Shown: one piece after another, positions 1-64,000 of the stretch | Numbering within the stretch: position 1 is the stretch's first letter | Layout of the letters: every line of letters begins with the position of its first letter | Assembly (NCBI GenBank): GCA_964456235.1 | Contig: CAYWDX010000001.1 | Coordinates: 201,210 to 265,209 of the forward strand | From: an uncultured Candidatus Saccharibacteria bacterium | GTDB taxonomy: Bacteria > Patescibacteriota > Minisyncoccia > UBA6257 > 2-01-FULL-56-20 | Length of the DNA: 64,000 nt | Reading direction: 5' to 3' | Notes under the pieces: model-generated | What the model was told of the DNA's origin: nothing | Seen by the model: the letters and a program-made list of their open reading frames with translations, nothing else | Database searches by the model: none | Position numbers and translations under genes: made by a program

Positions 1-389
1 CGTTCACGATCACCAAGGAAACGGTCCCGGCATTCTACGTGATGGTGGATGGGCTCGGCGTCGGCGACGTGGAAGAAGTCGTCCTGCGCGACCGCCGCGC
101 GCTCGCCGCCGAAGGCATGATGATCATCATTTTGACGCTCGACCGCGACAAGGGCCGACTGCTCAAAAACCCTGATATTATCTCGCGCGGATTCATTTAC
201 CTTAAAGAAAATCAGGACCTTCTCGAAGAAGTCCACAAGCGCATCCGCGCGCTCATGCAGCGCCTGCCGCAGTCGCGGGAGGTGGAGCCGGATTATGTGA
301 AAACCCTCTTGCGCGACCAGGTCGGCCAGTACCTCTACAATAAGACCCGACGCCGGCCGATGATCCTGCCCGTTATCATCGAAATTTAA
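1..389 (+). CDS. rnj: Ribonuclease J, C-terminal part (5' end lies outside the window)
   Basis: ORF 39..389 is in frame to the window start. The translation (GLGVGDVEEVVLRDRRALAAEGMMIIILTLDRDKG ... KTRRRPMILPVIIEI) matches the conserved C-terminal domain of RNase J. Confidence 0.7.
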   Translation, partial: FTITKETVPAFYVMVDGLGVGDVEEVVLRDRRALAAEGMMIIILTLDRDKGRLLKNPDIISRGFIYLKENQDLLEEVHKRIRALMQRLPQSREVEPDYVKTLLRDQVGQYLYNKTRRRPMILPVIIEI

Positions 390-390
390 T

Positions 391-1071
391 CTAGCCGAAC
401 TGGTAGCCCCGACCCGGCAGCGTTCGGATCAACGTTGACCTGCCCGGCACGTTAATTTTGCTTCGCAGATTGTGGATATGCGCTTCGATCGTGTTCGAGA
501 ACGGATCGGCGTCGCCATCCCATACGTGTTCCAAGATGGCGCCACGCGAAACCACGCGGCTTTGGTGTTTCATGAGAAATTCGAGGAGTGAAAATTCTTT
601 TGGCGTGAGATCGATTTGTTGCTTGCCGCGATACACGGTGAAATTCGATCGGTCGAGTGTGATGCCGCCCGAGACCAGCTTGCTCGGTTCTATCCCGCGC
701 GGGCGGCGGAGCAATGCTCTCACTCGCGCAGAAACTTCCTGCAATGAATACGGCTTCGTGACGTAGTCGTCCGCGCCGCAATTCAACAATCCCACTTTTT
801 TATCGGTTTCCGACTGCGCACTTAAGATGAGAACCGGAACATGCATTTTATATTCGCGAAGCTCCGAACAAATTTCCGGGCCTTGTTTGCCGGGGAGCAT
901 ATTGTCGAGCAAGATCAGATCATAGTCAGTCGTGCGTGCGCGGTATGACGCCTTCACGCCGTCATGTTCAACATCCACGCTGTAGCGTTCCGCCTCGAGC
1001 TCGGCTTTTAATGCGGCGGCGGTTTCTTGGTCGTCCTCAACAATCAAAATGCGCATGAAGTTGGCTTTCAT
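391..1071 (-). CDS. Two-component response regulator, OmpR/PhoB family (receiver + winged-helix)
   Basis: MRILIVEDD ... DLILLD ... phospho-acceptor region, and a C-terminal winged-helix ending LPGRGYQF. An alternative ATG lies at 1053. No cognate kinase is adjacent. Confidence 0.85.
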   Translation of the reverse strand: MKANFMRILIVEDDQETAAALKAELEAERYSVDVEHDGVKASYRARTTDYDLILLDNMLPGKQGPEICSELREYKMHVPVLILSAQSETDKKVGLLNCGADDYVTKPYSLQEVSARVRALLRRPRGIEPSKLVSGGITLDRSNFTVYRGKQQIDLTPKEFSLLEFLMKHQSRVVSRGAILEHVWDGDADPFSNTIEAHIHNLRSKINVPGRSTLIRTLPGRGYQFG

Positions 1072-1359
1072 TATAGCCCTCGCGGCATATGTTTATCCAC
1101 AGAATAAGTTGGGTACGGAGTATACTGAAGATAGGCTTGATATTCAATCCAACAGGAGGCCTCCCATTGCGAAAGGTTGCCCGCTTCATCCGCAGATGTT
1201 CCTCCAAACGCATCACCAAAGATCGTCGCCTGAGGAGGTGATCCCTCGCTGAGCGCATCGTGGTTGCGCTCCTGGGCAGTCATATCGGCCCCCCGCCCGG
1301 ATCTTTAAGCGGGGGCTTTTCTTTTTTTGGCGGCGCCTCTATTATAAGCGCACCCATGG

Positions 1360-1431
1360 GCGCGCTTAGCTCAGTGGTAGAGCGACTCGTTTACACCGAG
1401 TAGGTCCGAGGTCCGATCCCTCGAGCGCGCA
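1360..1431 (+). tRNA. tRNA-Val (anticodon TAC)
   Basis: Hand-folded cloverleaf: acceptor GCGCGCT/AGCGCGC, D-arm GCTC..GAGC, anticodon stem ACTCG/CGAGT with loop TTTACAC, T-arm CGAGG TCCGATC CCTCG. CCA is not encoded. Confidence 0.8.
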
Positions 1432-2253
1432 CTACTTTGTGCCCTTGTCCAGGAGGTAGAAATTTTCGAAGAGCTTTGCAACAAGAACCGGGCCGGTGCC
1501 GCCAGGCGTTTTTGTGTAATCAATATTTTTCTCGTCGGCGCCGTGCGGATTGAAATCGCCGGCGATTTTGCCTTCCGCATTGCGGCTGAATCCAAAATCG
1601 ATCACGACGGCGCCATCTTTGAGGTCGGCCGCGCTAAAAAGCCCATTCACACCCGCACCGCTGATCACGATGTCAGCTTCACGGAGACGCGCGTGCAAAT
1701 CTTTTACCTGGCTGTCGAGCACGATGAGTTCGGCAACGCGATTCTGGAGCCAAAAGCCAACCGGCTTACCAATCAGAAACCCGGCGCCGACCATCACCAC
1801 GGTGAGGTCGCGCAAATTTCTTTTTTCTAGTTTCAAAATTTCCTCAACGGTACCCGCCGATGGCGGGAGCGCGCGGCTGCGGCCGGTATAAAAGCCGCCA
1901 AGCGCTGCCTCGCTCAAAAAATCGACATCCTTTTCCTTCGGAATCGCATTCAAAACATAATGCCGATTGATATTCTCGGGGAGCGGGAGTTGCACGATAA
2001 AACCGCCGCAATTTTGGGGCCCGGCAAGCCGGCCGATTTCCGCTCGCAATTCATCCGTAGTGATCGTGACCGGCAGCTGGTAGAGCCGGAATTCGACGCC
2101 GAGCTCGCGCGCAATTTTTTCCTTTTGTTTTAAAAAATTGGCTGAAGCGGGGTCATCGCCAACCAAAACCGCTCCGAAAAATTTATTCGGGCGCGGGTGC
2201 GCCTTCAAGCGCGCGACGATATTTTGGGCGATGTCCTTTCCATCAATAACCAT
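1432..2253 (-). CDS. folD: Bifunctional methylenetetrahydrofolate dehydrogenase/cyclohydrolase
   Basis: 273 aa with the typical FolD architecture and motifs (VLVGDDPAS ... GFIVQLPLP ... VVMVGAGFLIGKPV). Confidence 0.85.
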   Translation of the reverse strand: MVIDGKDIAQNIVARLKAHPRPNKFFGAVLVGDDPASANFLKQKEKIARELGVEFRLYQLPVTITTDELRAEIGRLAGPQNCGGFIVQLPLPENINRHYVLNAIPKEKDVDFLSEAALGGFYTGRSRALPPSAGTVEEILKLEKRNLRDLTVVMVGAGFLIGKPVGFWLQNRVAELIVLDSQVKDLHARLREADIVISGAGVNGLFSAADLKDGAVVIDFGFSRNAEGKIAGDFNPHGADEKNIDYTKTPGGTGPVLVAKLFENFYLLDKGTK

Positions 2254-2309
2254 GATGCTTATTGTGTGCTAAAACGCCGTCTTTTCCAAGTATTTTGGCC
2301 CCCGGCGGC

Positions 2310-2930
2310 TTATTCCAACTCCAAGCTCGCCCAAAGGTATCGGCTCGCGAGCGTCCGGTAGGGGCTCCATGCGCGGGAAATTTTTTCTGCCTGGCGCGGC
2401 GTCGGATGGTTGCGCAGACCATATATTTTCTTCATGGCGTTCCGCAGGCCAAGATCGCCATACGAAAACACGTCTTCGCGCTTTAACGAAAACATTAAAA
2501 ACATTTCTGCCGTCCACCGCCCGATCCCCTTCACGCGCGTGAGGTGTTCGATCACTTCCTCGTCGCTCCACAATTTCATTTTTTGAAAATTGACCGTGCC
2601 ATCGAGCACGTTGCGCGAAAGATCTTTCAGGAAACTCGCTTTCATCTTTGACAAACCCGCTTTGCGCATTTTTGCGACCGGCATGGCAAGCACCTGCGTT
2701 GCCGTTGGGAATTTTTTACGGGCACCGCCGCTCGGGAATAGCGCTACGAAGCGCTTCAAAATGGTTGCCGCCGCTTTCCCGGAAAGCTGTTGGTTCACGA
2801 TCGCAACGACGAGTGCTTTGAAATGGTCGGGACGAGAATTTTTCTCATCCAAAATAGTGCGACGCTTCGCGCGATCGATAATTTTTCGCAAAAATCGGTC
2901 GCGGCGAAGATGCGCGAGTCGCTTGTCCAT
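2310..2930 (-). CDS. HhH-GPD superfamily DNA glycosylase (AlkA-like 3-methyladenine glycosylase II)
   Basis: 206 aa; helix-hairpin-helix/GPD region (GIGRWTAEMFLMFSLKREDVFSYGDLGLRNAMKK). Confidence 0.7.
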   Translation of the reverse strand: MDKRLAHLRRDRFLRKIIDRAKRRTILDEKNSRPDHFKALVVAIVNQQLSGKAAATILKRFVALFPSGGARKKFPTATQVLAMPVAKMRKAGLSKMKASFLKDLSRNVLDGTVNFQKMKLWSDEEVIEHLTRVKGIGRWTAEMFLMFSLKREDVFSYGDLGLRNAMKKIYGLRNHPTPRQAEKISRAWSPYRTLASRYLWASLELE

Positions 2931-2937
2931 GAAACAT

Positions 2938-4188
2938 TTAGTCGATTGCCGGGACGGGAAAGCGCAGTGAAAATGTTTTCACTTTTTCTTTGATCGCGGC
3001 GAGCGCGGCGGCGTCCGCGCGAGCCGCGAGGGTTTCGTCAATGAGGTTGGCGACGGTTTGCATGTCGGCTTCTTTCGCGCCGCGGGTCGTGAGCGCCGGC
3101 GTTCCAAGGCGGATGCCTGATGGATCAAGCGGTTTCCGCGGATCGAACGGGATCATATTTTTGTTGATCGAGATGCCAACTTTTTCGAGCGCTTTTTCCG
3201 CTTCTTTGCCAGTGATATTTTTACTACCAAAGAGATCGATCAGCATGAGATGGTTATCCGTTCCGCCGGAGATCACCCTATAACCCTTATCCTGTAAGGC
3301 TTTTGCGAGAGCGCGGGCATTCGCGATCGTGTGCTTTGAATACTCCGTAAAATCTGGGCGCAGTGCTTCGCCGTAGGCCACCGCCTTCGCCGCATTTATG
3401 TGGTCGTGGGGGCCGCCTTGCACGCCAGGGAAAATAGCTTTATCGATCGCGCTCGCAAATTTTTCTTTACACATGATCATCGCGCCGCGCGGGCCGCGCA
3501 ACGTTTTATGCGTCGTCGTTGAAACCACATCGCAGAACGGTACCGGATTCTCGAGTTGTTTCCCGGCGATGAGCCCGGCGATGTGCGCGACATCGGCGAA
3601 CAAAAAAGCGCCGGCCTTGTCGGCGATTTCTCGAAATCGTTTCCAATCGAGGGAGCGCGAGTACGCGGAGAATCCCGCGAGGATCATTTTTGGTTTTTCG
3701 CGAAGCGCGATTGCCTCGACTTCATCCATATCGATAATTTCCGTCTCGCGTTTCACGAAATAGGGGATGATGGTATACAATTTTCCCGAAAAATTGAGCG
3801 GATGGCCGTGCGAAAGGTGCCCGCCCTGGTCGAGTGAAAAACCGAGCACCTTGTCGCCCGGATTCAAGAGCGCCATGTAGACCGCGAGGTTCGCCGGAGA
3901 GCCAGAAAGCGGCTGCACATTCACATGTTCCGCGCCAAAAAGCTCCTTCGCTCGGGAGATCGCCAAATTTTCTGCCTCGTCGATCACTTCGTTCCCGCCA
4001 TAATAACGTTTGCCGGGATATCCTTCACTATATTTATTCGTGAGGACCGACCCCATCGCTTCGAGCACCGCTTTCGACACATAATTTTCGCTCGCAATAA
4101 GTTCTATGCCTTCTTTTTGGCGCTGCTCCTCGCGCTTAATAATCTCGTAAACAGCCGGGTCGCTTTCCCGAAGCGATGGATAGTTCAT
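2938..4188 (-). CDS. glyA: Serine hydroxymethyltransferase
   Basis: Strong GlyA similarity throughout ([36 protein letters not shown] ... PLP-lysine region [12 protein letters not shown]). ATG at 4188 is preferred over the upstream GTG at 4197. Confidence 0.9.
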
Positions 4189-4288
4189 GCGACCCACTCT
4201 ATCATGTTTTAGAAATTTTTAATAATCGGCTTTAAGCCTCTATAAGCCCCGCCGAATATAGGTTTTTGAGCCCACAGGAAATCCTGTG

Positions 4289-4312
4289 GTTATCCACGCT
4301 TTTATCCACACC
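4289..4312 (+). promoter_or_regulatory. Two direct DnaA-box-like 9-mers (TTATCCACG, TTATCCACA) upstream of dcd
   Basis: ctgtggTTATCCACGcttTTATCCACAccc lies in the glyA-dcd intergenic region. Confidence 0.4.
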
Positions 4313-4377
4313 CAGGGAGGATGGGCCCGCCCCGCCGCCGTTGTTTTCGTGCGAGCCGCACGCTACAATGCTCCTAC

Positions 4378-4953
4378 ATGATTCTCTCTGACCGCGACAT
4401 CAAGAAAGCGATCGCCGATGGGCGCATCAAAATTGATCCGAAACCGGACTTCGCGACGCAGCTCGGATCATGCTCGCTTGATTTGCGGATGGGAAACGAA
4501 GTGCGCGTCTTCCGCCACTCAAAACTTTCTCATATCGATCTCCGCAATCCGCAAGACTCCGAAAAAATGATGGAGAGCGTGACGATCACCGACCAGGAAC
4601 CGCTCGTCTTGCAGCCGCGCGATCTTGTACTGGCGACGACGCTCGAGTGGCTCGAGATCGCCGATGATTTGATCGGCCGCATCGAAGGACGCAGCTCGCT
4701 TGGCCGTCTCGGCATCATCGTGCACGGCACCGCGTCTGTTTTCGATCCGGGATGGCGGGGGAAACCGGTGATGGAACTTGGCAACCTTGGGGTGGTGCCG
4801 GTACTCCTCTACCCGGGCATGCGCATCTGCGCTTTTACCTTTGAAGAAGTTTCGAGCAAAGTGGACACGCCGTATTACATGAAAAAGAAAAATAAATATG
4901 CGGGGCAGGCGGAGCCGACTCCGTCGAAGATTGGTGAAGATGTACGAAATTGA
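4378..4953 (+). CDS. dcd: dCTP deaminase
   Basis: MILSDRDIKKAI ... IDPGWRG ... typical Dcd/dUTPase-fold sequence. Start placed at the ATG of MILSDRD. Confidence 0.85.
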   Translation: MILSDRDIKKAIADGRIKIDPKPDFATQLGSCSLDLRMGNEVRVFRHSKLSHIDLRNPQDSEKMMESVTITDQEPLVLQPRDLVLATTLEWLEIADDLIGRIEGRSSLGRLGIIVHGTASVFDPGWRGKPVMELGNLGVVPVLLYPGMRICAFTFEEVSSKVDTPYYMKKKNKYAGQAEPTPSKIGEDVRN

Positions 4954-5602
4954 GATCAAATCATTGCTCGGCAGCCGCGAGAACGCCGACCGTCTCGAGG
5001 CGCGGATGAAAGAACTGGATTCGAATCTCAAGAAAACGAGCACCCACCGGCAGCTGAATCATTATTTTGAGGGCCGCGGTGATTGGAACGCGGTCGCACG
5101 GGTGATTGCGGACAACGCCGTGCGCCAGGAATTTTTGTCCCTCGCCACAAAAGCCAAGGATTTCTCGCTCCGCTCGCGCGACGCGGATGGCAAGGTTTTG
5201 CTAGTATTAAAGGCCTCCGTGGACGACACGACGAGCGCCAATGGCACCGCCCGGCGGGAATTTGAACGCGAAGTTGCGATGGCTCTTGATGATCTCGACA
5301 AGGCGCTCCTCGATGCCGGGTTCACCTACCAAGCGAAATGGTCGCGCGAGCGGAGCGAATTTTCTTTTTCGGGTGCGAACGTGATGATTGATAAAAATGC
5401 CGGCTACGGCTACCTCGCCGAATTTGAAAAAATAGAAAATGATTCTTCGCGCGCCGACGCCGCAAAAGCAGAATTGCGCGATCTCATGAAAAAAGCGGGA
5501 TGCGAAGAATTAAACCAGGATCGCCTCGCTCGGATGTTCGCCTATTACAACGAGCACTGGCCCGAATATTACGGCACCGAAAAGATTTTCGTGATACCGT
5601 AG
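4940..5602 (+). CDS. CYTH-domain protein (CyaB/ThTPase-like triphosphate tunnel metalloenzyme)
   Basis: N-terminal EIEIK (ExExK) signature of CYTH domains. Overlaps the dcd 3' end by 14 nt. Confidence 0.6.
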   Translation: MYEIEIKSLLGSRENADRLEARMKELDSNLKKTSTHRQLNHYFEGRGDWNAVARVIADNAVRQEFLSLATKAKDFSLRSRDADGKVLLVLKASVDDTTSANGTARREFEREVAMALDDLDKALLDAGFTYQAKWSRERSEFSFSGANVMIDKNAGYGYLAEFEKIENDSSRADAAKAELRDLMKKAGCEELNQDRLARMFAYYNEHWPEYYGTEKIFVIP

Positions 5603-5632
5603 GCATAGTGCCGTACACGGCGCTGAATAAAA

Positions 5633-6619
5633 ATGCAAAACGAAAAACGCCATCCTGAATATCAATATTTAGACCTCTGCCGCGAGATCTTGGACAAAGG
5701 CGTGCGGCAGGAAGACAAAGGAACGGGTGCCGTGACGCACAGCGTCTTCGGGCGGCAGCTGCGATTCAATCTCGAAGACGGCTTCCCGCTCCTCACGACA
5801 AAAAAAGTGTACTGGAAAGGAGTGGTGGTTGAGCTTGCGTGGTTTTTATCGGGCCAGTCGAATATAAAATATTTAGTCGACCAGAACGTCCACATTTGGG
5901 ACGATTACCCCTACCGCATCTATCGCGAAAAAATGGAGAAGGGCGCGGCGCCCGAGATGACGAAGGAAGAGTTCATCGCGAAGATCGCGAGCGATGCAGG
6001 ATTTGCGAAGACGCACGGCGAGCTCCCTCACATTTACGGAGAGTCGTGGCGCCGTTGGCCGGCCAAGGACGGCCGCTCTATAGACCAAGTAAAATGGGTC
6101 GTGGATGAGCTTATCAAAGATCCAGATGCGCACAATACGCTCGTAACTTCATGGAACCCGGAGTATCTCTACGCGATGGCATTGCCGGCCGAGGCATCAC
6201 GCTTCCCCATTTGCCACAATATGTATCAGGCCAATGTGAAAGATGGGAAATTGTCACTTCACCTTTATCAACGATCCGCTGACATCTTCCTCGGCGTGCC
6301 GTTTAACATTGCGAGCTATGCGCTCCTCACTATTATTCTCGCGCGCGCAACCGGAAACCAGCCGGGCGATTTCATCCACACCTTTGGCGACGTGCACGTG
6401 TACGACAATCATCTCGACGCAATAAAGGAACAGCTCGCGCGCGAACCAAAGCCATTGCCGAGCGTGACGCTCGACCCGGCGGTGAAAACTATTGACGACT
6501 TCAAACCGGAGCATGCGAAGCTCGAAGATTATGATCCCCACCCGCCTATCAAAGCCGAACTCGCGCCCGCCGGCGGCATCGTGACCGACTCTTGGAAAAA
6601 ATTTCTAAAGAAGAACTAA
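5633..6619 (+). CDS. thyA: Thymidylate synthase
   Basis: Conserved ThyA core (LTTKKVYWKGV ... FPICHNMYQ ... LYQRSADIFLGVPFNIASYALL ... FGDVHVY). Confidence 0.9.
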   Translation: MQNEKRHPEYQYLDLCREILDKGVRQEDKGTGAVTHSVFGRQLRFNLEDGFPLLTTKKVYWKGVVVELAWFLSGQSNIKYLVDQNVHIWDDYPYRIYREKMEKGAAPEMTKEEFIAKIASDAGFAKTHGELPHIYGESWRRWPAKDGRSIDQVKWVVDELIKDPDAHNTLVTSWNPEYLYAMALPAEASRFPICHNMYQANVKDGKLSLHLYQRSADIFLGVPFNIASYALLTIILARATGNQPGDFIHTFGDVHVYDNHLDAIKEQLAREPKPLPSVTLDPAVKTIDDFKPEHAKLEDYDPHPPIKAELAPAGGIVTDSWKKFLKKN

Positions 6620-7119
6620 TTCTTCCTTTCGTAGACTTGGAACTCGTAGTCAACCGGATTTTTTTCGTCCCGCGAGTGCTTTTCAGAGTTGACGAGCTGC
6701 CAGTCGACATCGTTTAATGTTGGGAAAAATGTGTCGCCGGTCACCCGGTCGCGCACGCGCGTGAGATAAACCCGTTTCACGTGCGGGAGCGCCGTTTCAT
6801 AAACGCGCCCGCCGCCGATCACAAATATTTCCCCGCTGTCCCCGGCCAGCCGATTCTCCGCCGCGCGTATCGCATCCGAAAACGACTGCACCGCGATGCA
6901 TCCTTCCGCCTTCCACGCCGAATCCGTCGTTATCACAATGTTCACGCGGCCAGGCAGGGGTTTCCCGATCGATTCGAACGTTTTCCGCCCCATGATGACC
7001 GGGTGCCCCATCGTGAGCTCCTTGAAATGCTTGAGGTCGGCAGGAAGGTGCCAAGGGATTTTGCCGCCTGCACCGATCGCGCCGCCTTCATCAGTCGCAA
7101 CTATAATAGAGAGGTCCAT
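6616..7119 (-). CDS. folA: Dihydrofolate reductase
   Basis: 167 aa; MDLSIIVATDEGGAIGAGGKIPWHLPADLKHFKELTMGHPVIMGRKTFESIG matches the DHFR consensus. Convergent with and overlapping thyA by 4 nt. Confidence 0.9.
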   Translation of the reverse strand: MDLSIIVATDEGGAIGAGGKIPWHLPADLKHFKELTMGHPVIMGRKTFESIGKPLPGRVNIVITTDSAWKAEGCIAVQSFSDAIRAAENRLAGDSGEIFVIGGGRVYETALPHVKRVYLTRVRDRVTGDTFFPTLNDVDWQLVNSEKHSRDEKNPVDYEFQVYERKN

Positions 7120-7191
7120 CGGTATGATTATACACAGCTTTTCACGTCTTGCGCTTATGTTTGTCGAGGTGTTCTGCTAGAATCAAAGCAT

Positions 7192-8043
7192 ATGGGGACG
7201 CTCGAAAAGAAAACTCTTTGGTCAATCCTCGTCGGGGTTGTTATTCTCGGAGGTCTTTTAATCTATGTCTTCACCGGGAATCGTCACCCTGTCCAGAATG
7301 GCAATACCCAACCAACCTATGCGCCGAAGGGCGAGCTCGTTTCGGGTTTCCCGTCTAACTTGCTTCTCGATTCAAGCGCACCCATAACGCAGAGCTACTC
7401 CATGCATTACCCGTCGGGCGCCGTCCAGTATACCGCAGAATACCAGACGGCGCGCGATGCGGTCAGCGTGATCGCGGGGTACCAGACGCACCTCGGCGCC
7501 ATGGGCTGGAACGTGAGAATAAATTCGGCGGTGCAGACAAAGGCGATCGGCCTTTCGGGCGCTACCTCGACGGCATCAATTCTGGTTACTGCGGCACAAA
7601 TGCCACAAGGATCGGATGTGACGGTGAGCTACACGCTGAACGGCGCGAGTGATGCTAGCGTCGCGGGCAGCCCGCTTACTATAAAGAGCACTGACAACCT
7701 CTCGACAGTTCCAGCGCCGCTTACTGATCTCGCCGACTGGAGCCACGTTCATCCGTATGGCATCCAGACGCGTCAGCTCGCTGACGGTGGTACGCAGTAT
7801 CTCGCAAGCTGGAACACCGCGCATATGCCGCAGAATTATCAATCATTGAAAACGTACCTCACGGCCCAAACAAACTACGTACTCGTGCGGGATTCGTTTG
7901 ATGCGGCAAAAGGATTTTCAATGCATTTCACCCAGGGCTCTACGCTACTCGGCGTCATCGCGACGCCGATGCCAAAATCAGGATTTTTTACGATAACGTT
8001 TTCGCTCTACGAACCCGCTCACTCTCTATCATCAATGCCATGA
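7192..8043 (+). CDS. Hypothetical membrane-anchored/secreted protein
   Basis: N-terminal hydrophobic segment WSILVGVVILGGLLIYVF. The upstream part of ORF 6781..8043 is antisense to folA and therefore not coding. ATGA overlap with the next gene. Confidence 0.55.
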   Translation: MGTLEKKTLWSILVGVVILGGLLIYVFTGNRHPVQNGNTQPTYAPKGELVSGFPSNLLLDSSAPITQSYSMHYPSGAVQYTAEYQTARDAVSVIAGYQTHLGAMGWNVRINSAVQTKAIGLSGATSTASILVTAAQMPQGSDVTVSYTLNGASDASVAGSPLTIKSTDNLSTVPAPLTDLADWSHVHPYGIQTRQLADGGTQYLASWNTAHMPQNYQSLKTYLTAQTNYVLVRDSFDAAKGFSMHFTQGSTLLGVIATPMPKSGFFTITFSLYEPAHSLSSMP

Positions 8044-10628
8044 AGCATGTAACGAAAATCGCGGCCGTAGGATTTCTCGTCGCGGTCACGGCGGTTGCCG
8101 CCGTGAGCTTCGCGCCACATCGTTCGAATGCCCAGAGCGCTCCGGCCATCACACTTTGCGCTGGGAATTCTTCTCTGTCTGGCGGAGGCTCTAACGCTTA
8201 CCGCCGATTCGATGTGCAGTGCGTGACTGGGCCCTCGGTAAGCCTCTGGCACGGGATGGATCCTCAAACGATCACCATGAGCTGGGCTGGGCCGTCAACC
8301 TATACCGGACAAGATTTCAGCATCGCTTTTCAAGACAGCGAGAGCAATTCGGGTACGGGATGTTTTAACGGCGGGGGCAGCAACCCAAATTCAACGTACG
8401 CGACGACACCTCCGGTGAGCGCGGGTGGCGGGAGCGACATAGCCGTGAACGGCGGGTCTAACACGCCCGAATGTTTTTCTGCAAACATCATTTACAACCC
8501 CGGTTTCGTGAACAATGCGACGATCAATGGCGCCACTCTGTTCTGCTCAGGTAACACCTGCACCGTTTCACTTTCCACAAACGTGACGTCCGCCGGGGCA
8601 ACGTGCACCGTTGACTCTCCAACCGTCACATCCGGACAGGTGGCGACGTTCACCGTCACTCCTTCGGGAACTTTCACGATGACCAAAACAACTTCGCGTT
8701 TCGCTTTCATCGTGAAGCCGCTCCAAAATCTTGCTTCGGCGATTCAAGGATTCTTTAGTCCGCGCGCATATGGGAACCAGGCGCCGATACTGCAAAATGG
8801 TGGAGGCGGTGGCGGGGGTGGAGGAGGTGGCGGCACGGGGACGACCACGCCCAACTATTCATGGAACGCGAACCCGTCAGGAATGATCGCCTGCGGTAAT
8901 GCGGCGACGTGCACCACCGCACCACTTACCGCTTCGATCGCGCCCGGCCAGATCACGACCGTCGTCCAGAGCCAGAGCGGCGCGACTTCCGTGACCGCAA
9001 GCTGCCCCGGCGTCACCGTCGTGGGTGCGCCCGGAACCATCACCGTGAATTCGCAGAATTCCCAAACCGGCCAGCCGGTTGCGGCGACCTGGGATTTCCC
9101 GGATGCGTATGATCCATGCCAGAGCGCATCATGCTCAAACTTGACGTCTGCCACCTATAACAATGTTCCTTCTGAAAGCACTTACGAGCCAATTCCTTCG
9201 GGTTCAAGTCAACAAGGCCAGTTCGCTTTTAATACTTCGAGGGGCTTTGCTTCTATGGCGTTTGCTCCAAATTTCCTGAAGGGACTCGTGAACATTGCTG
9301 CTGCATACACCGTAGCACCGGGGCCCCAATACTTGCCCTCCGGTGGGACCGTTGCGTTTACTATTAATTGGGATCCTATCGCTGCACTCCAAATTTCTGC
9401 CGGAACGTCCGCGCTCACTTCTTCAAGTACGAATGACACGATCACCATCACGAACACCGGTGCGCCAGGATCGAACCTCACGTGGACTTCGAGCGTGAGC
9501 TACAGCCAGGGAAATAACTGGCTCACAGTTTCACCTGCTTCTAACGGAGCGGGCTTGGTCAACGGAACTTCTGGTAACGTATCGCAAAATGTGACGGTTA
9601 CGGCAAACCCCGCGGCCGTGGGCAACGTGCCGGGCACTTACAATGCGACGGTTTCCTTTGTCGGGAACTCGGAAACGTCATGCGCCGATAATATAGGCTG
9701 CCCCCTTCCCTCCACGCCACTTTCTGTTTCTCTCACTATCCCGAATCCCCCGCCGCCAGGCTCTTCGGTGAGCGGCGTGAGCGTTAGTTGTGTGCCGAGT
9801 TCGATCCAGGTGCAGCAGACGTCGGCATGTACCGCCGTCGTCTCGGGATCCGGCAGCTTCAATAACACCGTCGTTTGGAATACTAACTTTGGGACAATTA
9901 ATTCGAGTGGCGTTTACACCGCTCCTTCAAATGCGACGGGCACGGCGACCGTCACCGCGACCTCGGTCCAGGACAGTACACAGTCTGGAACGGCGACCGT
10001 GCAGGTTAGCGCGGCCGGATCCGGAATCCCGGGCAACGGCGCGAGTACGGTTACGAGCGTTACGATTAGTTGCAATCCGAGTCAGGTGAACACAAACGGC
10101 GTGAGCTCGTGCACGGGAGTCGTGAATGGCACCGGCAACCCGAGCCAGGCTATCACGTGGAGCACGAACTTCGGCTCGATCAACAGCGCCGGGACCTATG
10201 TTGCCCCTGGCGTCGCAGGAACCGCAACGGTTTTCGGCACTTCCGCCCAGGATCCAACCAAGAGCGACAACACAACGATTGATGTTACCACTCCGTCTGC
10301 TCCGCCCGGGCCGCCCGGCGGTGGTGGTGGAGGCGGTGGAGGAGGGGGTGGCGGTGTTGGTGCCCCAAGTTGTACCTTCTCGATCCAGCCGAACCGCATA
10401 ATCCCTCCGGCACAAGCGACCGTGAGTTGGTCTTGCACCAACAGTCCGACGTGCACACTCTCTGACGGAACGAACCCGCCGATGCCGGTGAATGCGACGC
10501 AGAGTATCCTCATCAGCCCAACGCGCACCACCGTCTACACGCTCTCCTGTTCCAATGCCGGCGGATCGTTTAACGCATCGAGCACGATCGTGGTCCAGGG
10601 ATCAAGAATTATTGAGATCAATCCGTAG
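8040..10628 (+). CDS. Large secreted surface protein with Ig-like (Big_2-type) repeats and two poly-Gly linkers
   Basis: Signal peptide MKHVTKIAAVGFLVAVTAVAAVSFA. Repeated TATVTATSVQD.T.SGTATV motifs. G13 and PPGPPG-G13 tracts are encoded by mixed GGN codons. Rich in S/T/N/G. Confidence 0.7.
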   Translation: MKHVTKIAAVGFLVAVTAVAAVSFAPHRSNAQSAPAITLCAGNSSLSGGGSNAYRRFDVQCVTGPSVSLWHGMDPQTITMSWAGPSTYTGQDFSIAFQDSESNSGTGCFNGGGSNPNSTYATTPPVSAGGGSDIAVNGGSNTPECFSANIIYNPGFVNNATINGATLFCSGNTCTVSLSTNVTSAGATCTVDSPTVTSGQVATFTVTPSGTFTMTKTTSRFAFIVKPLQNLASAIQGFFSPRAYGNQAPILQNGGGGGGGGGGGGTGTTTPNYSWNANPSGMIACGNAATCTTAPLTASIAPGQITTVVQSQSGATSVTASCPGVTVVGAPGTITVNSQNSQTGQPVAATWDFPDAYDPCQSASCSNLTSATYNNVPSESTYEPIPSGSSQQGQFAFNTSRGFASMAFAPNFLKGLVNIAAAYTVAPGPQYLPSGGTVAFTINWDPIAALQISAGTSALTSSSTNDTITITNTGAPGSNLTWTSSVSYSQGNNWLTVSPASNGAGLVNGTSGNVSQNVTVTANPAAVGNVPGTYNATVSFVGNSETSCADNIGCPLPSTPLSVSLTIPNPPPPGSSVSGVSVSCVPSSIQVQQTSACTAVVSGSGSFNNTVVWNTNFGTINSSGVYTAPSNATGTATVTATSVQDSTQSGTATVQVSAAGSGIPGNGASTVTSVTISCNPSQVNTNGVSSCTGVVNGTGNPSQAITWSTNFGSINSAGTYVAPGVAGTATVFGTSAQDPTKSDNTTIDVTTPSAPPGPPGGGGGGGGGGGGGVGAPSCTFSIQPNRIIPPAQATVSWSCTNSPTCTLSDGTNPPMPVNATQSILISPTRTTVYTLSCSNAGGSFNASSTIVVQGSRIIEINP

Positions 10629-10672
10629 CGGTGCGTGAGGCGCGAATCGCGCGCGATATAAATACAAAAGAA

Positions 10673-10711
10673 AGGCCCGCTGGCGAAGCCAGCGGGCTGT
10701 TGGTTTTTCTT
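10673..10711. terminator. Bidirectional rho-independent terminator between convergent surface-protein genes
   Basis: GCCCGCTGGC gaa GCCAGCGGGC hairpin flanked by A-run and T-run. Confidence 0.7.
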
Positions 10712-10721
10712 GCTGAAAATC

Positions 10722-12587
10722 TTACTGGAAAGCGACGAGGGAACACTGGGCGTACATGCATACGCCAATGCGTCCGTCGTTCGCCGAAAAGAAGCCAGCA
10801 CCGAGGAGTGCGCTCGTCGCGGTGAGCGGCGTCGCAACTCCGTTCGCGTCCACCTTCACAAAACGCGTGAGGCGGGCATTCGTATCGGCGTAAGCGACGA
10901 TGAATACCTGATGCGTCTCATCCGCGGCGAGCCGAAATGGCACGCCGGGGACGAGGCCTTGCAGGTTCACCGTGCGCGTGACCGTACGCGAGGAGAGCGA
11001 CACCACCGCGAGGAGCTGGTCGAAGCTGCTCAACACGGCCGCGTTGCCCGATGACGCCCCCGCATTGATCGCCGCCACCTGCCATCCACCGCTCGTCGCG
11101 TTGGGCAGCTGGGAGGAGCGAGTGAATCCGGTAAGCGCCGTCGTACCTCGAAGCGCCATCCCCGCCGTGTTGAAAACATACAGCGCGGGCGGCGAATCGT
11201 CCTTCGCGTAAGAAACTACGTCGAGTTCCCCGCCAACCAAAGCCATCGCGAGCGACCAGGGGAGGTTCCCAGCGTTGGCAGAAGTCGGCACGAGGGTGGT
11301 TTGGCTTGGATCGAAACAGGTCACCGCATTGCTGTTTGGCTGCGTGATGCAGGCCTGCTTCGATTTCGCCGCTACTCCGAATGCCTCTGTCCCACTATTG
11401 AGGCCGGCGACGGGATTTCCGGTCGATGGGTTGATGACCACCGAAGGATGTCCGATCAACGTCTGAGCGGAAATCACATACCCGGTCACGTCATCAACCG
11501 CGATTGCTGAATTGCCTCCAGGAAGGAAGGTGCGGTTCAGGGTGCCATCTGCGTTAAAGTAGATCGCCCCTGCGCTGCTCCCACTAGCATTCCCTTTGGC
11601 GAATTGGAAGAAGGTGCCATTCGCTGGATTCTTCGTCGCCGTGTTTTGGTCGCCGAGAAGCCCAATCGAACTAGTATTCGAAGTCGCACCGTTTGGGTCG
11701 CTCACTGAAATGTCGATCCAGCCAGCGGCCTGCTGCGGAGTTCCGAATGGCAACCCGATTGCTATCGAGGTCGGGCTGACGGTTCCCATGAGCACCACAT
11801 CGCCGAATGAAACCGCTGGTGCTATGTGGACCGTTTGCCCGGCGGCGAACCCCGAGCCGTTGATGGTTACCCCAAGAGCGGCTGGAGCGCCCGCGACGGC
11901 GAAATAGACGGTCGTGCGATTCAGCGAGTTGATCTGGAGCGCCGTGATCGTTACGGTTGCCGTCGCGGACTTTGTTGAGTCAGCAACGGACGTCGCCGTC
12001 ACGAGCACTTGCTTTGCGTTCGATACCGCAGGCGCCGCGTAAAGACCCGACGAGTTCACCGTGCCAGTTGGGGTGGTGTCACCTTGCGCGGCGTTTCTCA
12101 CCGACCAGGTAACCGACGCGTTCGCACTATTCGTGACCGTAGCCGCGAATTGCTGCGAACCGTTCGATGGCACCGTCGCGCTCGTTGGCGAAACAGCGAC
12201 CGTGACGGGGTTGACCGCTACGGTTGCCGATCCCGACTTCGACGCATCCGCGACCGCGGTCGCCGTGATCGTGAAGGTCGTGGCCGTTGCAACCGATGGA
12301 GCCGTGTAAACGCCGCTCGCTGTGATCGCGCCGACGGTCGTGTTACCGCCCGCGACACTGTTCACCGACCAGGTGACCGCCGTGTTCGTTGAATTGGTTA
12401 CGGTTGCCGTGAACTGCTGCGTGGCCCCCGTGTTGATCGTCGTCGGCCCCGCTGGCGAAACCGATACCGTGATGATTGGCGTGATTTGGGCCGACGTGTT
12501 GCCACTCGCGCCACCACCGCCGCAGCCTGTCAAAATGAACAGGCAGGCGGCGATCGCGAGTATCGCATTTACCGGAAGCGTCTTCAT
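10722..12587 (-). CDS. Surface lipoprotein with tandem Ig-like repeats
   Basis: Lipobox LTGC after a signal peptide (MKTLPVNAILAIAACLFILTGCGGGG). Tandem ~95-aa repeats of the TATVTNS.N..VTWSV type, also visible as nucleotide-level repeats. Confidence 0.7.
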   Translation of the reverse strand: MKTLPVNAILAIAACLFILTGCGGGGASGNTSAQITPIITVSVSPAGPTTINTGATQQFTATVTNSTNTAVTWSVNSVAGGNTTVGAITASGVYTAPSVATATTFTITATAVADASKSGSATVAVNPVTVAVSPTSATVPSNGSQQFAATVTNSANASVTWSVRNAAQGDTTPTGTVNSSGLYAAPAVSNAKQVLVTATSVADSTKSATATVTITALQINSLNRTTVYFAVAGAPAALGVTINGSGFAAGQTVHIAPAVSFGDVVLMGTVSPTSIAIGLPFGTPQQAAGWIDISVSDPNGATSNTSSIGLLGDQNTATKNPANGTFFQFAKGNASGSSAGAIYFNADGTLNRTFLPGGNSAIAVDDVTGYVISAQTLIGHPSVVINPSTGNPVAGLNSGTEAFGVAAKSKQACITQPNSNAVTCFDPSQTTLVPTSANAGNLPWSLAMALVGGELDVVSYAKDDSPPALYVFNTAGMALRGTTALTGFTRSSQLPNATSGGWQVAAINAGASSGNAAVLSSFDQLLAVVSLSSRTVTRTVNLQGLVPGVPFRLAADETHQVFIVAYADTNARLTRFVKVDANGVATPLTATSALLGAGFFSANDGRIGVCMYAQCSLVAFQ

Positions 12588-12718
12588 TAGCTTCTTTTCC
12601 TTTCTATTCAGATTGGCAGGCTACTCCGATAAAACTAGAAATCAGAGCTCTGCTGCTGCGTGCACTATGCTATGAAATTGACGATTTGTCAAAGGAAACT
12701 CGGCGAAAAACTTATTTG

Positions 12719-12790
12719 GGTGCCCACCGGGAATTGAACCCGGATTGCTGCTGCCACAGAGCAGAGCTTTGCCATTAAGCTATGGGCACC
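12719..12790 (-). tRNA. tRNA-His (anticodon GTG) with the extra G-1
   Basis: Reverse complement folds as G-1 + GTGCCCA acceptor (8 bp with C73), D-arm GCTT..AAGC, anticodon stem CTGCT/AGCAG with loop CTGTGGC, T-arm CCGGG TTCAATT CCCGG. Confidence 0.8.
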
Positions 12791-12887
12791 ATCACTTTTA
12801 CTCACTTCACATTCACGCACGCATTACATCATAATTATATTACAAAGAATAGCAACCGGTTTTCGCCTGTGCTATACTTAAGCCGCT

Positions 12888-14723
12888 ATGACGACCCTCT
12901 CTAAAAATATTCTGTGGGCGGTGCTCTCGCTCATCGTGATTGCGGTGATTTTTTCACTTTTTGCGCCCCCATCGACCAGCTCTTCGACCATCACGCTGAA
13001 TCAGCTCGCCAGTAAAATTAATGCCGGGCAAGTTTCGAAAATTGTTGTGAATGGCGATGACCTCGCCGTGACACTCAAAGATGGCACGAAGGATTCTGCG
13101 ACGAAAGAAGCAGAAACCGGCCTTCTCGAAACGCTCAAAAATTATAATGTGGATGCGCAAAAATTGAGCGCGATTGATCTGTCGGTGGAAAATGTGCAAA
13201 GCGGGTGGGAATTTTGGGCCGGAATTTTGATTCCGACCGTGCTGCCCCTGCTCGCGATCGGTTTTTTCTTCTGGCTGATGTTTCGGCAGGCGCGCTCGGG
13301 TGTGAATCAGGCGTTCAGTTTTGGACGATCGAACCTGCGGCTCTCTTCATTTAAGGACAAGGTTATGTTTAGAGATGTGGCGGGCCTTAAAGAGGCGAAG
13401 GACGAGCTCATCGAGGTTGTCGATTTCTTAAAAAATCCTAAAAAGTTTCTTGACTTGGGCGCGCGCATCCCGCGCGGCATCCTTTTGATGGGCCCGCCAG
13501 GAACCGGCAAAACCCTCGTTGCCCGCGCTGTTGCTGGCGAAAGCGGCGTCCCTTTCTTTTATATTTCCGCATCCGAATTCGTTGAAATGTTTGTCGGCGT
13601 CGGAGCCTCCCGCACCCGCGACGCGTTCATGACCGCGAAACGCGCCGCGCCGGCGATCCTATTTATCGATGAAATCGACGCCGTCGGCCGCCAGCGCGGC
13701 GCGGGGCTCGGCGGCGGCAACGACGAACGGGAACAGACGTTGAACCAGATCCTGGTCGAGATGGACGGTTTTGATCGTGACACCCGCGTGATCGTACTCG
13801 CCGCGACGAATCGTCCTGACATCCTCGACCCGGCGCTGCTCCGTCCGGGACGGTTTGATCGCCGCGTGATTCTCGACCTCCCCGACCTGAACGACCGCGC
13901 CGCGATCCTCAAAATCCATGCCGAAGGCAAGCTCATCGAAAAAGATGTCGACCTCCGCAAAGTCGCGGTGCGCACGCCGGGTTTTTCGGGCGCCGATCTC
14001 GCGAATTTGATGAACGAAGGGGCGATCATCGCCGCGCGCCATGAGAAGAAATTGATCGGCCAGGCAGAATTTTATGAAGCGGCGGAGAAAGTGATCCTCG
14101 GCCCCGAACGCCGCAGCCGCGTGATTTCCCAGAAGGAAAAAGAAATCACGGCATACCACGAGGGCGGGCATGCGCTCGTCGCTGCGGCAATGAAAGACGC
14201 TGACCCGGTCCATAAAGTTTCGATCGTGAGCCGTGGCATGGCCGGCGGCTATACGATGAAACTCCCCATCGAGGACCAGCACTTGAAAACGCGCGCGCAG
14301 TTCCTCGCCGACCTCGCCATGATGATGGGTGGCTATGCATCTGAAAAATTAATTTTCGGCGACATTTCGACCGGCGCTTCGAATGACCTGAAAGAGGCTT
14401 CGGCGCTTGCGCGGCGCCTGGTCACGCGTTACGGCATGAGCGAACTCGGTCCGGTCACGTTTGGAAAATCAGAAGACCTCATCTTCCTCGGGCGCGAAAT
14501 TTCTACCGAGAAAAATTATTCTGAAAAAGTGGCAGCGGAAATTGACCAGCAAGTTCATGGTTTTCTCTCGCGGGCGTACGAAACTGCCGAGAAAATCCTC
14601 AAGGGTCACAAAAATGTCCTCAAAAAAATTGCCGACGCTCTCATGGAGCGAGAAACGCTTGAGCAAGAAGATTTCTATAGCATCCTGAAGCCCTTTAAAA
14701 TCAGGCCAGCTGGCGCGGCGTAG
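12888..14723 (+). CDS. ftsH: ATP-dependent zinc metalloprotease FtsH
   Basis: Two N-terminal TM segments, AAA+ Walker [12 protein letters not shown], and the HEGGHA zinc motif (written AYHEGGHAL). Confidence 0.95.
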
Positions 14724-14726
14724 AAA

Positions 14727-14766
14727 CCCAGCGCTACTTTTCCCCGGCGCCGGGTTTGGTTTGATA
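14727..14766 (+). terminator. Rho-independent terminator after ftsH
   Basis: AAACCCAGCGC ... CCCGGCGCCGGG palindrome followed by TTTGGTTT. Confidence 0.55.
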
Positions 14767-14824
14767 TAATGAAGTTGAGGAAAGGTCGAACCAAATCATC
14801 TTGATTTTCCGATCTTTATTCACC

Positions 14825-15049
14825 ATGAAAGCACTTCACGTTATCGCCTTCATTTTGCTCGTCATTGGAGGCCTCAACTGGCTCCTCTTCGCCTTTGGAT
14901 ACAACCTGGTAGACTCGCTCTTCGGCATGGGCTCGACCCTCGCGATGGTGGTCTATATCCTCGTTGGTCTTTCGGCCTTGTTCGAAATTTTCACGCACAA
15001 ATCCACGTGCCGCCTCTGCGGTGGCAACATGGGGATGGGCATGAAGTAA
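14825..15049 (+). CDS. DUF378-family small membrane protein
   Basis: MKALHVIAFILLVIGGLNWLLFAFGYNLVDSLFG matches the DUF378 (YuzA-like) consensus. A TATAAT hexamer lies about 50 nt upstream. Confidence 0.65.
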   Translation: MKALHVIAFILLVIGGLNWLLFAFGYNLVDSLFGMGSTLAMVVYILVGLSALFEIFTHKSTCRLCGGNMGMGMK

Positions 15050-15054
15050 ATCTG

Positions 15055-15124
15055 CAAAATAAAATATGATACTCCTTGGTCATGGGCTCTTTTTGATGCC
15101 CCCGGAGTATCATATTTTATTTTG
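15055..15124. repeat. Perfect 21-bp inverted repeat (CAAAATAAAATATGATACTCC) with a 28-nt spacer
   Basis: Both arms read directly from the sequence; lies between the DUF378 gene and convergent cobA. Confidence 0.85.
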
Positions 15125-15173
15125 TGCGCCTTTTTAGAAAAGCGGGTTCCTCATTCTTCCCAATTCTAAAAAA

Positions 15174-15701
15174 TTAGAATTCGATCAGGGATTTTGCTTT
15201 TTTGCCTTCGGCGAAGGGATGTTTGATCTCGCGCATCTCGGTTGCGAGGTCGGCGCGGTCGATGAACTCTTGCGGGGCGCCGCGGCCGGTCATGAGGAGT
15301 AATTTTTCTTCCGGATAATCATCCACGGCGTCGAGAACTTCCCGGACGGTGAGGAGGCCGAGCGAAGTTGCGACATTGATTTCATCAAGCACGATGAGCG
15401 CCCACTTGCCAGATTTTTTTTCTTCGGCAAATGCGGCGAGCGCCTGCCGAGCCGCCTCGCGATGCTTTTCGATGGGAAGTTTGTCGCCCAAGATGCCGAC
15501 GAAACCGAGACCCATCTTTCGTATTTCAAATTTTTCTTTTGGGATGTTGAGCTGCGCCGCGAGCCCGTCTTCACCCGAAACCCACGGGCCCTTGATGAAC
15601 TGAATCATGAGCGCCGCTTTCCCCCGACCCATCACCCGCACCATCTGGCCAAGCGATGCCGTCGTCTTCCCTTTCCCATTGCCGGTAAACACGATAATCA
15701 T
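15174..15701 (-). CDS. cobA: Cob(I)yrinic acid a,c-diamide (corrinoid) adenosyltransferase, CobA/BtuR type
   Basis: MIIVFTGNGKGKTTASLGQ (P-loop) plus conserved CobA/CobO core. The longer ORF N-terminal extension overlaps a tRNA and is rejected. Confidence 0.8.
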   Translation of the reverse strand: MIIVFTGNGKGKTTASLGQMVRVMGRGKAALMIQFIKGPWVSGEDGLAAQLNIPKEKFEIRKMGLGFVGILGDKLPIEKHREAARQALAAFAEEKKSGKWALIVLDEINVATSLGLLTVREVLDAVDDYPEEKLLLMTGRGAPQEFIDRADLATEMREIKHPFAEGKKAKSLIEF

Positions 15702-15775
15702 GGTGGGCACGCCTGGATTCGAACCAGGAACCGGACGTGTATAAGACGTCTGCTCTGCCGTTGAGCTACATGCCC
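15701..15775 (-). tRNA. tRNA-Ile with anticodon TAT (UAU), CCA encoded
   Basis: Reverse complement GGGCATGTAGCTCAACGGCAGAGCAGACGTCTTATACACGTCCGGTTCCTGGTTCGAATCCAGGCGTGCCCACCA folds as a canonical 75-nt cloverleaf with anticodon loop CUUAUAC. Confidence 0.65.
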
Positions 15776-15817
15776 TTCTGCTTGTCCCATGGCCCCCGAG
15801 GGCCCACAAACACGGTA

Positions 15818-16414
15818 TTACTTGTTTACTATAGCATCAAACCGGTCCATCGCCTGACCAGCCTGCGCGTTGAAATTGTTGATGGCGTTCACGTCGGTGT
15901 TGATTTGGTTCACGAGCGCGGTCACTTTGGCGTCGGTACTCCCACTTGCGCCCGTGAAGCGGCTGCGGAGCGTCTCGAGCAGTTGCTCAAGGTCGCCACT
16001 ATAATTGATCAGCTGGTTGATGAGCGCGAGGCGGTTTGAAATTGACTCGAGGGCGGCCTGCTGCGCATTGAAATTTGAAATGTTCGAAAGATTTTTTGTC
16101 ATTTCGCCAACCTGCCCAGAAAGCGCGATCGCCTGGTTGCGAATTTCTTCGCTCTGCGCGACGAGGCTTGTCGTGAGCGTGAGCGCCTGGGTGTAATCCC
16201 CCTGCTTATCGAGCTCGTTCACACGCTTCAGATCTTCGGTTGACTGGTTCGAAATATTCACGATGTTCTGGGCGATCAACGCCCCCTGAAGACGAGCGTC
16301 AGTGAAATTTTGCGGCACCGCGCCACTTCCCCTCGTGAACTGCGCGATCGCATATCCTCCCGCGACGATCGCGAGGAAGGCGAGAATGATTTTGGTCTTA
16401 CGGGACCTGAACAT
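15818..16414 (-). CDS. Hypothetical membrane-anchored coiled-coil protein
   Basis: N-terminal TM (IILAFLAIVAGGYAIA) followed by a low-complexity, helical Q/N/L-rich region. Confidence 0.5.
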   Translation of the reverse strand: MFRSRKTKIILAFLAIVAGGYAIAQFTRGSGAVPQNFTDARLQGALIAQNIVNISNQSTEDLKRVNELDKQGDYTQALTLTTSLVAQSEEIRNQAIALSGQVGEMTKNLSNISNFNAQQAALESISNRLALINQLINYSGDLEQLLETLRSRFTGASGSTDAKVTALVNQINTDVNAINNFNAQAGQAMDRFDAIVNK

Positions 16415-16543
16415 TGTTTCCCATCATTCTTACCAGAAAAATTTGAAAAACGCAAATAAAAATGGTAGTTTCAAACGCATAGAGCAAGTGGCACGCGTCT
16501 CAACAAGTTGCGTGCGTGACCCGGGAGATGCGCGTGAGCACGC

Positions 16544-16617
16544 GCGGGTATCGTATAACGGCATTACCGCAGGTTTCCAACCTGCTGACAGGGGTTCGAC
16601 TCCCCTTACCCGCTCCA
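16544..16617 (+). tRNA. tRNA-Gly (anticodon TCC), CCA encoded
   Basis: GCGGGTATCGTATAACGGCATTACCGCAGGTTTCCAACCTGCTGACAGGGGTTCGACTCCCCTTACCCGCTCCA closely resembles the E. coli tRNA-Gly(UCC) layout. Confidence 0.85.
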
Positions 16618-16789
16618 AGCCCTTGACATTTCTGACCAAATATTCCGCGACGATAAATATCCCCCAGAAAACTGCCTGCGGTTTCTTTCAGTGTAGGTGG
16701 TTATCTCATTCCTACAAGAGACGAAACGGGAATGGGTCGAACCCTTCTTCTATGGGGATAGGTTCTGGAAGGGTCGGGGTGAGATCTGT

Positions 16790-16922
16790 TTTGCAATGCA
16801 TACCGCTAACGACATGTGCGTTCTCGATTCCATCGGCGGGGACATACAGTGTGACAGTGACCAACCCAAATCAACCAGGCGGCGTTACCGCGAGTGCATC
16901 GGCGACGTTTGCGGTGCAGTGA
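16790..16922 (+). pseudogene. Orphan C-terminal fragment paralogous to the C-terminus of the 32469..34547 secreted protein
   Basis: Frame ends ...TCAFSIPSAGTYSVTVTNPNQPGGVTASASATFAVQ*, compared with ...SFTTSFANPGTYSVTVTNVPAGASSQSASCAVTIQ* at 34547. No intact N-terminal part is present. Confidence 0.5.
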
Positions 16923-17384
16923 ACATCGGCAGCCGATCCAGGCCCGTATCGCAGGGATAAGCAGTCGTCGTGCGACTCATGTTGACAATATCGGGTAGGG
17001 TGTTCCGCGCAGCAATTATCTTACGGGAGGACGCAAAGCAGCCACGAATGAGTGAGCGCACAGAAAACCAAGTGAATATACACTCCGAGCTGCCACGCAA
17101 GTATTCCTGGAACCAATAATATCGTTGCGATCCTAGCGTGGCCAGACTTGTATAGTTGAATGATAAGGAAAAGCTCCGCTAGGAAAGCGACATTCATGAC
17201 CGCGGAAAGCAAGATGCACAAGATGATGGCTATTACTCGCACCCAATCGACTCGATTGTTCGTCGCAATCGGTGTCGAGGCGGAGCCTCTGTCATTCATA
17301 GACTTAATTAAAGAGCACCTGCAGATGTTGTCAAGTGGGCCTGGCCTACCGCACGACTCTCTTCGATAGATGGTTATGGCACGT

Positions 17385-17458
17385 CTGGCGTCATAACAAA
17401 ACGCGCCTTCGTAATCCGACACCAGTTGGTTATGAAGGCGCGTTTTGTTATGACGCCA
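17385..17458. repeat. 23-bp perfect inverted repeat (GCGTCATAACAAAACGCGCCTTC) with a 26-nt spacer
   Basis: Both arms read from the sequence; located in the degraded region downstream of tRNA-Gly. Confidence 0.8.
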
Positions 17459-17529
17459 AGCCCGTCTCGGAAGACGCGCCGCATCGAAGCTGGGTGCCTG
17501 CGTGGCGAGCGCCTTATATGTAGGCCTGA

Positions 17530-17665
17530 CGGGGCTCGGTTCCTTGCGAAAGAACACTTGCGCTCCACCCGCAAATGGTTCGCAGTACAGACGATGCTCG
17601 GGGAAGAGCGCGATGATCTGCCGTGCAATTCGGTTCTTGCCTCCGATATAAGGGAGCGGGCCTGT
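17530..17665 (-). pseudogene. N-terminal remnant of a Dam-family (D12 class) N6-adenine DNA methyltransferase
   Basis: GPLPYIGGKNRIARQIIALFPEHRLYCEPFAGGAQVFF matches the Dam motif X/I region. The frame then diverges and no DPPY motif follows. Confidence 0.5.
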
Positions 17666-17961
17666 GCGCATGAAATTGGAGCAGCCTCGGAAACGCCTGC
17701 TCCTGCGAGCCGAAAGGAGGCACCCGTGAGGTGGGTGAGCATAAAACCCGCAAACTGACTCATGAAGAATGATCACGCGGCTTCAGGGATCGCAGGAAGC
17801 AACGGAATATTCCCCGCTGTTTCCTTGTGATTCTCGAAAAAGGTTCGAACGTCGCGGACAATGCCGCTCAAAAGACAAGCAAGACAGGGCCGACTTTGAC
17901 AAAAGTTCATTTTCACTGTATTATATCGCCAGTACTAGATCAATTGAAAAAGGAGGGACCT

Positions 17962-18756
17962 GTGTCCCAACACGAAGATAAAAGTGAAGAAACTGGCGCG
18001 ACTGGGAACCCCTCCTCAAAAGAGGGTTCACCCAGCCAAAACCCCAAACAAGATCTTGTCCCAGCAGAACGCTACTCATTGACGCCGGCAAATCCAATCA
18101 TCGTTGGACTTTCCAGAGCATTTCATTGGACTCCGGCCACGGCGATCACTCGCATCGAGCAAGCACTTCCCGACAAATTTGAACAGCAAGTGTATCTTGG
18201 GGTTGCGGAGAGTTTCCGCATTCATCCAGAATCGCTTGCGAAGCTGCTTCGGCTGTATCGCGGGTCGAAGCCTCTTTCCGTCCACGACCTGGAACGCCGT
18301 CCGATGGGGCAGAATGTCGTTTCGAATTCATTCGGTGATTTTTCCGATTTTTTCGAGGCGTGCATGAACCTGGTGAAGGTTGTCGCGAAGGAATTTGAGG
18401 CGTTCAGCATCAACATGGAGTTCGCCGCTCGTATTGTGCTCGCATATGGACCCAACAATCCGGAGCAGGTGATCGAAATGATCGATGCGAATCTCGATGA
18501 GTGCTGCGATTTCTTCGGGATCAGCAAGTATCGAGGATACGGCGCGCGTCTTCGGATCTGCACATGGTATTTCGTCGATAGATTACTGCCCGAGCTCATG
18601 AACCGAGGGGTACCAAATGTTCTTGATCCGGATGAATTCATCGGCGACAGAGCGCTGCAACGCTATTGTCTCGGTGAAGAATCCGCATCGGAGCGCCGCG
18701 ATCCCGATTTTGAGCGGCAGCTCCACGATCTCCTTCATGGAGGAGGTGTTTCATGA
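17962..18756 (+). CDS. Hypothetical protein, first gene of a two-gene operon
   Basis: GTG start 5 nt after AAAGGAGGG. The ORF also remains open upstream to the GTG at 17827. ATGA overlap with the next gene; no recognisable domain. Confidence 0.5.
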   Translation: MSQHEDKSEETGATGNPSSKEGSPSQNPKQDLVPAERYSLTPANPIIVGLSRAFHWTPATAITRIEQALPDKFEQQVYLGVAESFRIHPESLAKLLRLYRGSKPLSVHDLERRPMGQNVVSNSFGDFSDFFEACMNLVKVVAKEFEAFSINMEFAARIVLAYGPNNPEQVIEMIDANLDECCDFFGISKYRGYGARLRICTWYFVDRLLPELMNRGVPNVLDPDEFIGDRALQRYCLGEESASERRDPDFERQLHDLLHGGGVS

Positions 18757-19913
18757 GTATCGAGCAACAGCTTCGGATGCAACTCTCAAAAGCGTTTGGA
18801 AGCACTCCGTGGGATGAAAACCCATTGGTGACCATCGGACTCAGCCATGCAATTTTGGGTCTTAAGGTTACCGACCAACAACTCTACCGAATCGTTCGTA
18901 GCTATATCCGTCAACTCGTGGCTGCGGTACATCCGGATGTAAACGTCGTGCGAACGGAAGTTCAGACGGATGATGCCAAGAAGATCCTCGTCGCGTTCGA
19001 TCTGCTCGACAGAGAAGAAACCTTCCTTAAGGCGTTGGAGGAGTTTCGCATTCTCAAGTCGGACGAGCGTTCTGAGATCGGCGTCCTCCGTGCTGGCGCT
19101 CGCAGTCTGAAGTCGCGCCTTGCGGGTATCGAAAACCAGATTGACGCGGTAGTTAGGGGTCAAAAAGCACTGGTAATCGAAAAGGGCATCTTTGCAAGAG
19201 AAAAGAGAGAACACGCGGTTATCGCGCAAGAGCGAGAACGAGAGAGAGAGGTGCTTTTGAGGCGAGTTTCTCACCTGAAGACTCAGATCGAGAACAAGCT
19301 CAATGAATCGCGCCCATGGAAACTCAAGTTCGAGCAACTGGCAACATATACCGCCAATCTCGGCAAAGAAAAGGGAGATGGCATCTTCGCTTTTGAGGCG
19401 CGGTGGATTGTTGTCGCGTATCTCCGACGCGGAGTCATATCCCGCTCTTTAACGGCCGTCGATCGATTCGGGACAGCTCGCAGGGAGTTCTCTCAGGCTG
19501 CACGGGACTTTCCTCTCGAGTTGCCTAAACTTCTGAACCTTTGGCAGAAAGTGGAAAAGAGGTTCGGGCGACCCGATGCGGGAGAGATCACGAAAGGAAG
19601 CAGACATTGGTCCCTAGGAATCAGCCTCATCCACCTGCGGGCAGGCGAACAGGAAGTGGTGTACGGCGATCGAACCGGGTCAAGCGGGCGGGTTATTGGG
19701 TCTATCCCACCTGCTGTATTGGGGTGTGTAAAACGCTCTCACCTCAAGAGTATCCTTGACCAAGACCATGCTTGGGGCGTCATGTCTCCTTTCTTGGTTA
19801 GGGGAGGGCTATTGCTCTCTATCTCTGTCGACCCCACTAAGCGGTATGTGTGGAGCCGGACTTGCCCGGAATTTCGCATCAACACCAAACGGTTCATCCT
19901 TGCCCTGGGGTGA
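18753..19913 (+). CDS. J-domain (DnaJ-like) protein with uncharacterised coiled-coil and C-terminal domains
   Basis: N-terminus ILGLKVTDQQLYRIVRSYIRQLVAAVHPDVN...AKKILVAFDLLDREETF has the helix II-HPD-helix III pattern of J-domains. The remaining ~300 aa have no known match. Confidence 0.6.
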   Translation: MSIEQQLRMQLSKAFGSTPWDENPLVTIGLSHAILGLKVTDQQLYRIVRSYIRQLVAAVHPDVNVVRTEVQTDDAKKILVAFDLLDREETFLKALEEFRILKSDERSEIGVLRAGARSLKSRLAGIENQIDAVVRGQKALVIEKGIFAREKREHAVIAQEREREREVLLRRVSHLKTQIENKLNESRPWKLKFEQLATYTANLGKEKGDGIFAFEARWIVVAYLRRGVISRSLTAVDRFGTARREFSQAARDFPLELPKLLNLWQKVEKRFGRPDAGEITKGSRHWSLGISLIHLRAGEQEVVYGDRTGSSGRVIGSIPPAVLGCVKRSHLKSILDQDHAWGVMSPFLVRGGLLLSISVDPTKRYVWSRTCPEFRINTKRFILALG

Positions 19914-19937
19914 TTGATCTTCATTATCACGGTGCGT

Positions 19938-19977
19938 GTTACCAGTAAAATGGTGGCACGCACCTTTTTTGTTCTTA
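19938..19977 (+). terminator. Rho-independent terminator
   Basis: GGTGCGTG ... CACGCACC stem followed by TTTTTTGTT, after the J-domain gene. Confidence 0.6.
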
Positions 19978-20183
19978 AACTATCCGGAGATCATGCTAAT
20001 AGTTCGCTTATTAATAAATAAAAGAAAGGGCCGCCAGCAATGTGACGGCCCGAAGGTAGAAAACTTGCGTATGAGTACGCCGAGGCGAATTTCGCCAGAA
20101 CCGGTTGGGACCGGAGATAAATGAAAGTGATTATTACAATGTAACTACAATTAGTTTAGGGCTTTATCTATCTGGCCACAAGC

Positions 20184-21377
20184 CTAACCTGTGGATAACC
20201 TGTAGAAGCGCTTTTTGCCCACTCGCATGACCTCACCGCCGTTGATTTTCAAGCTTTCCTGGGGCGCCCTTACTACCTTGCCGCCTACTTCAAAACCGCC
20301 TTGTTCGATCAGCCGCCGCCCCTCTCCGTTACTCTTCAAGCTGCCCGAAAGCATCACGAGCTCGAGCGCCGTGAGAGATTTCTTCTTTATGGTAAGGACT
20401 GGGATATCCGCGGGAATTTCTTTTTTCGAAAACAGCGCCTCGAATTTTTCTTTTGCTGCGGTCGCCTCTTTCTCGCCGTGATAGCGTTTTGCAACTTCAA
20501 AGGCCAAACGTTCCTTCAAGAGTTTCGGATTGATTTTCTTTTTTAATAATTTCTTAACCTCGGCGATTTCACCAAGAGGCATGTCGGTCGTCATTTCAAA
20601 ATATTCGGGGATCAATTCATCCCGGAGCGCCATGACTTTGCCAAACTGCTCGTCGGCGGTGTCGGAAACATTAATGGTATTCCCCCAGCTTTTTGACATT
20701 TTGCGGCCATCCGGGCCAACCAGAAGCTTTGTTGTCAAAATGTTTTGCGGCTTTTGGCCGTAATGCTCCTGAATTTTCCGCCCCGCAAGCAAGTTGAACA
20801 GCTGGTCGGACCCGCCGAGCTCGACGTCTGCCTTCACCGCCACGGAATCGTATCCCTGATAGAGCGGGTAGTGGAATTCGCGCAAACTGATTTCTTCATG
20901 CTTCTCCCAACGAGTTTTAAAATTGCGGCGCTCGATCATTTGGCGGATGGTGAAGAGATCGGCGAGCGAATCGAGTTCATGAAGCGAAAGTTTTTTGAGC
21001 CACTCGCTATTGTAGCGGATTTCGGTTTTCCGCAAATTCAAAATATTCCCGATCTGCGGCAAATAATTTTTCAAATTTTTCTTGACCTGGTCGGCGCTCA
21101 GCATAGGCCGCTGCGAAATCTTGTCGGATGCGTCGCCGATCTGCGCCGTGAAATCGCCAATAATAAGGACGGCGGTGTGGCCGAGCCCCTGGAACGCCCG
21201 CAGCTTCCACAAAACCGTGGCATAGCCGATATGGATAAACTCCCCCGTCGGATCAATCCCCAATTTCACGCGTAACTTCTTTCCTGAAGCGAGTGCCGCT
21301 TCGAGATTTTTTGAGTCAACCACTTCCTCAACATTCCGTGTGAGAACATCGCGAATCTTGTTCATATCCACCGCCAT
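20184..21377 (-). CDS. tyrS: Tyrosyl-tRNA synthetase
   Basis: HIGH-region equivalent (FIHIGYATVL), KMSKS motif (RKMSKSWGN) and C-terminal S4-like domain. Confidence 0.9.
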   Translation of the reverse strand: MAVDMNKIRDVLTRNVEEVVDSKNLEAALASGKKLRVKLGIDPTGEFIHIGYATVLWKLRAFQGLGHTAVLIIGDFTAQIGDASDKISQRPMLSADQVKKNLKNYLPQIGNILNLRKTEIRYNSEWLKKLSLHELDSLADLFTIRQMIERRNFKTRWEKHEEISLREFHYPLYQGYDSVAVKADVELGGSDQLFNLLAGRKIQEHYGQKPQNILTTKLLVGPDGRKMSKSWGNTINVSDTADEQFGKVMALRDELIPEYFEMTTDMPLGEIAEVKKLLKKKINPKLLKERLAFEVAKRYHGEKEATAAKEKFEALFSKKEIPADIPVLTIKKKSLTALELVMLSGSLKSNGEGRRLIEQGGFEVGGKVVRAPQESLKINGGEVMRVGKKRFYRLSTG

Positions 21378-21444
21378 AATGCTTGTATCGTATCATGAAT
21401 TTTTGGTATTCTAAAGACAGATCGTTGCGTCCATAAGGAGGCAT

Positions 21445-21708
21445 ATGATTTCCGAACTTGATGTTCTCAGCGAGTGGATCCCGGAGCAAATGCGGCCGGG
21501 AACGGTCTTCGTTTTGCAGAACGCCGGCGAAGTCGGCGACAGCGAGGATCCGTACTGGGCAGCCCTTGCGTGCCCCGAGTGTGGCATGCTGGGGCTCATC
21601 ACCAAGAGACAGGCCGCTGGATTGCTTCCGGTAATCTGCGGCTCGGAGAAATGTTCCGCCTCCTTCCGCATCCGCGACGAGGCGTTCATCGCCATCCGAC
21701 CAAGCTGA
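21445..21708 (+). CDS. Small hypothetical protein with a putative C4 zinc ribbon (CPEC...CGSEKC)
   Basis: Strong SD AAGGAGG 6 nt upstream of the ATG. Confidence 0.5.
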   Translation: MISELDVLSEWIPEQMRPGTVFVLQNAGEVGDSEDPYWAALACPECGMLGLITKRQAAGLLPVICGSEKCSASFRIRDEAFIAIRPS

Positions 21709-21825
21709 ACGCAAAATTAATCTCTCTCCATAAACGGCCGCACACTATCCGCTAACCTCCCGCCGGTATCCTCACGCCACAGGAGCAGCAGAAAACAGCG
21801 AACGGATTGCACCATTGGGGAGTAT

Positions 21826-21876
21826 AAGGGAGGCCCGGCACGTTCTCACGTGCCGGGCCTATTATTTTATTTTCGA
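21826..21876. terminator. Bidirectional terminator between the small gene and clpP
   Basis: GGCCCGGCACG ttctca CGTGCCGGGCC followed by a T-run. Confidence 0.7.
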
Positions 21877-21885
21877 TTACGCGCG

Positions 21886-22485
<600 letters not shown>

Positions 22486-22547
22486 GGATTTAGTGTAGCA
22501 CTTGTCTATTGTTACGCGTACCCCGCGAACATCGTTTCCTTCTCGAT

Positions 22548-24551
22548 CTACAAGAATGGGATGAGGAGGAGCGCGATGATGTTGATGATTTTGATGACCG
22601 GATTGATGGCCGGGCCGGCGGTGTCTTTGTAAGGATCGCCGACGGTGTCTCCGGTGACTGCCGCTTTGTGCGCGTCCGAACCTTTGCCACCGTGGTTCCC
22701 CTCTTCTATATACTTTTTCGCGTTGTCCCATGCCGCGCCGCCGGACGTCATTGAGACCGCGACGAAGATTCCCGTCACGATTGATCCAACGAGCAACCCG
22801 CCGAGCGCCATGGGGCCGAGGAGAAATGCGACGAGGATCGGGATCACGACGGGCAAGAGCGCCGGCACAATCATTTCTTTTATTGCCGCCGACGTTACGA
22901 TATCAACGCTCTTCGCGTAATCGGGTTTCGCCGTTCCTTCCATGATGCCGGGGATTTCCCGGAACTGGCGGCGAACTTCTTTCACGACGCTGCCCGCCGC
23001 GTTCCCTACCGCGCGCATCGAAATCGAAGCGAAGAGATACGGGATCATGCCGCCGATCAAGAGGCCGACGATGATGCGCGGATTCGAAAGATCGAACGAC
23101 ACGCTCGCCGCACCTATTTTATTCGCCAAGTCTTGGACGTACGACGAAAAGAGAACAACCGCCGCGAGCCCTGCCGAACCGATTGCATATCCTTTCGTGA
23201 CCGCTTTCGTGGTGTTCCCTACCGCATCGAGCGCATCCGTCACCTTGCGCACCTCCTCGGGAAGGCCCGCCATTTCAGCGATTCCGCCGGCATTGTCGGT
23301 GATGGGGCCGAAAGCGTCGATCGCGACCACGATGCCCGCCATCGAAAGCATGCTCATCACGGCGAGTGCGATTCCGTAGAGGCCGCTCGCTGCAAACGCT
23401 GAAAGAATTCCTGCGACGATCACAATGACCGGCAGCGCCGTCGCCTCCATTCCGACGGAGAGTCCGGCGATGATGTTCGTGCCGTGGCCCGTCGTCGAAG
23501 CGTCAGCGATCGAGCGCACCGGACGGAATTTTTTCGATGTGTAATATTCAGTGATCAAAACGATGAGCGCCGTCACCACGATGCCGATGAACATCGGCGT
23601 AAACATTTGCCTGAAGGTGAGATTGCCGATTGCGGCACCGAGCGGCGCGTATTTCGCCGCAAGAGCGTAAAAGCCGGCGAGCGAGAAGACGCTGGCAGCA
23701 ACGAGTCCTTTATAGAGAGCGCCCATGATTGAGCGCGATGTGCCGAGACGAACGAAGAAAACGCCGACGATCGAACCGATAATTGAGACGCCGCCAATCA
23801 TGAGCGGTAACAGAAGGAGCGTTTGCGCGCCCGGGAAAAGAAGATTGCCGAGGAGCATCGCGGCGATCGCGGTGACGGCGTATGTTTCGAAAAGATCAGC
23901 CGCCATGCCGGCGCAATCCCCGACATTGTCGCCGACGTTGTCGGCGATCACCGCCGGGTTGCGCGGATCATCTTCCGGAATCCCCGCCTCAACTTTTCCA
24001 ACCAAGTCTGCGCCGACATCGGCGCCTTTGGTGAAAATCCCGCCGCCGAGGCGCGCGAACACCGAAATCAAACTTGCGCCAAACCCTAAGCCGATCAACG
24101 CACGCACGTCATGCGTGGCAGCGTAGAATCCCGAAACAGAAAGGAGTGCCAAGCCGACGACGAGCAAGCCCGTCACCGAACCGCCTTCAAAAGCGAGCGT
24201 GAGCGCGGGAGCCAGGCCATGCCGCGCAGCCTCCGCCGTCTTCACGTTGGCTCGGACCGAAATGCTCATGCCGATATAGCCAGCAACGGCGGACGCAAAA
24301 GCGCCGACGATAAAACCGGCCATCGCCGTCCAGCCGAGGGAGAAACCGATCACGAGCGCTACGACGGCTGCGACCACCGCGACCGTCCGGTACTGGCGGT
24401 TCAAATATGCGCGCGCGCCCACTTGAATCGCGCGCGCGATTTCCTGCATTTTTTCGTTTCCGTTTTCTTTCTTAGAAATTTTCGCGATCAATCCAAGCGC
24501 GAATGCGATTGCCGCCGCGCTGCATGCTAAGGAAAAAATAATTGGCGCCAT
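22548..24551 (-). CDS. hppA: Membrane-bound proton/sodium-translocating pyrophosphatase
   Basis: 667 aa polytopic protein with the [22 protein letters not shown] signature of H+-PPases. Confidence 0.9.
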
Positions 24552-24569
24552 GGTTGTGTGATGTTGGAT

Positions 24570-25913
24570 TTATGTAATGATATCTTCCTTGTCGTCCTCG
24601 TCTTTTTTCGGCTCGCTGATCTGCCCCGTTCCCTCGTCTTCTGAATCATTTGCGTTGTCGCCGCCACTCTTCACATCGCTTCCCCCATCTCCCCCGCCAT
24701 CATCTTTTAGATCGTTCGTATTTTTCATGTCACTCGCATCACCGAAATCTGCCATGCCCGCAACGCCGCCTTCTTGCTCTTCTTCGGGCCGCGTTTGCGA
24801 GCGAACGTCGATCTTCCAACCGGTAAGTTTCGCAGCCAACCGGACATTCTGGCCACCCTTGCCGATCGCCAAGCTCAACTGGCTCTCCGGCACATAAGCG
24901 CGCGCCTCGCGCCGCGGCGAAATTTCAACACGCTCCGCCTTCGCGGGCGACAGCGCGTTCGCGATGAAAACACTCGGATCATCCGACCATTCGGCGATGT
25001 CAATTTTTTCATTGCCGAGTTCGTTGTTCACCGCCATCACGCGCGTCCCCCGCTGGCCGACGAGCGCACCGACCGGATCAATTCCTTCGGCGGTCGAAGC
25101 GACAGCAACCTTCGTGCGATTGCCCGGCTCGCGCGAGATTGCTTTGATCTCGATAGAACCTTCAGCAAGTTCGGGCACCTCCATGCGGAAAAGCTCGACA
25201 ACAAATTTTGGATGCGAGCGCGACAGGATGATGCCCGGCAAGCGCGTATCTTCCTGCACGGCAAGCACGAGAAAGCGCAGGCGTTCCCCCGCTCGATAGT
25301 GTTCGCCGGGGATAGATTCGTTTGCGAACATCACGCCGATGGTCCGGCCGAGGTCGATGAAAACATTCCCGCGCTCAAAGCGCTGGACCATGCCGCTCAC
25401 GATCTGGCCTTCTTTCCCGCGCCACTCTGACAGGATCGAATCACGCTCGGACTCACGCAATTTTTGCAGAATAACCTGCTTCGCCGTCTGCGCCGCGATG
25501 CGTCCGAAATCATCATGAATCGGCAGCGGGAACGAAAGCTCATCCCCTACGGCTGCGCCCTTCTTTATTTTTTGTGCTTCCTCAATTTTGATGTGACGTT
25601 CAGGATTGAAGCGCGGTAATTTTTCTTCAGTTGATATTTCGGTTGATTTTTCTGCTTCGCGTTCGGCTGCTTCTTCCTCTTCGGTGATGAAGCGGACGGT
25701 CGTATCATCAACTGCTGTCTTCACCTGCCAGAATGCCAACTCGCCAGTTTTTTCGTCGAGCTTCGCCTTGATTACTTCACCGCGTTGGCCGTACTCACGT
25801 TTGTATGCAGCCGCGATCGAAGCTTCAATCACTTCTAAAACTTTTTCCGGCTCAAGGCCTTTTTCTTCGGCAACTTGCTTGAGCGCTTTTGATAACTCTT
25901 TTATGTTCAACAT
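24570..25913 (-). CDS. nusA: Transcription termination/antitermination factor NusA with acidic C-terminal tail
   Basis: N-terminal domain, S1 and two KH regions by sequence pattern. Highly acidic 60-aa C-terminus. Confidence 0.85.
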   Translation of the reverse strand: MLNIKELSKALKQVAEEKGLEPEKVLEVIEASIAAAYKREYGQRGEVIKAKLDEKTGELAFWQVKTAVDDTTVRFITEEEEAAEREAEKSTEISTEEKLPRFNPERHIKIEEAQKIKKGAAVGDELSFPLPIHDDFGRIAAQTAKQVILQKLRESERDSILSEWRGKEGQIVSGMVQRFERGNVFIDLGRTIGVMFANESIPGEHYRAGERLRFLVLAVQEDTRLPGIILSRSHPKFVVELFRMEVPELAEGSIEIKAISREPGNRTKVAVASTAEGIDPVGALVGQRGTRVMAVNNELGNEKIDIAEWSDDPSVFIANALSPAKAERVEISPRREARAYVPESQLSLAIGKGGQNVRLAAKLTGWKIDVRSQTRPEEEQEGGVAGMADFGDASDMKNTNDLKDDGGGDGGSDVKSGGDNANDSEDEGTGQISEPKKDEDDKEDIIT

Positions 25914-26010
25914 TGGATATTGAGTTGTTATTTAGTTTTATTTTTCTGACTTTTTTTCTCGTTCTCGCCGACGGGCTTTCCACCGACCAACCATCGCCAC
26001 CGGTCTCACT

Positions 26011-26050
26011 CCTGCGACATGCCCTTTAAAAAAGTCCGCTCACGAGCGGA
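26011..26050 (-). terminator. Rho-independent terminator downstream of yraN
   Basis: GTCCGCTCGTGAGCGGAC followed by TTTTTTAAA on the minus strand. Confidence 0.6.
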
Positions 26051-26104
26051 CTCCACACATGCCATTATTGTACTCGTTTTTTTATTTCTGTCAATTTGCC
26101 GCTA

Positions 26105-26497
26105 TCAAATGTTTTTGTAGTGCCGCATGGCGATCGGATTGCCACTTTCGGATAGATCGACCGCGATGAGGTCGATCCGCCAACCAATCTCATCATCTAT
26201 AAGGTCTTGATTTCGGCGAGCAAAGATTTGGCGGGCAAAGAACTGTGCGGTCCGGTTGAGTTTACGAAGTTTTGCGGCCGATAGGTTGTCTTCGGGTGAA
26301 AAACCTCCTCGTTTTACTAAGGCCTTGACCTCTACGAAGACCAGCACCCTGATCGTGTCAATAGCTACGATATCCACCTCATCCGACCGATTTCTTTGAT
26401 TTCTAGCCAGAATTCTCCACCCTTTTTTTATCAAAAACTGGCATGCGACCTCCTCGCCGATATGCCCATTTCTAGCCGATTTTCTTATGAACTTCAT
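26105..26497 (-). CDS. yraN: YraN-family (UPF0102) endonuclease-like protein
   Basis: GEEVACQFLIKKGWRILARNQRNRSDEVDIVAI...LVFVEVKA matches the YraN consensus. Confidence 0.75.
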   Translation of the reverse strand: MKFIRKSARNGHIGEEVACQFLIKKGWRILARNQRNRSDEVDIVAIDTIRVLVFVEVKALVKRGGFSPEDNLSAAKLRKLNRTAQFFARQIFARRNQDLIDDEIGWRIDLIAVDLSESGNPIAMRHYKNI

Positions 26498-26538
26498 TAA
26501 GTTTTAATTAAAAATTTATTAATTATTCGATAATCTTT

Positions 26539-26652
26539 TTAATTGTGTTTATCGGTAAACACAATTTAAATTCAAATAATTTTAATTATGTTTACCGGTA
26601 AACATATTTTTAATCATTAAATCAATTTTAATTGTGTTTATCGGTAAACACT
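26539..26652. promoter_or_regulatory. Three operator/iteron-like palindromes TGTTTA(Y)CGGTAAACA spaced ~44 bp apart
   Basis: Sites at 26541..26566, 26588..26605 (perfect 18-bp palindrome ATGTTTACCGGTAAACAT) and 26631..26652, in an AT-rich intergenic region between yraN and the dksA-like gene. Confidence 0.6.
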
Positions 26653-26907
26653 TTGTGGAACATTTTTGTTTAACATCAAGTAAAATGGGCTTTATAGCGG
26701 ATTTGAATTAAAAAGAAATTATTAAAAATAATGCGGAAATGCGGCAAAAATCGTATGCGGAAATTGCCGGATAGCTTTGCCGGATTAATTAGGCAATTTA
26801 TAGACATAGATTCCGGCAATTGCCTTAATATTTTTTTAATTAAATTTTGTACTTCATTAAGTCTTAATGTTTTCGTTTTTTGACTCGGTCGGTTAGAATT
26901 TGATTCA

Positions 26908-27243
26908 ATGACTGACAAAAATTTTGATGAGTATAAAAAGAAACTCGAAGGGGAGCGCCGGATGCTCCTTGCGGAGATAAAACAGGCCGAACGACCGCCA
27001 CGGTTTGGTGATGCGGAGGATCCTGATTGGGATGAGAAGACCGACGAAGCGGAGGAGTTATCAAAGCAACTTGCCATCGCGGGAGATCTCAAGAAGCGAC
27101 TGGACGAGATCGACATCGCTCTCTCAAAAATTTATTCAGGCAAGTATGGTGTCTGTGAAAAATGCGGCGGTGCCATCGAGCGTGAGGTATTGGAGGTTGA
27201 TCCCGCATCCCGGCTTTGCAAAGATTGCAAATCACGATCGTAA
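26908..27243 (+). CDS. DksA/TraR-family C4-type zinc-finger protein
   Basis: Coiled-coil N-terminus and a C-terminal CEKCGGAIEREVLEVDPASRLCKDCKS zinc finger. Confidence 0.75.
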   Translation: MTDKNFDEYKKKLEGERRMLLAEIKQAERPPRFGDAEDPDWDEKTDEAEELSKQLAIAGDLKKRLDEIDIALSKIYSGKYGVCEKCGGAIEREVLEVDPASRLCKDCKSRS

Positions 27244-27295
27244 ACGCAAGTTTCCCTTAAGGAAATTTTAATCACCGTTATGGTAGGCATGATAG

Positions 27296-28858
27296 GTGAT
27301 CAAAAATCTTGCCAGAACCTATTCGGCGGAACTTGAGGGGATTAACGCAAGACTGATCGAAGTTGAAATCGACATCAATGTCGGCCTTCACGCATTCAAC
27401 ATCGTTGGGCTAGCCGACCGCGCATTGAACGAGGCGCGCGAACGGGTGAACTCGGCGATCAAAAATTCTGGCGCCAAGCCGCCGAATCGGGAGAATCGGA
27501 AAATCACGGTCAACCTCGCGCCTGCCGATGTAAAAAAGACTGGTTCGCATTACGACCTTGCCATCGCGCTTGGTTATTTGTTTGCGACAAAGCAAATTGC
27601 ACGATTTGAAACCAGCGACAAAATTTTTGTTGGTGAATTAGCGCTTGATGGACGCTTGCGGCCGATCAGCGGCGCGCTCAATATCGCAGAATTGGCTGCG
27701 AAAAGGGGATTCAGAAAATTATTTCTGCCGCCAGAAAATGCCGCCGAAGCGGCGGCGATCAAAAACATCAGAATCGTCGCGGTTGAAAATTTGACAGCGG
27801 CGATCGCAATACTCGAGGGACGCGGAGAGCGAGCTTCAACGGCAACGCAGGGCGATCAAGCTCCTCAACAACCACGAAGCTCTTTCCCGGATTTTTCTGA
27901 AATTGTCGGCCAGGAGAATGCTAAACGCGCGCTCACGATCGCCGCGAGCGGAAACCACAATTTGCTTTTTGCCGGCAGCCCCGGCGTTGGCAAAAGCATG
28001 CTCGCTCGAGCATTGGTTAGGATCCTGCCACCGCCGACGCTTGCCGAATCAATCGAGATTACGAAAATTTGGAGTGCTGCCGGGTTGAGCCCTGGCCGCT
28101 TGGTCACCGAGCGTCCATTTCGCGCGCCGCACCAAACTTCATCGGCGCTTGCGCTCGTGGGAGGTGGGGGAGACCCGAGGCCGGGGGAAATCAGCCTCGC
28201 GCATCGGGGAATCCTCTTTCTCGATGAGTTGCCAGAATTCTCAGCGAGCGCACTCGAAGCGCTCCGAGAGCCCATGGAATCTGGCGTTATTCGCGTTGCC
28301 CGAGCTAAACGCAGCGTCACGTTTCCCGCAAAGTTCGCGCTCGTCGCCGCGATGAATCCGTGCCCGTGCGGATTTTATGGAGACCCGGATGCAAATTGCA
28401 CGTGTGGTGCGTACGAGGTAATTCGTTACCAGCGAAAAATTTCAGGGCCCCTGCTTGATCGGATAGATCTTCAGGTGCGCGTGGGGCGTGTGAAGGTGGG
28501 GGAGTTGCGGGAAGACGGCGAGCGGGCGACAGGCGCGGAAATGATGGGTCCGAAAATCAAACAGTCGGTTGAGGCAGCGCGTGGGCGGCAGGCGGAACGA
28601 TTCAAAAATAGCGGCCGCAGCAGCGGGCTCATGACGAACGCCGATATGACCTCGCGCGAAGTGCGCGGCATGGTCGCCCTTGAACCAACGGCAAGAAAAT
28701 TCCTAGAAACCTTCGATACAAGCAGGGTCTCCGCGCGCGGTTATTATCGCATTCTCAAAGTCGCGCGCACGATCGCGGATATAGAAAACGCGGACCTCGT
28801 GTCCGCGGAACATCTCGCCGAAGCATTCAGCTATCGGCTGCGCGATGATACTTCGTGA
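27296..28858 (+). CDS. comM: YifB/ComM-family Mg-chelatase-like AAA+ ATPase
   Basis: N-terminal Lon-protease-like domain, Walker A LLFAGSPGVGKSML, Walker B ILFLDEL, C-terminal ComM domain. GTG start. Confidence 0.85.
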   Translation: MIKNLARTYSAELEGINARLIEVEIDINVGLHAFNIVGLADRALNEARERVNSAIKNSGAKPPNRENRKITVNLAPADVKKTGSHYDLAIALGYLFATKQIARFETSDKIFVGELALDGRLRPISGALNIAELAAKRGFRKLFLPPENAAEAAAIKNIRIVAVENLTAAIAILEGRGERASTATQGDQAPQQPRSSFPDFSEIVGQENAKRALTIAASGNHNLLFAGSPGVGKSMLARALVRILPPPTLAESIEITKIWSAAGLSPGRLVTERPFRAPHQTSSALALVGGGGDPRPGEISLAHRGILFLDELPEFSASALEALREPMESGVIRVARAKRSVTFPAKFALVAAMNPCPCGFYGDPDANCTCGAYEVIRYQRKISGPLLDRIDLQVRVGRVKVGELREDGERATGAEMMGPKIKQSVEAARGRQAERFKNSGRSSGLMTNADMTSREVRGMVALEPTARKFLETFDTSRVSARGYYRILKVARTIADIENADLVSAEHLAEAFSYRLRDDTS

Positions 28859-28860
28859 AA

Positions 28861-29598
28861 TTATTTTTTCGCGAAAGGATTTCTTGCGCCAATCACTTGG
28901 AAGTTGAGCGAGCATCCCGTCGCATCGCCCGTCTGCCCCATGAGGCCAACGGCCTGTCCCTGCTGCACATAATCGCCGGGCTGGACCGAAACCTGTTCGA
29001 GATGTGAGTAGCGGGTGGCAATGCCACTGCCAAATGGATGTTCGATCAGGACAAAATTCCCGTAGCCGTCATTCCAGCCATTCAAAGTATTCACGATCGT
29101 GTTGTCGGGAACGACGAGACCCTCTGCTGCCGCGACGACTTTTGTGCCGCAGGAATTTACGATCGTGATCGAATTGTCGGTGCCCAAAATTCCCTGATTA
29201 ACTCCGCTCGCCGGCTTAATGAATTCGCTGTTGTAGTTCGGGAGGGCAAGGAGCGCTTTCTTGTTCGTCGGCTGAACCTTTGCAACGCTTCCGCCAGCGT
29301 AAAGCGTTCCCTCATCCCTTAACGCGGCGGCGTCCGGATCGATTACGCCCGATTCGGTTCCGGGATCTGACGGGGTCGGTGCCTGGCCGCTCGATGTGAT
29401 AAAAGCCCCGACGTCGTTTGCCGGCAGCGTGGCCATATTTATTTCCGCGCCCTCCGCACTTGCGACGAGTGATTGCGAAATCGGCGAGATACCGCTCGCC
29501 GAACCAAGACGGGACGCGAGACTCCGCTCTTCGATGAGATTTTGCTTGGGTAAGAATGAGATCGACAAGAAAGAAGCTAAACCCAAAAAAACGGCCAC
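28861..29598 (-). CDS. M23-family peptidoglycan endopeptidase
   Basis: C-terminal GYGNFVLIEHPFGSGIATRYSHL...GQTGDATGCSLNFQV matches the M23/LytM core. Start set at the GTG that gives a signal peptide AVFLGLASFLSISFL, because the longer ORF overlaps pcrA. Confidence 0.6.
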   Translation of the reverse strand: MAVFLGLASFLSISFLPKQNLIEERSLASRLGSASGISPISQSLVASAEGAEINMATLPANDVGAFITSSGQAPTPSDPGTESGVIDPDAAALRDEGTLYAGGSVAKVQPTNKKALLALPNYNSEFIKPASGVNQGILGTDNSITIVNSCGTKVVAAAEGLVVPDNTIVNTLNGWNDGYGNFVLIEHPFGSGIATRYSHLEQVSVQPGDYVQQGQAVGLMGQTGDATGCSLNFQVIGARNPFAKK

Positions 29599-29665
29599 TG
29601 TTAATGGCTTATGTTTCCTATATAATTGGGTTGCTATCGTACTAATACCCTCTAGCTTACCATAA

Positions 29666-31588
29666 ATGCCTAAAAATAACCAGATTTTCCCGAAAACTAA
29701 GCCATTCCCGCTAAATCCGGCACAAAAAGCGGCGGCCGAGGCACCGAAGACCCCTCTTCTGATAGTCGCAGGAGCAGGAACTGGCAAAACCAGGACCCTT
29801 ACGAGCCGAATTATCCACCTCATAGACACAGGCACTGACCCGAGCCGGATCTGCGCCATAACCTTTACCAACAAGGCTGCGAAAGAGATGCTCCGTCGGC
29901 TACCAGGGCAGCCCGAGCTCTTTATTGGCACTTTTCATTCCCTGGGAGCACGCATTTTACGCAGGGAATCCTCGATTTTAGGGCGTGGACCCAATTTCGT
30001 GATCTTTGACGACCATGATTCTTTCGAATTGATCAAGAAAATCGTCAAAAAACATGGTTTGACGGAAAAAGATAAGAAAAATACCCCATCATTCTTTGCC
30101 CAAAAGATTTCGGAGCTCAAAAACTTGGGGGCGGCGCAGGTTGATGAAGCAGCGACGGGCTTGACCGGGAAGCAGGATCGGGCGGCCATGGAGCGGATGG
30201 CACTCGCATCGCACGTTTTCGAGGAATATGAAGCTGCGCTCGCGCGGAACAATGCATTTGATTTTGATGACCTTATTGGAAAACCGGTCCTGCTGTGGCA
30301 AAAAAACGCGGCGGCGCTCAAAAAATATCAGAATAAATTCGATGCCATCCTGATTGACGAATACCAAGACATCAACCCGAAGCAATATGAATTCGTGAAA
30401 CTGCTTGCGCAAGCGCATCGGAATTTGAGCGTGGTGGGCGATGACGAACAGACCATTTACAGCTGGCGCTACGCCGACATCCGCACGTTCCTCAATTTCG
30501 ATAAAGATTGGCCGGGCGCCAAAGTTTATTTTCTCGAAGAAAATTATCGCTCGACTTCGACGGTGATTGACGCCGCGCAAGCGGTCGCCGAGCATAATCG
30601 CTTCCGCACGCCAAAAAAATTGTGGACGGGCAATCCGGAAGGGGAGCGCATCAAACTTTTTGAAGCGTGGGGAGAAAATGACGAAGCGGCGTGGATCGTC
30701 GACGGCCTCAAAACTCTGAAAGCGGCCGGCGGGGAATTTTCACAAAGCGCAATTTTGTACCGCACGAATGCGCAGTCGCGCGCGATCGAGCAAGCGCTCA
30801 TCCGCCACGAAATTCCCTACCAAATTTTTGGCGGATTGAAATTCTACGAACGGCGCGAAGTGAAAGATGCGATCGCGGCGCTCCGCTGGGCGATGAACGA
30901 GCGCGACGAGCTCGCGCGCGAACGCCTGGAAAAGAATTTAACCAAGAAAAAGTTTGCGGCGTTCGCAAATAAAATGGGGGCGGCGATGCGCGGTCCAACA
31001 GGAATCACGCCGAAAGATGCGATCAAAATTTTTCTTGAAGCATTTGGCTATTTTGATTATTTGGAAGATAATTTTTTGAATTCTGATGAGCGCGAGGAGA
31101 ACATTGCCGAGCTGATCGGCTTCGCCGAAGAGTTTTCCGACCTCCCGGATTTTATCGAAAAAGTGACCCTCCTCCAGGCCACCGATGATGAAAATAACCC
31201 AGCAAAATCAAGGGAAAAAGTGAATTTGATGACCATCCACCTGGCGAAGGGTTTGGAGTTTGAAAACGTTTTTATCGCGGGCGCGAGCGAGGGATTGTTG
31301 CCGCATGTGCGGTCGATCGAGCGCGAGGCGTCGCTCGAAGAAGAGCGCCGGCTGATGTACGTCGCGATGACGCGCGCGAAAAATAAATTGCATATCAGTT
31401 TTTACGGAATGCCGTCGCGTTTTGTTTCTGAAATACCTGAAAAATATCTTTCGCTCGCCCCGGGCGGCGCAACCATGAGTGGCGCGAGCGGCACGAACGC
31501 TGCCGGCGTTGACGACTTTGGCGATGATGCCGAAGATGACCAAGCGTGGCATGATGACGCAAGCGGAGAAAATGTGATTCAATGGTAA
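29666..31588 (+). CDS. pcrA: UvrD/PcrA/Rep-family DNA helicase
   Basis: Motif I AGAGTGKT, motif II DEYQD and the remaining SF1 helicase motifs. Confidence 0.9.
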   Translation: MPKNNQIFPKTKPFPLNPAQKAAAEAPKTPLLIVAGAGTGKTRTLTSRIIHLIDTGTDPSRICAITFTNKAAKEMLRRLPGQPELFIGTFHSLGARILRRESSILGRGPNFVIFDDHDSFELIKKIVKKHGLTEKDKKNTPSFFAQKISELKNLGAAQVDEAATGLTGKQDRAAMERMALASHVFEEYEAALARNNAFDFDDLIGKPVLLWQKNAAALKKYQNKFDAILIDEYQDINPKQYEFVKLLAQAHRNLSVVGDDEQTIYSWRYADIRTFLNFDKDWPGAKVYFLEENYRSTSTVIDAAQAVAEHNRFRTPKKLWTGNPEGERIKLFEAWGENDEAAWIVDGLKTLKAAGGEFSQSAILYRTNAQSRAIEQALIRHEIPYQIFGGLKFYERREVKDAIAALRWAMNERDELARERLEKNLTKKKFAAFANKMGAAMRGPTGITPKDAIKIFLEAFGYFDYLEDNFLNSDEREENIAELIGFAEEFSDLPDFIEKVTLLQATDDENNPAKSREKVNLMTIHLAKGLEFENVFIAGASEGLLPHVRSIEREASLEEERRLMYVAMTRAKNKLHISFYGMPSRFVSEIPEKYLSLAPGGATMSGASGTNAAGVDDFGDDAEDDQAWHDDASGENVIQW

Positions 31589-31607
31589 AACAAAAAAATC
31601 CCGAACC

Positions 31608-32387
31608 ATGCCCAATAAATTACTCGGCCAACATTTTTTGAAGAATCCGCACGTGGCGCAAACCATAGTGCGCGCGCTTGACCCACGCGCGGGAGAAATA
31701 ATTTTTGAAATCGGTCCCGGCCATGGCGAACTCACCCTCGCGCTCGCCGAAGCGGCGAAAAATGCCGGCGCGAAAGTCGTCGCGATCGAAAAAGATCCCG
31801 CGCTCGCCGAAACACTTTCCGCGCGTATCGATCCAGACGTCGAAATCATTGCCGGCGATGCCCTCAAAATTTTGGCTGAAGAAATTTCAAAACGTGGCGC
31901 CGAAAATTTTAAAATCGCCGGGAATATTCCTTATTATTTGAGCGGCCACTTGCTGCGCACCATAAGCGAACTTCAGAACAAGCCGTCCCGCGTCATCTTC
32001 ACCGTACAAAAAGAAGTCGCCGAGCGCATCATCGCTGCGCCGGCAAAAATGAATCGGCTCGCCGCGAGTGTGCAGTTCTGGGCGACGCCAAAAATCATCG
32101 GGCGTATTCCAAAAGAGGATTTTGACCCGATGCCTCACGTGGATTCCGCGATTATCTCCCTTGATCGCGCCGAGCCGCGAGCCGCCCAGCCAGAAAAGTA
32201 TTATGAATTGGTTCGCGCAGTCTTTGCCCAGCCGCGGAAGACCATTTTCAACAATATCGCCAGCCATTTCAAGAACTTCACACGCCCCGAAATCGAAAAT
32301 CTGCTTGAAAAATGCGGCATCCAGCCTGGCGCGCGCCCTCAAAACTTATCCGTGAAGGACATCGTCTCGCTAGCCCAGATTTTTTAA
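31608..32387 (+). CDS. rsmA: 16S rRNA (adenine1518/1519-N6)-dimethyltransferase
   Basis: LGQHFL...EIGPGHGELT SAM motif and the typical KsgA length. Confidence 0.85.
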   Translation: MPNKLLGQHFLKNPHVAQTIVRALDPRAGEIIFEIGPGHGELTLALAEAAKNAGAKVVAIEKDPALAETLSARIDPDVEIIAGDALKILAEEISKRGAENFKIAGNIPYYLSGHLLRTISELQNKPSRVIFTVQKEVAERIIAAPAKMNRLAASVQFWATPKIIGRIPKEDFDPMPHVDSAIISLDRAEPRAAQPEKYYELVRAVFAQPRKTIFNNIASHFKNFTRPEIENLLEKCGIQPGARPQNLSVKDIVSLAQIF

Positions 32388-32468
32388 GTTGTCGCAGGCT
32401 GCTGCGGGCGCTCTTGGGGATAAAACATTGGCCACTTTGGCCGTTTTAGTGCGGTATAATCTATATAA

Positions 32469-34547
32469 ATGATAGATGTGAAGAAGTTTGTCAGCGCCTT
32501 CTTGATTTTGGCCGCCTTGACGGCTTCCGGGGTGCTGCTCGTGAACTTCTCCGGCCGAATGCCGGCCGCTCCGACCGCCGGATCTATCACGCAGAATGGC
32601 TCGGTCCCAACGAATGCCTTCGCCCCTGAAAGCGCCTCTCTCCCGAATGATGCATCCGGGGGTACCGACATTAATGCTGCTATCACCTCTGACCCTAACA
32701 ATCTCACGAATCAACTGGCTGATTCGCTCCTTACGAACGTGATCACGGCGAACCCAAACGGCCCGCAGGACGATGGCAGCGGCGACGGGTTGTTGACACC
32801 ACCCGATCCCAATGCGGTGATTGCCGGCATCGACCCGAATGTTTACCGAAAGGTGACAATCCCTGACTGGGATTTTGAGGCGGCGATGCTTTCAGCTCAC
32901 ACCTCGGTGGCGGCGTCGAATTCTGACATCGCTCATTATGCGTCCGACGTAAGTTCCATCTTGGGCGACGTCAACCGCCAGGCAACCGCATTCGATGCGC
33001 AATCCACCGGCGAAGCCGACCTTGCGGCTTTGCATTCGCAAACTCAAACTTCGATTCAAAAATTGGCGAGTCTTACGATTCCAAAAGATCTTGCGAGCTT
33101 CCACAAGAATCTCGTCAACGTTTTGGTGTATCAAAAGAATGCACTCGCGCTCGTCGAGTCAGCTTCGAACGATCCCTTCAGGGCATCTCTCACGCTCGAA
33201 GCAGAGACGCCGAAATATCAAGTCGCTGCGCAGAAACTTCAGAAGGCCGCACAGGCCGCCGAAGCAAGCGGCGTGCTTTCGCTCCTCCCCAAGGATTCGT
33301 CAAACGGCGAAAATCGTTTATTGGCTGCCGTTCATTCGCTTATCGGCATTCCCACCGCGCACGCATTCATCGTCTTTGACCCAATAGCCGATGCGCAGAC
33401 GACGATCACGGCAACACAGCTCATCCTGCAGATCGTGAAGAGCGCGCTTTTACAGATTCTTAAGAATACTCTGATCACAATCATCCAAAACCGCGTTTTG
33501 GGTTTTATAAAAAATAACGGAAATCCGAAGTTTATTCAGGATTGGGGGCGATATGTTTCGGATGCATTTAACTTAACTGCGGGCGGCGCTCTCGGCCAAA
33601 TCGTTCCTGGTCTTTGCAATAATTTCAGCCCTCAAGTGACGCGGTGGCTTCAAAATTCTTTCCCGGGGGCGAGCATCATTCCTGGCGGAACATCGCTGAA
33701 CGGTGCGGCAGGAACAAACTGCTCCCTCCAAGGCGTAGCCGCGAACCCAAATTTCTATAACAACTTCTCGGCCGCGGGGCCGGACGCAGGATTTCAAGGG
33801 TTTATTTCATTGCTTAGTCCACAGAACAATCCCTTCGGTGCCTTCGCGGAAGCGCACGATGAAATATCCTTCCTTTCGAATGCTGCTGCAGGCGCCACTC
33901 AAAACAAAGCGGTATCTTCTGGTGGGTTTATAGGCCAAGAAATTTGCGGCGACGGATCAACGCCGAGCTCCGTTTTCACCTATTGCCAGGTGGGGCACGT
34001 TAATGCGAACGGGAGTTCCTGCGTGAACAGCAATGGATCAACCGTGGGAACGCCTTTCAGGCAAAGGGGTTGTGCTGATAGTAACCAGCCGTTTGTCACC
34101 GCTCCGGGAAGGACGATCGGCGATACGCTTTCGAATACTCTCGGCGCGAATATACACCTCGTCGTAAACGCTAACGACATTATCGGACTTGCGGCCACGA
34201 TTGGCGCGTCGCTTCTCGAGCAATTTGTAGCAGCTGGCATCCACGGTTTGATCACGACCCAGCCCGCAGGCACGGGTGCTGTTCCGACCACCGCACCGAG
34301 TCTGCCGCCGTTGGCTTGCATCCCAAGCCAACTCATTGCTTCGAGCAGCGATGTACTTGTTCTTAGTAGCACGGGGGGCGATGGCCTCAATTATGATTGG
34401 GTTGCGTTCGGTGGCAATCCTTCGAGCGGATCTGGAGTTTCATTTACAACATCATTTGCCAATCCGGGGACTTATAGCGTGACCGTTACGAACGTCCCGG
34501 CGGGAGCAAGCAGTCAGAGCGCATCCTGCGCCGTCACCATCCAATAA
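32469..34547 (+). CDS. Large secreted/membrane-anchored protein, first gene of the T4SS-like operon
   Basis: N-terminal TM FLILAALTASGVLLVNF, 692 aa with S/T/N/G-rich extracellular domains. Its C-terminal motif PGTYSVTVTN also occurs in the orphan fragment at 16790..16922. Confidence 0.6.
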   Translation: MIDVKKFVSAFLILAALTASGVLLVNFSGRMPAAPTAGSITQNGSVPTNAFAPESASLPNDASGGTDINAAITSDPNNLTNQLADSLLTNVITANPNGPQDDGSGDGLLTPPDPNAVIAGIDPNVYRKVTIPDWDFEAAMLSAHTSVAASNSDIAHYASDVSSILGDVNRQATAFDAQSTGEADLAALHSQTQTSIQKLASLTIPKDLASFHKNLVNVLVYQKNALALVESASNDPFRASLTLEAETPKYQVAAQKLQKAAQAAEASGVLSLLPKDSSNGENRLLAAVHSLIGIPTAHAFIVFDPIADAQTTITATQLILQIVKSALLQILKNTLITIIQNRVLGFIKNNGNPKFIQDWGRYVSDAFNLTAGGALGQIVPGLCNNFSPQVTRWLQNSFPGASIIPGGTSLNGAAGTNCSLQGVAANPNFYNNFSAAGPDAGFQGFISLLSPQNNPFGAFAEAHDEISFLSNAAAGATQNKAVSSGGFIGQEICGDGSTPSSVFTYCQVGHVNANGSSCVNSNGSTVGTPFRQRGCADSNQPFVTAPGRTIGDTLSNTLGANIHLVVNANDIIGLAATIGASLLEQFVAAGIHGLITTQPAGTGAVPTTAPSLPPLACIPSQLIASSSDVLVLSSTGGDGLNYDWVAFGGNPSSGSGVSFTTSFANPGTYSVTVTNVPAGASSQSASCAVTIQ

Positions 34548-34548
34548 C

Positions 34549-36099
34549 ATGCTGAAAAAACGACTGCCATTTATTCTTCTTGCCGGAATGGCGGCGGCGT
34601 TAGCGGCGGCTGCGCCGGCGCACTTCGCGCATGCCAGCTGGTTCGGCCTCGATACCATTGCCGGCGGGGTGATTGGTTATATCGCCTATGGACTTATCTA
34701 TATCATCGCGACCATCGCGGGGGTAGCGATTTCGATTATTACCTATCTCATCAGCATTCTTCTCCAGGTTAGCTCTAACGTCGTGAACACCGCAGCCGTG
34801 CAGGTTGGGTTTTCCGTGATGCTCGCGATCGCGAACCTTGGGTTTGTTCTTTTCATCATCATCATAGCGATCGCCACTATTCTGAAGAGGGAATCGTATG
34901 GAATGAAAAAATCGCTGTGGCGATTGGTCATCGCTGCCATACTCGTGAACTTCAGTCTCGTGATCGGGGGAGCGGTTATAAATTTTGCGAACATCATTAC
35001 CAACCAATTCTTGCAGCAACTTCCCGGCGGTGGAGGCAATAATGGGCCTACAACCTTCGCGCAAGAACTCGCTGGAGCTTTCGCGCCCCAAAAAGGACTT
35101 CTCGTACTTTCGAGCTCCGGGAATAATGTTGCCGGGAACATTGCGGGGTCAAACCTCGGAGACGTGAATGCCGGGAGTACTATCGCAAGCATGATCACCC
35201 CTGTCGTGAGCGTCTCTGCTGCTGCAGCTCTGCTTATCGCAATCATTATTACCCTCGCGGCATTTGCGACCATGTTGCTTATCCGATACGTGTATCTTTC
35301 TATACTCCTCATCGTGATGCCATTCGCTTGGCTCATGTGGGTATTTGAAGGGACGAAGGGACAATTCAAAAAGTGGTGGGATTCTTTCATTCGATGGTCG
35401 TTTTTTGCCCCTATTGTAGTATTTTTCCTTTGGCTTTCGATCGCGACGGCCCAAAAACTAAATACCAACAACAACGACAACCCGATAGGGTTTCTCGCCG
35501 GGACTAGTTATACCGCAAACACGTCGAATCCGATCACCGGGGCTCTCGGTTCAACGTTTGGATCTTTCGTTGCCGCCTTCGCCTCAACGTCGCTCCAAGC
35601 AGTGTTAGTTGTGGGGCTTGCGGTGGGCGGCATGATCGCGGCGAATAAGTTGAGTATCATGGGTGCGAAAAATGCTGTTGGCGCTATGGACGGTGGAGCG
35701 AAAGCTTTTAGAAATTATGTTGTAAAGCGGGGCAAAAGGGGAACGTTAACCGTTGCCCAAAAAACTATGGGTGGCGTAGCTAGGGTTGCAGCGCCTTCTC
35801 CTGGAGCACCGCCAAATGCATGGAATAGATTCCGAGGTAGTGTTGCGACGCGATTTTCTGGAGCCTCTGCTAACTTGGGTCAGGCTGCAACGAGTTCGAA
35901 TCTCAAAACTAAAGGTTTGGCTGCGACGGTCTGGGGTGGCATAAAGCAAGGGTCTGGATTATTTAAGGGCGCGAGCAAGAGCAGTAAGGATTGGGAATGC
36001 CAAGTTTGTCATAATGTTCAAAGAAGTACGATTAAGCCGACGACGGCGTGTCAAAATTGCCACTCTCCTGCCGCTCTAGCTAAATGGACTCAAATATAA
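34549..36099 (+). CDS. VirB6/TrbL-like polytopic membrane protein with C-terminal CxxC...CxxC
   Basis: Signal peptide, then at least 6 hydrophobic helices in the arrangement typical of TrbL/VirB6. C-terminal CQVCHN...CQNCHS. Confidence 0.6.
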   Translation: MLKKRLPFILLAGMAAALAAAAPAHFAHASWFGLDTIAGGVIGYIAYGLIYIIATIAGVAISIITYLISILLQVSSNVVNTAAVQVGFSVMLAIANLGFVLFIIIIAIATILKRESYGMKKSLWRLVIAAILVNFSLVIGGAVINFANIITNQFLQQLPGGGGNNGPTTFAQELAGAFAPQKGLLVLSSSGNNVAGNIAGSNLGDVNAGSTIASMITPVVSVSAAAALLIAIIITLAAFATMLLIRYVYLSILLIVMPFAWLMWVFEGTKGQFKKWWDSFIRWSFFAPIVVFFLWLSIATAQKLNTNNNDNPIGFLAGTSYTANTSNPITGALGSTFGSFVAAFASTSLQAVLVVGLAVGGMIAANKLSIMGAKNAVGAMDGGAKAFRNYVVKRGKRGTLTVAQKTMGGVARVAAPSPGAPPNAWNRFRGSVATRFSGASANLGQAATSSNLKTKGLAATVWGGIKQGSGLFKGASKSSKDWECQVCHNVQRSTIKPTTACQNCHSPAALAKWTQI

Positions 36100-36107
36100 T
36101 TTAGAAC

Positions 36108-37364
36108 ATGATTTTAGTTGATCAGATAACAGAACAAGAATTGGATCGGAGATTCGATAGCCTTTCTATAAAACTAAGAGATGCGCTCACATCGGAGCGA
36201 AATCTAAATATCGTTAGTGATATTTGTGAGAAAAATAAAATTCTCGACAAAGAAAAGGCGGCGGCTATTCACCAAATAATCGGTTTAACGATACTTGGCT
36301 TTGCTCACTATTATGATATCGGTAAAGAAATAAACGAGTCGTTGTCATTAAATAATTCAAAATTTTCTAATGATATCGCTGAAGAAATAAATGCTAAAAT
36401 TTTTTCTCCAATCAAAGATGATTTAGAGAATAATTATCATCCCATCATTAGTGAAGTTGCCAAAACACTAACCCCCGCCAAGATTCTTCAACCTGAAGAA
36501 AAAAAATTGCCGAAAATATTGACTGAAATAGCGACGCCGCAGGCGATCAAGCCGGCGCCGATACCAATATCAATCCCCATTCCCACGCCCACTCCTCCGC
36601 CCAAGCCCGCGGGCGTGCCAGTCCCCATGCCTTCGGTCCTCTCGCAATCGGCCGGCGCGTCGGCCAAGGTTGGGATCGCCCAGGTCACGCCCGATCGCTT
36701 GAAACCCGCGGCGCCTCCACCGCCTGGCTGGTCAAAAGCCCGGTCAGGGGAACCAGTCGTGAAGCTTAGCGGCCCCGTGATGCCCGCGCCTCCGGTCCCG
36801 CCCGGATCCTTAAATAAAATGCCGAGTGGACCAGCGGTGACGGTATCTATCACCCCACCAACGGCGCCTGCCGCACCAAAAATGCCGACGGCATCATCAG
36901 CGCCGATCGCGAAGCCATCCGAACCGGCGCCGATTCTGATCCACGAAGATGCATCGCTGCGGCCGCAGCAAAAAATTCCTGACTTCCATTTCCCGATCAC
37001 TCCGGACACGACAAAAAAAGAGTCAACTGCGCCGCCGCTCAAGCCCGCGATCCTCGAGCTTGGTAAAAATGCTCCGAGCGGTATGGCGAACACTGCGGCG
37101 CTAAAGCCGAGCACCGTTGCCTCGACCCGCGTCGTCCATTACACCGAATATAAATCGCCGACGCCGGAGACGCCGATCAAACCGGTAGCGCCGCAGGGGC
37201 CGCGGCAGGTGACAGAACTCACCATGCAAAAGCCGGCGCCGCGAACGATGCCCGCTGCAGCGACACCGCCGAAACCTCCGCTCAACCCGTCGCTGCCGCC
37301 GGGGCCGCCAAGTCCTTCGAGCTCGCCGCCCGTTCCGCCAGGACTGCCGCCGCAAAAGAAATAG
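36108..37364 (+). CDS. Proline-rich protein with an AT-richer N-terminal domain
   Basis: ~140-aa N-terminal domain followed by ~270 aa rich in P/A/S/K (PxP, PPPP runs). Confidence 0.5.
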   Translation: MILVDQITEQELDRRFDSLSIKLRDALTSERNLNIVSDICEKNKILDKEKAAAIHQIIGLTILGFAHYYDIGKEINESLSLNNSKFSNDIAEEINAKIFSPIKDDLENNYHPIISEVAKTLTPAKILQPEEKKLPKILTEIATPQAIKPAPIPISIPIPTPTPPPKPAGVPVPMPSVLSQSAGASAKVGIAQVTPDRLKPAAPPPPGWSKARSGEPVVKLSGPVMPAPPVPPGSLNKMPSGPAVTVSITPPTAPAAPKMPTASSAPIAKPSEPAPILIHEDASLRPQQKIPDFHFPITPDTTKKESTAPPLKPAILELGKNAPSGMANTAALKPSTVASTRVVHYTEYKSPTPETPIKPVAPQGPRQVTELTMQKPAPRTMPAAATPPKPPLNPSLPPGPPSPSSSPPVPPGLPPQKK

Positions 37365-37380
37365 CCCAGGGAGCAATATA

Positions 37381-37406
37381 GATGACCGGCCCTTCGGCCG
37401 GTCATC
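37381..37406 (+). other. Perfect 11-bp stem hairpin (GATGACCGGCC ttcg GGCCGGTCATC) inside the operon
   Basis: Read from the sequence; no T-run follows. Lies between the Pro-rich gene and the prgI-like gene. Confidence 0.6.
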
Positions 37407-37422
37407 AGTTATAATAGAGGTG

Positions 37423-37920
37423 ATGCAATATCAAGTGCCGCAATTTATCGAGACCGAAGACAAGATCGTGGGCCCCCTTACGCTCCGCCAGTTTATTTAT
37501 GTGGGCATTGGCGCCCTGCTTTCCGCCCTCCTTTATTTCATGGTCCAGACGTGGCTCTGGCTGATTCTCTCTATATTTATAGTAGGAATTGCTGTGGGGG
37601 TTGCTTTTGTGAAGGTTGAGGGCCGGGCGCTCGGCAATGTTATTCTTTCGGCGGCAAGCTTCTATTGGAACCCCCAGACCTACGTTTGGCAGGCGGCGCA
37701 TGCTGCAAAGGCTCCGAAATCCCAGGGAGACTCGGGGTTTGTTGCATCTCTCCAGAAGATCGCGGAGGGCGCGGCGCTTCGCAAGCACTGGGAAAGCCTG
37801 CAGACGGGGGAAAAGATGTCGGCTGAAAAGTTTGCCGAAAAGAAAATGAATGAGCGTTACGCTATCTTTCGCACGATCATGGGCGATCGTGAAGCGGCGC
37901 GGCGAGTGGATTACCGGTAA
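37423..37920 (+). CDS. PrgI-family (VirB3-like) small membrane protein
   Basis: MQYQVPQFIETEDKIVGPLTLRQFIYV followed by two TM helices, the typical PrgI-family N-terminus, located immediately upstream of virB4. Confidence 0.65.
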   Translation: MQYQVPQFIETEDKIVGPLTLRQFIYVGIGALLSALLYFMVQTWLWLILSIFIVGIAVGVAFVKVEGRALGNVILSAASFYWNPQTYVWQAAHAAKAPKSQGDSGFVASLQKIAEGAALRKHWESLQTGEKMSAEKFAEKKMNERYAIFRTIMGDREAARRVDYR

Positions 37921-37941
37921 AAATCGTGGGAAAATAAATAC

Positions 37942-38619
37942 ATGGCCACGAACCAAGCGGCGGGTAATTCATTGGATCTCGTGAACATTAAGGAGATCCG
38001 CGACAATACCATCATCCTTAAAGACGGTGGGATGAAGCAGATCGTGATGGTGGGCGGCGTGAATTTTGCTTTGAAATCCGAGGAGGAGCAGAACCTCATG
38101 GTGCAGGGATACCAAACGTTTCTGAACGGCATCGATTTCCCGCTCCAAGTCGTGGTGCACTCGCGCAAAGTGAATGTCGATAAATATATCGAGACGCTTC
38201 TCGAGCGCAAACAATCCGAGGAGTCGCCGCTCCTGCGCAACCAGATCGACGAATACGTGGAATTCGTGAAGGGGTTTGTCGAAAAAAATGCGATCATGGA
38301 AAAAAGTTTTCTCGTGGTCGTGCCATTTTACCCGACGATGGGTTTGCCGAGCGGATCATCGCTTACAAGATTCCTTCCGTTCGGGAAAAAATCGAAACCG
38401 GATGATGCCGCGAAGAAGAGCGCTGAAGAAAACGAGCGCGCGTTCAAAGAAAATTTGGCCCAGCTTGGCCAGCGCGTGACGCAGGTCGTGAACGGGCTTC
38501 TCGTCGTCGGCCTCGAGGCGACCGCGCTCGAAAACGATGCGCTCGTCGAGCTCCTCTATAACTTTTACAATCCCCAGACGGTCGAGCGAAAAGAAATTGC
38601 CGTGCCCAACGAACATTGA
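37942..38619 (+). CDS. virB4: VirB4/TraC-family ATPase, N-terminal domain (split gene or frameshift)
   Basis: 225 aa. Stop TGA at 38617..38619 overlaps the TTG/ATG start of the ATPase part in the -1 frame. Confidence 0.55.
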   Translation: MATNQAAGNSLDLVNIKEIRDNTIILKDGGMKQIVMVGGVNFALKSEEEQNLMVQGYQTFLNGIDFPLQVVVHSRKVNVDKYIETLLERKQSEESPLLRNQIDEYVEFVKGFVEKNAIMEKSFLVVVPFYPTMGLPSGSSLTRFLPFGKKSKPDDAAKKSAEENERAFKENLAQLGQRVTQVVNGLLVVGLEATALENDALVELLYNFYNPQTVERKEIAVPNEH

Positions 38620-40373
38620 TCTCGCGGAACATGCCTCCCGAACAAAAACCTGACAACTTCGACAAGATCAAGCAGATCATCGCACCGGCGGGGGCGCAGG
38701 TTTTCCCGAGCTATTTAAAAATTGGCGACAAACTCGCGAAAACGTTTTTCGTGTTTTCGTATCCGCGCTATCTCGCGACCGGATGGTTCGAGCCGCTCAT
38801 TAATCTGCCGAATTTGTTTGATGTTTCCATTTTCGTAAACCCGATCGACACGGGCACCGCGCTTAAAAATCTCCGCAAAAAAGCGGGCCAGCTCGAGTCG
38901 CAAATCATGGACGACCAGGAGAAGGGTTTGGTCCGCGACCCGATGCTTGAAACGGCGGTCAAGGATGTCGAAAATTTGCGCGACTCACTTCAGCAGTCGG
39001 AGGAGAAACTTTTTGACACCGGCGTTTACATCACGATTTACGCCGACAACGAAGAAGACCTCGCGCGCCTCGAGAGCAAACTCGTCACCATGATGGAGGC
39101 GAAGCTCATCTATTTGAAACCTGCGCTCTTTGAACAGTTGGAAGGGCTTTCGTCCATTTTGCCGCTCGGCGAGGACAAGCTACAGGTCTACACGCCGATG
39201 AACACCTCGCCGATCTCGTCATTCTTCCCGTTCGTTTCTGAAGATCTTTCCTCGAACCAGGGGATTATGTATGGCATCAACCTCCACAACAATAATTTGG
39301 TAATTTTCGATCGCTTCTCCCTCGAGAATGCAAACCAGGTAGTGTTCGCAAAGTCCGGCGCCGGGAAATCGTACACCACGAAACTGGAGATCATCCGCTC
39401 GCTCATGATGGGCGTCGACATGGTGCTCGTGATCGATCCGGAAAATGAATATGAGCGTCTTGCAAAAACATTCGGCGGGAGTATGTTCAATATTTCCCTT
39501 TCGTCGCACGAGCACATTAATCCGTTCGACCTCCCGCTCATCCCGGAAGGCGAAACGCCGTCCGATGTTTTGCGCTCGCATATCGTGACGATCACGTCGC
39601 TCATTAAATTGATGCTCGGCAAGGTGACGCCGGAGGAAGACGCGATCCTCGATCGCGCGATTACCGAAACCTACGCCTCGCGTGACATCGTGGTTGACGG
39701 CGACTTCGCCGGGAAAGAGCCGCCACTCTTGAGCGACCTTGAAACCGTGCTCCGCAATTTGGAGGGAGGCCGCGAGATGGCGGAAAAGCTTTACAAATAC
39801 ACCTCTGGCAGCTTCTCGGGCTTTTTGAACCAGTCCACGAATATCGACATCAACAATCGGCTGATCGTGTTTTCGATCCGCGATCTTGAAGAAGAACTGC
39901 GTCCGATCGGCATGTTTGTAGTACTGAACTTTATCTGGTCACTCATCCGCGCGAAACTCGCGAAGCGCCTGCTCTTCATTGATGAGGCGTGGATCATGAT
40001 GAAAAACGATGACAGCGCCACATTCTTGTTCGGCCTTGTGAAGCGCGCCCGCAAATATTTTTTGGGCGTTTCGACGATCACCCAAGACGTCGAAGATTTC
40101 TTACGGTCGCCCTACGGCCGCCCGATCATTACAAACTCCTCATTGCAGCTGTTGCTCAAGCAGGCGCCGGCGACGATCGATATCGTTGCAAAAGCGTTCG
40201 AGCTCACCGAGGCGGAAAAAAATTTTCTTTTGAGCGCCGAGGTGGGCACGGGAATTTTCTTTGCCGGCAAACGCCACGTCGCGATCCAAATTGTTCCGTC
40301 CTATTTCGAAGATCAGGTAATCACGACGAACCCCGAACAACTCCTTGCTGAAAAAGAGGGCCGGCTTAAATAA
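38616..40373 (+). CDS. virB4: VirB4/TraC/TrsE-family ATPase, C-terminal ATPase domain
   Basis: Walker A FAKSGAGKSYTT and Walker B LLFIDEAW. TTG at 38616 or ATG at 38631. Confidence 0.8.
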   Translation: MISRNMPPEQKPDNFDKIKQIIAPAGAQVFPSYLKIGDKLAKTFFVFSYPRYLATGWFEPLINLPNLFDVSIFVNPIDTGTALKNLRKKAGQLESQIMDDQEKGLVRDPMLETAVKDVENLRDSLQQSEEKLFDTGVYITIYADNEEDLARLESKLVTMMEAKLIYLKPALFEQLEGLSSILPLGEDKLQVYTPMNTSPISSFFPFVSEDLSSNQGIMYGINLHNNNLVIFDRFSLENANQVVFAKSGAGKSYTTKLEIIRSLMMGVDMVLVIDPENEYERLAKTFGGSMFNISLSSHEHINPFDLPLIPEGETPSDVLRSHIVTITSLIKLMLGKVTPEEDAILDRAITETYASRDIVVDGDFAGKEPPLLSDLETVLRNLEGGREMAEKLYKYTSGSFSGFLNQSTNIDINNRLIVFSIRDLEEELRPIGMFVVLNFIWSLIRAKLAKRLLFIDEAWIMMKNDDSATFLFGLVKRARKYFLGVSTITQDVEDFLRSPYGRPIITNSSLQLLLKQAPATIDIVAKAFELTEAEKNFLLSAEVGTGIFFAGKRHVAIQIVPSYFEDQVITTNPEQLLAEKEGRLK

Positions 40374-40378
40374 CCCGC

Positions 40379-41086
40379 ATGAACGAGGAGCTCGAAGCGG
40401 CTGAAATTGAGGGTGCGGTCGCGCCCGAGCCGAAAATTTCTCTGGTTGTCGGCGTACTCGGGGTAATCATCGCCATCGTCCTCGATGTTATCGGCCTCAT
40501 ACCATTTGTCGACGACGTTGAAGAGCTACCCGCGGGGATGGTTTTAATATTGAGCAGTATTTTCGGCTTGAGCAATGTCGTCTTGATGGTGCAAGCGGTA
40601 GCCATGGTTTTGAAAGCGATTCCGATCATCCAAGAGGTCCCATTTTGGACCATCGCGTGGTGTGTCACCTGGTATATCGAAGCTCATCCTTCCAAGCTCA
40701 CGGCGATTGCAGAGCGGGCTGCGTCGGTTGCCGGTGCGGTGGAGGGGAACGTGGGAGGGCTTGAAGAAGCAGGGGCGGCTGGCGCGGCCGAGGCGGCAGG
40801 TGCGGCAAAGACTGCTGCTGGGGCTGCGGCGGGGACCGCCGCCGAAGCCGCGGTTACTGCAGAAAGTGGGGCAGCAGAGGCCGGTGAACAATCTGCAGAA
40901 CGAGCTCGCCAAGCCAAGCCCCGTGAAGAAATTGAGCATGAAATGCGGAGTGGCGAGGAAATCCCGCCCGATGAGCGGCTTAAAGAAGAATTATTCAACC
41001 CGAGCGACGTTAATTTCCGCCAGGCACGCGACATTGAGGCGGGTCCAGAAGATGAAGACGAACCCGACGAGGAAAAGGCCGCGTAA
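40379..41086 (+). CDS. Hypothetical membrane protein with Ala-rich repeat and acidic C-terminus
   Basis: Three predicted TM helices, then (A/G/E/T)-rich low complexity and a DEDEPDEE tail. Confidence 0.5.
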   Translation: MNEELEAAEIEGAVAPEPKISLVVGVLGVIIAIVLDVIGLIPFVDDVEELPAGMVLILSSIFGLSNVVLMVQAVAMVLKAIPIIQEVPFWTIAWCVTWYIEAHPSKLTAIAERAASVAGAVEGNVGGLEEAGAAGAAEAAGAAKTAAGAAAGTAAEAAVTAESGAAEAGEQSAERARQAKPREEIEHEMRSGEEIPPDERLKEELFNPSDVNFRQARDIEAGPEDEDEPDEEKAA

Positions 41087-41104
41087 AGTTGTATAATAAA
41101 GGTA

Positions 41105-41812
41105 ATGAAGGCGCGTGTTCTCGGCACTTTTGCGCTGGCTGCCGTGTTTTTTATAAGCGGCGCGTTTGCGATGCCGGCGAGCGTCGAAGCGGTTGCCGGT
41201 CCGCAGGTTTATATTACTTGGCGCACCCTCGACGGCGTGGCGCCGGCGGGATACGCGGGGAAAATCCTTCCAAAAATTGGCTCGCAGGTGGCCGCATCAG
41301 TTGAAGTGCTCACCGCGAGTGGCCGCGTTGCCGATTTGCACAACCAAACTATTTATTGGTATTTGGATAACAGTTTTTTGGATGGCGGAACGGGAAAACA
41401 AACCATAACGTTCGGCGCGCCGGGTCATAACGAAATCATGTCGCTTCGCGCGGACATCCCGGGTTACCCGGGCGGGGAGTTAATCATGACGGCGCACATT
41501 CGCATGGTAAATCCAGAAGTCGTGATCGTCGCTCCCTACGCAAGCGGAATTTTTTCAGGAGATTCGGTTGCCGTGAAAGGCGTGCCGTATTTCTTTTCGA
41601 CCTCTCAATTGAATAGTCTTGTCTACGCGTGGTCGGTGAACGGCCAAACGGTGGCCGCGCAGGAAAATCCGCTCGACCTCGTCGTTAATTTGACCAATGG
41701 GACCGTGGCTGGATATTCTCTCGGAATCAATTTCTCGGCGCGGGTGAGCGGCGACCCGCTAACCAGCGCCTCGCAGAACATCACCCTCGCGAAAGCCGGC
41801 GCATCACAATGA
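41105..41812 (+). CDS. Hypothetical secreted protein
   Basis: Signal peptide MKARVLGTFALAAVFFISGAFA. Confidence 0.5.
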   Translation: MKARVLGTFALAAVFFISGAFAMPASVEAVAGPQVYITWRTLDGVAPAGYAGKILPKIGSQVAASVEVLTASGRVADLHNQTIYWYLDNSFLDGGTGKQTITFGAPGHNEIMSLRADIPGYPGGELIMTAHIRMVNPEVVIVAPYASGIFSGDSVAVKGVPYFFSTSQLNSLVYAWSVNGQTVAAQENPLDLVVNLTNGTVAGYSLGINFSARVSGDPLTSASQNITLAKAGASQ

Positions 41813-42363
41813 TTTTTTTATCAAAGGCGCTCGCGGCCGGCGTTAACATCAACCCCGACATCCCCGGCCTCACCCCCTCGACCAGCATCTCGGGCCTCAT
41901 CCAGAACTTCTACAGCTTTGCCCTCTTGATAGCCGGGGTCCTTGCCGTTGGCGCCATTGTGTATGGGGGGATGCGCTATGCCGTAGGGCATGGAAATCCC
42001 TCGTCTGAGAGTGAAGGAAAGAGCTGGATCGTCGGGGCCCTCTTGGGCCTCCTCCTCCTTGCCTCTGCCTATGTGATCCTCCATACCATCAACCCCGAGA
42101 TCACGAAGCTCTCGATCCCTGGTCTCCCCCCGCTTGACGCTGCCCCTACGGGGGAGGGGTTGGGGGGAGGGGCCCCGAGTAATATTTACACTTCTTCGCA
42201 CTCAAGCGATCCCGCGTGCCAGCAGCGTCAGGCAGGAACGTGCGTTTGGCTCCCGAATCGAGCGATGTCTTCCACATGCAGCGGCTATCAAAGTGTTTGG
42301 CCGGATGACCACTGTAACGATCCGCCCCCGCACCAGCAATGCGAGATATTTCATCAATGTTAA
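41809..42363 (+). CDS. VirB2/TrbC-like pilin candidate with Cys-rich C-terminal extension
   Basis: Leader plus two hydrophobic helices (GLIQNFYSFALLIAGVLAVGAIVYGG ... WIVGALLGLLLLASAYVILHTINP) in VirB2-type topology, then a 70-aa tail with 6 Cys. ATGA overlap with the upstream gene. Confidence 0.5.
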   Translation: MIFLSKALAAGVNINPDIPGLTPSTSISGLIQNFYSFALLIAGVLAVGAIVYGGMRYAVGHGNPSSESEGKSWIVGALLGLLLLASAYVILHTINPEITKLSIPGLPPLDAAPTGEGLGGGAPSNIYTSSHSSDPACQQRQAGTCVWLPNRAMSSTCSGYQSVWPDDHCNDPPPHQQCEIFHQC

Positions 42364-42372
42364 AATAAATCC

Positions 42373-43632
42373 ATGAGGCGCCTCTATATTATTCTCGCGA
42401 TCTTTGTGGTGATTATTCTTGGTGCGGTCAGTTATTTAGTTTTCTTCCGCGGATCAACTCAGCCAGGAACGGGGACGGCTCCAACCGGAAGCACTGGTTC
42501 GTTGCCTTCGGCTGGTGGCGCGGGCGGGGGCGCTGGCACGGGCGGGAACGGCGGGGCTGGTTCGCAAACGGGCAGTGGCGCGGGGGCGGGCAATCTTCCT
42601 GCGGCGGGCGGCGTGCAAGGGAGCACGAGCTTTGGCGTTGTGAGCGACCAGCCTGCGATTGATTATTTTGTTGATGTAAAAAATAACGTGACGATTATTG
42701 CGCCCAATGGCGAGATCAAATCGGTGGCTGGCGGGACAACGAAATCTCTGAACGCCGCAGGCGCGGAGAATATTTTGGCTTCCGGTTTCGCCTACAACGG
42801 AACGAAATTATTAGTAAATTTTGGCGACCGAACCAACCCGCAAACGAGCGTTTTTGACGTCTCCTCGACCGCCTGGACGCCGCTCGGCCTCGGCATCATC
42901 TCGCCGGTTTGGTCGCCAAGCGACATGCGGATCGCGTATCTCAAAAATAATTCTGATGGATCGGCAACGCTCTCCACGCTTGACCTTTCAAAAGCAACCA
43001 ACAAACCAGTCGCGCTGGTTACGGTGCATGCAGAAGACGTCACGCTCGCCTGGCCAAATAAAAATCAGATTATGTTGAGCGACAAGGGAAGCGCGTATGA
43101 AGAAGGTTCACCCCTCGTCTATGATCTCGTGCAAAAAACCCTGCTGCGTCCGATGGCGGCCGTTCACGGCTTTGCCGCAATTTGGAGCAATACGACGAAT
43201 ACTGCCGCGCTCACATTTTCGAGCGGGGCTGCGGCGCGTGGCGGCGACTTATCTCTCTGGACGAATAATCTTTCCTCATCCGAAAGCCTGACCATCCTCA
43301 CGCTCCCATCCAAGTGTGTATTTAATAGTGTGGTTGGGGTTGCTTCGGCCGGGACTTCGACGCCGGCTGCCGCGCCGTATCTTGCCCTGTATTGCGCAAT
43401 CCCACAAAACGCTTCTGCGCTCTCAAGCGCCGTATTGCCGGATGACTATAATCAGCAGGCGCTTTTCACCGTTGATTCGCTTTATAAAATCCGGACCGAC
43501 AACGGCGACGTTCAGACGCTGCTCACCCCCGCGCAGGCAGTTGATGCCACCAACCTCAAGGTTTTTGGGAAAACCCTCTTCTTTATTAACCGGTACGACA
43601 ATAAGGTCTACGCGCTCTCGCTCGGCGCCTAA
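42373..43632 (+). CDS. Hypothetical secreted protein (Gly-rich linker + probable beta-rich domain)
   Basis: N-terminal TM/signal, GAGGGAGTGGNGGAGSQTGSGAGAG linker, 300-aa C-terminal domain. Confidence 0.5.
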   Translation: MRRLYIILAIFVVIILGAVSYLVFFRGSTQPGTGTAPTGSTGSLPSAGGAGGGAGTGGNGGAGSQTGSGAGAGNLPAAGGVQGSTSFGVVSDQPAIDYFVDVKNNVTIIAPNGEIKSVAGGTTKSLNAAGAENILASGFAYNGTKLLVNFGDRTNPQTSVFDVSSTAWTPLGLGIISPVWSPSDMRIAYLKNNSDGSATLSTLDLSKATNKPVALVTVHAEDVTLAWPNKNQIMLSDKGSAYEEGSPLVYDLVQKTLLRPMAAVHGFAAIWSNTTNTAALTFSSGAAARGGDLSLWTNNLSSSESLTILTLPSKCVFNSVVGVASAGTSTPAAAPYLALYCAIPQNASALSSAVLPDDYNQQALFTVDSLYKIRTDNGDVQTLLTPAQAVDATNLKVFGKTLFFINRYDNKVYALSLGA

Positions 43633-43642
43633 CGTTTACATC

Positions 43643-44113
43643 CTAGTCTTGGTTTACGTGGGCCGCAGGCGCGGGTCCTTCTCCAATCGGCTTGATCACT
43701 ACATAGCGCTCCTTGCCATCGCCCAAACTTTCGGTGGTCACTTCGGGGTGCACGGCGAGCGCGACGTGCACGATGCGGCGCTCGTATGAATTCATCGCGG
43801 GGAGGGGCACGGCGCCTTTGGTCGCGATCGCTTTTTTCGCGGCAGCGCGCGCGAGTTCCGCAATCAAATTTTTCCGTTCCTCGCGATAATTATTGATGTC
43901 GAAGAAAATGGCTTCGGTGCTATTTTTTTTTGCAATCATTTGCGCGAGGTGGTTGAGCGATTCAACAAACGCCGGGAGCGCTTCTTTGATAAAATTTCCG
44001 CCATCATAAATAAAAATGGCGGCGTGTTTTTCCTCGGGCTTCACTTCGATGCGGTAGTCGCGGAATCCCATGAGCGGGATGAGCTTGTTCGCGAGCGCCT
44101 CCCAATTATCCAT
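43643..44113 (-). CDS. jag: Jag/KhpB (R3H + KH domain) RNA-binding protein
   Basis: C-terminal R3H-like ERRIVHVAL motif. Conserved position downstream of yidC. Confidence 0.7.
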   Translation of the reverse strand: MDNWEALANKLIPLMGFRDYRIEVKPEEKHAAIFIYDGGNFIKEALPAFVESLNHLAQMIAKKNSTEAIFFDINNYREERKNLIAELARAAAKKAIATKGAVPLPAMNSYERRIVHVALAVHPEVTTESLGDGKERYVVIKPIGEGPAPAAHVNQD

Positions 44114-44219
44114 GCCACCTACTATTTCATATTTCCTCGCTCAAGGCAAGTAAATGGCAAACAAAAAGTGTCGAGCGGGCATTAAAGAGAGCCCATGACC
44201 GCGAGACACTTTTTGTTTG

Positions 44220-44939
44220 TTAGATCGCCGCTGTTTCGCCGCGCTTGAAGTGGCGGTTGATGATAATTTGTTGGAAGACCGAAAAGAGCGATGTGACAAA
44301 CCAGTAGAGCCCCACCGCGGCGGGCAAACTGTAAAAAATAACGACGGTGACGACCGGGCCGACGAACGCCATCTGCCGGGCCATCATTTCGGCGGACGAC
44401 GGCTTCGCGTTGCGGTCGGGATTCTTGTAGAGCGCGAGGCGAGCCTGAAAATACTGGGCGATTGCCGCGAGGCCAATAAGGATAAGGTTCGGCTTTGTGA
44501 GGTCGATGAAGCTTAAAAACAGAGTATTTATGGGACCGGGGGGAGCAATGAATGAGTAGAGGCCGGCGAGATTCCCCGGCGCGAGGCCGGACCGGACCAC
44601 CCAATAGAGGGCAAGCATGATGGGAATTTGGATGAGGAGCAGGAGAATGCTCGAGAACGGATTCACGCCATGTTCTTTATAAAGATCCATCATCGCCTGT
44701 CCCTGTTTTTCCCGATCGTGCTTGTGCTGTTCTTGAATTTTTTTGATATGCGGCTGGATGCGCTGCATGATCATCTGCTGCTTCGCGCCTTTGTGAAAAA
44801 ACGGATAGAGCACGAGGCGCATGATGATCGTCACTAAAATAATTGCGATCCCGAAATCGCGCGCGGCAACCGTCTCGTACCAATAGACGAGCAAGTTCAG
44901 AATCGGCTGGTAAAAAATTAAATTAAAAAAATATCCCAT
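44220..44939 (-). CDS. yidC: Membrane protein insertase YidC (short form)
   Basis: Five TM helices with conserved YidC/Oxa1 core. Follows rnpA as in the canonical rpmH-rnpA-yidC-jag locus. Confidence 0.85.
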   Translation of the reverse strand: MGYFFNLIFYQPILNLLVYWYETVAARDFGIAIILVTIIMRLVLYPFFHKGAKQQMIMQRIQPHIKKIQEQHKHDREKQGQAMMDLYKEHGVNPFSSILLLLIQIPIMLALYWVVRSGLAPGNLAGLYSFIAPPGPINTLFLSFIDLTKPNLILIGLAAIAQYFQARLALYKNPDRNAKPSSAEMMARQMAFVGPVVTVVIFYSLPAAVGLYWFVTSLFSVFQQIIINRHFKRGETAAI

Positions 44940-44945
44940 GCTTTT

Positions 44946-45263
44946 TTATTTTACTTGATGCAGCGCCGCAAGCAATTTTTCGCGAAATTGTTTTTTGGTG
45001 AGGGCGTTCGCCTTCGGCGCGATGATCATGAGCAGGTCGCCGTAATTTTTTTTCGAAGTCCGGAGCGCCTCCCCGGCAAGCCGCCGAAAAAAATTTCTTT
45101 TAACGGCGCTTTTGTGGACCGCGGTGCCCACGATGATGCCGATGCGGTTCCTCCCGAGCTCATTCCCGCGCACCTTCAAAGAAAAAAATGGGTTGGCCAC
45201 GGACTGGTCCGGCCGCAGCCGAAAATTTCGTGCGGGCAGCCGCATGCGTGAGGGGATCGCCAC
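44946..45263 (-). CDS. rnpA: Ribonuclease P protein component
   Basis: RNR-type basic motif region (KSAVKRNFFRRLAGEALR) and expected size. Confidence 0.75.
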   Translation of the reverse strand: MAIPSRMRLPARNFRLRPDQSVANPFFSLKVRGNELGRNRIGIIVGTAVHKSAVKRNFFRRLAGEALRTSKKNYGDLLMIIAPKANALTKKQFREKLLAALHQVK

Positions 45264-45266
45264 GTT

Positions 45267-45401
45267 TTAGACGCTCAACGTGCGGCGGCCTTTCGCGCGG
45301 CGCCGCGAAAGCACGCGACGGCCGCCGGGACTCCGCTGCCGCTTCAAAAAGCCGTGCGTCCGCTTACGCTTTTTCTTTTTGGGGTTATACGTGAACGACA
45401 T
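45267..45401 (-). CDS. rpmH: 50S ribosomal protein L34
   Basis: [44 protein letters not shown] matches the L34 consensus. Start chosen at the internal ATG. Confidence 0.8.
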
Positions 45402-45518
45402 TGATCGGATAGTACCACAACAATAAAATTTGCGCCAGGGATTTTTGTCATGGTAGAAATGGTTATACACACGTCGTCCACAGAAGGAAACGATTTGACT
45501 CTTTCATCGGGCGAGCGT

Positions 45519-46901
45519 ATGAGTAATAATGAATCAATAAAAAATATGGATCTCGACCAACTTTGGCAATCGACCCTAGGAGAGATGGAGATCCACCTCA
45601 CGAAGGCAAACTTTTCAATGTGGCTGAAGGGAAGCCGCCCCGTGAACCGCGATGAGGGTACTTTGTTCATCGCTCTCCCCAGCGTTTTTGCAAAAAACTG
45701 GGTGGAAAATAAATACCAGAAGAATATTTTGGGAGTTTTGCGGAATTTGGACAGTTCGGTGAAGAAGGTTGAGTATGTCATCAACCCGAAGGAGCGTCCG
45801 GCAGAAAAAGTTGCCGTCGACGTGAAAGAGCTGAACAAAGCAGAGGCTGCGGCAGAGCTGGAATTCAATCAAACGAATCCCGAAACAAATCTCAACCCGC
45901 GCTATACCTTTTCAACGTTTGTCGTCGGACCGTCGAATGAGCTCGCGTATGCCGCCGCAAAAGCGATCACGGAAAAAATCGGGAAATACAATCCATTCTA
46001 TGTGTACGGCGGCGTCGGGTTGGGGAAGACTCATTTGATCCAGGCGATCGGGAATGAAATTTATGAAAAATATGGCAAGAAAATCCGGCCAAAATATGTT
46101 CCCTCCGAACAATTCACGCGCGAGGTGGTGTGGGGTCTCCGCAATGACCGCATCGAGAGCGTAAAAAAGAAATATCGCGACGCCGACGTCCTTATTGTCG
46201 ACGACATCCAGTTTATTGGCGGCAAAGAGAAAACCGAAGAGGAATTTTTCCATACTTTTAACGCCCTCTACGAGGGGAACAAGCAGATCATCATCTCCTC
46301 TGACCGCCCACCCCAGTCCATCCCGACATTAGAAGCCCGCCTCCGGTCGCGATTTGAGGGCGGTTTTGTTGCAGATGTGGGCTATCCGGAGTACGAAATG
46401 CGCGTGGCGATTGTCCGCAGCAAGCTGATGGAATCCCAGCGCGAGCTCTCGGAAGATGTTGTTGATTTGATCGCCCGGCGCCTCCGGAAGAATATTCGTG
46501 AGCTTGAGGGGGTCCTTAAGAAGCTCCTCTTTCTCCAGGAGCAGCGGAAAGTCCAGATCACGGCAGACGCGGCGGAGGAGATTATTGAAAAGCTTACCCA
46601 GAACGGCGCGCGGCGCGTGAGCGATTCGCAGATTTTGAAGGCGGTCGCCGACTATTTCAACGTCTCACTCGAAGACCTCGTGAGCCATAACCGCCGCAAA
46701 GAAGTGGTTGAGCCGCGGCAGATCGCCATGTACTTACTTCGGGAAATCTCCGAGCTTTCATACCCATATATTGGGGAAAAAATGGGGAGGGACCACACCA
46801 CCGCGATCCACTCCTATGAAAAAATTAACCAGGAGATTAACAGGAATTCAACACTAAACCAAAAGATATTAACAATTAAGGATTTGATTTATAAAAGCTA
46901 G
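45519..46901 (+). CDS. dnaA: Chromosomal replication initiator protein DnaA
   Basis: AAA+ Walker A GGVGLGKTHL and C-terminal DNA-binding domain (RQIAMYLLRE...HTT). Start uncertain; alternatives are GTG 45450 and ATG 45546. Confidence 0.9.
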   Translation: MSNNESIKNMDLDQLWQSTLGEMEIHLTKANFSMWLKGSRPVNRDEGTLFIALPSVFAKNWVENKYQKNILGVLRNLDSSVKKVEYVINPKERPAEKVAVDVKELNKAEAAAELEFNQTNPETNLNPRYTFSTFVVGPSNELAYAAAKAITEKIGKYNPFYVYGGVGLGKTHLIQAIGNEIYEKYGKKIRPKYVPSEQFTREVVWGLRNDRIESVKKKYRDADVLIVDDIQFIGGKEKTEEEFFHTFNALYEGNKQIIISSDRPPQSIPTLEARLRSRFEGGFVADVGYPEYEMRVAIVRSKLMESQRELSEDVVDLIARRLRKNIRELEGVLKKLLFLQEQRKVQITADAAEEIIEKLTQNGARRVSDSQILKAVADYFNVSLEDLVSHNRRKEVVEPRQIAMYLLREISELSYPYIGEKMGRDHTTAIHSYEKINQEINRNSTLNQKILTIKDLIYKS

Positions 46902-46991
46902 ACGAAGAATTCTTCGTCTTATCCACAAAAATCCAAACCCCACTAGTAATAACAAATCTTAATAATTAATTAATATTATTAATTCCATTTT
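46901..46991. promoter_or_regulatory. oriC candidate: 18-bp palindrome, perfect DnaA box TTATCCACA (46919..46927) and AT-rich unwinding element
   Basis: GACGAAGAATTCTTCGTC is a perfect palindrome right after the dnaA stop. It is followed by TTATCCACA and then a run that is almost all A/T (aataattaattaatattattaattccatttt) up to the dnaN start. Confidence 0.6.
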
Positions 46992-48104
46992 ATGAAATTC
47001 GTCGCGATCCAATCAAACATCAAAGAAGCGATCAGTGTGATTGATCGCGCCGCCGGAGAAAATATTAACCTCCCCATTCTTAAGAATGTTTTAATAAAAA
47101 TTGAAAACAACCAGATTTTGTTTACCGCGACGAACCTTGAGGTCGCCGTGACTAGTAAGGTTTCGGGGAAGATCATCGAGGACGGGAAGATCACGGTTCC
47201 GCTGGGCACCCTTTCTAACCTCATCAGCAACATCCAGAGTGACCGCTTGAATTTTGGGAAGAAGGGGAACGCGCTTGAGATAAAAACCGACAATTACAGC
47301 GCCACCCTCCAGGGCCTCCCCGCCGAGGACTTCCCGGTCACGCCCGAGATCAAATCACCAAAAGGAAAAATTGAAATTAAGGGCGCTATTTTGAAAGAGG
47401 CGCTTCGCGAGACCATGGTGGCCTCGCAACTTTCTGAACTGCGTCCGGAATTAAATGCGGTGTTGTTTGATTTCACCATCGACAGCCTCAAGTTTGCCGC
47501 GACCGACGGGTTCCGTCTTGCCGAAAAAATGATTCCGCAAAATCTTTTTACCGCGAGCCACGAAGAACCCTTCCGCATCCTCGTCCCACTGAAGACAACC
47601 CAAGAAGTTCAGCGGATGGCGAAAGACGACGAGGCGATAACCATCCTTCATGACGAAAACCAAATCGTGTTTAAAACCGAACGCGTGGAATTAATTTCTC
47701 GGCTCACCGAGGGCGCATTCCCCGATTACTCGGCGCTCATCCCGAAAGAATTTTCGGCCGAGGTGATGGTTGATCGGGAAGAATTCGCGAATGCGATCCG
47801 GCTTGCGGGAATTTTCGGGCAAAAGAACAGCGAGGTGAAGATCGCCATCAATCCGTCGAAGAAAACGATGGAGGTGAGTTCGGCAGACCAGGCGCTTGGC
47901 GAGAACGCGTATTTACTCCCGGCAAAAATTAAGGGGGCGGCTGCGGAAACCTATTTCAATTGGCGTTATTTGGCAGACCCCATCAAAGTGGCTGGGAGCA
48001 GCGAACTTTTTATTGGGTTTCAAGAAGAAGCGAACCCGGCGCTCATCCGGGCGGTCAATGACAGCTCCTATTTCTATATTTTGAAGCCGATTTTGAAGTC
48101 CTAA
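46992..48104 (+). CDS. dnaN: DNA polymerase III beta sliding clamp
   Basis: 370 aa with three-domain beta-clamp pattern, immediately downstream of dnaA. Confidence 0.9.
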   Translation: MKFVAIQSNIKEAISVIDRAAGENINLPILKNVLIKIENNQILFTATNLEVAVTSKVSGKIIEDGKITVPLGTLSNLISNIQSDRLNFGKKGNALEIKTDNYSATLQGLPAEDFPVTPEIKSPKGKIEIKGAILKEALRETMVASQLSELRPELNAVLFDFTIDSLKFAATDGFRLAEKMIPQNLFTASHEEPFRILVPLKTTQEVQRMAKDDEAITILHDENQIVFKTERVELISRLTEGAFPDYSALIPKEFSAEVMVDREEFANAIRLAGIFGQKNSEVKIAINPSKKTMEVSSADQALGENAYLLPAKIKGAAAETYFNWRYLADPIKVAGSSELFIGFQEEANPALIRAVNDSSYFYILKPILKS

Positions 48105-48112
48105 GCGGGGCC

Positions 48113-50299
48113 CTAAACGCCGCTCGGCGTTCCACTTAAAACTGACGGGTGCTTCGAAACCCAATCTTGCACCGCCGCCTCCCATTTTTCGTATTGCGGA
48201 TCGGCCGCTGGGTTTGCCGGGGGCGGCCCAGTCGGATCGTTTTTATCTACGGAGTAGAGGATTGAATGGACCTGATTGTTTGAAAGATAATCGCCCGCGA
48301 GGATCGGCTTCGCGGGATTGGTTGGATCCGGCGGCGTGAAATTTGCGAACGGCTGTGTTTGCAACGCCTGGCGCATAAAGGCGCTCCACATCGGAACCGC
48401 CGCGAGCAAACTCGAGCCGTTTCGGACCATCGGCGTGTTGTCATTGTTGCCCGCCCACACGCCCACCGCGAGCGTCGGCGTGTATCCCATCGCCCACGTG
48501 TCGCGATAATCATTTGACGTACCGGTTTTGAGCGCCACGTCGTGTCCCGGGAACACCGTGAGATTTAATCCGCTCACAAAAAGGCCGCTGCGCGCTTTCA
48601 CATCCGAGAGGACGTCGTTCACGAGGCGCACCGACTGCGGGTCTGCCACGCGCGTTGATTCGTCCGCATATGATTCAAGCGTTCTCCCCGATGCGTCTTG
48701 CACCTGCAGAATCATCGCTTGACTGTGTTTAACGCCATCCGCCGCAAGCGCGGAGTATGCGCCCACCGAATCAATCAGGTGCACGGCGCCGCCACCGAGA
48801 ACGACCGAAAGCCCGTACGAATTTGGATCGGTGAGTGTGGTGAGGCCAAAATGGTATGCGTTCTCAACTGATTTTTGCAGCCCGGCGAGATAGAGCGCTT
48901 TCACCGCGACCACGTTCACCGACTGTGCGAGCGCATTGCGCATGGACATTGGCCCCTGCGGCGGCTCGAAATCTTGTGGATGGAAGCACAGTTTTGTTGA
49001 CGACGTGTTCGGATCGGGGAGTGTCGGGCAGCTTGGGTAGGTGCTGAACTCTGTCGGTACATCAAAGAAAACCGTGTCGGGCGTGTATCCTTCCTGGAAT
49101 GCGGTGAGGTACACGAAGGGTTTTAGGGACGAGCCCGGCTGGCGCAACCCTTGGATCGGCACGTTAAAACTCGGCTCGAATTTGCAATTGACGCTCGGCG
49201 TGCATCCCACGGGCAGCGATGACGTCGCGAAATAATCGCGCGAGCCGACGAGCGCGAGGATCTGGCCGGTCTGCGGATCCTCCGCGACAAGCGCCGCATT
49301 GTAACCTTTATAAAGCTCCTGGTTGCGTTCCGCGCCGGCCAGGACCGCCGCTTCTGCCTGCTGCTGCATATTCCAATCGAGCGTCGTGACCACCTTGAGG
49401 CCGCCCTGGTTCACCGCCGCGTCGCCATATTTCTGCACGAGATAATCTTCCACCGCCATCACGAAGTGCGGAGCTTTGATCCCCCCCGTCGAACGCGCCT
49501 GGAAAATAACTTTATATGAAAGCGCGTCATTCAACTCCATCTTATTAATTTTTCCAAGATCATACATGCGCTGCAGCACGAGCTTTTCCCGTTTCAAGAG
49601 CTCGCTTTGGTGTGCCCCCCACGGCGAATAATATGTGGGGGCTTGGGGGAGTGCGGCGAGCACGGCACTTTGCGCCAAATTGATTTGCGAAACCGGAACG
49701 CCAAAATATGCCTCGCTCGCTTCTTCCACGCCCAAAATATTCGGCCCGTACGAAACCTCGTTCACATAGAGGCCGAGTATCTGGTCTTTTGAGTAGTACT
49801 GGCCAAGACGAACGGCGAGGATCAACTCTTTTAATTTGCGCGTGATCGTTTGGTTTAACGAAAGAAATGCCGTGCGGGCGAGTTGCTGGGTGATGGTTGA
49901 GCCGCCCTGCGCGAGCGAGCCCGAAGTGATGTCGACGTAGAGCGCGCGAAGGATGCCCTTCCAATCAAATGCCGGCTCGTTGTAGAAATTAGAATCTTCG
50001 ATAGCGACCGTCGCGTTCTTCAACGTTTGCGGAACCTGATCGAGCGGGACCACGGTGCGGCGGCCGCTCTGGCTTGTTTCATAAAGAAGCGTGGCGCCGG
50101 TCCGGTCGTAAATTTTTGTTGATTGCGCGATTTGCTGGCTCCCGATTTCGGCGAACGAGGGGAGGGTCGCTGAAAAATAAAGGATCATCAAAAAAAGCAC
50201 GATACAAACGCCCGCCACCGCGATGCCGGCGATTTGGAAGTTACGGATTCGGTTGCGTTGCATGCCTTTCATTATCAAATAAAAACAGCCCTTTCTCAA
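48113..50299 (-). CDS. Class A penicillin-binding protein (transglycosylase/transpeptidase, PBP1A-type)
   Basis: N-terminal TM, GT51 motifs (EDSNFY...), transpeptidase SxxK (SSLKP), SxN and KTG (KTGTS). Confidence 0.85.
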   Translation of the reverse strand: MRKGCFYLIMKGMQRNRIRNFQIAGIAVAGVCIVLFLMILYFSATLPSFAEIGSQQIAQSTKIYDRTGATLLYETSQSGRRTVVPLDQVPQTLKNATVAIEDSNFYNEPAFDWKGILRALYVDITSGSLAQGGSTITQQLARTAFLSLNQTITRKLKELILAVRLGQYYSKDQILGLYVNEVSYGPNILGVEEASEAYFGVPVSQINLAQSAVLAALPQAPTYYSPWGAHQSELLKREKLVLQRMYDLGKINKMELNDALSYKVIFQARSTGGIKAPHFVMAVEDYLVQKYGDAAVNQGGLKVVTTLDWNMQQQAEAAVLAGAERNQELYKGYNAALVAEDPQTGQILALVGSRDYFATSSLPVGCTPSVNCKFEPSFNVPIQGLRQPGSSLKPFVYLTAFQEGYTPDTVFFDVPTEFSTYPSCPTLPDPNTSSTKLCFHPQDFEPPQGPMSMRNALAQSVNVVAVKALYLAGLQKSVENAYHFGLTTLTDPNSYGLSVVLGGGAVHLIDSVGAYSALAADGVKHSQAMILQVQDASGRTLESYADESTRVADPQSVRLVNDVLSDVKARSGLFVSGLNLTVFPGHDVALKTGTSNDYRDTWAMGYTPTLAVGVWAGNNDNTPMVRNGSSLLAAVPMWSAFMRQALQTQPFANFTPPDPTNPAKPILAGDYLSNNQVHSILYSVDKNDPTGPPPANPAADPQYEKWEAAVQDWVSKHPSVLSGTPSGV

Positions 50300-50327
50300 T
50301 TATTGTGCGAGAAGGGCCGTTTTTTAA

Positions 50328-50495
50328 TTACATTTCCATCTCGCCGTCCGCATCGTCGTCTTCATCATCCGAGCCGTCGCCGCTGTTTGTCCCGTCCGTC
50401 TCATCGTCATCCACATTCATGTCGGCATCGTCACTCCCGGCTTCATCACTCAAGGGGATGAAAGCGAAGTTCAAAATGTTTAACGCGAATTCCAT
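50328..50495 (-). CDS. Small highly acidic hypothetical protein (55 aa)
   Basis: MEFALNILNFAFIPLSDEAGSDDADMNVDDDETDGTNSGDGSDDEDDDADGEMEM, followed by a hairpin plus T-run at 50285..50325. Missed by the >=60-aa ORF track. Confidence 0.35.
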   Translation of the reverse strand: MEFALNILNFAFIPLSDEAGSDDADMNVDDDETDGTNSGDGSDDEDDDADGEMEM

Positions 50496-50612
50496 AAATA
50501 CAAAGTTAGAGCGACCTTTCTATTTTTATTTCCATCAGTATAGGAAAGCGGGCGAACGTGTCAATGGCGCGTAATCCACAGGCCCGCGCGCTTCCATGAA
50601 GGTACCCAGCCG

Positions 50613-51095
50613 CTAATACTGCCCGCACGCCATGATCGCGAGCGCGAGCGCGTCGCTTGCGTCATCAATCACTTCGAGTTCATGTTCATTCAGCATGAAG
50701 CGTACCATCTTAAGGACCGCTTTTTTGTCGGCAAGGCCATAGCCCGTGATGCCGAGCTTCACTTCATTCGGCCCGTATTCCCTGACGGGGATGTCCGCCT
50801 CTTTTATGGCGAGGAGCACGGCGCCGCGCGCTTGCGCGACGGCCATGGCCGTGCGCTGGTTTTTTGCGAAGAAGAGCCGTTCCACGCCCACCACTTCGGG
50901 CTTATATTTTTTTATGAGTTGGGCCGTGCCAGTTCTTGTCGTCATGAGTGCGGCGCCGTCGTCGGTCACCGTTCCTTTTTTTTGGCTTTCGATTGCGAGG
51001 ATACCGGCGTCGATGAGCGTAAGTTTGCCCCGCTCACTTTTTACAACGCCGTAACCGACACGCCGCGTGCCAGGATCAATGCCGAGGGCGATCAT
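50613..51095 (-). CDS. ruvC: Holliday junction resolvase RuvC
   Basis: MIALGIDPGTRRVGYGVV and a conserved acidic catalytic residue pattern. Confidence 0.85.
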   Translation of the reverse strand: MIALGIDPGTRRVGYGVVKSERGKLTLIDAGILAIESQKKGTVTDDGAALMTTRTGTAQLIKKYKPEVVGVERLFFAKNQRTAMAVAQARGAVLLAIKEADIPVREYGPNEVKLGITGYGLADKKAVLKMVRFMLNEHELEVIDDASDALALAIMACGQY

Positions 51096-51628
51096 GACGC
51101 AGTGGTAAAAATATTTTGGACGTCGTCGTTCTCGTCGAGGGCTTCGATCAGCCCCTCAAGCTTGGTTTTGTCTTCGGGCGAAAGTGCTTGTGGAAATTTT
51201 GCCTTCCACTCGTGCGGATTGTCGGCGGCCATCGGCTCGAATGCCCATCGGACGCTCCCCGCCTCGGCCCACTTCCCGCCGTGATCTTTTAATATGATTT
51301 TAATTTCTTGGACGGTGCGATTTTTGCTGTCGCTGATCGCTTCAATAAGAATTGCCGCGCCGCCGGGGCCGTAGGCTTCGAAGGCAAGTTCTTCGAGGTC
51401 TCCCGCATCTGATGCGCGTTTGATCGCGCGCTCTATCGTATCTTGCGGCACACTCGCTTCGCGAGCTTTCGTGACGGCAGTGCGGAGGCGCGGATTGAAA
51501 TCCGGATTCGATTCGGTTTTCGCGGCCGCGGAAATCGCGGTGAGAAGTTTCGAAAAAATCTTCCCGCGCTTTTTATCGGTAATTTCTTTTTTGTGCTTGA
51601 TTCCTGCCCAATGCGAGTGGCCTGACAT
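51092..51628 (-). CDS. YebC/PmpR-family transcriptional regulator (short form)
   Basis: MSGHSHWAGIKHKKEITDKKRGKIFSKL N-terminus typical of YebC. 4-nt overlap with ruvC. Confidence 0.7.
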   Translation of the reverse strand: MSGHSHWAGIKHKKEITDKKRGKIFSKLLTAISAAAKTESNPDFNPRLRTAVTKAREASVPQDTIERAIKRASDAGDLEELAFEAYGPGGAAILIEAISDSKNRTVQEIKIILKDHGGKWAEAGSVRWAFEPMAADNPHEWKAKFPQALSPEDKTKLEGLIEALDENDDVQNIFTTAS

Positions 51629-51660
51629 GTCCCGATTATATTCCCCGTCCCGCGCAAAAA

Positions 51661-51712
51661 AAAGACCCCGCATTACCTTCCCCCTCTGAAAAGGTTTTGC
51701 GGGGTTTGCTGC
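51661..51712 (-). terminator. Rho-independent terminator after the Gly-zipper protein gene
   Basis: CCCCGCA ... TGCGGGG stem followed by TCTTTTTT on the minus strand. Confidence 0.5.
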
Positions 51713-51745
51713 AACCGGCGAATGCCGGTTATGAAACGAAGGAGG

Positions 51746-52564
51746 TCATGGTCGCTTGCCGATCTCGAAGATGCAATCGATCGCGGCTTCGGCGGCGGCC
51801 ATTCGCGGGTCGGCGACGTAGTAGTTCTGCGAGCCGTATCCATTCACGCGCGCGATCGAGACCGCACCGTTCCTGGACTCCTGGACTCTCACGTCCACGT
51901 TCATGGTGGCGGTGCGGGAGGGATCGATGACCCCCGATTTCGCATTCGTCATCTTGACCGAGACCTGATATTGGCCCTGGCTCCCGCCGCCGCTCCCGCT
52001 TCCCGAGAACACGCCTCCGAAGACGCCGCCACCGCCGTACGATGACTGCCCGGTTTGCTGGCGGACCGTCACTTCGAGATGCCAGTCGACGCTTGAGCGC
52101 GTTTGCGGGTTCTCTTCTTGGTAGACGTCCCGATCGATGACCGCGTAGCCCTTGCGGGAAAGCGCGTCGACGATGATCGGTTGCAGTTCGCGGTCATAAT
52201 TCACGAGGAGAACTTTCGGACCCCGAGTGGAATCCGGAGAATCCTCCGCCGCGTTCGCGACCCGCTTGTTGTAGGGGCCGGTGTTTTTCTGCTCAGAGCA
52301 GTCTCGACGGTTGTCGCCGCGCACGTTCATGCGAGGGGAAGCAGGATTCTGCCCGCCGCCCAACGCGCCGATCACCGCGCCCGTGATGCCGCCGATCATC
52401 ATGCCGCGGTTGCCGCCGGCGACTTTGCCGATGCCGGCACCGACGCCGCCGAGGACCGCCGCGCTCGCGACCCGCTGCCCCACCTGCGACGGGCACTGGG
52501 CCTCGCCGACGGCCGAGAGGAGTAGGAACATCGTGACGAGAACAATCAGAAACTTCTTGGCCAT
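51746..52564 (-). CDS. Secreted glycine-zipper (GxxxG repeat) protein
   Basis: Signal peptide, GGVGAGIGKVAGGNRGMMIGGITGAVIGALGGG glycine-zipper region, Gly/Ser-rich linker. GC-richer than the neighbouring genes. Confidence 0.55.
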   Translation of the reverse strand: MAKKFLIVLVTMFLLLSAVGEAQCPSQVGQRVASAAVLGGVGAGIGKVAGGNRGMMIGGITGAVIGALGGGQNPASPRMNVRGDNRRDCSEQKNTGPYNKRVANAAEDSPDSTRGPKVLLVNYDRELQPIIVDALSRKGYAVIDRDVYQEENPQTRSSVDWHLEVTVRQQTGQSSYGGGGVFGGVFSGSGSGGGSQGQYQVSVKMTNAKSGVIDPSRTATMNVDVRVQESRNGAVSIARVNGYGSQNYYVADPRMAAAEAAIDCIFEIGKRP

Positions 52565-52680
52565 GGGAGGCCTCCTTGTTCAGATTTAAAGAGCTGTAAT
52601 GCTTGAATATTATACGACATTAATTGCAGAAATGTCAAGTCCATTCCACCGGCCCTAAAATGGCGCTAAAATAAGGTGAA

Positions 52681-54360
52681 ATGGCTGGTTTACATCCGAT
52701 CGATCTTCAGAGTCGGCTCGAAAAGCTCCGGCAGGAAGGCGAGGAGCGGTCCGCGGAGCGCCTTTCGAAGCAGCTTGGCGTGGCCTACGTTGACTTGACC
52801 AAGATGCCGATTTCGCTTGAAGCGGTGCGCATGATCCCCGAGGCCAAGGCTCGCGATGCCAAGATGGCTTGTGTGGAAATTAAAGGACAGACCCTCGCGC
52901 TCGCGGCGGTGAATCCTGAACTCCCAGCGGTGAAAGCGATCACGGATGAGCTCCACGCGCAAAAATACGAGACGAAACTTTTTATCGCGAGCGCTTCGGG
53001 GCTTGAAGCCGCCTGGCGCCTCTATAAATTTGTAAAAGCCGCGGGCGCGGAGATCACGGGGAAAGTTGAAATCCAAAAGAAGCGTATCGATGAACTGCAC
53101 GATGAGATCACGAGCCTCGACGCGGTAAAAAATGAATTCGCAAAAATAAATTTTGCTGACGCGACGCCCATCGCCATCATGGAGCTCATGCTCGCTGGTG
53201 CTTCCGCGCTCCGCGCATCCGACGTGCACGTGGAAGCCGAAGAGAAAAAAGCAAAAATCCGTTTTCGCATCGACGGGTTGCTCCACGACGTGTTCGATGC
53301 GGTGCCGCTCCACTCATATCTCGCGCTGGTCTCGCGCCTGAAATTACTTTCCGGCATGAAGCTGAACGTACGCGACGAGGCGCAGGACGGCCGTTTCACG
53401 ATGACGCTCGCAGGAAGAGAAATGGAGATGCGCGTTTCCGTAATCCCGGCCGAGTTCGGCGAGACGGTCGTGATGCGCATTCTTGATCCGGCGGCGACGC
53501 TCGTCGGTCTGCCGGACCTCGGCTTGCGTCCGGACAATTTGGAAATGGTGAAGGCGGCGCTCGCGAAACCAAACGGGCTGCTTTTGAATACCGGCCCGAC
53601 CGGTTCGGGGAAGACGACGACGCTCTACGCATTTTTGCGCAGCGTGAACAATCCCGAGTTGAAGATCATTACGCTCGAAGATCCGATTGAGTACCGTCTC
53701 GAAGGGATCGAACAGACTCAAGTTGATGAAGAATCGGGATATACCTTTGCGAACGGGCTCCGCGCCATAGTGCGGCAAGATCCCGACGTTGTTCTCGTCG
53801 GTGAAATCCGCGATTTGGAAACCGCCGACATCGCTTTGCAAGCCGCTCTTACGGGGCATCTCGTTTTTTCGACCCTCCACGCGAATGATGCCATCGGCGC
53901 CGTGCCACGCCTCGTGAGTCTTGGCGTGAAACCGCCGAGCATCGGTCCGGCGCTCGCGCTCGTCATCGCCCAGCGCCTGGTGCGCGTCCTCTGCCCGGAT
54001 TGTAAAAAACAAAAATCGCCCGACGAGGCGGCGCACGCGCGCATTAAAAATTTCTTAAGCAAGCTGCCCTCGCGCGTTGCGAAGGCGCCCTACGAGAACG
54101 TCACGCTCTACACATCCGCGGGCTGTACAAAATGTAATGGGATAGGGTATAAAGGGCGGGTAGGGATCTTTGAATTTTTAGAAGGCGGCGCGGAACTCGA
54201 GAAGGCGATCATGAAGGACGCCTCCGAAGTTTCGCTCCGCGAAGTGGCCGCACAACAGCAGATGGTCACCATGCAGGAAGACGGCATCCTAAAAGTCTTG
54301 GAAGGAAAAACCACCTTCGAAGAGGTGGAGAGCGTGACCGGCCCGATCCGATGGGAGTAG
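52681..54360 (+). CDS. pilB: Type IV pilus assembly / type II secretion ATPase (PilB/GspE family)
   Basis: Walker A LLNTGPTGSGKTTTL, Asp box, His box, and a C-terminal tetracysteine CPDC...CTKC. Confidence 0.85.
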   Translation: MAGLHPIDLQSRLEKLRQEGEERSAERLSKQLGVAYVDLTKMPISLEAVRMIPEAKARDAKMACVEIKGQTLALAAVNPELPAVKAITDELHAQKYETKLFIASASGLEAAWRLYKFVKAAGAEITGKVEIQKKRIDELHDEITSLDAVKNEFAKINFADATPIAIMELMLAGASALRASDVHVEAEEKKAKIRFRIDGLLHDVFDAVPLHSYLALVSRLKLLSGMKLNVRDEAQDGRFTMTLAGREMEMRVSVIPAEFGETVVMRILDPAATLVGLPDLGLRPDNLEMVKAALAKPNGLLLNTGPTGSGKTTTLYAFLRSVNNPELKIITLEDPIEYRLEGIEQTQVDEESGYTFANGLRAIVRQDPDVVLVGEIRDLETADIALQAALTGHLVFSTLHANDAIGAVPRLVSLGVKPPSIGPALALVIAQRLVRVLCPDCKKQKSPDEAAHARIKNFLSKLPSRVAKAPYENVTLYTSAGCTKCNGIGYKGRVGIFEFLEGGAELEKAIMKDASEVSLREVAAQQQMVTMQEDGILKVLEGKTTFEEVESVTGPIRWE

Positions 54361-54592
54361 TAGACTCAAACCTGGGGGCAATTCCTCGTGAAAGGATTTG
54401 TATCTCTTTTACCTAAAGATAAAAGAGGCTAGAATTACTCAAAGGAGAGAAACAGCCGAAACCGTTTCATCCTGAAAATTTTAGAAATAATTCCCGCCCC
54501 CAGATCTGAATCAGCTACAAGGTGGTATGTTAGCATACTATTTGTGACTTGTCAAGGGGCGCCCATGAAGCCCTAATTTTAATGAATTTTTT

Positions 54593-55609
54593 ATGAAAAA
54601 AAACAGCGTGGCGGGGAAGGGAGGAGCCATCAAGGGGGACGACCTTACGATTGATGTAACCCTGCGCCCGACAAGCTGGGACGAATACGTTGGCCAGGAA
54701 AAGATTAAAAACAACTTAAAAATAATTTTGGAGGCGGCGATGAGGCGCAAAGAGCCCGCCGACCACCTTTTGTTTTCCGGACCAGCCGGTCTTGGGAAGA
54801 CGACGCTTGCATACCTCATCGCGCGCGAGATGGGCGGGATGATCAAGACGACTTCCGGGCCGGCGCTCGAAAAAACCGGCGACCTTGCGGCGGTCCTCAC
54901 GAATCTCGCGCCTGGCGAAATCCTTTTTATCGACGAGGCGCATCGCGTGAACCCAATGATTGAAGAAATTCTCTACCCGGCGATGGAGGCGCGGAAGCTG
55001 CATCTTGTGGTGGGGAAGGGCCCGTCCGCGCGCACGCTCTCGCTCGACCTGCCGCCCTTCACGTTGATTGCGGCAACGACGCGGGAGAACCTGCTTTCGC
55101 AGCCGCTCCGCTCGCGGTTCGGCGCTACCCTCCGCCTCGGCTTTTACACGATCGAAGATATTAAAAAGATATTAAACCGCTCGGCGCGGATTTTGGATGT
55201 TAAGGCGACGCCCGAGGCGGTGGAGATCCTCGCGCGCGCGGCGCGGGGGACTCCCCGCATCGCGAACCGCCTGCTCCGCCGCGCGCGCGACTTCGCCGAA
55301 GTGCACGGCCGGGAAATTATTGATGACGCCGCCGCGCGGGAGACGCTTGCGATGCTTGACGTCGATGAAGCGGGTCTCGAACCCCACGACCGGCGCCTCC
55401 TCATGACGATCATCGAAAAATTCAACGGCGGGCCGGTCGGCATCAACACGCTTTCCGCCGCCCTCTCCGAAGAAAAAGGCGTGATTGAAGATATCTACGA
55501 GCCCTATCTCATGACGCTCGGCTTTTTGCAGCGCTCATCCGCCGGCCGCATCGTCCTCCCCGCCGCCTACAAACATTTGAAAATCAAAGGACGCGACGGG
55601 TTGCTGTAA
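54593..55609 (+). CDS. ruvB: Holliday junction branch migration ATPase RuvB
   Basis: Walker A GPAGLGKTTLA, Walker B FIDEAH, C-terminal winged-helix. Confidence 0.9.
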   Translation: MKKNSVAGKGGAIKGDDLTIDVTLRPTSWDEYVGQEKIKNNLKIILEAAMRRKEPADHLLFSGPAGLGKTTLAYLIAREMGGMIKTTSGPALEKTGDLAAVLTNLAPGEILFIDEAHRVNPMIEEILYPAMEARKLHLVVGKGPSARTLSLDLPPFTLIAATTRENLLSQPLRSRFGATLRLGFYTIEDIKKILNRSARILDVKATPEAVEILARAARGTPRIANRLLRRARDFAEVHGREIIDDAAARETLAMLDVDEAGLEPHDRRLLMTIIEKFNGGPVGINTLSAALSEEKGVIEDIYEPYLMTLGFLQRSSAGRIVLPAAYKHLKIKGRDGLL

Positions 55610-55618
55610 TAGAGTTTT

Positions 55619-56095
55619 ATGAAGCCGCGAAAATTTTATAAAACTCTTTCATTACAAGAGACGCAGAAACTTGGAGAAGAGCTTGGTCGTTCCATCGCAA
55701 CTGCTGCAACCATAAACTCTTCCTCCGCAAAAATCTTCGCCCTCGTCGGTAACCTCGGTGCCGGGAAAACAACCTTCGTCCAGGGTTTTTTCAAAGGCGT
55801 GGGATTACAGAAGCGCGCACAAAGCCCCACTTTTATATTGATGCGCCGCCATGCGCTCAAAGGAAAAAATCTTGGGCGGCACTTATACCACGCAGACGTC
55901 TATCGTTTGAAAGGCCCCGAGCAACTCGAGCCGCTCAAATTTAAAGAAATTATTAAAAACCCAAAGAGCGTGATTCTTGTCGAATGGGCCGATCGCATCC
56001 GCAAAGCGCTCCCGAAGCACACGACATGGATCAAATTCGAGCACGGGAAAAAAGAAAACGAACGGCGTATTATTATCGGAGGTGCGTATCATTAG
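55619..56095 (+). CDS. tsaE: tRNA t6A37 biosynthesis protein TsaE
   Basis: P-loop LVGNLGAGKTTFVQG and conserved ...SPTF...Y.L motifs of the YjeE family. Confidence 0.8.
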   Translation: MKPRKFYKTLSLQETQKLGEELGRSIATAATINSSSAKIFALVGNLGAGKTTFVQGFFKGVGLQKRAQSPTFILMRRHALKGKNLGRHLYHADVYRLKGPEQLEPLKFKEIIKNPKSVILVEWADRIRKALPKHTTWIKFEHGKKENERRIIIGGAYH

Positions 56096-56144
56096 CACCA
56101 GCGTTAGCGCCAAGCGGCTTCGTCTCATTAGCACCATCCGCACT

Positions 56145-57062
56145 ATGAAAACCCTCCTCTTATTCGACGCAAACTCCATAATCCACCGGTCGTTCCACGC
56201 CCTCCCGCCCTTCACGGCGCCGGACGGCCAACCGTCGGGAGCGCTCTATGGCCTCGGCAGTATCCTCCTTAAACTATGGCGCGATGAGCGGCCGGATTAC
56301 GTCGCCGCACTTTTTGATCGCCCCGAGCCGACCTTCCGCGACGCGAAATATAAAGAGTACAAAGCGCACCGGGCGCCGACCGCAGACGAACTTATTTCAC
56401 AAATTGTTGAAGCGCACCGCCTCTTTGAAGCCTTCGGCGTAAAAACATTTGAGAAAGCCGGGTACGAAGCCGATGATCTCATCGCCACGTTTGCCGATAC
56501 ATTCCAGAAGGAACGCGACACCCAGGTGGTGATTCTTACGGGCGACCGCGACACGCTGCAGCTCATTCGCGACAAAAAAATCGTCGTACGCACCTTTAAT
56601 AAAGGAGTGAGCGACACGACGATTTACGACGAGGCGGCGGTCAAGGAGAAATATGGCCTCACGCCCGAGCAGCTGATTGAATATAAGGCGCTCGTCGGTG
56701 ATGCATCCGACAACATCAAGGGGGTGCCCGGCATTGGCCCCAAGACGGCGACTGAAGTTCTGCAAAAATATAAAACGGTAGAAAATATTTATAAACATCT
56801 AAAAGACGACGAGAAGCTCGAGAAAAAATTCGGGCCATTCAAAAAAAATGCCGACCTTTCGCGCGAACTCGTCGTGCTCGAGCGGAACGTACCGATCGCG
56901 ATGCCCAAACTCGCCGATCTCGCCTCCGCCGAAGAACCGCCGACGGTAAAAAAATATTTTGAGACGATGGGGTTCGCGACGCTCCTCAAGCGTCTTGATA
57001 ACGCATCGGGCAGCGCGGTCGCAAATGGAAAACCGAAAAGCGTCCAGGGCCGCATGTTCTAA
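56145..57062 (+). CDS. 5'-3' exonuclease (Pol I N-terminal-domain homolog, FEN-like)
   Basis: MKTLLLFDANSIIHRSFHALPP ... GDASDNIKGVPGIGPKTATEVL (H3TH). No polymerase domain. Confidence 0.8.
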   Translation: MKTLLLFDANSIIHRSFHALPPFTAPDGQPSGALYGLGSILLKLWRDERPDYVAALFDRPEPTFRDAKYKEYKAHRAPTADELISQIVEAHRLFEAFGVKTFEKAGYEADDLIATFADTFQKERDTQVVILTGDRDTLQLIRDKKIVVRTFNKGVSDTTIYDEAAVKEKYGLTPEQLIEYKALVGDASDNIKGVPGIGPKTATEVLQKYKTVENIYKHLKDDEKLEKKFGPFKKNADLSRELVVLERNVPIAMPKLADLASAEEPPTVKKYFETMGFATLLKRLDNASGSAVANGKPKSVQGRMF

Positions 57063-57114
57063 GCCGTCTCGCACGCGCCGCACTCGCCCCTAAATGCTAT
57101 GATTGTGAAAAGCC

Positions 57115-58455
57115 TTGGCACAAGAGGATTTTTCACAATTCAAGAAGGTCATTTTGTGGCCGGAGTTCCACATCGTCTGGATCTTTTTAGCCATCGCTGC
57201 GGTCGCGTTTGCGATTGACGCCGTTGAACTCGGTAACAGTTTTTTCCTTTTGGTTGAGGGCGCGCTCCTCTTCGTCAGCTTTTTGCTGCTTGCCGTTACG
57301 GCCTACCGCGCGGCGCGCATTGACCGCGACACGAAAGTTGAGCGCGGCGAGTTCAAGAATATTTCAGAAACGCTTGACGATGCGCTCGTCGTCTATGACG
57401 AAAAATTTCGCGTAATGATTTTTAATGCGGCAGCGGAGCATCTATTCAAGCTGCCGGCGCAAAAGGTGATCGGCCACGTGGTGGTGCCCCAGGATGTCGA
57501 GCGCGAAGGGTGGCGGATGCTCGTGCAAACTATTTTCCCGTCGCTCGCCCCGCGCGTCGTCGTCCGTTCAAAGGAAGGGGAGTTCGCGCAAGTGTCGGAT
57601 ATTTCGTTCACCGATCCGCAAGCGGAATTGCGCGTGACCGCGACGCCCATAAAAGGTGAGGCCGGCCAAACATTCGGTTTCATTAAAATTATCCATGACC
57701 GCACGGCGCAGATCGGCGCCTTCCGCGCGCAAAGTGAATTCGTGACGGTGGCATCGCACCAACTTCGCACGCCGACGACGGAATTGCGCTGGGCGATCCA
57801 ATCGCTCGCGCACGAAGAGGGCCTCTCGCCCCAAGGAAAAGAAATCGTAAAGGGCGCGCTTCAATCTGCGGAATCAATGTTGCGCCGCATCGAAGAGCTC
57901 CTCAATATTTCGAGAATGGAGGAAGGGAAGTTTGGTTATCAATTTGCTGAAATCAACATCGTCGATTTTTTGAGCAAGGTGCTTGCCGATGTGCTGCCGG
58001 CGGCGCAGCGGACCGGCGTAAAAATTTATTTTGACCGGCCGCAAAGCCCATTGCCGAACGTGATGGCCGATCGCGACCGGCTCTCGATCGCCCTCACGAA
58101 TATTTTGGAAAACGCGATCCGTTACAACGTGGAAAATGGGGAAGTGATCGTGAAGGTGGATGCTCTCGCAGGCAAGCCGTTCCTCCAGGTGAGCGTGAAA
58201 GATACGGGGATCGGCGTCCCGGCCGAGTCCATGAACAAGCTATTTACCAAGTTTTATCGAGCGGATAACGCGATGAAGAGCCAGGCGGACGGATCAGGCC
58301 TCGGCCTTTACATGACCAAGAATATTGTGATGGCTCATGGGGGCGAAATATGGGCAGAATCCGAGCTCAATCGCGGTACGGTCGTTTACTTCACCCTCCC
58401 GACCGACCCCTCGCTTGTGCCCCAGCATGAAGTTGGCACAGAAGAGCTTTACTGA
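57115..58455 (+). CDS. Sensor histidine kinase (TM + PAS-like + HisKA + HATPase_c)
   Basis: H-box SHQLRTPTTEL, N box, and G1/G2 (GSGLGLYMTKNIVMAHGG). Confidence 0.85.
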   Translation: MAQEDFSQFKKVILWPEFHIVWIFLAIAAVAFAIDAVELGNSFFLLVEGALLFVSFLLLAVTAYRAARIDRDTKVERGEFKNISETLDDALVVYDEKFRVMIFNAAAEHLFKLPAQKVIGHVVVPQDVEREGWRMLVQTIFPSLAPRVVVRSKEGEFAQVSDISFTDPQAELRVTATPIKGEAGQTFGFIKIIHDRTAQIGAFRAQSEFVTVASHQLRTPTTELRWAIQSLAHEEGLSPQGKEIVKGALQSAESMLRRIEELLNISRMEEGKFGYQFAEINIVDFLSKVLADVLPAAQRTGVKIYFDRPQSPLPNVMADRDRLSIALTNILENAIRYNVENGEVIVKVDALAGKPFLQVSVKDTGIGVPAESMNKLFTKFYRADNAMKSQADGSGLGLYMTKNIVMAHGGEIWAESELNRGTVVYFTLPTDPSLVPQHEVGTEELY

Positions 58456-58493
58456 CCAGGCAGGTCTTGCCTTGGGAGAAGAAAGGAGGGACA

Positions 58494-60275
58494 ATGAGCG
58501 GCATGGGGAAGTCCCGCAAATATATTTTTATTGTTGGCGGCGTGATGTCGGGAGTCGGCAAAGGAGTCGCATCGGCATCTATCGGAAAAATTTTGCAGGG
58601 GCGCGGGCTCGAAGTAACGTCCCTCAAAATCGACCCCTATGTGAACGTTGACGCAGGCACTATGAACCCCACCGAGCACGGTGAGGTTTTTGTTTTGGAC
58701 GACGGCACCGAATGCGACCAGGACATGGGCAACTATGAGCGCTTTTTGAACCGCGACCTCACGGGAGCCAACTACATGACGACCGGGAGCGTCTATCAAT
58801 CGGTGATCGAGCGTGAACGGAGGATGGAATACGGCGGGAAATGCGTCGAAGTGGTGCCGCACATCCCGCTCGAGGTAATCGATCGCATCAATCGGGCGAT
58901 GCACAAAGCGAAAGCCGAAGTTTCGATCACGGAAATCGGCGGGACGGTTGGCGAATATCAAAACGTTTTGTTCTTGGAAGCGATCCGCATGTTGAAAGTG
59001 CGCCACCCGGGCGACGTGCTCCTCGTCCTCGTAAGTTATTTGCCGATCGTGAGCGACGACAACGAATTGAAAACCAAACCGACGCAATATTCTGTGCGCA
59101 CGTTGCAGTCGGCTGGGCTGCAGCCCGACATTATTCTCGCGCGCGCGAAGCATCCCCTCGATGCGAAGCGCAAAGAAAAAATTGCGTTCAACGGGAACTT
59201 GCGCGTGGAAGACATCATTTCAGCGCCGGACGTTGAAAGCCTCTACGACATCCCGATCAATTTTGAAAAAGACAATTTGGGCAACCTGATCTTTCAGAAA
59301 CTTTCGATGCGCGCGCCGAAAAAGGACTTGCACGACTGGCGCCGCCTCGCCGCCCGCATCCATAATGCCAAAAAAACGGCCCGGATCGCGGTCGTCGGCA
59401 AATACTTTTCAAGCGGCAAATTCATGCTGGCCGATTCCTATATATCCGTTATAGAGGCCATAAAACATGGGGCGGCGAGCGTTGGCGTGCGTCCCCAGAT
59501 CGAGTGGCTTGACGCCGAGGAATTTGAAAAGGATAAGGCCGCCGTCAAAAAACTCGACGCCTACCAGGGCATCATCGTGCCCGGCGGTTTCGGCAGCCGC
59601 GGCATCGAAGGAAAGCTCCGCGTGATCCGCCACGCGCGCGAAAAGAAAATCCCGTATTTCGGTTTGTGCTACGGCATGCAGCTTGCGACGGTTGAATATT
59701 CGCGGAATGTTTTGAAATTGCGGAATGCAAACACCACCGAGATTGATCCGCGCACCAAGCATCCCGTGATCGACATTTTGCCCGAACAGAAAAAACTGAT
59801 GGAGGAAAAAAATTACGGCGGCACGATGCGCCTCGGCGCCTATCCCGCGACGCTCGCGATGAAAACGATTGCGCGTGATGCCTACGGCAAGGCAAAAATT
59901 TCTGAACGCCATCGCCACCGCTTCGAAGTGAACCCTCTCTATATTAAGCGTCTCGAACGCGACGGCGTGATTTTCTCCGGCCAGTCGCCGGACCACCGGC
60001 TCATGGAAATCATGGAATTGCCGCGCAGCGTCCATCCATTTTTCCTCGGCACGCAGTTCCATCCCGAATTGAAGTCGCGCCCGCTTGATCCGCACCCGCT
60101 CTTCCGCGAGTTTATGCGTGCGGCGATGAAGCGGATGAACGCGCCGGTGAAGTCCCCGCGCGTGCTTGCGCCGAAAGTTGTGCGCGCGAAGATAAAACGC
60201 GTTTCTCCACAGCGGACACTCAAAAAAATCCATGGTCGTATTCCTTTACGGACCCGACGACTACAGGCGGCATAA
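58494..60275 (+). CDS. pyrG: CTP synthase with basic C-terminal extension
   Basis: KYIFIVGGVMSGVGKG N-terminus, glutamine amidotransferase domain (GLCYGMQ). SD AAAGGAGGG is 5 nt upstream of the ATG. Confidence 0.9.
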   Translation: MSGMGKSRKYIFIVGGVMSGVGKGVASASIGKILQGRGLEVTSLKIDPYVNVDAGTMNPTEHGEVFVLDDGTECDQDMGNYERFLNRDLTGANYMTTGSVYQSVIERERRMEYGGKCVEVVPHIPLEVIDRINRAMHKAKAEVSITEIGGTVGEYQNVLFLEAIRMLKVRHPGDVLLVLVSYLPIVSDDNELKTKPTQYSVRTLQSAGLQPDIILARAKHPLDAKRKEKIAFNGNLRVEDIISAPDVESLYDIPINFEKDNLGNLIFQKLSMRAPKKDLHDWRRLAARIHNAKKTARIAVVGKYFSSGKFMLADSYISVIEAIKHGAASVGVRPQIEWLDAEEFEKDKAAVKKLDAYQGIIVPGGFGSRGIEGKLRVIRHAREKKIPYFGLCYGMQLATVEYSRNVLKLRNANTTEIDPRTKHPVIDILPEQKKLMEEKNYGGTMRLGAYPATLAMKTIARDAYGKAKISERHRHRFEVNPLYIKRLERDGVIFSGQSPDHRLMEIMELPRSVHPFFLGTQFHPELKSRPLDPHPLFREFMRAAMKRMNAPVKSPRVLAPKVVRAKIKRVSPQRTLKKIHGRIPLRTRRLQAA

Positions 60276-61017
60276 CCGCAAAGCCGAACTCGTCGAGCGG
60301 TTCACAAAAAAATATTCTGGCCTCGCCGTGGGGCGTTTTGATGGCGAATCGAAAGATGTGCTTGACGCCCTCGGCGGCTTCATCCGGAACCAGTCGATTT
60401 TCGAAAGTGCCAAGCTCGCGATGCTGGACAATGCCTTTGCAATAGATGCTCCCAAGCTCGCGAAGGCGCTCGAGCCAGCGCTCAATACTAAGGCCACGAC
60501 CATCCTGATTTCTGAAAAAGATAAGCCGGTCAAGGCGCTCGCGTTCTTGCTCAAAGCACCCGTCGTCGCCGAGCAATTCGAAAATTTGGAAGCGGCCGAG
60601 CTGAAGGCCTTTATAAAAGAGGAGGCAAAAAAGCTTGGCGTCACGGTTGCGGATGCAGCCGCGCAATTCCTCGCCGCCGTGTTCCAAAACAATGCTTGGG
60701 GCCTCGTGACCGAGCTCCAAAAAATTTCCAGCATGAAGCCGGGCGGCGCGATTGATAAAAATGATTTGAACGCGCTCGATCTCGAAGCGGCGCCGAACTA
60801 TTGGATGCTTTTGAACGGATTAAAAAGTCAGGATGGCCGCACGCGCCTCTCGACGCTTGAGCGCCTGTTCGCGCTGAATGATCCGCCGCCAAAAATTTTC
60901 AACATCCTCGCGGCGCAGGCGGGGGAAAAAACTGCGAAGATGGCCGAATACGACTTCGCGGTGAAGTCGGGGAAAATTGATTACGAAGAAGCGTTGCTCG
61001 ATCTAATCCTCGCTTAG
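60232..61017 (+). CDS. holA: DNA polymerase III delta subunit-like protein (short HolA)
   Basis: VFLYGPDDY N-terminus and helical C-terminal domain. Overlaps the pyrG tail. Confidence 0.55.
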   Translation: MVVFLYGPDDYRRHNRKAELVERFTKKYSGLAVGRFDGESKDVLDALGGFIRNQSIFESAKLAMLDNAFAIDAPKLAKALEPALNTKATTILISEKDKPVKALAFLLKAPVVAEQFENLEAAELKAFIKEEAKKLGVTVADAAAQFLAAVFQNNAWGLVTELQKISSMKPGGAIDKNDLNALDLEAAPNYWMLLNGLKSQDGRTRLSTLERLFALNDPPPKIFNILAAQAGEKTAKMAEYDFAVKSGKIDYEEALLDLILA

Positions 61018-61271
61018 CGGCCGATCAATTTTGCGAGCCGAGATTTGAGCCGATCCGCCTTATTCTTTTTCATCACATTGCTGCGCGCGGCTTTGTCGAG
61101 TGCCCGGTAGGCCGTGACGAGCGCCGCCTTGGCCTCATCCATTTTTTTTGACGCCGCAAGCTTGCGATAGGTCGTCACTGCTTTTTTATAAGCGTCTTTG
61201 CGTTTTGCATTGCGCGCACGATTCGTCCGATTCTGGCGGAGCGCTTTCTTTGCGGATGCAGTAATTGGCAT
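61014..61271 (-). CDS. rpsT: 30S ribosomal protein S20
   Basis: MPITASAKKALRQNRTNRARNAKRK... matches the S20 consensus. The longer ORF start at 61298 is rejected. Confidence 0.8.
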   Translation of the reverse strand: MPITASAKKALRQNRTNRARNAKRKDAYKKAVTTYRKLAASKKMDEAKAALVTAYRALDKAARSNVMKKNKADRLKSRLAKLIGR

Positions 61272-61411
61272 GGAGGTGAGTATAGCGAGAATGCGCATAT
61301 TTTACAAGGGCGGCGAGGCCATCATTGACAATATAGTATTTTATAATGTATAATAAACCCGGTTATTCAATATCACCGCTTGCGAAAACCGAGCGAGAAA
61401 ACGAGGATTAT

Positions 61412-62056
61412 ATGGGACTCGCCATAACCGAGAAACAGAAAGCGCGCCTTTTCGACCTAGGCGTTTCTGTCATGGAGTTGACCCGCGACGGAAACCGTGA
61501 CTGCGACGAGGTGATCTGCGTGCTTCAGGCAATCAAGGATCACAAGGATTTCGCGGCGAAACTTCAGGCTCCCACCACGAAGCACCCCCAACCAACCCCG
61601 CCTCCACTAGCGATCGTGATCAACGCCAACCTCGACCCCACGATCCCGTCCGGTCTCTGCCTCACGGGCAAGGGAACCGAGCACCGCAAGATGGGCCAGG
61701 TCACGCTCGAGAAGCGCCCCGACGGGAAGCTCTACGCGAACGGCACGGAGGTCGTCCGCCACCGCGTGCCCGGACAGATGAACGGCACCATCCAGGGCCA
61801 CAAGCTCCGCAAGGAGCTGGAGGGGGTGCAGGTGCTGAACGCCTGCATCATGGACGCCTTGCTCGCCAACCCAGAGCTCATCCCTGACGAGTGGAAGACC
61901 GGATACACCTATTTCTGGGGAACCATCTTCCGCCGCGCGGACGGCAACCTGTGCGTCGGGTACCTGTGCTGGCACGACGACCGGTGGGACTGGGGCTACC
62001 GCTGGCTTGACGGCGTCTGGGGCGGTCAGAACCCGGCCGCGGCGCTCGCAAGTTAG
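61412..62056 (+). CDS. DGR target (variable) protein; C-terminal ~40 aa form the variable region
   Basis: The 3' 123 nt (61928..62050) are repeated at 62427..62549 with substitutions only at template adenines. Trp/Asp-rich C-terminus RADGNLCVGYLCWHDDRWDWGYRWLDGVWGGQNPAAALAS. Start could also be 61346. Confidence 0.7.
   Translation: MGLAITEKQKARLFDLGVSVMELTRDGNRDCDEVICVLQAIKDHKDFAAKLQAPTTKHPQPTPPPLAIVINANLDPTIPSGLCLTGKGTEHRKMGQVTLEKRPDGKLYANGTEVVRHRVPGQMNGTIQGHKLRKELEGVQVLNACIMDALLANPELIPDEWKTGYTYFWGTIFRRADGNLCVGYLCWHDDRWDWGYRWLDGVWGGQNPAAALAS
61928..62050 (+). repeat. DGR variable region (VR)
   Basis: 123-nt match to TR with 17 mismatches, all at TR adenine positions. The conserved GC-rich 3' segment CAGAACCCGGCCGCGGCGCTCGCA is shared with TR and is consistent with an IMH. 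Confidence 0.85.
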
Positions 62057-62123
62057 CTCTTTGGCATTGGGGCGGTTATCATTTTCTGATCCTCTGTCCC
62101 TTTGCTCTGCGCATTTTCTTTCT

Positions 62124-62163
62124 GCCCGTGCATGAACTTCGGTTCTGCACGGGCTTTGTTTTT
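62124..62163 (+). terminator. Rho-independent terminator after the DGR target gene
   Basis: GCCCGTGCA (13-nt loop) TGCACGGGC followed by TTTGTTTTT. Confidence 0.7.
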
Positions 62164-62426
62164 ACAGACAATATGTGTGGTAAAATTTTTATGGAATAAA
62201 GCTCAAAACAAGTCCGCGGCTATGGTTGCGGGCGGCTGAGTTCCAGTATCACTGGATGCGGAATGGCAACGGCTACGGCTTTTGCCAGAGCCATCCTTTA
62301 TCAGCTAAAAACGAAGATACTTGGTGCATTGCGCTGGGGGATTACCCAAAGCCAAGGGGATATTCCGAATGAGATTCAATCCAGAGAGTATTCAATGGAT
62401 GGTGGCGCAGATGGCGCGATGCACGA

Positions 62427-62549
62427 TTCCGCAACGCGGACGGCAACCTGTACGTCAAGTACCTGTACTGGAACGACGACCGGTGGAACTGGAACTACAA
62501 CTGGCTTGACAACGACTGGGACGATCAGAACCCGGCCGCGGCGCTCGCA
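62427..62549 (+). repeat. DGR template region (TR)
   Basis: Invariant, adenine-rich copy with AAC codons at the positions that vary in VR. Not in a Met-initiated ORF. Confidence 0.85.
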
Positions 62550-62569
62550 GCTCTCATCGTTCTCCCGCT

Positions 62570-62956
62570 TTATCTCGAGGCGGGAGTTTCTTTAGCGACC
62601 TGTCGCGCCCATCCACCGATTTGCTTGCCGATTTCGAAAAGTTTTTCTGAAAGTGCGATATACTTCTTCCCGTCGACAGCTTTTATTTCCCAAAGTATTT
62701 CAAGAAAGAATTTTGCTAGGTCGAGATGTCGGGCAGCTTGTTCGAGGTAGGACAATCGGTCGTCTTTATTGGCGAAGACAGCGCGATATATCTCTCCGGC
62801 AGCGTCTATGAGCGATGCGTCTATTTTTATACCAAGCGTATATCGAGCATCTCTTCGCACATGCGGTAAGAATTCATGCCAGATTTTGTATGCACCAATC
62901 AAATGTTGAATAATCGGGAGCGTGATGCGTTGGGGGGGGGGGGTTATTGGTCGCAT
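62570..62956 (-). CDS. avd: Avd-like accessory variability determinant (four-helix-bundle / 23S rRNA IVS-protein family)
   Basis: 128 aa. IIQHLIGAYKIWHEFLPHVRRDARYTLG ... LSEKLFEIGKQIGGWARQ matches the four-helix-bundle family consensus. Opposite strand to the RT and overlapping its 5' end. Confidence 0.65.
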   Translation of the reverse strand: MRPITPPPQRITLPIIQHLIGAYKIWHEFLPHVRRDARYTLGIKIDASLIDAAGEIYRAVFANKDDRLSYLEQAARHLDLAKFFLEILWEIKAVDGKKYIALSEKLFEIGKQIGGWARQVAKETPASR

Positions 62957-63913
62957 TTGGATTTTAAGAAAATTAGTTCGCCGGAAAATTTATTGAAGGC
63001 GTGGCAGGAATTCCTGCTCGGCAAGCGCAAAAAGCATGATGTTCAAGAATTTCAGCTGCGACTCATGGATAATATTCTAGCATTGCACGCGGATCTTGCG
63101 GATGGAACCTATCGGCACGGCGGCTACCGAGCATTTAATGTTTCGGATCCCAAGCCGCGCCACATCCACAAGGCTAGCGTCCGCGACCGTCTTTTACACC
63201 ACGCTATTTATAGAGAGCTGTACCCAGCCTATGATCGTCTCTTTATCTCTGATTCGTTCGCGTGCCGTAATAATAAAGGGATGCATGCGGCGGTCAATCG
63301 TTTTCGCTCATTCGCTTTTAAAGTGGGTCGAAATAATACCCGAACCTGCTGGGTTTTGAAATGCGACATCCGAAAATTTTTTGCGAATATTGAGCACGGG
63401 ATTCTCATGCATATGTTGCGGCAAAAAATCGCTGACCCACAATTATTGGAACTGCTCCACCGTATCATTGAGAGCTTTGAAACGGTGCCGGGCAAAGGGT
63501 TGCCTCTTGGTAACCTCACGTCACAACTTTTTGTGAATATTTATATGAATGAGTTTGACCAATTCATGAAACATAATCTTCGCGTTAAGCACTACGTCCG
63601 TTACGCTGATGATTTTGTGGTCTTATCGCCGAATCGCGAATGGTTGGAAATTATTCTGAAAGAAATGGAAATATTTTTGAAAGAAAGGCTGCGGCTCGAA
63701 TTGCATCCCGATAAAGTCTTCATTAAAACACTCGCCTCCGGTGTGGATTTTCTTGGTTGGGTCCATTTCCCCGACCACCGGGTTCTTCGTAGCGCAACGA
63801 AACGCCGGATGTTAAAAAGAATGTCCCTCCATCGAACGGCCGAAACGGTTGCTTCTTACCGTGGGCTCCTTAAGCATGGCAACACTAAAAAATTAAGCAT
63901 ATACTTGGAGTAA
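62876..63913 (+). CDS. DGR-type reverse transcriptase
   Basis: RT motifs including LPLGNLTSQLFVNIYMNEFD (the SQ signature of DGR RTs, versus SP in group II/retron RTs) and YADD. ~345 aa. Start uncertain because of a G12 tract at 62932..62943. Confidence 0.85.
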   Translation: MPDFVCTNQMLNNRERDALGGGGYWSHLDFKKISSPENLLKAWQEFLLGKRKKHDVQEFQLRLMDNILALHADLADGTYRHGGYRAFNVSDPKPRHIHKASVRDRLLHHAIYRELYPAYDRLFISDSFACRNNKGMHAAVNRFRSFAFKVGRNNTRTCWVLKCDIRKFFANIEHGILMHMLRQKIADPQLLELLHRIIESFETVPGKGLPLGNLTSQLFVNIYMNEFDQFMKHNLRVKHYVRYADDFVVLSPNREWLEIILKEMEIFLKERLRLELHPDKVFIKTLASGVDFLGWVHFPDHRVLRSATKRRMLKRMSLHRTAETVASYRGLLKHGNTKKLSIYLE

Positions 63914-64000
63914 TGCTCTATAGCATTTCCGGCAAACTGGCCTCAAAACATGACCACTTCATCGTGGTGGAAGCGGCGGGGCTAGGCATGAAACTTTTTG
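63913..64000 (+). CDS. ruvA: Holliday junction DNA helicase RuvA (N-terminal fragment; continues past the window end)
   Basis: MLYSISGKLASKHDHFIVVEAAGLGMKLF matches the RuvA N-terminus. ATG overlaps the RT stop. Confidence 0.6.
   Translation, partial: MLYSISGKLASKHDHFIVVEAAGLGMKLF

Follow-up and report, generated by a model that had tools for sequence, protein, structure and literature searches.

A chromosomal tRNA-Ile(UAU) gene adjoining cobA in a member of the Patescibacteria and the likely replacement of the lysidine system for AUA decoding

How the codon AUA is read in this organism, and whether lysidine is needed to read it, is the question raised by a short tRNA gene in the 64-kb stretch of DNA analyzed here (hereafter, the window). 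The enzyme TilS, which belongs to the decoding system built on a CAU-anticodon tRNA-Ile2, is widely regarded as bacteria-specific, near-universal and essential, and has been discussed as a target for both antibacterial compounds and genetic-code engineering. One paper cites a figure of about 98% for the annotated genomes that contain it (PMC12514573). In the initial annotation of the window, a tRNA-Ile whose UAU anticodon is encoded in the genome was proposed at positions 15701-15775, described as rare among bacteria and considered a possible indication that dependence on tilS had been lost. We therefore examine the gene itself, its conservation, the use of AUA in the surrounding genes and the distribution of the two decoding systems among related genomes.

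The tRNA assignment was supported by two independent types of prediction. ARAGORN identified four tRNAs in the window, one of which was a tRNA-Ile with anticodon TAT at exactly the coordinates proposed before, and the Rfam tRNA model RF00005 agreed with this call; both placed the gene on the minus strand, which had not been stated in the initial annotation. The gene (15701..15775, minus strand) consists of a 72-nt body (15704-15775) followed by an encoded CCA (15701-15703). The RF00005 match (15775..15704, minus strand) covered model positions 1-71 of 71. Its score of 67.7 bits (E = 1.4e-12 over the window as a whole) compares with a gathering score of 29 and is far above what could be expected by chance. 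The sequence, divided according to its structural elements, is GGGCATG-TA-GCTC-AACGGCA-GAGC-A-GACGT-CTTATAC-ACGTC-CGGTT-CCTGG-TTCGAAT-CCAGG-CGTGCCC-A-CCA, and no non-canonical pair was flagged by the covariance model. The 7-nt anticodon loop CTTATAC (15745-15739, minus strand) reads C32 U33 U34 A35 U36 A37 C38, with the anticodon TAT (UAU in the RNA) at 15741..15743 (minus strand; ATA on the plus strand), U33 on its 5' side and A37 on its 3' side. A plain minimum free energy fold gave a near-cloverleaf with a misfolded D-arm and was uninformative beside the covariance model.

The architecture is standard, with a 7-bp acceptor stem, a 5-bp T stem and a 5-nt variable loop. A tRNA(UAU) of the long-variable-arm or allo type was also considered as a candidate for the locus and was ruled out by these three dimensions. 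Reading of the sequence further revealed A73, C4:G69, U12:A23, C29:G41 and A37, which we take to be the classical identity set recognized by Escherichia coli IleRS. In all, every feature of a tRNA-Ile(UAU) gene ('tRNA-Ile3') that could be tested was found at the locus.

The window itself is a piece of bacterial chromosome around replication-origin genes. It encodes DnaA, DnaN, YidC, NusA, FtsH, TyrRS, SHMT, FolD, ThyA, RuvB and a class A PBP (PBP1), as well as an H+-pyrophosphatase, a PilB-type ATPase and a VirB4/TraG-like ATPase, together with many large open reading frames (ORFs) that have no Pfam match. The nearest named relatives of its FtsH (76-86% identity) are proteins assigned to Minisyncoccia, Candidatus Paceibacterota and Candidatus Liptonbacteria, which places the host in the Patescibacteria (CPR), on the side of Paceibacteria/Minisyncoccia. 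The GC content around the tRNA-Ile gene showed no anomaly. Upstream of the tRNA, at a distance of 42 nt, lies a conserved ORF of 198 aa without Pfam match (15818..16414, minus strand), and beyond it a divergently oriented tRNA-Gly(UCC) gene (16544..16617, plus strand; ARAGORN and Rfam), which belongs to the same conserved block. A probable insertion was also observed about 1 kb from the tRNA-Ile gene, beside the tRNA-Gly gene (16.6-20.1 kb); it is absent from one of the relatives described below (L122).

To follow the locus beyond this genome, we used three relatives chosen on the basis of FtsH similarity (L122, L123 and L125). L122, an 888-kb contig whose FtsH is 84% identical to that of the window, has the order ftsH, a small ORF, cobA, tRNA-Ile(TAT), a 197-aa gene, tRNA-Gly(TCC) and tyrS, with cobA beginning directly after the tRNA. 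On L123 (914 kb; FtsH 80% identical), cobA has been lost and the tRNA-Ile(TAT) gene has been kept in place, and in L125 a DUF5654 gene sits between the tRNA and cobA. Orthologs of the 198-aa ORF (197/198 aa) adjoin the tRNA in all three relatives. In the four-way alignment of these loci, the tRNA was near-invariant, whereas both flanks were diverged or scrambled, and the few changes within it were compensatory, affecting acceptor pairs 5:68 and 6:67 and T-stem pairs 49-51:63-65.

A much wider family emerged when 185,579 species-representative genomes were scanned with a pattern that constrained the D-arm and the loop CTTATA and left the rest free. At least 120 loci matched the pattern, and ARAGORN called a tRNA-Ile(TAT) in 115 of the 120 genome loci among the matches listed. 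Within the 8-kb loci around these listed matches, 112 UAU tRNAs of canonical length could be compared: the stem positions left free by the pattern were 95-100% paired, with 3-7 different pair types per position. Among the same 112 listed tRNAs, A73 was present in 110, C4:G69 in 88 and C29:G41 in 41; U12:A23 was part of the pattern itself and is not informative in this count. Judged by these covariations, the tRNA of the window evidently belongs to a large family of tRNAs whose structure is under selection.

These results also allowed us to reconsider how rare such genes are. In classical sets of bacterial genomes, the description as rare holds well: tRNA-Ile with a TAT anticodon was reported in 17 bacterial genomes in the tRNAscan-SE 2.0 paper (PMC8450103), TAT-anticodon tRNAs were found in 19 bacterial species in tRNADB-CE (PMC4013482), and a TAT gene combined with the absence of tilS was described in nine species (Taniguchi 2013, PMC3575796). 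The same description fails for the ultra-small CPR/Patescibacteria, which account by explicit name for 76 of the 120 genome loci among the matches listed. The names include Levyi-, Davies-, Gottesman-, Roizman-, Dojka-, Kaiser-, Adler-, Jorgensen-, Niyogi-, Nomura-, Taylor-, Harrison-, Portnoy-, Uhr-, Magasanik-, Kerfeld-, Berkel-, Azam- and Yanofskybacteria, as well as Paceibacterota, Minisyncoccia and 'Saccharibacteria'. Another 21 of the 120 listed loci were labeled just 'bacterium' or 'uncultured Gammaproteobacteria'; several of these carry tRNAs identical to those of named CPR genomes, so that the labels are doubtful. The remaining 23 of the listed loci belong to other phyla or to archaea. 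In addition, at least 120 viral contigs in IMG/VR matched the same pattern, and a tRNA-Ile(TAT) was called in 118 of the 120 listed. Given this abundance in CPR genomes and viruses, the word rare should be restricted to well-studied cellular bacteria. The single locus studied here is typical of its class, and most Paceibacteria appear to have a tRNA-Ile(UAU).

Among 45 genes of the window with at least 200 codons each, AUA accounted for 110 of 17,683 codons (6.2 per 1000, or 9.7% of the Ile codons), and it occurs in nusA, dnaA, dnaN, glyA and the H+-pyrophosphatase gene. For 23 AUA codons an alignment with L122, L123 and L125 was possible, and there the orthologs carried I 19 times, V nine times and L three times, with a few other residues and no M at all, and Ser was never observed. 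The residue profile was the same as that at AUU and AUC positions. Thus, a decoder of AUA must be present, and the codon is read as a hydrophobic, Ile-like residue. On the basis of these alignments, no sign of a possible AUA reassignment could be seen.

The next point is whether the canonical system might coexist with the UAU tRNA. No CAU-anticodon tRNA was found by ARAGORN in the 64-kb window, and a six-frame search of the window revealed no PP-loop motif SGGxDS in any frame, including the relaxed form [SG]GGxD[ST]. No Pfam match to TilS or IleRS was detected among the 40 larger window ORFs scanned. In many bacteria tilS lies upstream of ftsH, and it was not found beside ftsH in the window, nor in L122, L123, L125 and a further relative, L126. 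Likewise, the syntenic stretches of 20 kb from L122, L123 and L125 contained neither TilS nor a CAU tRNA. In the 120 genome loci among the matches listed, the PP-loop motif was matched four times, none of them TilS-like; it should be noted that this search covered about 0.9 Mb over approximately 115 genomes and has no power to show absence. Inspection by eye of the 22 CAU tRNAs in the listed loci revealed initiators, elongators resembling those of E. coli or Bacillus subtilis, and a 'GCCAGGG' type of uncertain assignment.

More informative, though indirect, evidence came from complete genomes. Table S2 of a recent study of tRNA introns in Patescibacteria (PMC13011429, 2026) lists for 95 complete genomes how many tRNA genes tRNAscan-SE and ARAGORN predict for each amino acid, and we cross-tabulated the tRNAscan-SE count for Ile with the ARAGORN count for 'Met'. 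As ARAGORN names tRNAs by anticodon, the latter column corresponds to the number of CAU tRNAs. Two CAU tRNAs are just enough for the initiator and the elongator Met tRNA. At least two Ile-isotype tRNAs were present in 45 of the 95 genomes, of which 40 had no more than two CAU tRNAs and five had at least three. All of the other 50 genomes, which have a single Ile tRNA, had at least three CAU tRNAs (50/50). The Fisher test for this mutual exclusion gave p ~1e-21, a value that is uncorrected for phylogeny and describes the pattern rather than a probability. The signature expected if UAU replaces Ile2(CAU) was thus present in about half of the complete Patescibacteria genomes in that table.

The distribution followed the classes closely. 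All seven Dojkabacteria (7/7), UBA1384 and WWE3 had two Ile and two CAU tRNAs; all 12 Microgenomatia (12/12) had two or three Ile tRNAs and at most two CAU tRNAs; and the one genome of Doudnabacteria had three and two, respectively. A single Ile tRNA with three or more CAU tRNAs was found in 34 of 36 Saccharimonadia, in all seven JAEDAM01 genomes (7/7) and in Kazan. In Paceibacteria, 14 genomes had two Ile and two CAU tRNAs, five had one and three, and one had two and three. As the table gives counts per amino acid, the identification of the second Ile tRNA as the UAU type is our inference: AUA has to be decoded, and the classes concerned agree with those of the pattern scan. On these counts, a Paceibacteria genome that has a tRNA-Ile(UAU) would be strongly expected to be without tRNA-Ile2(CAU). 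Considering the near mutual exclusion across the 95 genomes, it is likely, by analogy with these relatives, that the tRNA-Ile2(CAU)/TilS system has been lost in this genome. Once its only substrate is gone, TilS would be expected to disappear too, as in Mycoplasma mobile (PMC1635315, PMC3575796). The possible loss of tilS dependence raised in the initial annotation therefore appears to be a reasonable assumption for this organism.

The wobble position itself deserves attention. Position 34 is T in the gene and not the C34 that characterizes tRNA-Ile2(CAU), so that lysidine can neither be made on this tRNA nor be needed by it. A C34 version of a probe combining the window-type D-arm and anticodon arm was matched once in all JGI metagenome contigs, by a half-tRNA fragment (the 5' half) that was not called by ARAGORN. 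The U34 version of the probe was present in 26 of the 117 tRNA-Ile(UAU) genes called by ARAGORN among the matches listed; the two counts come from different collections. This comparison argues only that T34 would be neither an error nor a recent polymorphism of a CAU gene.

Taken together, these data make it probable that the locus is a functional, vertically inherited chromosomal tRNA-Ile3(UAU) gene of a Patescibacteria host (Paceibacteria/Minisyncoccia), which most likely replaces the CAU/TilS system. AUA would be read by this tRNA through ordinary U34-A pairing, and charging by IleRS would depend on the usual tRNA-Ile identity elements together with A35, U36 and A37. The tRNA would most likely stand in place of, and not in addition to, the system in which TilS turns a CAU tRNA into its LAU form. 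Such a replacement would require that the host IleRS accepts U34 and that misreading of AUG by U-G wobble is suppressed.

The most serious competitor is a redundant arrangement, in which tRNA-Ile(UAU) would work beside tRNA-Ile2(CAU) and TilS, and dependence on TilS would at most be relaxed and not lost. Bacteria with both systems are known (Taniguchi 2013, PMC3575796), the corresponding signature was seen in five of the 45 complete Patescibacteria with at least two Ile tRNAs (one of 15 such Paceibacteria), and our view is confined to 64 kb of a genome that is probably near 1 Mb. We nevertheless regard this arrangement as unlikely, since 40 of those 45 genomes are without a third CAU tRNA and neither TilS nor a CAU tRNA occurs in the window or in the 20-kb stretches of the three relatives.

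Much less probable still are two explanations that would deny the gene its core chromosomal role or its Ile identity. It could be an accessory gene that a phage or another mobile element delivered to improve the decoding of AUA, as viral contigs very often carry tRNA-Ile(UAU) genes that share its D-arm (118 of the 120 listed) and a probable insertion lies only about 1 kb away, beside the tRNA-Gly gene. This seems highly improbable when it is considered that the tRNA keeps its place between the 198-aa gene and cobA, DUF378 or ftsH in relatives whose FtsH is 80-84% identical, that L122 has the tRNA but not the insertion, that the GC content there shows no anomaly, and that the best viral match among those listed, which shares only 62 of 72 bases, is a tRNA with a long variable arm. 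An equally small chance may be given to a non-Ile identity or altered decoding, be it reassignment of AUA, a Ser-accepting tRNA of the allo type or a decaying pseudogene. Genes for long-variable-arm tRNA(UAU) do occur at other loci, but the gene of the window forms the usual 7/5 cloverleaf, its variable loop is 5 nt long and the Rfam model matches it in full. It carries A73, C4:G69, U12:A23 and C29:G41 and is strongly conserved with compensatory changes, and the residues that orthologs show at AUA are I, V or L, with M and S absent throughout. The preferred reading thus remains that of an inherited tRNA-Ile3(UAU) gene that most likely took over from tRNA-Ile2(CAU) and TilS.

The tRNA is directly followed by another gene. 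The gene for a CobA/BtuR/CobO-type ATP:corrinoid adenosyltransferase (175 aa; 15174..15701, minus strand) matches PF02572 (CobA_CobO_BtuR) over residues 1-175 (169.9 bits, E 7.7e-50, profile positions 4-172). Its ATG occupies 15701-15699 (minus strand), and A15701 is also the last A of the tRNA CCA. The 1-nt overlap noted before is therefore real: this base is common to both genes, and the PF02572 match begins at residue 1. As the P-loop of CobA begins at residue 6, a later start codon is not credible. The identical tRNA-cobA junction was present on an independent 2.9-kb Logan contig (L001), and the occurrence of the same tRNA and junction there rules out an assembly artifact peculiar to this record. 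A tight junction was also found in L122, where the sequence CCCA-C-ATG is one base shorter and has no CCA. Among the matches listed, an ORF start 0-3 nt past the tRNA-Ile(UAU) recurs in several further CPR loci. In the window, CCA follows only two of the four tRNAs (Ile and Gly), and the encoded CCA of the tRNA-Ile(UAU) may be partly fortuitous.

Because the tRNA abuts cobA without a spacer, the two genes are probably co-transcribed, as far as can be judged from their arrangement. The predicted translation-initiation region of cobA falls within the 3' half of the tRNA, and the sole Shine-Dalgarno-like element before the start codon is an AGG at -13 to -11. In the neighborhood of the tRNA, the minus strand showed no sigma-70-like promoter, although this consensus may not fit CPR promoters, and counts of promoter and terminator consensus sequences around the tRNA were at the level of shuffled sequence. 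If a co-transcript is made, 3' processing of the tRNA would yield a cobA mRNA that begins at the AUG or no more than two bases from it. It is tempting to speculate that the junction represents a mitochondrion-like 'tRNA punctuation' that produces a leaderless cobA message.

With regard to the clade as a whole, the conservation and synteny of the tRNA-Ile(UAU) in this CPR bacterium and the clade-wide anticorrelation with a third CAU tRNA suggest that AUA is decoded without lysidine in a large share of bacterial diversity. We lean, with some reserve, to the view that about half of the Patescibacteria, including Paceibacteria, Microgenomatia, Dojkabacteria, ABY1, WWE3 and this organism, have dropped the lysidine system (tilS and tRNA-Ile2(CAU)) and read AUA by a U34 tRNA. 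If this is true, they would form the largest bacterial radiation known without the lysidine system, in parallel to archaea of the DPANN type, and a lineage-wide adaptation of IleRS and/or the ribosome against AUG misreading would be implied. For annotation, it would mean that a missing tRNA-Ile2(CAU) or tilS in this genome should not be taken for a sign of incomplete assembly. No paper linking CPR/Patescibacteria with lysidine, tilS or tRNA-Ile(UAU) was found in the open-access full-text library searched, which is no proof of novelty. The scale of the replacement in Patescibacteria may be under-appreciated.

The tRNA-Ile(UAU) type itself is already known, and the locus adds an ordinary further case to it. 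Compared with the canonical tRNA-Ile2(CAU->LAU)/TilS system, it has the same task (AUA as Ile), the same overall Ile identity elements and A37, and it differs in having T34 in place of C34. The phage tRNA-Ile(UAU) genes in IMG/VR are abundant and share its anticodon and D-arm pattern; many of these viral copies have a long variable arm, whereas the copy in the window has none and is chromosomal and syntenic across relatives. A genomic tRNA-Ile(UAU) is likewise present in Lactobacillus casei, Cyanothece and Ferrimonas, but these organisms have kept tilS (PMC3575796). The clade statistics (40/45) favor loss over a retention of TilS similar to that in L. casei.

The closest parallel is the tRNA-Ile2(UAU) of M. 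mobile, which is also a genomic UAU tRNA reading AUA in a reduced genome (PMC3575796, PMC1635315) and which replaces tRNA-Ile(CAU) and tilS (PMC3575796; Silva et al. 2006, PMC1635315). In that species, it was demonstrated that U34 is unmodified, that IleRS is adapted (Arg865) and that the ribosome discriminates against AUG; a basic residue replaces a conserved Trp in the zinc-binding domain of IleRS and thereby enables acceptance of U34 (PMC3575796). M. mobile is an isolated case within the Mollicutes, and the UAU trait discussed here spans many classes of a whole radiation. In Bifidobacterium and Neorickettsia, a tRNA-Ile3(UAU) stands in for tRNA-Ile2(CAU) and tilS is absent (PMC3575796, PMC8450103). 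Both use an IleRS2 of the eukaryote/archaeal type, while no IleRS gene was present among the scanned ORFs of the window. The tRNA-Ile3(UAU) of Nanoarchaeum equitans and Korarchaeum cryptofilum (PMC8450103) also occurs in reduced or episymbiotic lineages, in which the C34-modification route (agmatidine) has been dispensed with; here the tRNAs are archaeal, and it is TiaS and not TilS that has been replaced. Our pattern scan also matched archaea of the DPANN type and others (Woesearchaeota, Aenigmatarchaeota and Bathyarchaeia, among the matches listed). By analogy, the locus would work like the decoders of M. mobile, Bifidobacterium, Neorickettsia and Nanoarchaeum, and its membership in the subclass of tRNA-Ile(UAU) systems that operate without TilS is probable.

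Among the matches listed, several unrelated CPR loci, some of which are mutually orthologous (Levyibacteriota), carry ORFs of at least 120 codons that start 0-3 nt past the 3' end of tRNA-Ile(UAU), a spacing that rests on ARAGORN ends, themselves varying by 1-3 nt. The tRNA genes concerned are L048 4064-4137, L054 4443-4515, L092 4018-4090, L096 1060-1132, L072 6785-6858 and L093 5915-5986, and such an ORF also starts at the 3' end of the window gene (position 15701). Such an arrangement suggests that the mRNAs downstream of tRNA-Ile(UAU) in these loci would be tRNA-punctuated and leaderless or near-leaderless. On the upstream side, a short GC hairpin (GGCCC-TCGG-GGGCC; window 15791-15804, minus strand) is located between the 198-aa gene and tRNA-Ile(UAU). 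Alignment with L122, the 888-kb contig of a syntenic relative, revealed a perfect and much longer hairpin at the corresponding site of the spacer. The window hairpin, which may be a terminator or a processing signal, has no T-run and was not called by the promoter/terminator consensus scan around the tRNA.

Locus comparison with L122 also showed that window positions 16620-20130, directly after tRNA-Gly(UCC) (16544-16617, plus strand), are missing from this relative, in which the 197-aa gene, tRNA-Gly and tyrS adjoin one another. The stretch contains an ORF with a Pfam match to D12 N6-adenine methyltransferase over 36 residues only (17021-17776, minus strand) as well as a pair of ORFs that matched nothing in Pfam (17827-18756 and 18753-19913, both plus strand), and may represent an integrated element, or a remnant of one, at tRNA-Gly. 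Elsewhere in the window, several very large ORFs (516-862 aa; regions 8040-10628 on the plus strand, 10722-12587 on the minus strand and 32469-36099 on the plus strand) have signal-peptide-like N-termini and either no Pfam match or a weak PKD match, and are presumably CPR surface proteins. The GC content of the window reached its maximum (0.605) at 10-12 kb and its minimum (0.448) at 26-28 kb.

Binchicken TPA MAGs titled 'uncultured Gammaproteobacteria' or 'uncultured Candidatus Saccharibacteria' had tRNA-Ile(UAU) genes that matched, exactly or almost exactly, their counterparts in named Levyibacteriota or Adlerbacteria (L095 versus L049, L043 versus L027 and L031 versus L092), and the record-title taxonomy of these assemblies looks unreliable on the basis of such tRNA comparisons. 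P0072, a close FtsH homolog of 1040 aa with 430 residues of extra length, matched LAGLIDADG and intein-splicing Pfam families (PF14528 and PF14890) and appears to be an intein-containing FtsH of a related Paceibacteria genome.

With C at position 34 (anticodon CAU), the window-type D-arm plus anticodon arm had a sole match in JGI metagenomes, L127 1009-1041 (minus strand). There the 5' half of a tRNA gives way to unrelated sequence, and no tRNA was called; the match could represent a gene that has been truncated, the remnant of an att site or an intron-interrupted tRNA. The matches listed also included UAU-anticodon tRNA genes with a long variable arm of approximately 20 nt (L011 6688-6779, L083 6734-6825, L100 3960-4053 and L007 2817-2905). 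Among these matches, the cellular genes lay on contigs of Planctomycetota, Rhodospirillaceae, Melainabacteria and Acidobacteriota, and such genes were frequent in viral contigs (L241, L180, L175, L147, L135, L185 and L148); their shape resembles that of class II tRNAs.

Follow-up and report, generated by a model that had tools for sequence, protein, structure and literature searches.

The DNA between tRNA-Gly(TCC) and tyrS appears to be a lineage-variable site beside a tRNA gene, a view supported by comparison with related loci. We consider it probable that this interval is an insertion or replacement hotspot, in a genome of CPR/Patescibacteria appearance, in which debris lies next to an acquired accessory module, a two-gene operon (A-B) whose second product, B, would be a specialised Hsp70 co-chaperone for the first, A. 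Thus read, the interval would consist here of approximately 1.3 kb of non-functional debris (the 5′ stub of a Dam methyltransferase gene, a possible 3′ stub of a PKD-like gene and a hairpin) and of one live acquired module, the intact A-B operon.

Variability of the interval among relatives

In the window, that is, the whole 64-kb stretch of DNA analysed, the interval lies among ftsH, clpP, nusA and tyrS. Its left boundary is tRNA-Gly(TCC) (16544..16617, plus strand; found with ARAGORN, 58.8 bits in Rfam) and its right boundary is tyrS (20184-21377, minus strand), which is convergent with A-B and has a terminator-like hairpin at 20028..20051 (minus strand), assigned from the terminator scan and tyrS synteny. 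From the 3′ end of the tRNA gene to the end of tyrS, the interval measures 3.57 kb (3566 bp). The original prediction described about 1.3 kb of gene-poor DNA after tRNA-Gly(TCC) and, indeed, 16618-17961 is without family support except for the remnants described below. Other ORFs in 16618-17961 and 19914-20183 had no Pfam match, and Rfam searches of the gene-poor stretch at E≤1 returned tRNAs and one chance hairpin match only.

The gene order hppA-clpP-(zn87)-tyrS-gap-tRNA-Gly-hyp198-tRNA-Ile(TAT), continuing to ftsH where the contig reaches that far, is kept in four relatives (L019, L022, L027 and L033) and only partly in a fifth (L031). The interval differs in all five, with gaps of 1007, 720, 1728, 689 and 284 bp, respectively, and the operon is missing from each of them; none of the relatives with the interval present exceeded 81% TyrS identity among those compared. 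Moreover, genes A and B were absent from all 80 tyrS loci, including the five with the same flanks. The relatives' gaps shared no cargo by blastn or tblastx, their contents being mutually unrelated, and in one of them lies a gene resembling Gam of phage Mu (E=1e-31). Homology with the relatives stops exactly at the 3′ end of tRNA-Gly, which encodes CCA in this genome and reads ...GCTCAA instead in the five relatives.

Remnants in the gene-poor stretch

A Dam N-terminal remnant had been predicted on the minus strand, and profile matches in Pfam, PHROG and PADLOC bear it out. The stub spans 17534..17671, with an ATG at 17671, and corresponds to the first 45-46 codons, approximately, of a Dam/D12 N6-adenine DNA methyltransferase gene. 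It matched the first 38 of the 253 positions of Pfam PF02086 (E=4.3e-8), and further matches were to the phage methyltransferase family phrog_56 (4e-15), PADLOC MTase_II (1.5e-12) and TIGR00571 (3e-5); no more than approximately the first 38-50 of about 250-280 profile positions are represented. The stub shares with Dam/D12 methyltransferases (PF02086, TIGR00571) the N-terminal ~45 residues with the AdoMet-binding motif (EPFAGGAQVFF; FxGxG-type), whereas the DPPY motif and everything downstream are gone; no catalytic (D/N/S)PP(Y/F/W) motif was found in the six frames of 16618-17960. Judging by its sequence, the stub is a genuine pseudogene remnant and not a methylase.

A weaker candidate, at 16790..16922 (plus strand), may be what is left of the C-terminus of a surface protein, PKD-like or Ig-like (…GTYSVTVTN…, followed by a stop). 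This fragment had been considered paralogous to the protein encoded at 32469-34547. A short BLASTP match to that protein does exist (12 of 18 residues identical around GTYSVTVTN, E=0.002), with 22 identities in a 28-nt stretch of DNA, but paralogy is weakly backed; tblastx at E≤0.01 came back empty. The fragment had no Pfam match, and its match to the NCBIfam CoaZ repeat (E=9e-4) was below the cutoff. The full 32469-34547 protein is itself a borderline PKD case (E=9e-4, not reaching the cutoff), and the GTYSVTVTN match is a generic PKD-type strand motif. The ORF list and hydropathy further indicated an open frame for a 92-residue hydrophobic peptide with 2-3 hydrophobic segments at 17021..17299 (minus strand), without an upstream ribosome-binding site or a family match in Pfam.

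The predicted inverted repeat turned out to be somewhat stronger than first described. It forms a long hairpin at 17386..17458, with arms at 17386-17414 and 17430-17458 and a 15-nt loop; the 29-nt arms comprise 25 perfect pairs, one mismatch and 3 further pairs, and fold with -62.2 kcal/mol (z = -12.7). The Dam similarity ends approximately 75 bp before it. We rejected three identities for this hairpin: a canonical intrinsic terminator (no T-run on either strand, and not listed by the terminator scan), a repeated element or MITE (no second copy in the window or in 97 loci, and none in IMG/VR) and an ncRNA (its match to a miRNA model from plants, at 31 bits versus a cutoff of 67, is put down to chance).

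The A-B operon and its family

The two-gene operon inferred originally was confirmed, with gene A (17962-18756, plus strand, 264 aa, from the ORF list) and gene B (18753-19913, plus strand, 386 aa) overlapping by an ATGA. A promoter-like site on the plus strand at 17896-17924 (TTGACA, 17 nt, TATTAT), a consensus match only, agreed with the consensus at 11 of 12 positions in the scan. The Shine-Dalgarno sequence AAAGGAGG (approximately 17949-17957, plus strand) precedes the GTG start codon of gene A, and the terminator scan placed an intrinsic terminator of the operon at 19931..19974 (plus strand), with a 14-bp stem followed by TTTTTTGTTC. The decay attributed to the region does not extend to A-B, an intact and self-contained unit that comes with a promoter-like site, a ribosome-binding site and a terminator of its own.

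In the product of gene A, an N-terminal tail that is disordered and variable (residues 1-33) precedes an all-helical core (45-236), in which the invariant residues are E74, Q75, Y78, D109, E168, D175, Y193 and R198. It showed no known family or fold and no convincing structural match, and a PDB sequence-profile search was empty at E≤10.

Gene B encodes a J-domain, a long helix and a C-terminal alpha/beta domain. The J-domain (residues ~24-86, nt 18822-19010) has the intact HPD claimed for it, at residues 60-62. The family profile of gene B aligned with solved J-domains in PDB (2ej7, E. coli DnaJ 1bqz/1xbl and CbpA 2kqx) at E=1e-5 to 3e-3, in register across helix II, HPD and helix III, and an AF2 model places helices 41-59 and 71-85 at either side of the HPD, fitting J-domain topology. 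The copy in the window scored 12.7 bits (E=0.15) against Pfam DnaJ (PF00226), not reaching the cutoff of 27.8; a Pfam DnaJ match was obtained for 25 of 41 family members at E≤0.1, the best with 8e-6. Among 147 N-domains of the family, 114 have HPD and 141 have HxD, the canonical HPD missing from 22% of members, and the basic residues of helix II are represented by R/K, found in 137 of the N-domains at position 53 and in 106 at position 49. The gene B J-domain is a divergent DnaJ subfamily. It is followed by one long helix, or coiled coil, of approximately 115 residues (88-202, nt 19014-19358) and by the C-terminal alpha/beta domain (203-386, nt 19359-19910). This last domain includes a GRVIGSIP motif, was confidently modelled and is without conserved catalytic-type residues; it had no structural relative in PDB or in BFVD, which returned nothing below E=0.1. 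A motif scan found no dnaK gene in the 64-kb window.

Gene B homologues were gathered by an exhaustive phmmer search, and A-B pairs were found in 10 other contigs, in seven chromosomal neighbourhoods and one phage-like region. An A-like gene lies directly upstream of the B-like gene in L001, L002/L003/L004, L005, L006, L013, L094, L095, L096/L097 and L098; this pairing holds in divergent B subfamilies too, and 7 of 9 loci show an overlap between the stop codon of one gene and the start codon of the other. The identity of A followed that of the B N-domain (Spearman 0.67, from non-independent pairs and with an overstated p-value).

The neighbourhoods of the pair are varied: it occurs after rpsI (L001), between secY and adk (L002), beside msrB, between rmuC and ppa, between dnaB and cysS and, in the phage-like contig, beside a portal gene and PHROG genes. 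Blastn similarity between loci is limited to the coding regions. Four of approximately nine chromosomal contexts (L001, L002, L094 and L098) are in or near the ribosomal-protein superoperon (S10-spc-alpha), those of L094 and L098 within 3-5 kb of infA/rpsM-rpsK-rpsD. Such superoperon contexts could mean, against mobility, an old vertical linkage with local rearrangement.

Searches by tblastn of 50,697 phage and 72,556 plasmid records gave no match for A or B, nor did they match IMG/VR, and the pair is absent from Pfam, NCBIfam, PHROGs and PADLOC as searched. As far as its sequences indicate, A-B is a conserved family found scattered, so far, in CPR-type genomes and one phage-like contig.

Origin and role of the module

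The original prediction was of an old integrated element with pseudogene remnants. The variable site adjacent to a tRNA gene and the Dam pseudogene agree with it, but the integrase, the att site and the compositional shift are missing, and the operon is intact. These absences, together with the intact operon, therefore favour a repeatedly used hotspot rather than a single old element. A classical tRNA-targeted element (a prophage or genomic island), entering once at tRNA-Gly through an integrase and decaying later, with Dam, the PKD-like gene and A-B all as its cargo, is possible but unlikely. Such an entry would suit the position of the interval directly 3′ of the tRNA gene, where homology to relatives ends, and several of its contents or parallels are phage-related, namely the Dam stub with its best match to phrog_56, the A-B copy beside a portal gene and the Mu Gam-like gene in the same interval of one relative; likewise, the CCA encoded only in the tRNA-Gly of this genome could reflect a replaced 3′ end.

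Against a single entry, no ORF or Pfam match for an integrase or recombinase was detected in 16618-20183, and no att site was found, the 3′ end of tRNA-Gly not being repeated within 5.4 kb downstream (positions 16641-22000, searched with exact 11-mers, 14-mers with 1 mismatch, 17-mers with 2 and 20-mers with 3, the 20-mers on the plus strand only and the shorter lengths on both strands). Neither could we confirm the suspected compositional deviation: GC content is 0.520 in the region versus 0.539 in the window, a non-significant difference; GC z-scores are -0.4 to -0.6 and, against 41 window genes, genes A and B have GC3 z-scores of -1.4 and -1.0 and codon-usage distance z-scores of +1.5 and +0.85, respectively. 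A compositional island was thus rejected, GC and codon usage being within the native range. In other genomes, A-B occurs with no Dam or phage genes beside it and is packed tightly between housekeeping genes. An intact operon amid debris, as seen here, suggests that the two did not share one history.

Of the features of tRNA-linked islands, then, the interval has the location directly 3′ of a tRNA gene and content absent from syntenic relatives, and lacks an integrase, an att repeat and deviant composition or codon usage. It resembles tRNA-gene-associated islands and integration hotspots, such as the Asn tDNA islands of Klebsiella (PMC4891358), in the variable cargo 3′ of a tRNA gene, differing among relatives, and in the presence of pseudogene remnants and phage-derived genes; it differs from them by the absence of integrase, att repeat and compositional signature and by its very small size (0.3-3.6 kb). 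Nor does it have the terminal inverted repeats, target-site duplication or transposase of a transposon or insertion sequence; no transposase domain was found, and A-B is not bracketed by repeats in the window, L001, L002 or L094.

With respect to function, the hotspot reading would have B as a class C J-domain protein whose J-domain docks on DnaK/Hsp70 and triggers ATP hydrolysis. Its ~115-residue helix may mediate dimerisation as a coiled coil, and the C-terminal alpha/beta domain would bind one particular partner. For this partner or client the best candidate is A, its obligate, translationally coupled neighbour; B would accordingly bring DnaK to A or to a target bound by A. Comparable arrangements are known for class C (type III) J-domain proteins with dedicated partners, such as CbpA/CbpM, HscB/IscU, DjlA and the AtcJ network of Shewanella (PMC6715715; reviewed in PMC8215388). 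These proteins and B alike have an HPD J-domain fused to a non-DnaJ region for binding of clients or partners, and both kinds of system have a partner in the same operon and a presumed targeting of DnaK to one task. However, B has no sequence or fold similarity to them outside the J-domain, its ~115-residue coiled coil and unmatched C-terminal domain being its own, and A, with no family matches, is unrelated to CbpM, IscU and the Atc proteins. In A-B, moreover, the partner gene comes first, and the distribution is sporadic.

J-domain proteins also occur on viral genomes, as exemplified by Rki of the T4-like phage RB43, which acts through the host DnaK (PMC3486835). B parallels Rki as a J-domain protein on a mobile or viral genome, given the copy beside phage genes, but no homology beyond the J-domain came to light; unlike Rki, A-B had no match among GenBank phages or in IMG/VR, and its copies are mostly chromosomal and always include A.

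It is rather unlikely, in our view, that A-B is a conflict module (anti-phage or abortive infection, or addiction of the toxin-antitoxin kind), with an effector gated via Hsp70 by the J-domain protein. Such a role would account for a distribution that is sporadic and mobile and extends to a phage; in PADLOC-DB 2.0 at E≤1, A and B had no match, and the Dam stub alone matched (MTase_II). We hold as improbable the further proposal that A-B is an undescribed horizontally moving system of CPR bacteria and their phages, in which a dedicated coiled-coil J-domain protein couples the host Hsp70 cycle to an effector A, as a chaperone-gated conflict or takeover module and not a housekeeping co-chaperone; A may in that case act as a hydrolase of the lysozyme-like kind or as a DNA-binding factor.

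Equally doubtful is the idea that certain CPR lineages have long passed A-B on vertically, as an accessory pair linked to proteostasis or translation and merely shuffled by genome rearrangement, with the gene-poor stretch as ordinary decaying intergenic DNA unrelated to A-B. The four contexts in or beside the S10-spc-alpha region, the location here among ftsH, clpP, nusA and tyrS, and the native composition without mobility genes or repeats are compatible with it. Against it are the lack of A-B beside tyrS in 80 of 80 related loci, the rarity of the family relative to the number of CPR genomes, the close copy in a phage-like contig and the insertion in L002, which splits the near-universal adjacency of secY and adk.

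The ways in which mobile DNA reaches the very small genomes of CPR/Patescibacteria, and the accessory functions that it brings, are poorly known. The locus described here is probably a compact hotspot adjacent to a tRNA gene, with turnover among relatives and without the usual signature of integrase and att site, and it carries a conserved pair in which the architecture of B is unmatched among the families and structures searched. On present evidence, A-B is an interesting uncharacterised family and no surprise for the field. The copy found in a phage-like contig hints at a connection with the interplay of phage and host and, if B does recruit DnaK to A, the pair would represent a new task-specific targeting of Hsp70 in bacteria with minimal chaperone networks.

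Anatomy of the tRNA-Gly–tyrS interval

tRNA-Gly(TCC) (16544-16617) and tyrS (20184-21377, minus strand) are separated by 3,566 bp, comprising a gene-poor left part (16618-17961) followed by an intact two-gene operon, whose genes we designate A and B. The left part is debris, and includes a true Dam pseudogene stub. As the original prediction had claimed, a minus-strand frame retains the 5' end of a methylase gene. Its residues 36-84, from an ATG at 17671 to approximately 17534, align with positions 1 to 38-50 of profiles for Dam/D12 adenine methyltransferases (Pfam PF02086, E = 4.3e-8; phrog_56, E = 4e-15; PADLOC MTase_II, E = 1.5e-12; TIGR00571, E = 3e-5), and the catalytic motif (D/N/S)PP(Y/F/W) is absent from every frame of the region. 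About 75 bp past the end of this stub, along the same strand, lies a hairpin with 29-nt arms (17386-17414 and 17430-17458) containing one mismatch, somewhat longer than the 23-bp perfect repeat initially described. Its folding energy is -62 kcal/mol (z = -12.7) and its sequence occurs once in the window; no T-run follows it and there is no credible Rfam match. The fragment at 16790-16922, proposed to be a paralog of the C-terminus of the protein encoded at 32469-34547, does have the string GTYSVTVTN in common with it, with 12 of 18 residues identical (pairwise E = 0.002), and their kinship is tentative, tblastx being negative and Pfam giving no match to the fragment. No family support was found for other open reading frames in 16618-17961 or in 19914-20183.

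A minus-strand open frame at 17021-17299 encodes a strongly hydrophobic peptide of 92 residues; with neither a ribosome-binding site nor a family match, it may be either a remnant or the gene of a small membrane protein. Positions 17824-20913 recur with 100% identity in a separately made Logan assembly (SRR12313479), whose contig stops at 17824, in the stretch that separates the Dam stub from the A-B promoter; strain heterogeneity there, or only a unitig break, may be the reason. Elsewhere in the window, several large ORFs in 6781-12587 and 34549-37364 (420, 862, 621, 516 and 418 aa) went unmatched in Pfam at E<=1e-5.

Unlike what surrounds it, the A-B operon is whole and forms a self-contained unit. 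Gene A (GTG start at 17962, end at 18756) is preceded by a near-consensus promoter (TTGACA, 17 nt, TATTAT; 17896-17924) and the ribosome-binding site AAAGGAGG; gene B (18753-19913) overlaps gene A by ATGA and is followed by an intrinsic terminator with a 14-bp stem and a T-run (19931-19974).

A variable insertion site

To compare the interval among relatives, 80 metagenomic loci containing TyrS relatives (47-81% identity) were fetched, and window genes and tRNAs were mapped onto them. Loci L019, L022, L027 and L033 show, as far as their contigs reach, the order (hppA-)clpP-(zn87)-tyrS-[gap]-tRNA-Gly(TCC)-hyp198-tRNA-Ile(TAT)(-ftsH), hyp198 and zn87 being window genes, and in L031 only the part from clpP to hyp198 is preserved. 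The five gaps (1007, 720, 1728, 689 and 284 bp for L019, L022, L027, L033 and L031, respectively) have nothing in common with one another or with the window, at either the DNA or the protein level, and neither A nor B was found in any of the 80 loci. Alignments across the tRNA lose similarity exactly at its 3' end, and the gap of L027 (locus positions 8183-9910) contains a gene for a phage Mu Gam-like protein (PF07352, E = 1e-31). Because the gaps differ, A-B is absent and similarity ends at the tRNA, the interval is a hypervariable site that has acquired DNA differing from relative to relative, some of it phage-derived; its limits are the 3' end of the tRNA and the terminator of tyrS. The synteny comparison that the original prediction had called for thus found five relatives that keep the flanks and lack the operon between them, showing that the intact A-B unit is missing from relatives at this site.

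The island-like reading gains support from this synteny, which does not extend to a single classical integrase-mediated element. The region is compositionally undistinguished, contrary to what had been suspected: its GC content is 0.520 (whole window, 0.539), A and B have GC3 z-scores of -1.4 and -1.0, respectively, and the codon-usage distances of both genes fall within the range of 41 reference genes. Nor did the expected att repeat appear, since no part of tRNA-Gly is repeated within 5.4 kb downstream, mismatches allowed (11- to 17-mers on both strands, 20-mers on the plus strand). Lacking also any integrase in the region, the view that it is a decayed integrase-type element is unlikely; of the old integrated element first proposed, a hotspot with remnants stands, and the defining marks of a single element are absent.

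Several further observations concern the site. The tRNA-Gly of the window encodes its 3' CCA (…GCTCCA, 16612-16617) and the five syntenic relatives read …GCTCA(A/C), a difference that may be due to chance or be the trace of a 3'-end replacement during insertion. Besides the Gam-like gene, the gap of L027 contains a short ORF whose hydrophobic N-terminus is prepilin-like and which has no Pfam match. Adjoining hyp198 is tRNA-Ile(TAT) (15701-15775, minus strand), kept in L019, L022, L027 and L033, with two tandem copies in L022. In most bacteria AUA is decoded by a CAU tRNA carrying lysidine, which makes a tRNA-Ile gene with a UAU anticodon unusual. Among the kilobases of the window, 26001-27000 has the lowest GC content (0.383); it contains a 130-aa minus-strand ORF and a 111-aa ORF carrying a C-terminal CxxC…CxxC motif.

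The A and B proteins

A word-index search with B matched only B itself, and 145 relatives were recovered when 1.84 billion cluster representatives were searched exhaustively with phmmer. About 50 of them share an architecture of ~385 residues, and a second group (n = 25) measures 420-500 residues, some members weakly matching the same C-terminal domain; shorter or truncated forms also occur. The window B alone scores 12.7 bits on the Pfam J-domain profile, below threshold, and 25 of 41 aligned members match PF00226 (best E = 8e-6). Across helix II-HPD-helix III, the family profile and solved J-domains, including those of E. coli DnaJ and CbpA, align in register (E = 1e-5 to 3e-3); HPD is present in 114 of 147 N-terminal domains and HxD in 141, and the basic residues of helix II are conserved. 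At the level of sequence, the N-terminal domain of B is a genuine, divergent J-domain.

An AlphaFold2 model of B (41-sequence alignment, mean pLDDT 87.5) has three parts: J-like helices, one continuous helix (residues 88-202; 61% hydrophobic a/d positions in the best heptad register vs 37% overall) and a very confident alpha/beta domain (203-386). Apart from R313 and S317, the conserved positions of the latter are chiefly glycines and hydrophobic residues, and it therefore looks like a binding domain rather than an enzyme.

Ten homologs of A were found at 43-66% identity, and profile comparison identified divergent copies in L094, L095, L096 and L098 (probabilities 99.4-100%). The model of A (pLDDT 76.9) shows a helical core and, ahead of it, an N-terminal tail that is disordered and variable; E74, Q75, Y78, D109, E168, D175, Y193 and R198 are invariant over the divergent set. 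An A-like gene lies directly upstream of the B-like gene in every locus with available upstream sequence, the stop and start codons overlapping in seven of nine cases. A and B are a conserved family in which the two genes are strictly paired, and none of the four protein-family libraries searched contains a match.

Short proteins of 143-187 aa (P0013-P0020) combine a B-type J-like domain with a short coiled coil, without an A-like gene, in contexts that look non-CPR (Kdp, prismane genes). The gene of one of them, P0018 (loci L008-L011; 6001-6486 in L008/L009), lies where variable upstream DNA gives way to a conserved block of four genes, none of them annotated.

Proposed role and genomic neighborhoods

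From established knowledge of class-C J-domain proteins (PMC8215388, PMC6715715) and of Rki, a phage-encoded J-protein whose J-domain has been swapped into E. coli DnaJ in a dnaJ cbpA mutant (PMC3486835), we infer a role for B as an Hsp70 co-chaperone: B would dimerize via its coiled coil, bind A, or a target bound by A, via its C-terminal domain, and recruit DnaK via HPD. A-B would thereby resemble CbpA-CbpM, HscB-IscU and AtcJ, as an operon-encoded specialized J-domain system, and can also be compared to Rki. An Hsp70-gated conflict or addiction module is less probable even than the integrase-type element.

A-B occupies diverse neighborhoods: after rpsI (L001), between secY and adk (L002-L004), after msrB (L005), between rmuC and ppa (L013, a Minisyncoccia MAG), between dnaB and cysS (L094) and in other chromosomal contexts (L095, L098). 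Contig L096/L097 is phage-like, with small same-strand ORFs, a portal gene with intein-like inserts, phrog_2971 and phrog_990; its A copy is 52% identical to that of the window, as close as chromosomal copies. GenBank phages, PLSDB plasmids and IMG/VR yielded no copy, and no repeats bracket the pair. Four chromosomal contexts (L001, L002, L094 and L098) are in or near the ribosomal-protein superoperon, possibly through an ancient linkage combined with local rearrangement, and this counsels caution over simple mobility; that A-B is an old, vertically inherited accessory pair, as this linkage might suggest, is nevertheless the least likely of the alternatives.

In L002, directly after secY and upstream of A-B, 7647-7722 forms a hairpin (30-nt arms, 97% complementary; 16-nt loop) similar in geometry to that of the window and unrelated in sequence; being AT-rich with T-runs, it may simply be the secY terminator. 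In L096 (8069-13302), one and the same ~80-residue segment of phrog_85 is matched by each of three consecutive ORFs, two of which also carry portal segments, suggesting a portal region split or interrupted by intein or homing-endonuclease insertions.

The original prediction as a whole thus described something largely real. Of lasting interest is the A-B family. The other named genome with a B relative is a Candidatus Saccharibacteria MAG (L012), and the family is so far found only in CPR-type genomes and one phage-like contig.

Follow-up and report, generated by a model that had tools for sequence, protein, structure and literature searches.

A conserved array of palindromes occupies an AT-rich divergent spacer (26498..26907) between yraN and a dksA-like-comM gene pair in the 64-kb stretch of Paceibacterota/Minisyncoccia (CPR) DNA analyzed here (64,000 nucleotides, referred to as the window), and its sites have kept their motif, order and position on both sides of a deep split in the lineage. 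The reading favored here, with a probability of roughly 0.45, is that the spacer is a shared operator array that controls the yraN/comM pair and is bound by candidate dimeric proteins. Coordinates are those of the window, with genes and promoter elements given with their strand and the other features of the spacer without one. Every feature described in a first-pass annotation of this DNA sits where that annotation had placed it, according to direct reading and computation of the coordinates, including the strongly AT-rich character of the spacer, which has 26% GC compared with 54% in the window and is the window's most AT-rich stretch (minimum 0.16 in 150 bp).

The gene to the left is yraN (26105..26497, minus strand; UPF0102, a PD-(D/E)XK nuclease; Pfam PF02021, E = 9.5e-20), orthologs of which adjoin the spacer in all relatives. 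The right-hand unit is headed by a dksA/traR-type zinc-finger gene (26908..27243, plus strand; Pfam PF01258, 1.2e-6), whose orthologs in the relatives are 50-62% identical, and 52 nt past this dksA-like gene lies comM (27296..28858, plus strand), which encodes an Mg-chelatase/MCM-like helicase (Pfam Mg_chelatase 1.5e-88, ChlI, MCM). While the calls of yraN and of a DksA/TraR-like gene in the first-pass annotation were correct, it missed that comM, functionally paired with yraN, comes next. [quoted passage not shown] In the seven close relatives comM always adjoins the dksA-like gene (7/7, gap 39-119 nt). To the right of the spacer is a type IV secretion (T4SS) block, with a TraR-like gene, an M23 hydrolase, a UvrD-like helicase, VirB4 and a pilin, the core of which starts ~10 kb from the spacer, beyond ksgA.

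The palindrome proximal to yraN (palindrome 1, 26541..26566) is the 26-bp AATTGTGTTTATCGGTAAACACAATT, with one asymmetric center pair and the core TGTTTATCGGTAAACA at 26546-26561, and palindrome 2 (26588..26605) is the perfect 18-mer ATGTTTACCGGTAAACAT, with the core TGTTTACCGGTAAACA at 26589-26604. Palindrome 3 (26634..26651; GTGTTTATCGGTAAACAC, core 26635-26650) falls within the interval first proposed for it (26631-26652) and is the first element of a conserved core identified by alignment with the relatives. The centers of the cores are at 26553.5, 26596.5 and 26642.5, giving a spacing of 43 and 46 bp, so the original description of three palindromes about 44 bp apart with a perfect middle 18-mer is borne out. 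A repeat search with the same spacing of 43 and 46 bp showed that the palindromes belong to three tandem direct units of ~46 bp (26527..26661, identity 72-76%), each of which carries one of them. The motif GTTTAYCGGTAAAC, allowing two mismatches, gives a total of 8 strand-hits in the window where 0.46 are expected, a count that is reached by none of 100 shuffles, and its single match outside the spacer in the 64 kb is a two-mismatch site at 37909. Helical phasing as judged from the AA/TT periodicity of the spacer is not convincing.

An AT-rich spacer of 340-770 bp is found upstream of yraN in eight relatives, in seven of them between yraN and dksA-like-comM. These are seven close relatives (L089, L090, L092, L093, L095, L096/L097, and L098) and a more distant eighth, L087, the NusA of which is 55% identical. 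The spacers of the seven have 22-37% GC compared with 45-59% for the loci in which they reside, and each of the eight spacers carries between two and seven palindromes (two to three units in most genomes) of the consensus TGTTT-nn-CG-nn-AAACA. Allowing one mismatch, TGTTTnnCGnnAAACA occurs at 22 sites in the 3,965 bp of the nine orthologous spacers, at three sites in 208,384 bp of flanking DNA, and at none in 879,596 bp of unrelated control loci. With a spacing of 34-126 bp and a copy number of two to seven across genomes, fixed helical phasing is not seen, and the center dinucleotides of the palindromes are uniform within a genome and different between related genomes. L087 does not have the divergent arrangement of the two genes, and it carries an extra copy of the palindrome unit upstream of a dksA/traR gene of its own. 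A homing-endonuclease gene is inserted in the L089 spacer. The first-pass annotation would have taken absence of the motif elsewhere, together with a lack of conservation of the spacer in relatives, as a sign of non-functional low-complexity DNA. Elsewhere in the window the motif does not occur, but conservation of the spacer is clear, and the two circumstances do not hold together.

The alignment defines a core of ~130 bp that is common to the seven closest relatives and ends in AATCCGGCAA boxes. After palindrome 3 the window has a degenerate copy (26647..26672, reading AACACTTTGTG GAACATTTTTGTTTAAC; alignment columns 25-55) of what in the relatives are tandem AAACAATTTTG 12-mers and a AAACAATTTTGTTT palindrome, followed by a conserved block, GTAAAATGGGCTT..CGGATTTG (26680..26705; alignment columns 68-100), at the position of which the relatives have TAGG-W5-T..GGCTTATCGGGTT. 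Next is a cluster of CCGGCAA-type boxes in both orientations (26732..26824), comprising GCGGAAA at 26733, GCGGCAA at 26741, GCGGAAA at 26757, TTGCCGG at 26764 and 26777, GGCAAT at 26792, and a last box, CCGGCAATTGCC, at 26813-26824. The further short direct and inverted repeats listed in the first-pass annotation were all located, and these include TGCGGAAAT/TGCGGCAAA at 26732, 26740 and 26756, TTGCCGGAT at 26764 and 26777, and GGCAATTGCC at 26815-26824. What that annotation missed is a second family of conserved motifs, AATCCGGCAA, whose copies in this genome are TGCGGAAAT, TTGCCGGAT and GGCAATTGCC. The relatives show next to no variation in the box pair AATCCGGCAATCCGGCAAA, and CCGGCAA is enriched 17-80 times in the spacers of the close relatives and 8-fold in that of L087. 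Specific to the window is an 18-nt terminal direct repeat with one mismatch, ACTTCATTAAGTYTTAAT, the left copy of which (26491..26508) overlaps the yraN start codon while the right copy is at 26851..26868. Just inside it is a 20-nt inverted repeat (26503-26522 and 26825-26844), and both repeats exceed those in all of 200 dinucleotide shuffles.

We infer promoters at this locus from consensus matches only. The predicted yraN promoter (TAAACA-18-AATAAT, 26551..26522, minus strand) has a -35 element that is overlapped by the yraN-side half-site of palindrome 1, and the distance from the end of the proximal palindrome to the yraN ATG is 21-50 nt in all nine genomes, the site lying in the window over this predicted, consensus-only -35 element. 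A separate promoter is predicted for nusA (TTGACA-16-TACAAT, 26094..26067) and is followed by a terminator-like leader hairpin (together 26025..26094, minus strand), and 8/9 genomes have a near-consensus promoter in the yraN-nusA gap. Hence yraN would not be the first gene of the nusA operon, and the leftward promoter of the spacer would serve yraN alone. On the other side, a predicted -10 element, TAGAAT (26894..26899, plus strand), is only 8 nt before the ATG of the dksA-like gene, which predicts a leaderless mRNA or one with a very short leader. In the relatives this ATG is likewise abutted by TAGAAT or by TATCCT with TTGCCT-N17. A CCGGCAA box falls inside the predicted core promoter of the dksA-like gene in L095, L089 and L092, and the boxes are more than 100 nt upstream of that promoter in L090, L096 and L098.

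Based on this arrangement, the spacer is proposed to be a bidirectional control region shared by yraN (leftward) and dksA-like-comM (rightward), which would offer docking sites to two or more sequence-specific DNA-binding proteins. The first would be a symmetric dimer that recognizes the 16-mer TGTTT-nn-CG-nn-AAACA on its two to seven tandem copies, reading the five outer bases of each half-site and the central CpG but not the two bases between them. As the proximal copy overlaps the predicted -35 region, a protein bound there would turn yraN off or, possibly, on, and the upstream copies would raise local occupancy. The second protein would read the AATCCGGCAA boxes, upstream of or across the dksA-like-comM promoter. 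We infer both the binding of proteins at these sites and the direction of regulation, and the tie to natural transformation is carried over by analogy from experiments in Legionella, Acinetobacter and Vibrio.

Dyad-symmetric sites of a size suited to a dimer are conserved at orthologous promoters (22 sites in nine spacers), and of the possibilities raised in the first-pass annotation, a multi-operator site for a dimeric regulator is the best-supported reading, given that motif and position are conserved in eight genomes, that the proximal copy is at the expected yraN -35 element, and that the same core is a LacI-type operator in the unrelated organism L085/L086. There a LacI-family gene is flanked by an almost identical core, GTTTACCGATAAAC, three of the copies being in tandem at 32-bp intervals. 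LacI/GalR-type operator arrays in divergent promoters also resemble the spacer in having central-CG palindromes, three tandem copies 32-46 bp apart, and placement over or near core promoter elements (which are predicted here), whereas the spacer differs from them in having up to seven copies and no adjacent cognate regulator gene, and its palindromes vary at the bases beside the CpG, where LacI-type operators are usually conserved. CRP-S sites upstream of comM in gamma-proteobacteria are promoter elements of the competence regulon. They resemble the spacer in placing a 5-6-5 palindrome ahead of recombination genes for transformation and in the co-regulation, proposed for the spacer, of functionally linked genes, but the half-site in the spacer is TGTTT, rather than TGCGA or TGTGA, it is part of a multi-copy array, and other competence-type genes in the window have no sites. 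A LexA/SOS box was also among the possibilities considered, and Patescibacterial LexA is cited among direct-repeat motifs.

Several observations count against the operator reading. No HTH or RHH gene adjoins the spacer according to Pfam and a small-ORF scan, which also revealed no hidden DNA-binding protein in the window, and the regulators that the window does contain are an OmpR-type protein encoded 25 kb away, YebC and DnaA. None of the other competence-type genes in the window, such as those for the pilB-like ATPase and ruvB/C, has the motif, so that a wider regulon is not visible there. Center dinucleotides that vary between genomes and are uniform in each are more typical of homogenized arrays, such as centromeres and iterons, than of dispersed operators. 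The variable copy number and spacing of the palindromes, and the inconsistent placement of CCGGCAA relative to the dksA-like promoter, were also counted against it.

The most substantial rival to the operator array, and one that does not exclude it, is that the palindromes are an origin-proximal, relaxed parS centromere, at which a dimer of the ParB family or a functional analog would load and build a partition/SMC-loading complex ~20 kb from oriC, with silencing of the adjacent yraN and comM promoters perhaps a side effect. This is unlikely, and the points in its favor are as follows. The canonical parS consensus is TGTTTCACGTGAAACA, and it agrees with the Paceibacterota palindromes at each of the 12 positions that all their copies conserve (TGTTT, CG, AAACA), such that the palindrome fits a relaxed parS pattern, as judged from its letters, a resemblance that escaped the first-pass annotation. 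A search of 2.9 million viral contigs gave phased pairs of the generalized pattern in 109, where 336 of the 350 sites have the center CACGTG of canonical parS and the arrays have the same geometry as the spacer, with two to eight copies spaced 23-63 bp apart; a ParB-like ORF was found in one (L127) of seven viral loci inspected. The array is the only cluster in more than 64 kb and is separated by 18.5 kb from dnaA and by 20 kb from a dnaA-dnaN gap with origin-like features, which makes it origin-proximal in relation to the predicted oriC. Canonical parS (TGTTNCACGTGAAACA) is absent from the 64-kb window at up to three mismatches, the sites in the spacer sharing 12 of its 16 positions, and the generalized pattern at up to one mismatch is absent within 10 kb on either side of dnaA in three relatives. 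The twelve fixed positions (24 bits) would suffice to single out one site in a genome of 0.9 Mb, and the copies are homogenized within genomes while diverging between them. Arrays of parS bound by ParB/Spo0J share with the spacer a 16-bp palindrome whose outer pentamers and central CG are identical, two to eight tandem copies tens of bp apart, and an origin-proximal position, and they can exist without an adjacent parB, as in phi29-like contigs. They differ from it at positions 6-7 and 10-11, which in the spacer are not CA/TG and vary among close relatives, and these are the positions that, reportedly in work by Jalal and colleagues in 2020, set specificity in characterized ParB/Noc proteins. 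In addition, neither the window nor the annotated flanks (10 kb) of nusA and dnaA in the relatives showed a parA or parB gene, a ParB signature search of all collected loci yielded only the phage ORF in L127, and a literature search for ParB or parS in CPR found nothing relevant. A centromere would also leave unexplained the 12-mers, the GGCTTATCGGG block, the CCGGCAA boxes, and the fixed place of the proximal site on the predicted yraN promoter. A stronger form of the proposal, that Paceibacteria (CPR) use a relaxed parS-type centromere, with 12 of 16 positions read, over the divergent yraN/comM promoters so that the complex marking the freshly replicated origin region also gates the recombination of imported DNA, is quite unlikely. 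The sopC centromere of the F plasmid consists of tandem ~43-bp direct repeats that each hold a 16-bp inverted repeat, an arrangement that, together with AT-rich DNA, recurs here in the three 43-46-bp units. Unlike sopC, however, the spacer is in a conserved chromosomal housekeeping region with no sopAB, parAB or rep genes nearby, it has only two to three units in most genomes, and it has no sequence similarity to any plasmid, since BLAST against plasmids and phages returned AT-rich noise only. Hence the iteron array suggested in the first-pass annotation is matched in the geometry of the tandem units only, and the absence of nearby rep or par genes and of DnaA boxes argues against it, as do the canonical origin features at dnaA.

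Those features also bear on whether the spacer is itself the chromosomal origin, or part of a split one, where the AT-rich DNA would unwind and the boxes and palindromes would be initiator sites. No other stretch of the window is as AT-rich, the genes on its two sides point away from it for at least 10 kb in all close relatives, it contains tandem 12-mers and clustered short boxes, and the pooled, strand-corrected GC skew at third codon positions steps significantly at the spacer (+0.050 +/- 0.014 and +0.053 +/- 0.013) and not at dnaA (+0.015 +/- 0.018). The step is found in only 5/9 genomes, however, and never goes as far as a change of sign; L087 has stronger skew and more palindromes than any other of these genomes, and there the values on the two sides have the same sign (-0.47 and -0.42), and in the window itself the skew is uninformative, with no step. 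Six spacers have no DnaA box at up to one mismatch, and that of L096/L097 alone has one, while canonical DnaA boxes are enriched across the window (17 compared with 7.2 expected), a box pair is conserved upstream of dnaA, and the dnaA-dnaN gap contains at least one box followed by an AT-rich stretch of 40-50 bp, apart from which those loci have no AT-rich island. An origin in the spacer is therefore improbable, and the origin is better placed at dnaA, which leaves the partial skew step unexplained. Another candidate oriC was the conserved DnaA box found at the stop codon of tyrS, but this is a single box and not a cluster. It is more improbable still that the spacer is an oriT-like processing site for the neighboring chromosomal T4SS block, even though inverted and short direct repeats in AT-rich DNA head a rightward gene block that ends with the T4SS. 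Paceibacteria typically have such a block close to dnaA, and most T4SS clusters of Patescibacteria are without a relaxase (PMC12102498). No relaxase was found at the block in the window either, the T4SS core is distant, the sites are multi-copy in a way that a nic site is not, and in L087 the palindromes stay with yraN where no T4SS is evident in the DNA examined at the locus. A small non-autonomous (MITE-like) mobile element or other recent insertion would account for the spacer ends in the window, where an 18-24-nt direct repeat flanks the 20-nt inverted repeat, both beyond all 200 shuffles, and terminal inverted repeats with a flanking duplication are found in the window only. This was rejected as extremely unlikely, as the module is single-copy in the 64 kb, occupies the same place in all eight relatives, which lack the terminal repeats, and has no match in plasmids or phages, and the insertion in L089 shows what a real insertion at this place looks like. 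The tandem, interspaced palindromic repeats in a CPR genome could also suggest an array transcribed into a structured or guide RNA (sRNA, CRISPR- or TIGR-like), and TIGR arrays do occur in CPR (PMC12045711). These have 36-nt units with two alternating 8-12-nt repeats and ~9-nt variable spacers, usually in 5-15 units, next to a Nop-domain Tas gene (PMC12045711), whereas the units here are 43-46 bp and number only two to three, the inter-palindrome segments resemble each other and so are not spacers in the array sense, and no neighboring ORF is a Nop-domain or cas gene. The search for a non-coding RNA proposed in the first-pass annotation came up empty, with no Rfam match at the gathering threshold (only miRNA-like noise on hairpins at E up to 10) and no conserved fold by RNAalifold of the core on both strands (-3.7 and -5.8 kcal/mol, with an unfavorable covariation term). 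A structured RNA or TIGR-Tas array has been rejected and is effectively refuted.

Almost nothing is known of gene regulation and chromosome organization in CPR/Patescibacteria, which are mostly uncultured and have very few recognizable regulators, and in which DNA uptake is believed to be central to lifestyle. [quoted passage not shown] Should it be only a local operator array, it would still be the phylum's first candidate element for the control of transformation genes, and should the centromere with a gating role prove true, chromosome segregation would be physically coupled to natural transformation in organisms that are thought to live on imported DNA. A scan of genome contigs with ComM added one semi-close match, L001, which lacks the synteny, and the other metagenome matches to the phased palindrome pair are a 39-bp satellite (L083/L088) and unrelated two-site loci (L082 and L084).

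Direct reading of the sequence with computed coordinates recovered in the AT-rich spacer (26498-26907) all of the features named in the first-pass annotation, and its gene calls also stand, with a UPF0102/yraN gene (-) on one side and a dksA/traR zinc-finger gene (+) on the other. The spacer has a GC content of 26%, compared to 54% for the window, and is the window's most AT-rich stretch. The palindromes occupy 26541-26566, 26588-26605 and 26634-26651, the second of them being a perfect 18-mer; centre-to-centre distances between cores are 43 and 46 bp, and each palindrome lies within one of three ~46-bp direct repeats of 72-76% identity. The 14-mer GTTTAYCGGTAAAC (≤2 mismatches) gives 8 strand-hits in the window against an expectation of 0.46, a count not attained in any of 100 shuffles, and its single match outside the spacer in the 64 kb, at 37909, has two mismatches. 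The spacer also contains the short repeats TGCGGAAAT/TGCGGCAAA (n = 3), TTGCCGGAT (n = 2) and GGCAATTGCC, together with an 18-nt repeat, ACTTCATTAAGTYTTAAT, at each end.

The nearest homologues of its NusA and DnaA bear names that assign the window to Candidatus Paceibacterota/Minisyncoccia (CPR). To the left of the spacer the gene order is tyrS, clpP, H+-PPase, nusA and yraN, while to the right are the dksA-like gene, comM, an M23 peptidase gene (opposite strand), uvrD, ksgA and surface proteins, then a VirB4/pilin type IV secretion block, jag, yidC, rnpA, rpmH, dnaA and dnaN, with the dnaA start 18.5 kb rightward of the spacer. A ksgA/T4SS/rnpA/rpmH/dnaA/dnaN neighbourhood is typical of Paceibacteria in a published survey, which took the origin position from dnaA alone (PMC12102498).

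A metagenome scan for phased palindrome pairs returned seven loci. One of these, L087, is a Hainich groundwater contig from a more distant relative (NusA only 55% identical to that of the window) in which H+-PPase, nusA and yraN are followed by a 30% GC region with six palindrome copies (≤1 mismatch) and one more degenerate copy, after which comes a CGGCAATTTGCCG palindrome. Two others (L083, L088) contain 39-bp repeats (CCAGTTTACCGGTAAGCACTCTAC...) in a long tandem satellite, which the scan picked up. Seven closer relatives were retrieved via NusA homologues (73-84% identical to the window's), and all seven have ksgA-uvrD-(M23)-comM-dksA-like, an AT-rich spacer of 340-770 bp, and yraN-nusA-PPase-clpP-tyrS. 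Five conserved elements follow each other from yraN to the dksA-like gene. They are (a) palindromes of the form TGTTT-nn-CG-nn-AAACA, two or three per spacer (seven in L087), in which the outer pentamers and central CpG are invariant and the two bases between them are variable; (b) tandem AAACAATTTTG 12-mers, the second of which forms AAACAATTTTGTTT; (c) a block TAGG-W5-T..GGCTTATCGGGTT; (d) an AT-rich stretch, then a nearly invariant AATCCGGCAATCCGGCAAA and more CCGGCAA boxes in both orientations; and (e) a variable segment with a terminal -10 element (TAGAAT or TATCCT) abutting the dksA-like ATG. The TGCGGAAAT, TTGCCGGAT and GGCAATTGCC repeats listed initially are the window genome's versions of element (d).

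When ≤1 mismatch was allowed over its 12 fixed positions, the generalised palindrome was found at 22 sites in the nine spacers (3,965 bp), at 3 in their flanks (208,384 bp), two of which adjoin an array, and at 0 in unrelated bacterial loci (879,596 bp). CCGGCAA is enriched 17-80 times in close relatives' spacers and 8-fold in that of L087. The centre bases of the palindromes are uniform inside one genome and differ from genome to genome, which points to homogenisation of neighbouring copies. We consider the spacer to be a conserved platform of putative sites at which a sequence-specific protein would bind DNA as a dimer, next to which lies a second family of motifs (probability about 0.8); such a module was not found described in the literature searched. 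Nearly the same core forms a textbook operator array in another, unrelated organism (53% GC; L085:1790-3030, L086:3607-4850), in which GTTTACCGATAAAC operators flank a LacI-family gene, with one copy before the gene and three in tandem, 32 bp apart, after it. The L089 spacer has, amid the palindromes, a gene for a 162-aa single-domain LAGLIDADG homing-endonuclease homologue (8980-9468, -; I-HjeMI, I-AniI, E = 9e-6), and its palindromes alone among the genomes are degenerate; in L092, near kin of L089, this gene is reduced to a 3'-end remnant. The L095 MAG contig has three 100-nt N runs (5253-5352, 7027-7126, 9183-9282), one of them inside the spacer's CCGGCAA-box cluster and probably an assembly gap or masked repetitive DNA.

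According to a preprint (bioRxiv 10.1101/2024.02.06.579203), YraN, a PD-(D/E)XK ssDNA endonuclease, is an interaction partner of the ComM helicase and co-evolves with it, both proteins act jointly on the natural-transformation D-loop, and 34% of the genomes that have both genes carry them co-localised. The gap from the dksA-like gene to comM is 52 nt in the window and measures 39-119 nt across the seven close relatives. The yraN-nusA gap has a predicted near-consensus promoter, TTGACA-N16-18-TAYAAT, in eight of the nine genomes, with a conserved terminator-like hairpin 3' of it, and yraN would thus be a separate unit. Given this and the partnership of the gene products, the spacer would control, in divergent directions, precisely the two units that encode the partners. 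In every one of the nine genomes 21-50 nt separate the palindrome nearest yraN from the yraN ATG, and in the window a half-site of this palindrome, TAAACA, supplies the predicted yraN promoter with its -35 element. In L087 the yraN and dksA-type genes are not divergent, and a genuine dksA/traR gene (Pfam 6e-8) has an additional ~50-bp palindrome unit upstream of it. That the spacer is a shared operator array for the predicted yraN and dksA-like-comM promoters is the function we rank first, at slightly below even odds, followed by a relaxed parS-type centromere and, last, by an origin, oriT-like site, mobile element or RNA.

Canonical parS is TGTTTCACGTGAAACA, and the 12 conserved palindrome positions are identical to its own, which favours a relaxed parS-type, origin-proximal centromere that could also silence the yraN and dksA-like-comM promoters. 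When the IMG/VR viral collection was scanned for phased pairs of TGTTTNNCGNNAAACA, 109 contigs were obtained (far fewer than one expected by chance), with arrays of 2-8 copies spaced 23-63 bp apart (for example, L145:8226-8406 and L192:6137-6460), and the centre was CACGTG, as in canonical parS, at 336 of 350 sites. Hence the generalised pattern is a ParB-type signature in nature. A signature scan of seven of the viral loci found a ParB-like ORF in L127 alone, and tandem arrays lacking an adjacent parB gene are therefore real. Three of five sampled loci (L152, L145, L137) have phi29-type genes, and phages of the phi29 family exploit host Spo0J. Further parS sites lie a few hundred to several thousand bp from the viral arrays. 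Canonical parS (≤3 mismatches) is absent from the window, as is the generalised pattern (≤1 mismatch) from the 10-kb dnaA flanks of three relatives. Against a simple parS, the four centre positions in the spacers are other than CA/TG and vary even among close relatives, neither parA nor parB was seen in the window or the relatives' loci, and the spacer's other conserved motifs are left unexplained. The centromere is considered unlikely, though it ranks second.

AT-rich DNA, divergent genes and tandem 12-mers would also suit a replication origin, but six spacers contain no DnaA box (≤1 mismatch), while canonical boxes are enriched window-wide (17 vs 7.2 expected). The expected features are instead at dnaA in the window and three relatives, where a conserved DnaA-box pair, 11 bp apart, lies upstream of the gene and the dnaA-dnaN gap has at least one box, then a 40-50-bp AT-rich stretch that is the sole AT-rich island of those loci; both spacer motifs are absent there. 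The side term of gene-strand-corrected GC skew at third codon positions was +0.050 ± 0.014 at the spacer in all nine genomes (+0.053 ± 0.013 in the seven close relatives) and +0.015 ± 0.018 at the dnaA-dnaN gap in three relatives. A step at the spacer is confined to five of the nine genomes and in none of them reaches sign inversion, and L087, which has the strongest skew and most palindromes, gives -0.47 on one side and -0.42, the same sign, on the other; the window's own skew is uninformative. These tests place the origin at dnaA, which does not account for the partial step at the spacer, and an origin at the spacer is highly improbable. A mobile element is suggested by the window's 18-nt direct repeat (26491-26508 and 26851-26868), which duplicates the yraN start region (ACTTAATGAAGT, minus strand) and encloses a 20-nt inverted repeat (26503-26522 and 26825-26844), each above all 200 shuffles. 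The relatives, however, carry the module at the same place and their spacers lack these terminal repeats, so that a recent insertion was rejected, and we give a mobile element, like an oriT-like site, very little credence; no similarity to plasmids and phages was found. An RNA is comparably implausible, with no Rfam match, negligible consensus folds on both strands and nothing gained from covariation. A TIGR array (as defined in PMC12045711) or CRISPR-like array was rejected given only two or three units of 43-46 bp, mutually similar inter-palindrome segments, and neither a Nop-domain nor a cas gene nearby.

Several observations concern the surrounding DNA. In L089, L090, L092, L096 and L098 the top strand of the 10-kb flank on the yraN side is skewed at GC3 by about -0.10 to -0.145 regardless of gene direction; on the comM side, as on either side of dnaA, the skew is close to neutral, and an origin at the spacer or at dnaA does not explain this asymmetry. 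The hairpin GTCCGCT..AGCGGAC with a T-run, directly 5' of nusA (window 26025-26094 together with the promoter, -) and conserved in the yraN-nusA gaps of L087-L098 ~15-25 nt past the predicted promoter, looks like a leader terminator/attenuator (possibly NusA autoregulation) or a tiny RNA. The window's dnaA ORF (45450-45549 region) is 33 codons longer than those of the relatives (L099-L101), so its true start is probably near 45549, which would leave a ~150-bp gap after rpmH with TTATACACA-N2-TCGTCCACA. The dnaA-dnaN gap (46902-46991) contains a hairpin, TTATCCACA, CCCCAC, TAGTAATAACAA and AT-rich DNA, a combination reminiscent of a DnaA-box/DnaA-trio unwinding module. One isolated DnaA box, TTATCCACAGG, overlies the tyrS stop codon (window 20190-20198, -) in four genomes (window, L089, L090, L093), and the 190-300 bp of intergenic DNA after it (window 19914-20183) look structured and have no Rfam match. 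The divergent spacer between glyA and dcd (window 4290-4310) has two further DnaA boxes 12 bp from each other, of which one is perfect and the other has 1 mismatch, which may mean that DnaA controls the dcd-CYTH-thyA nucleotide genes.
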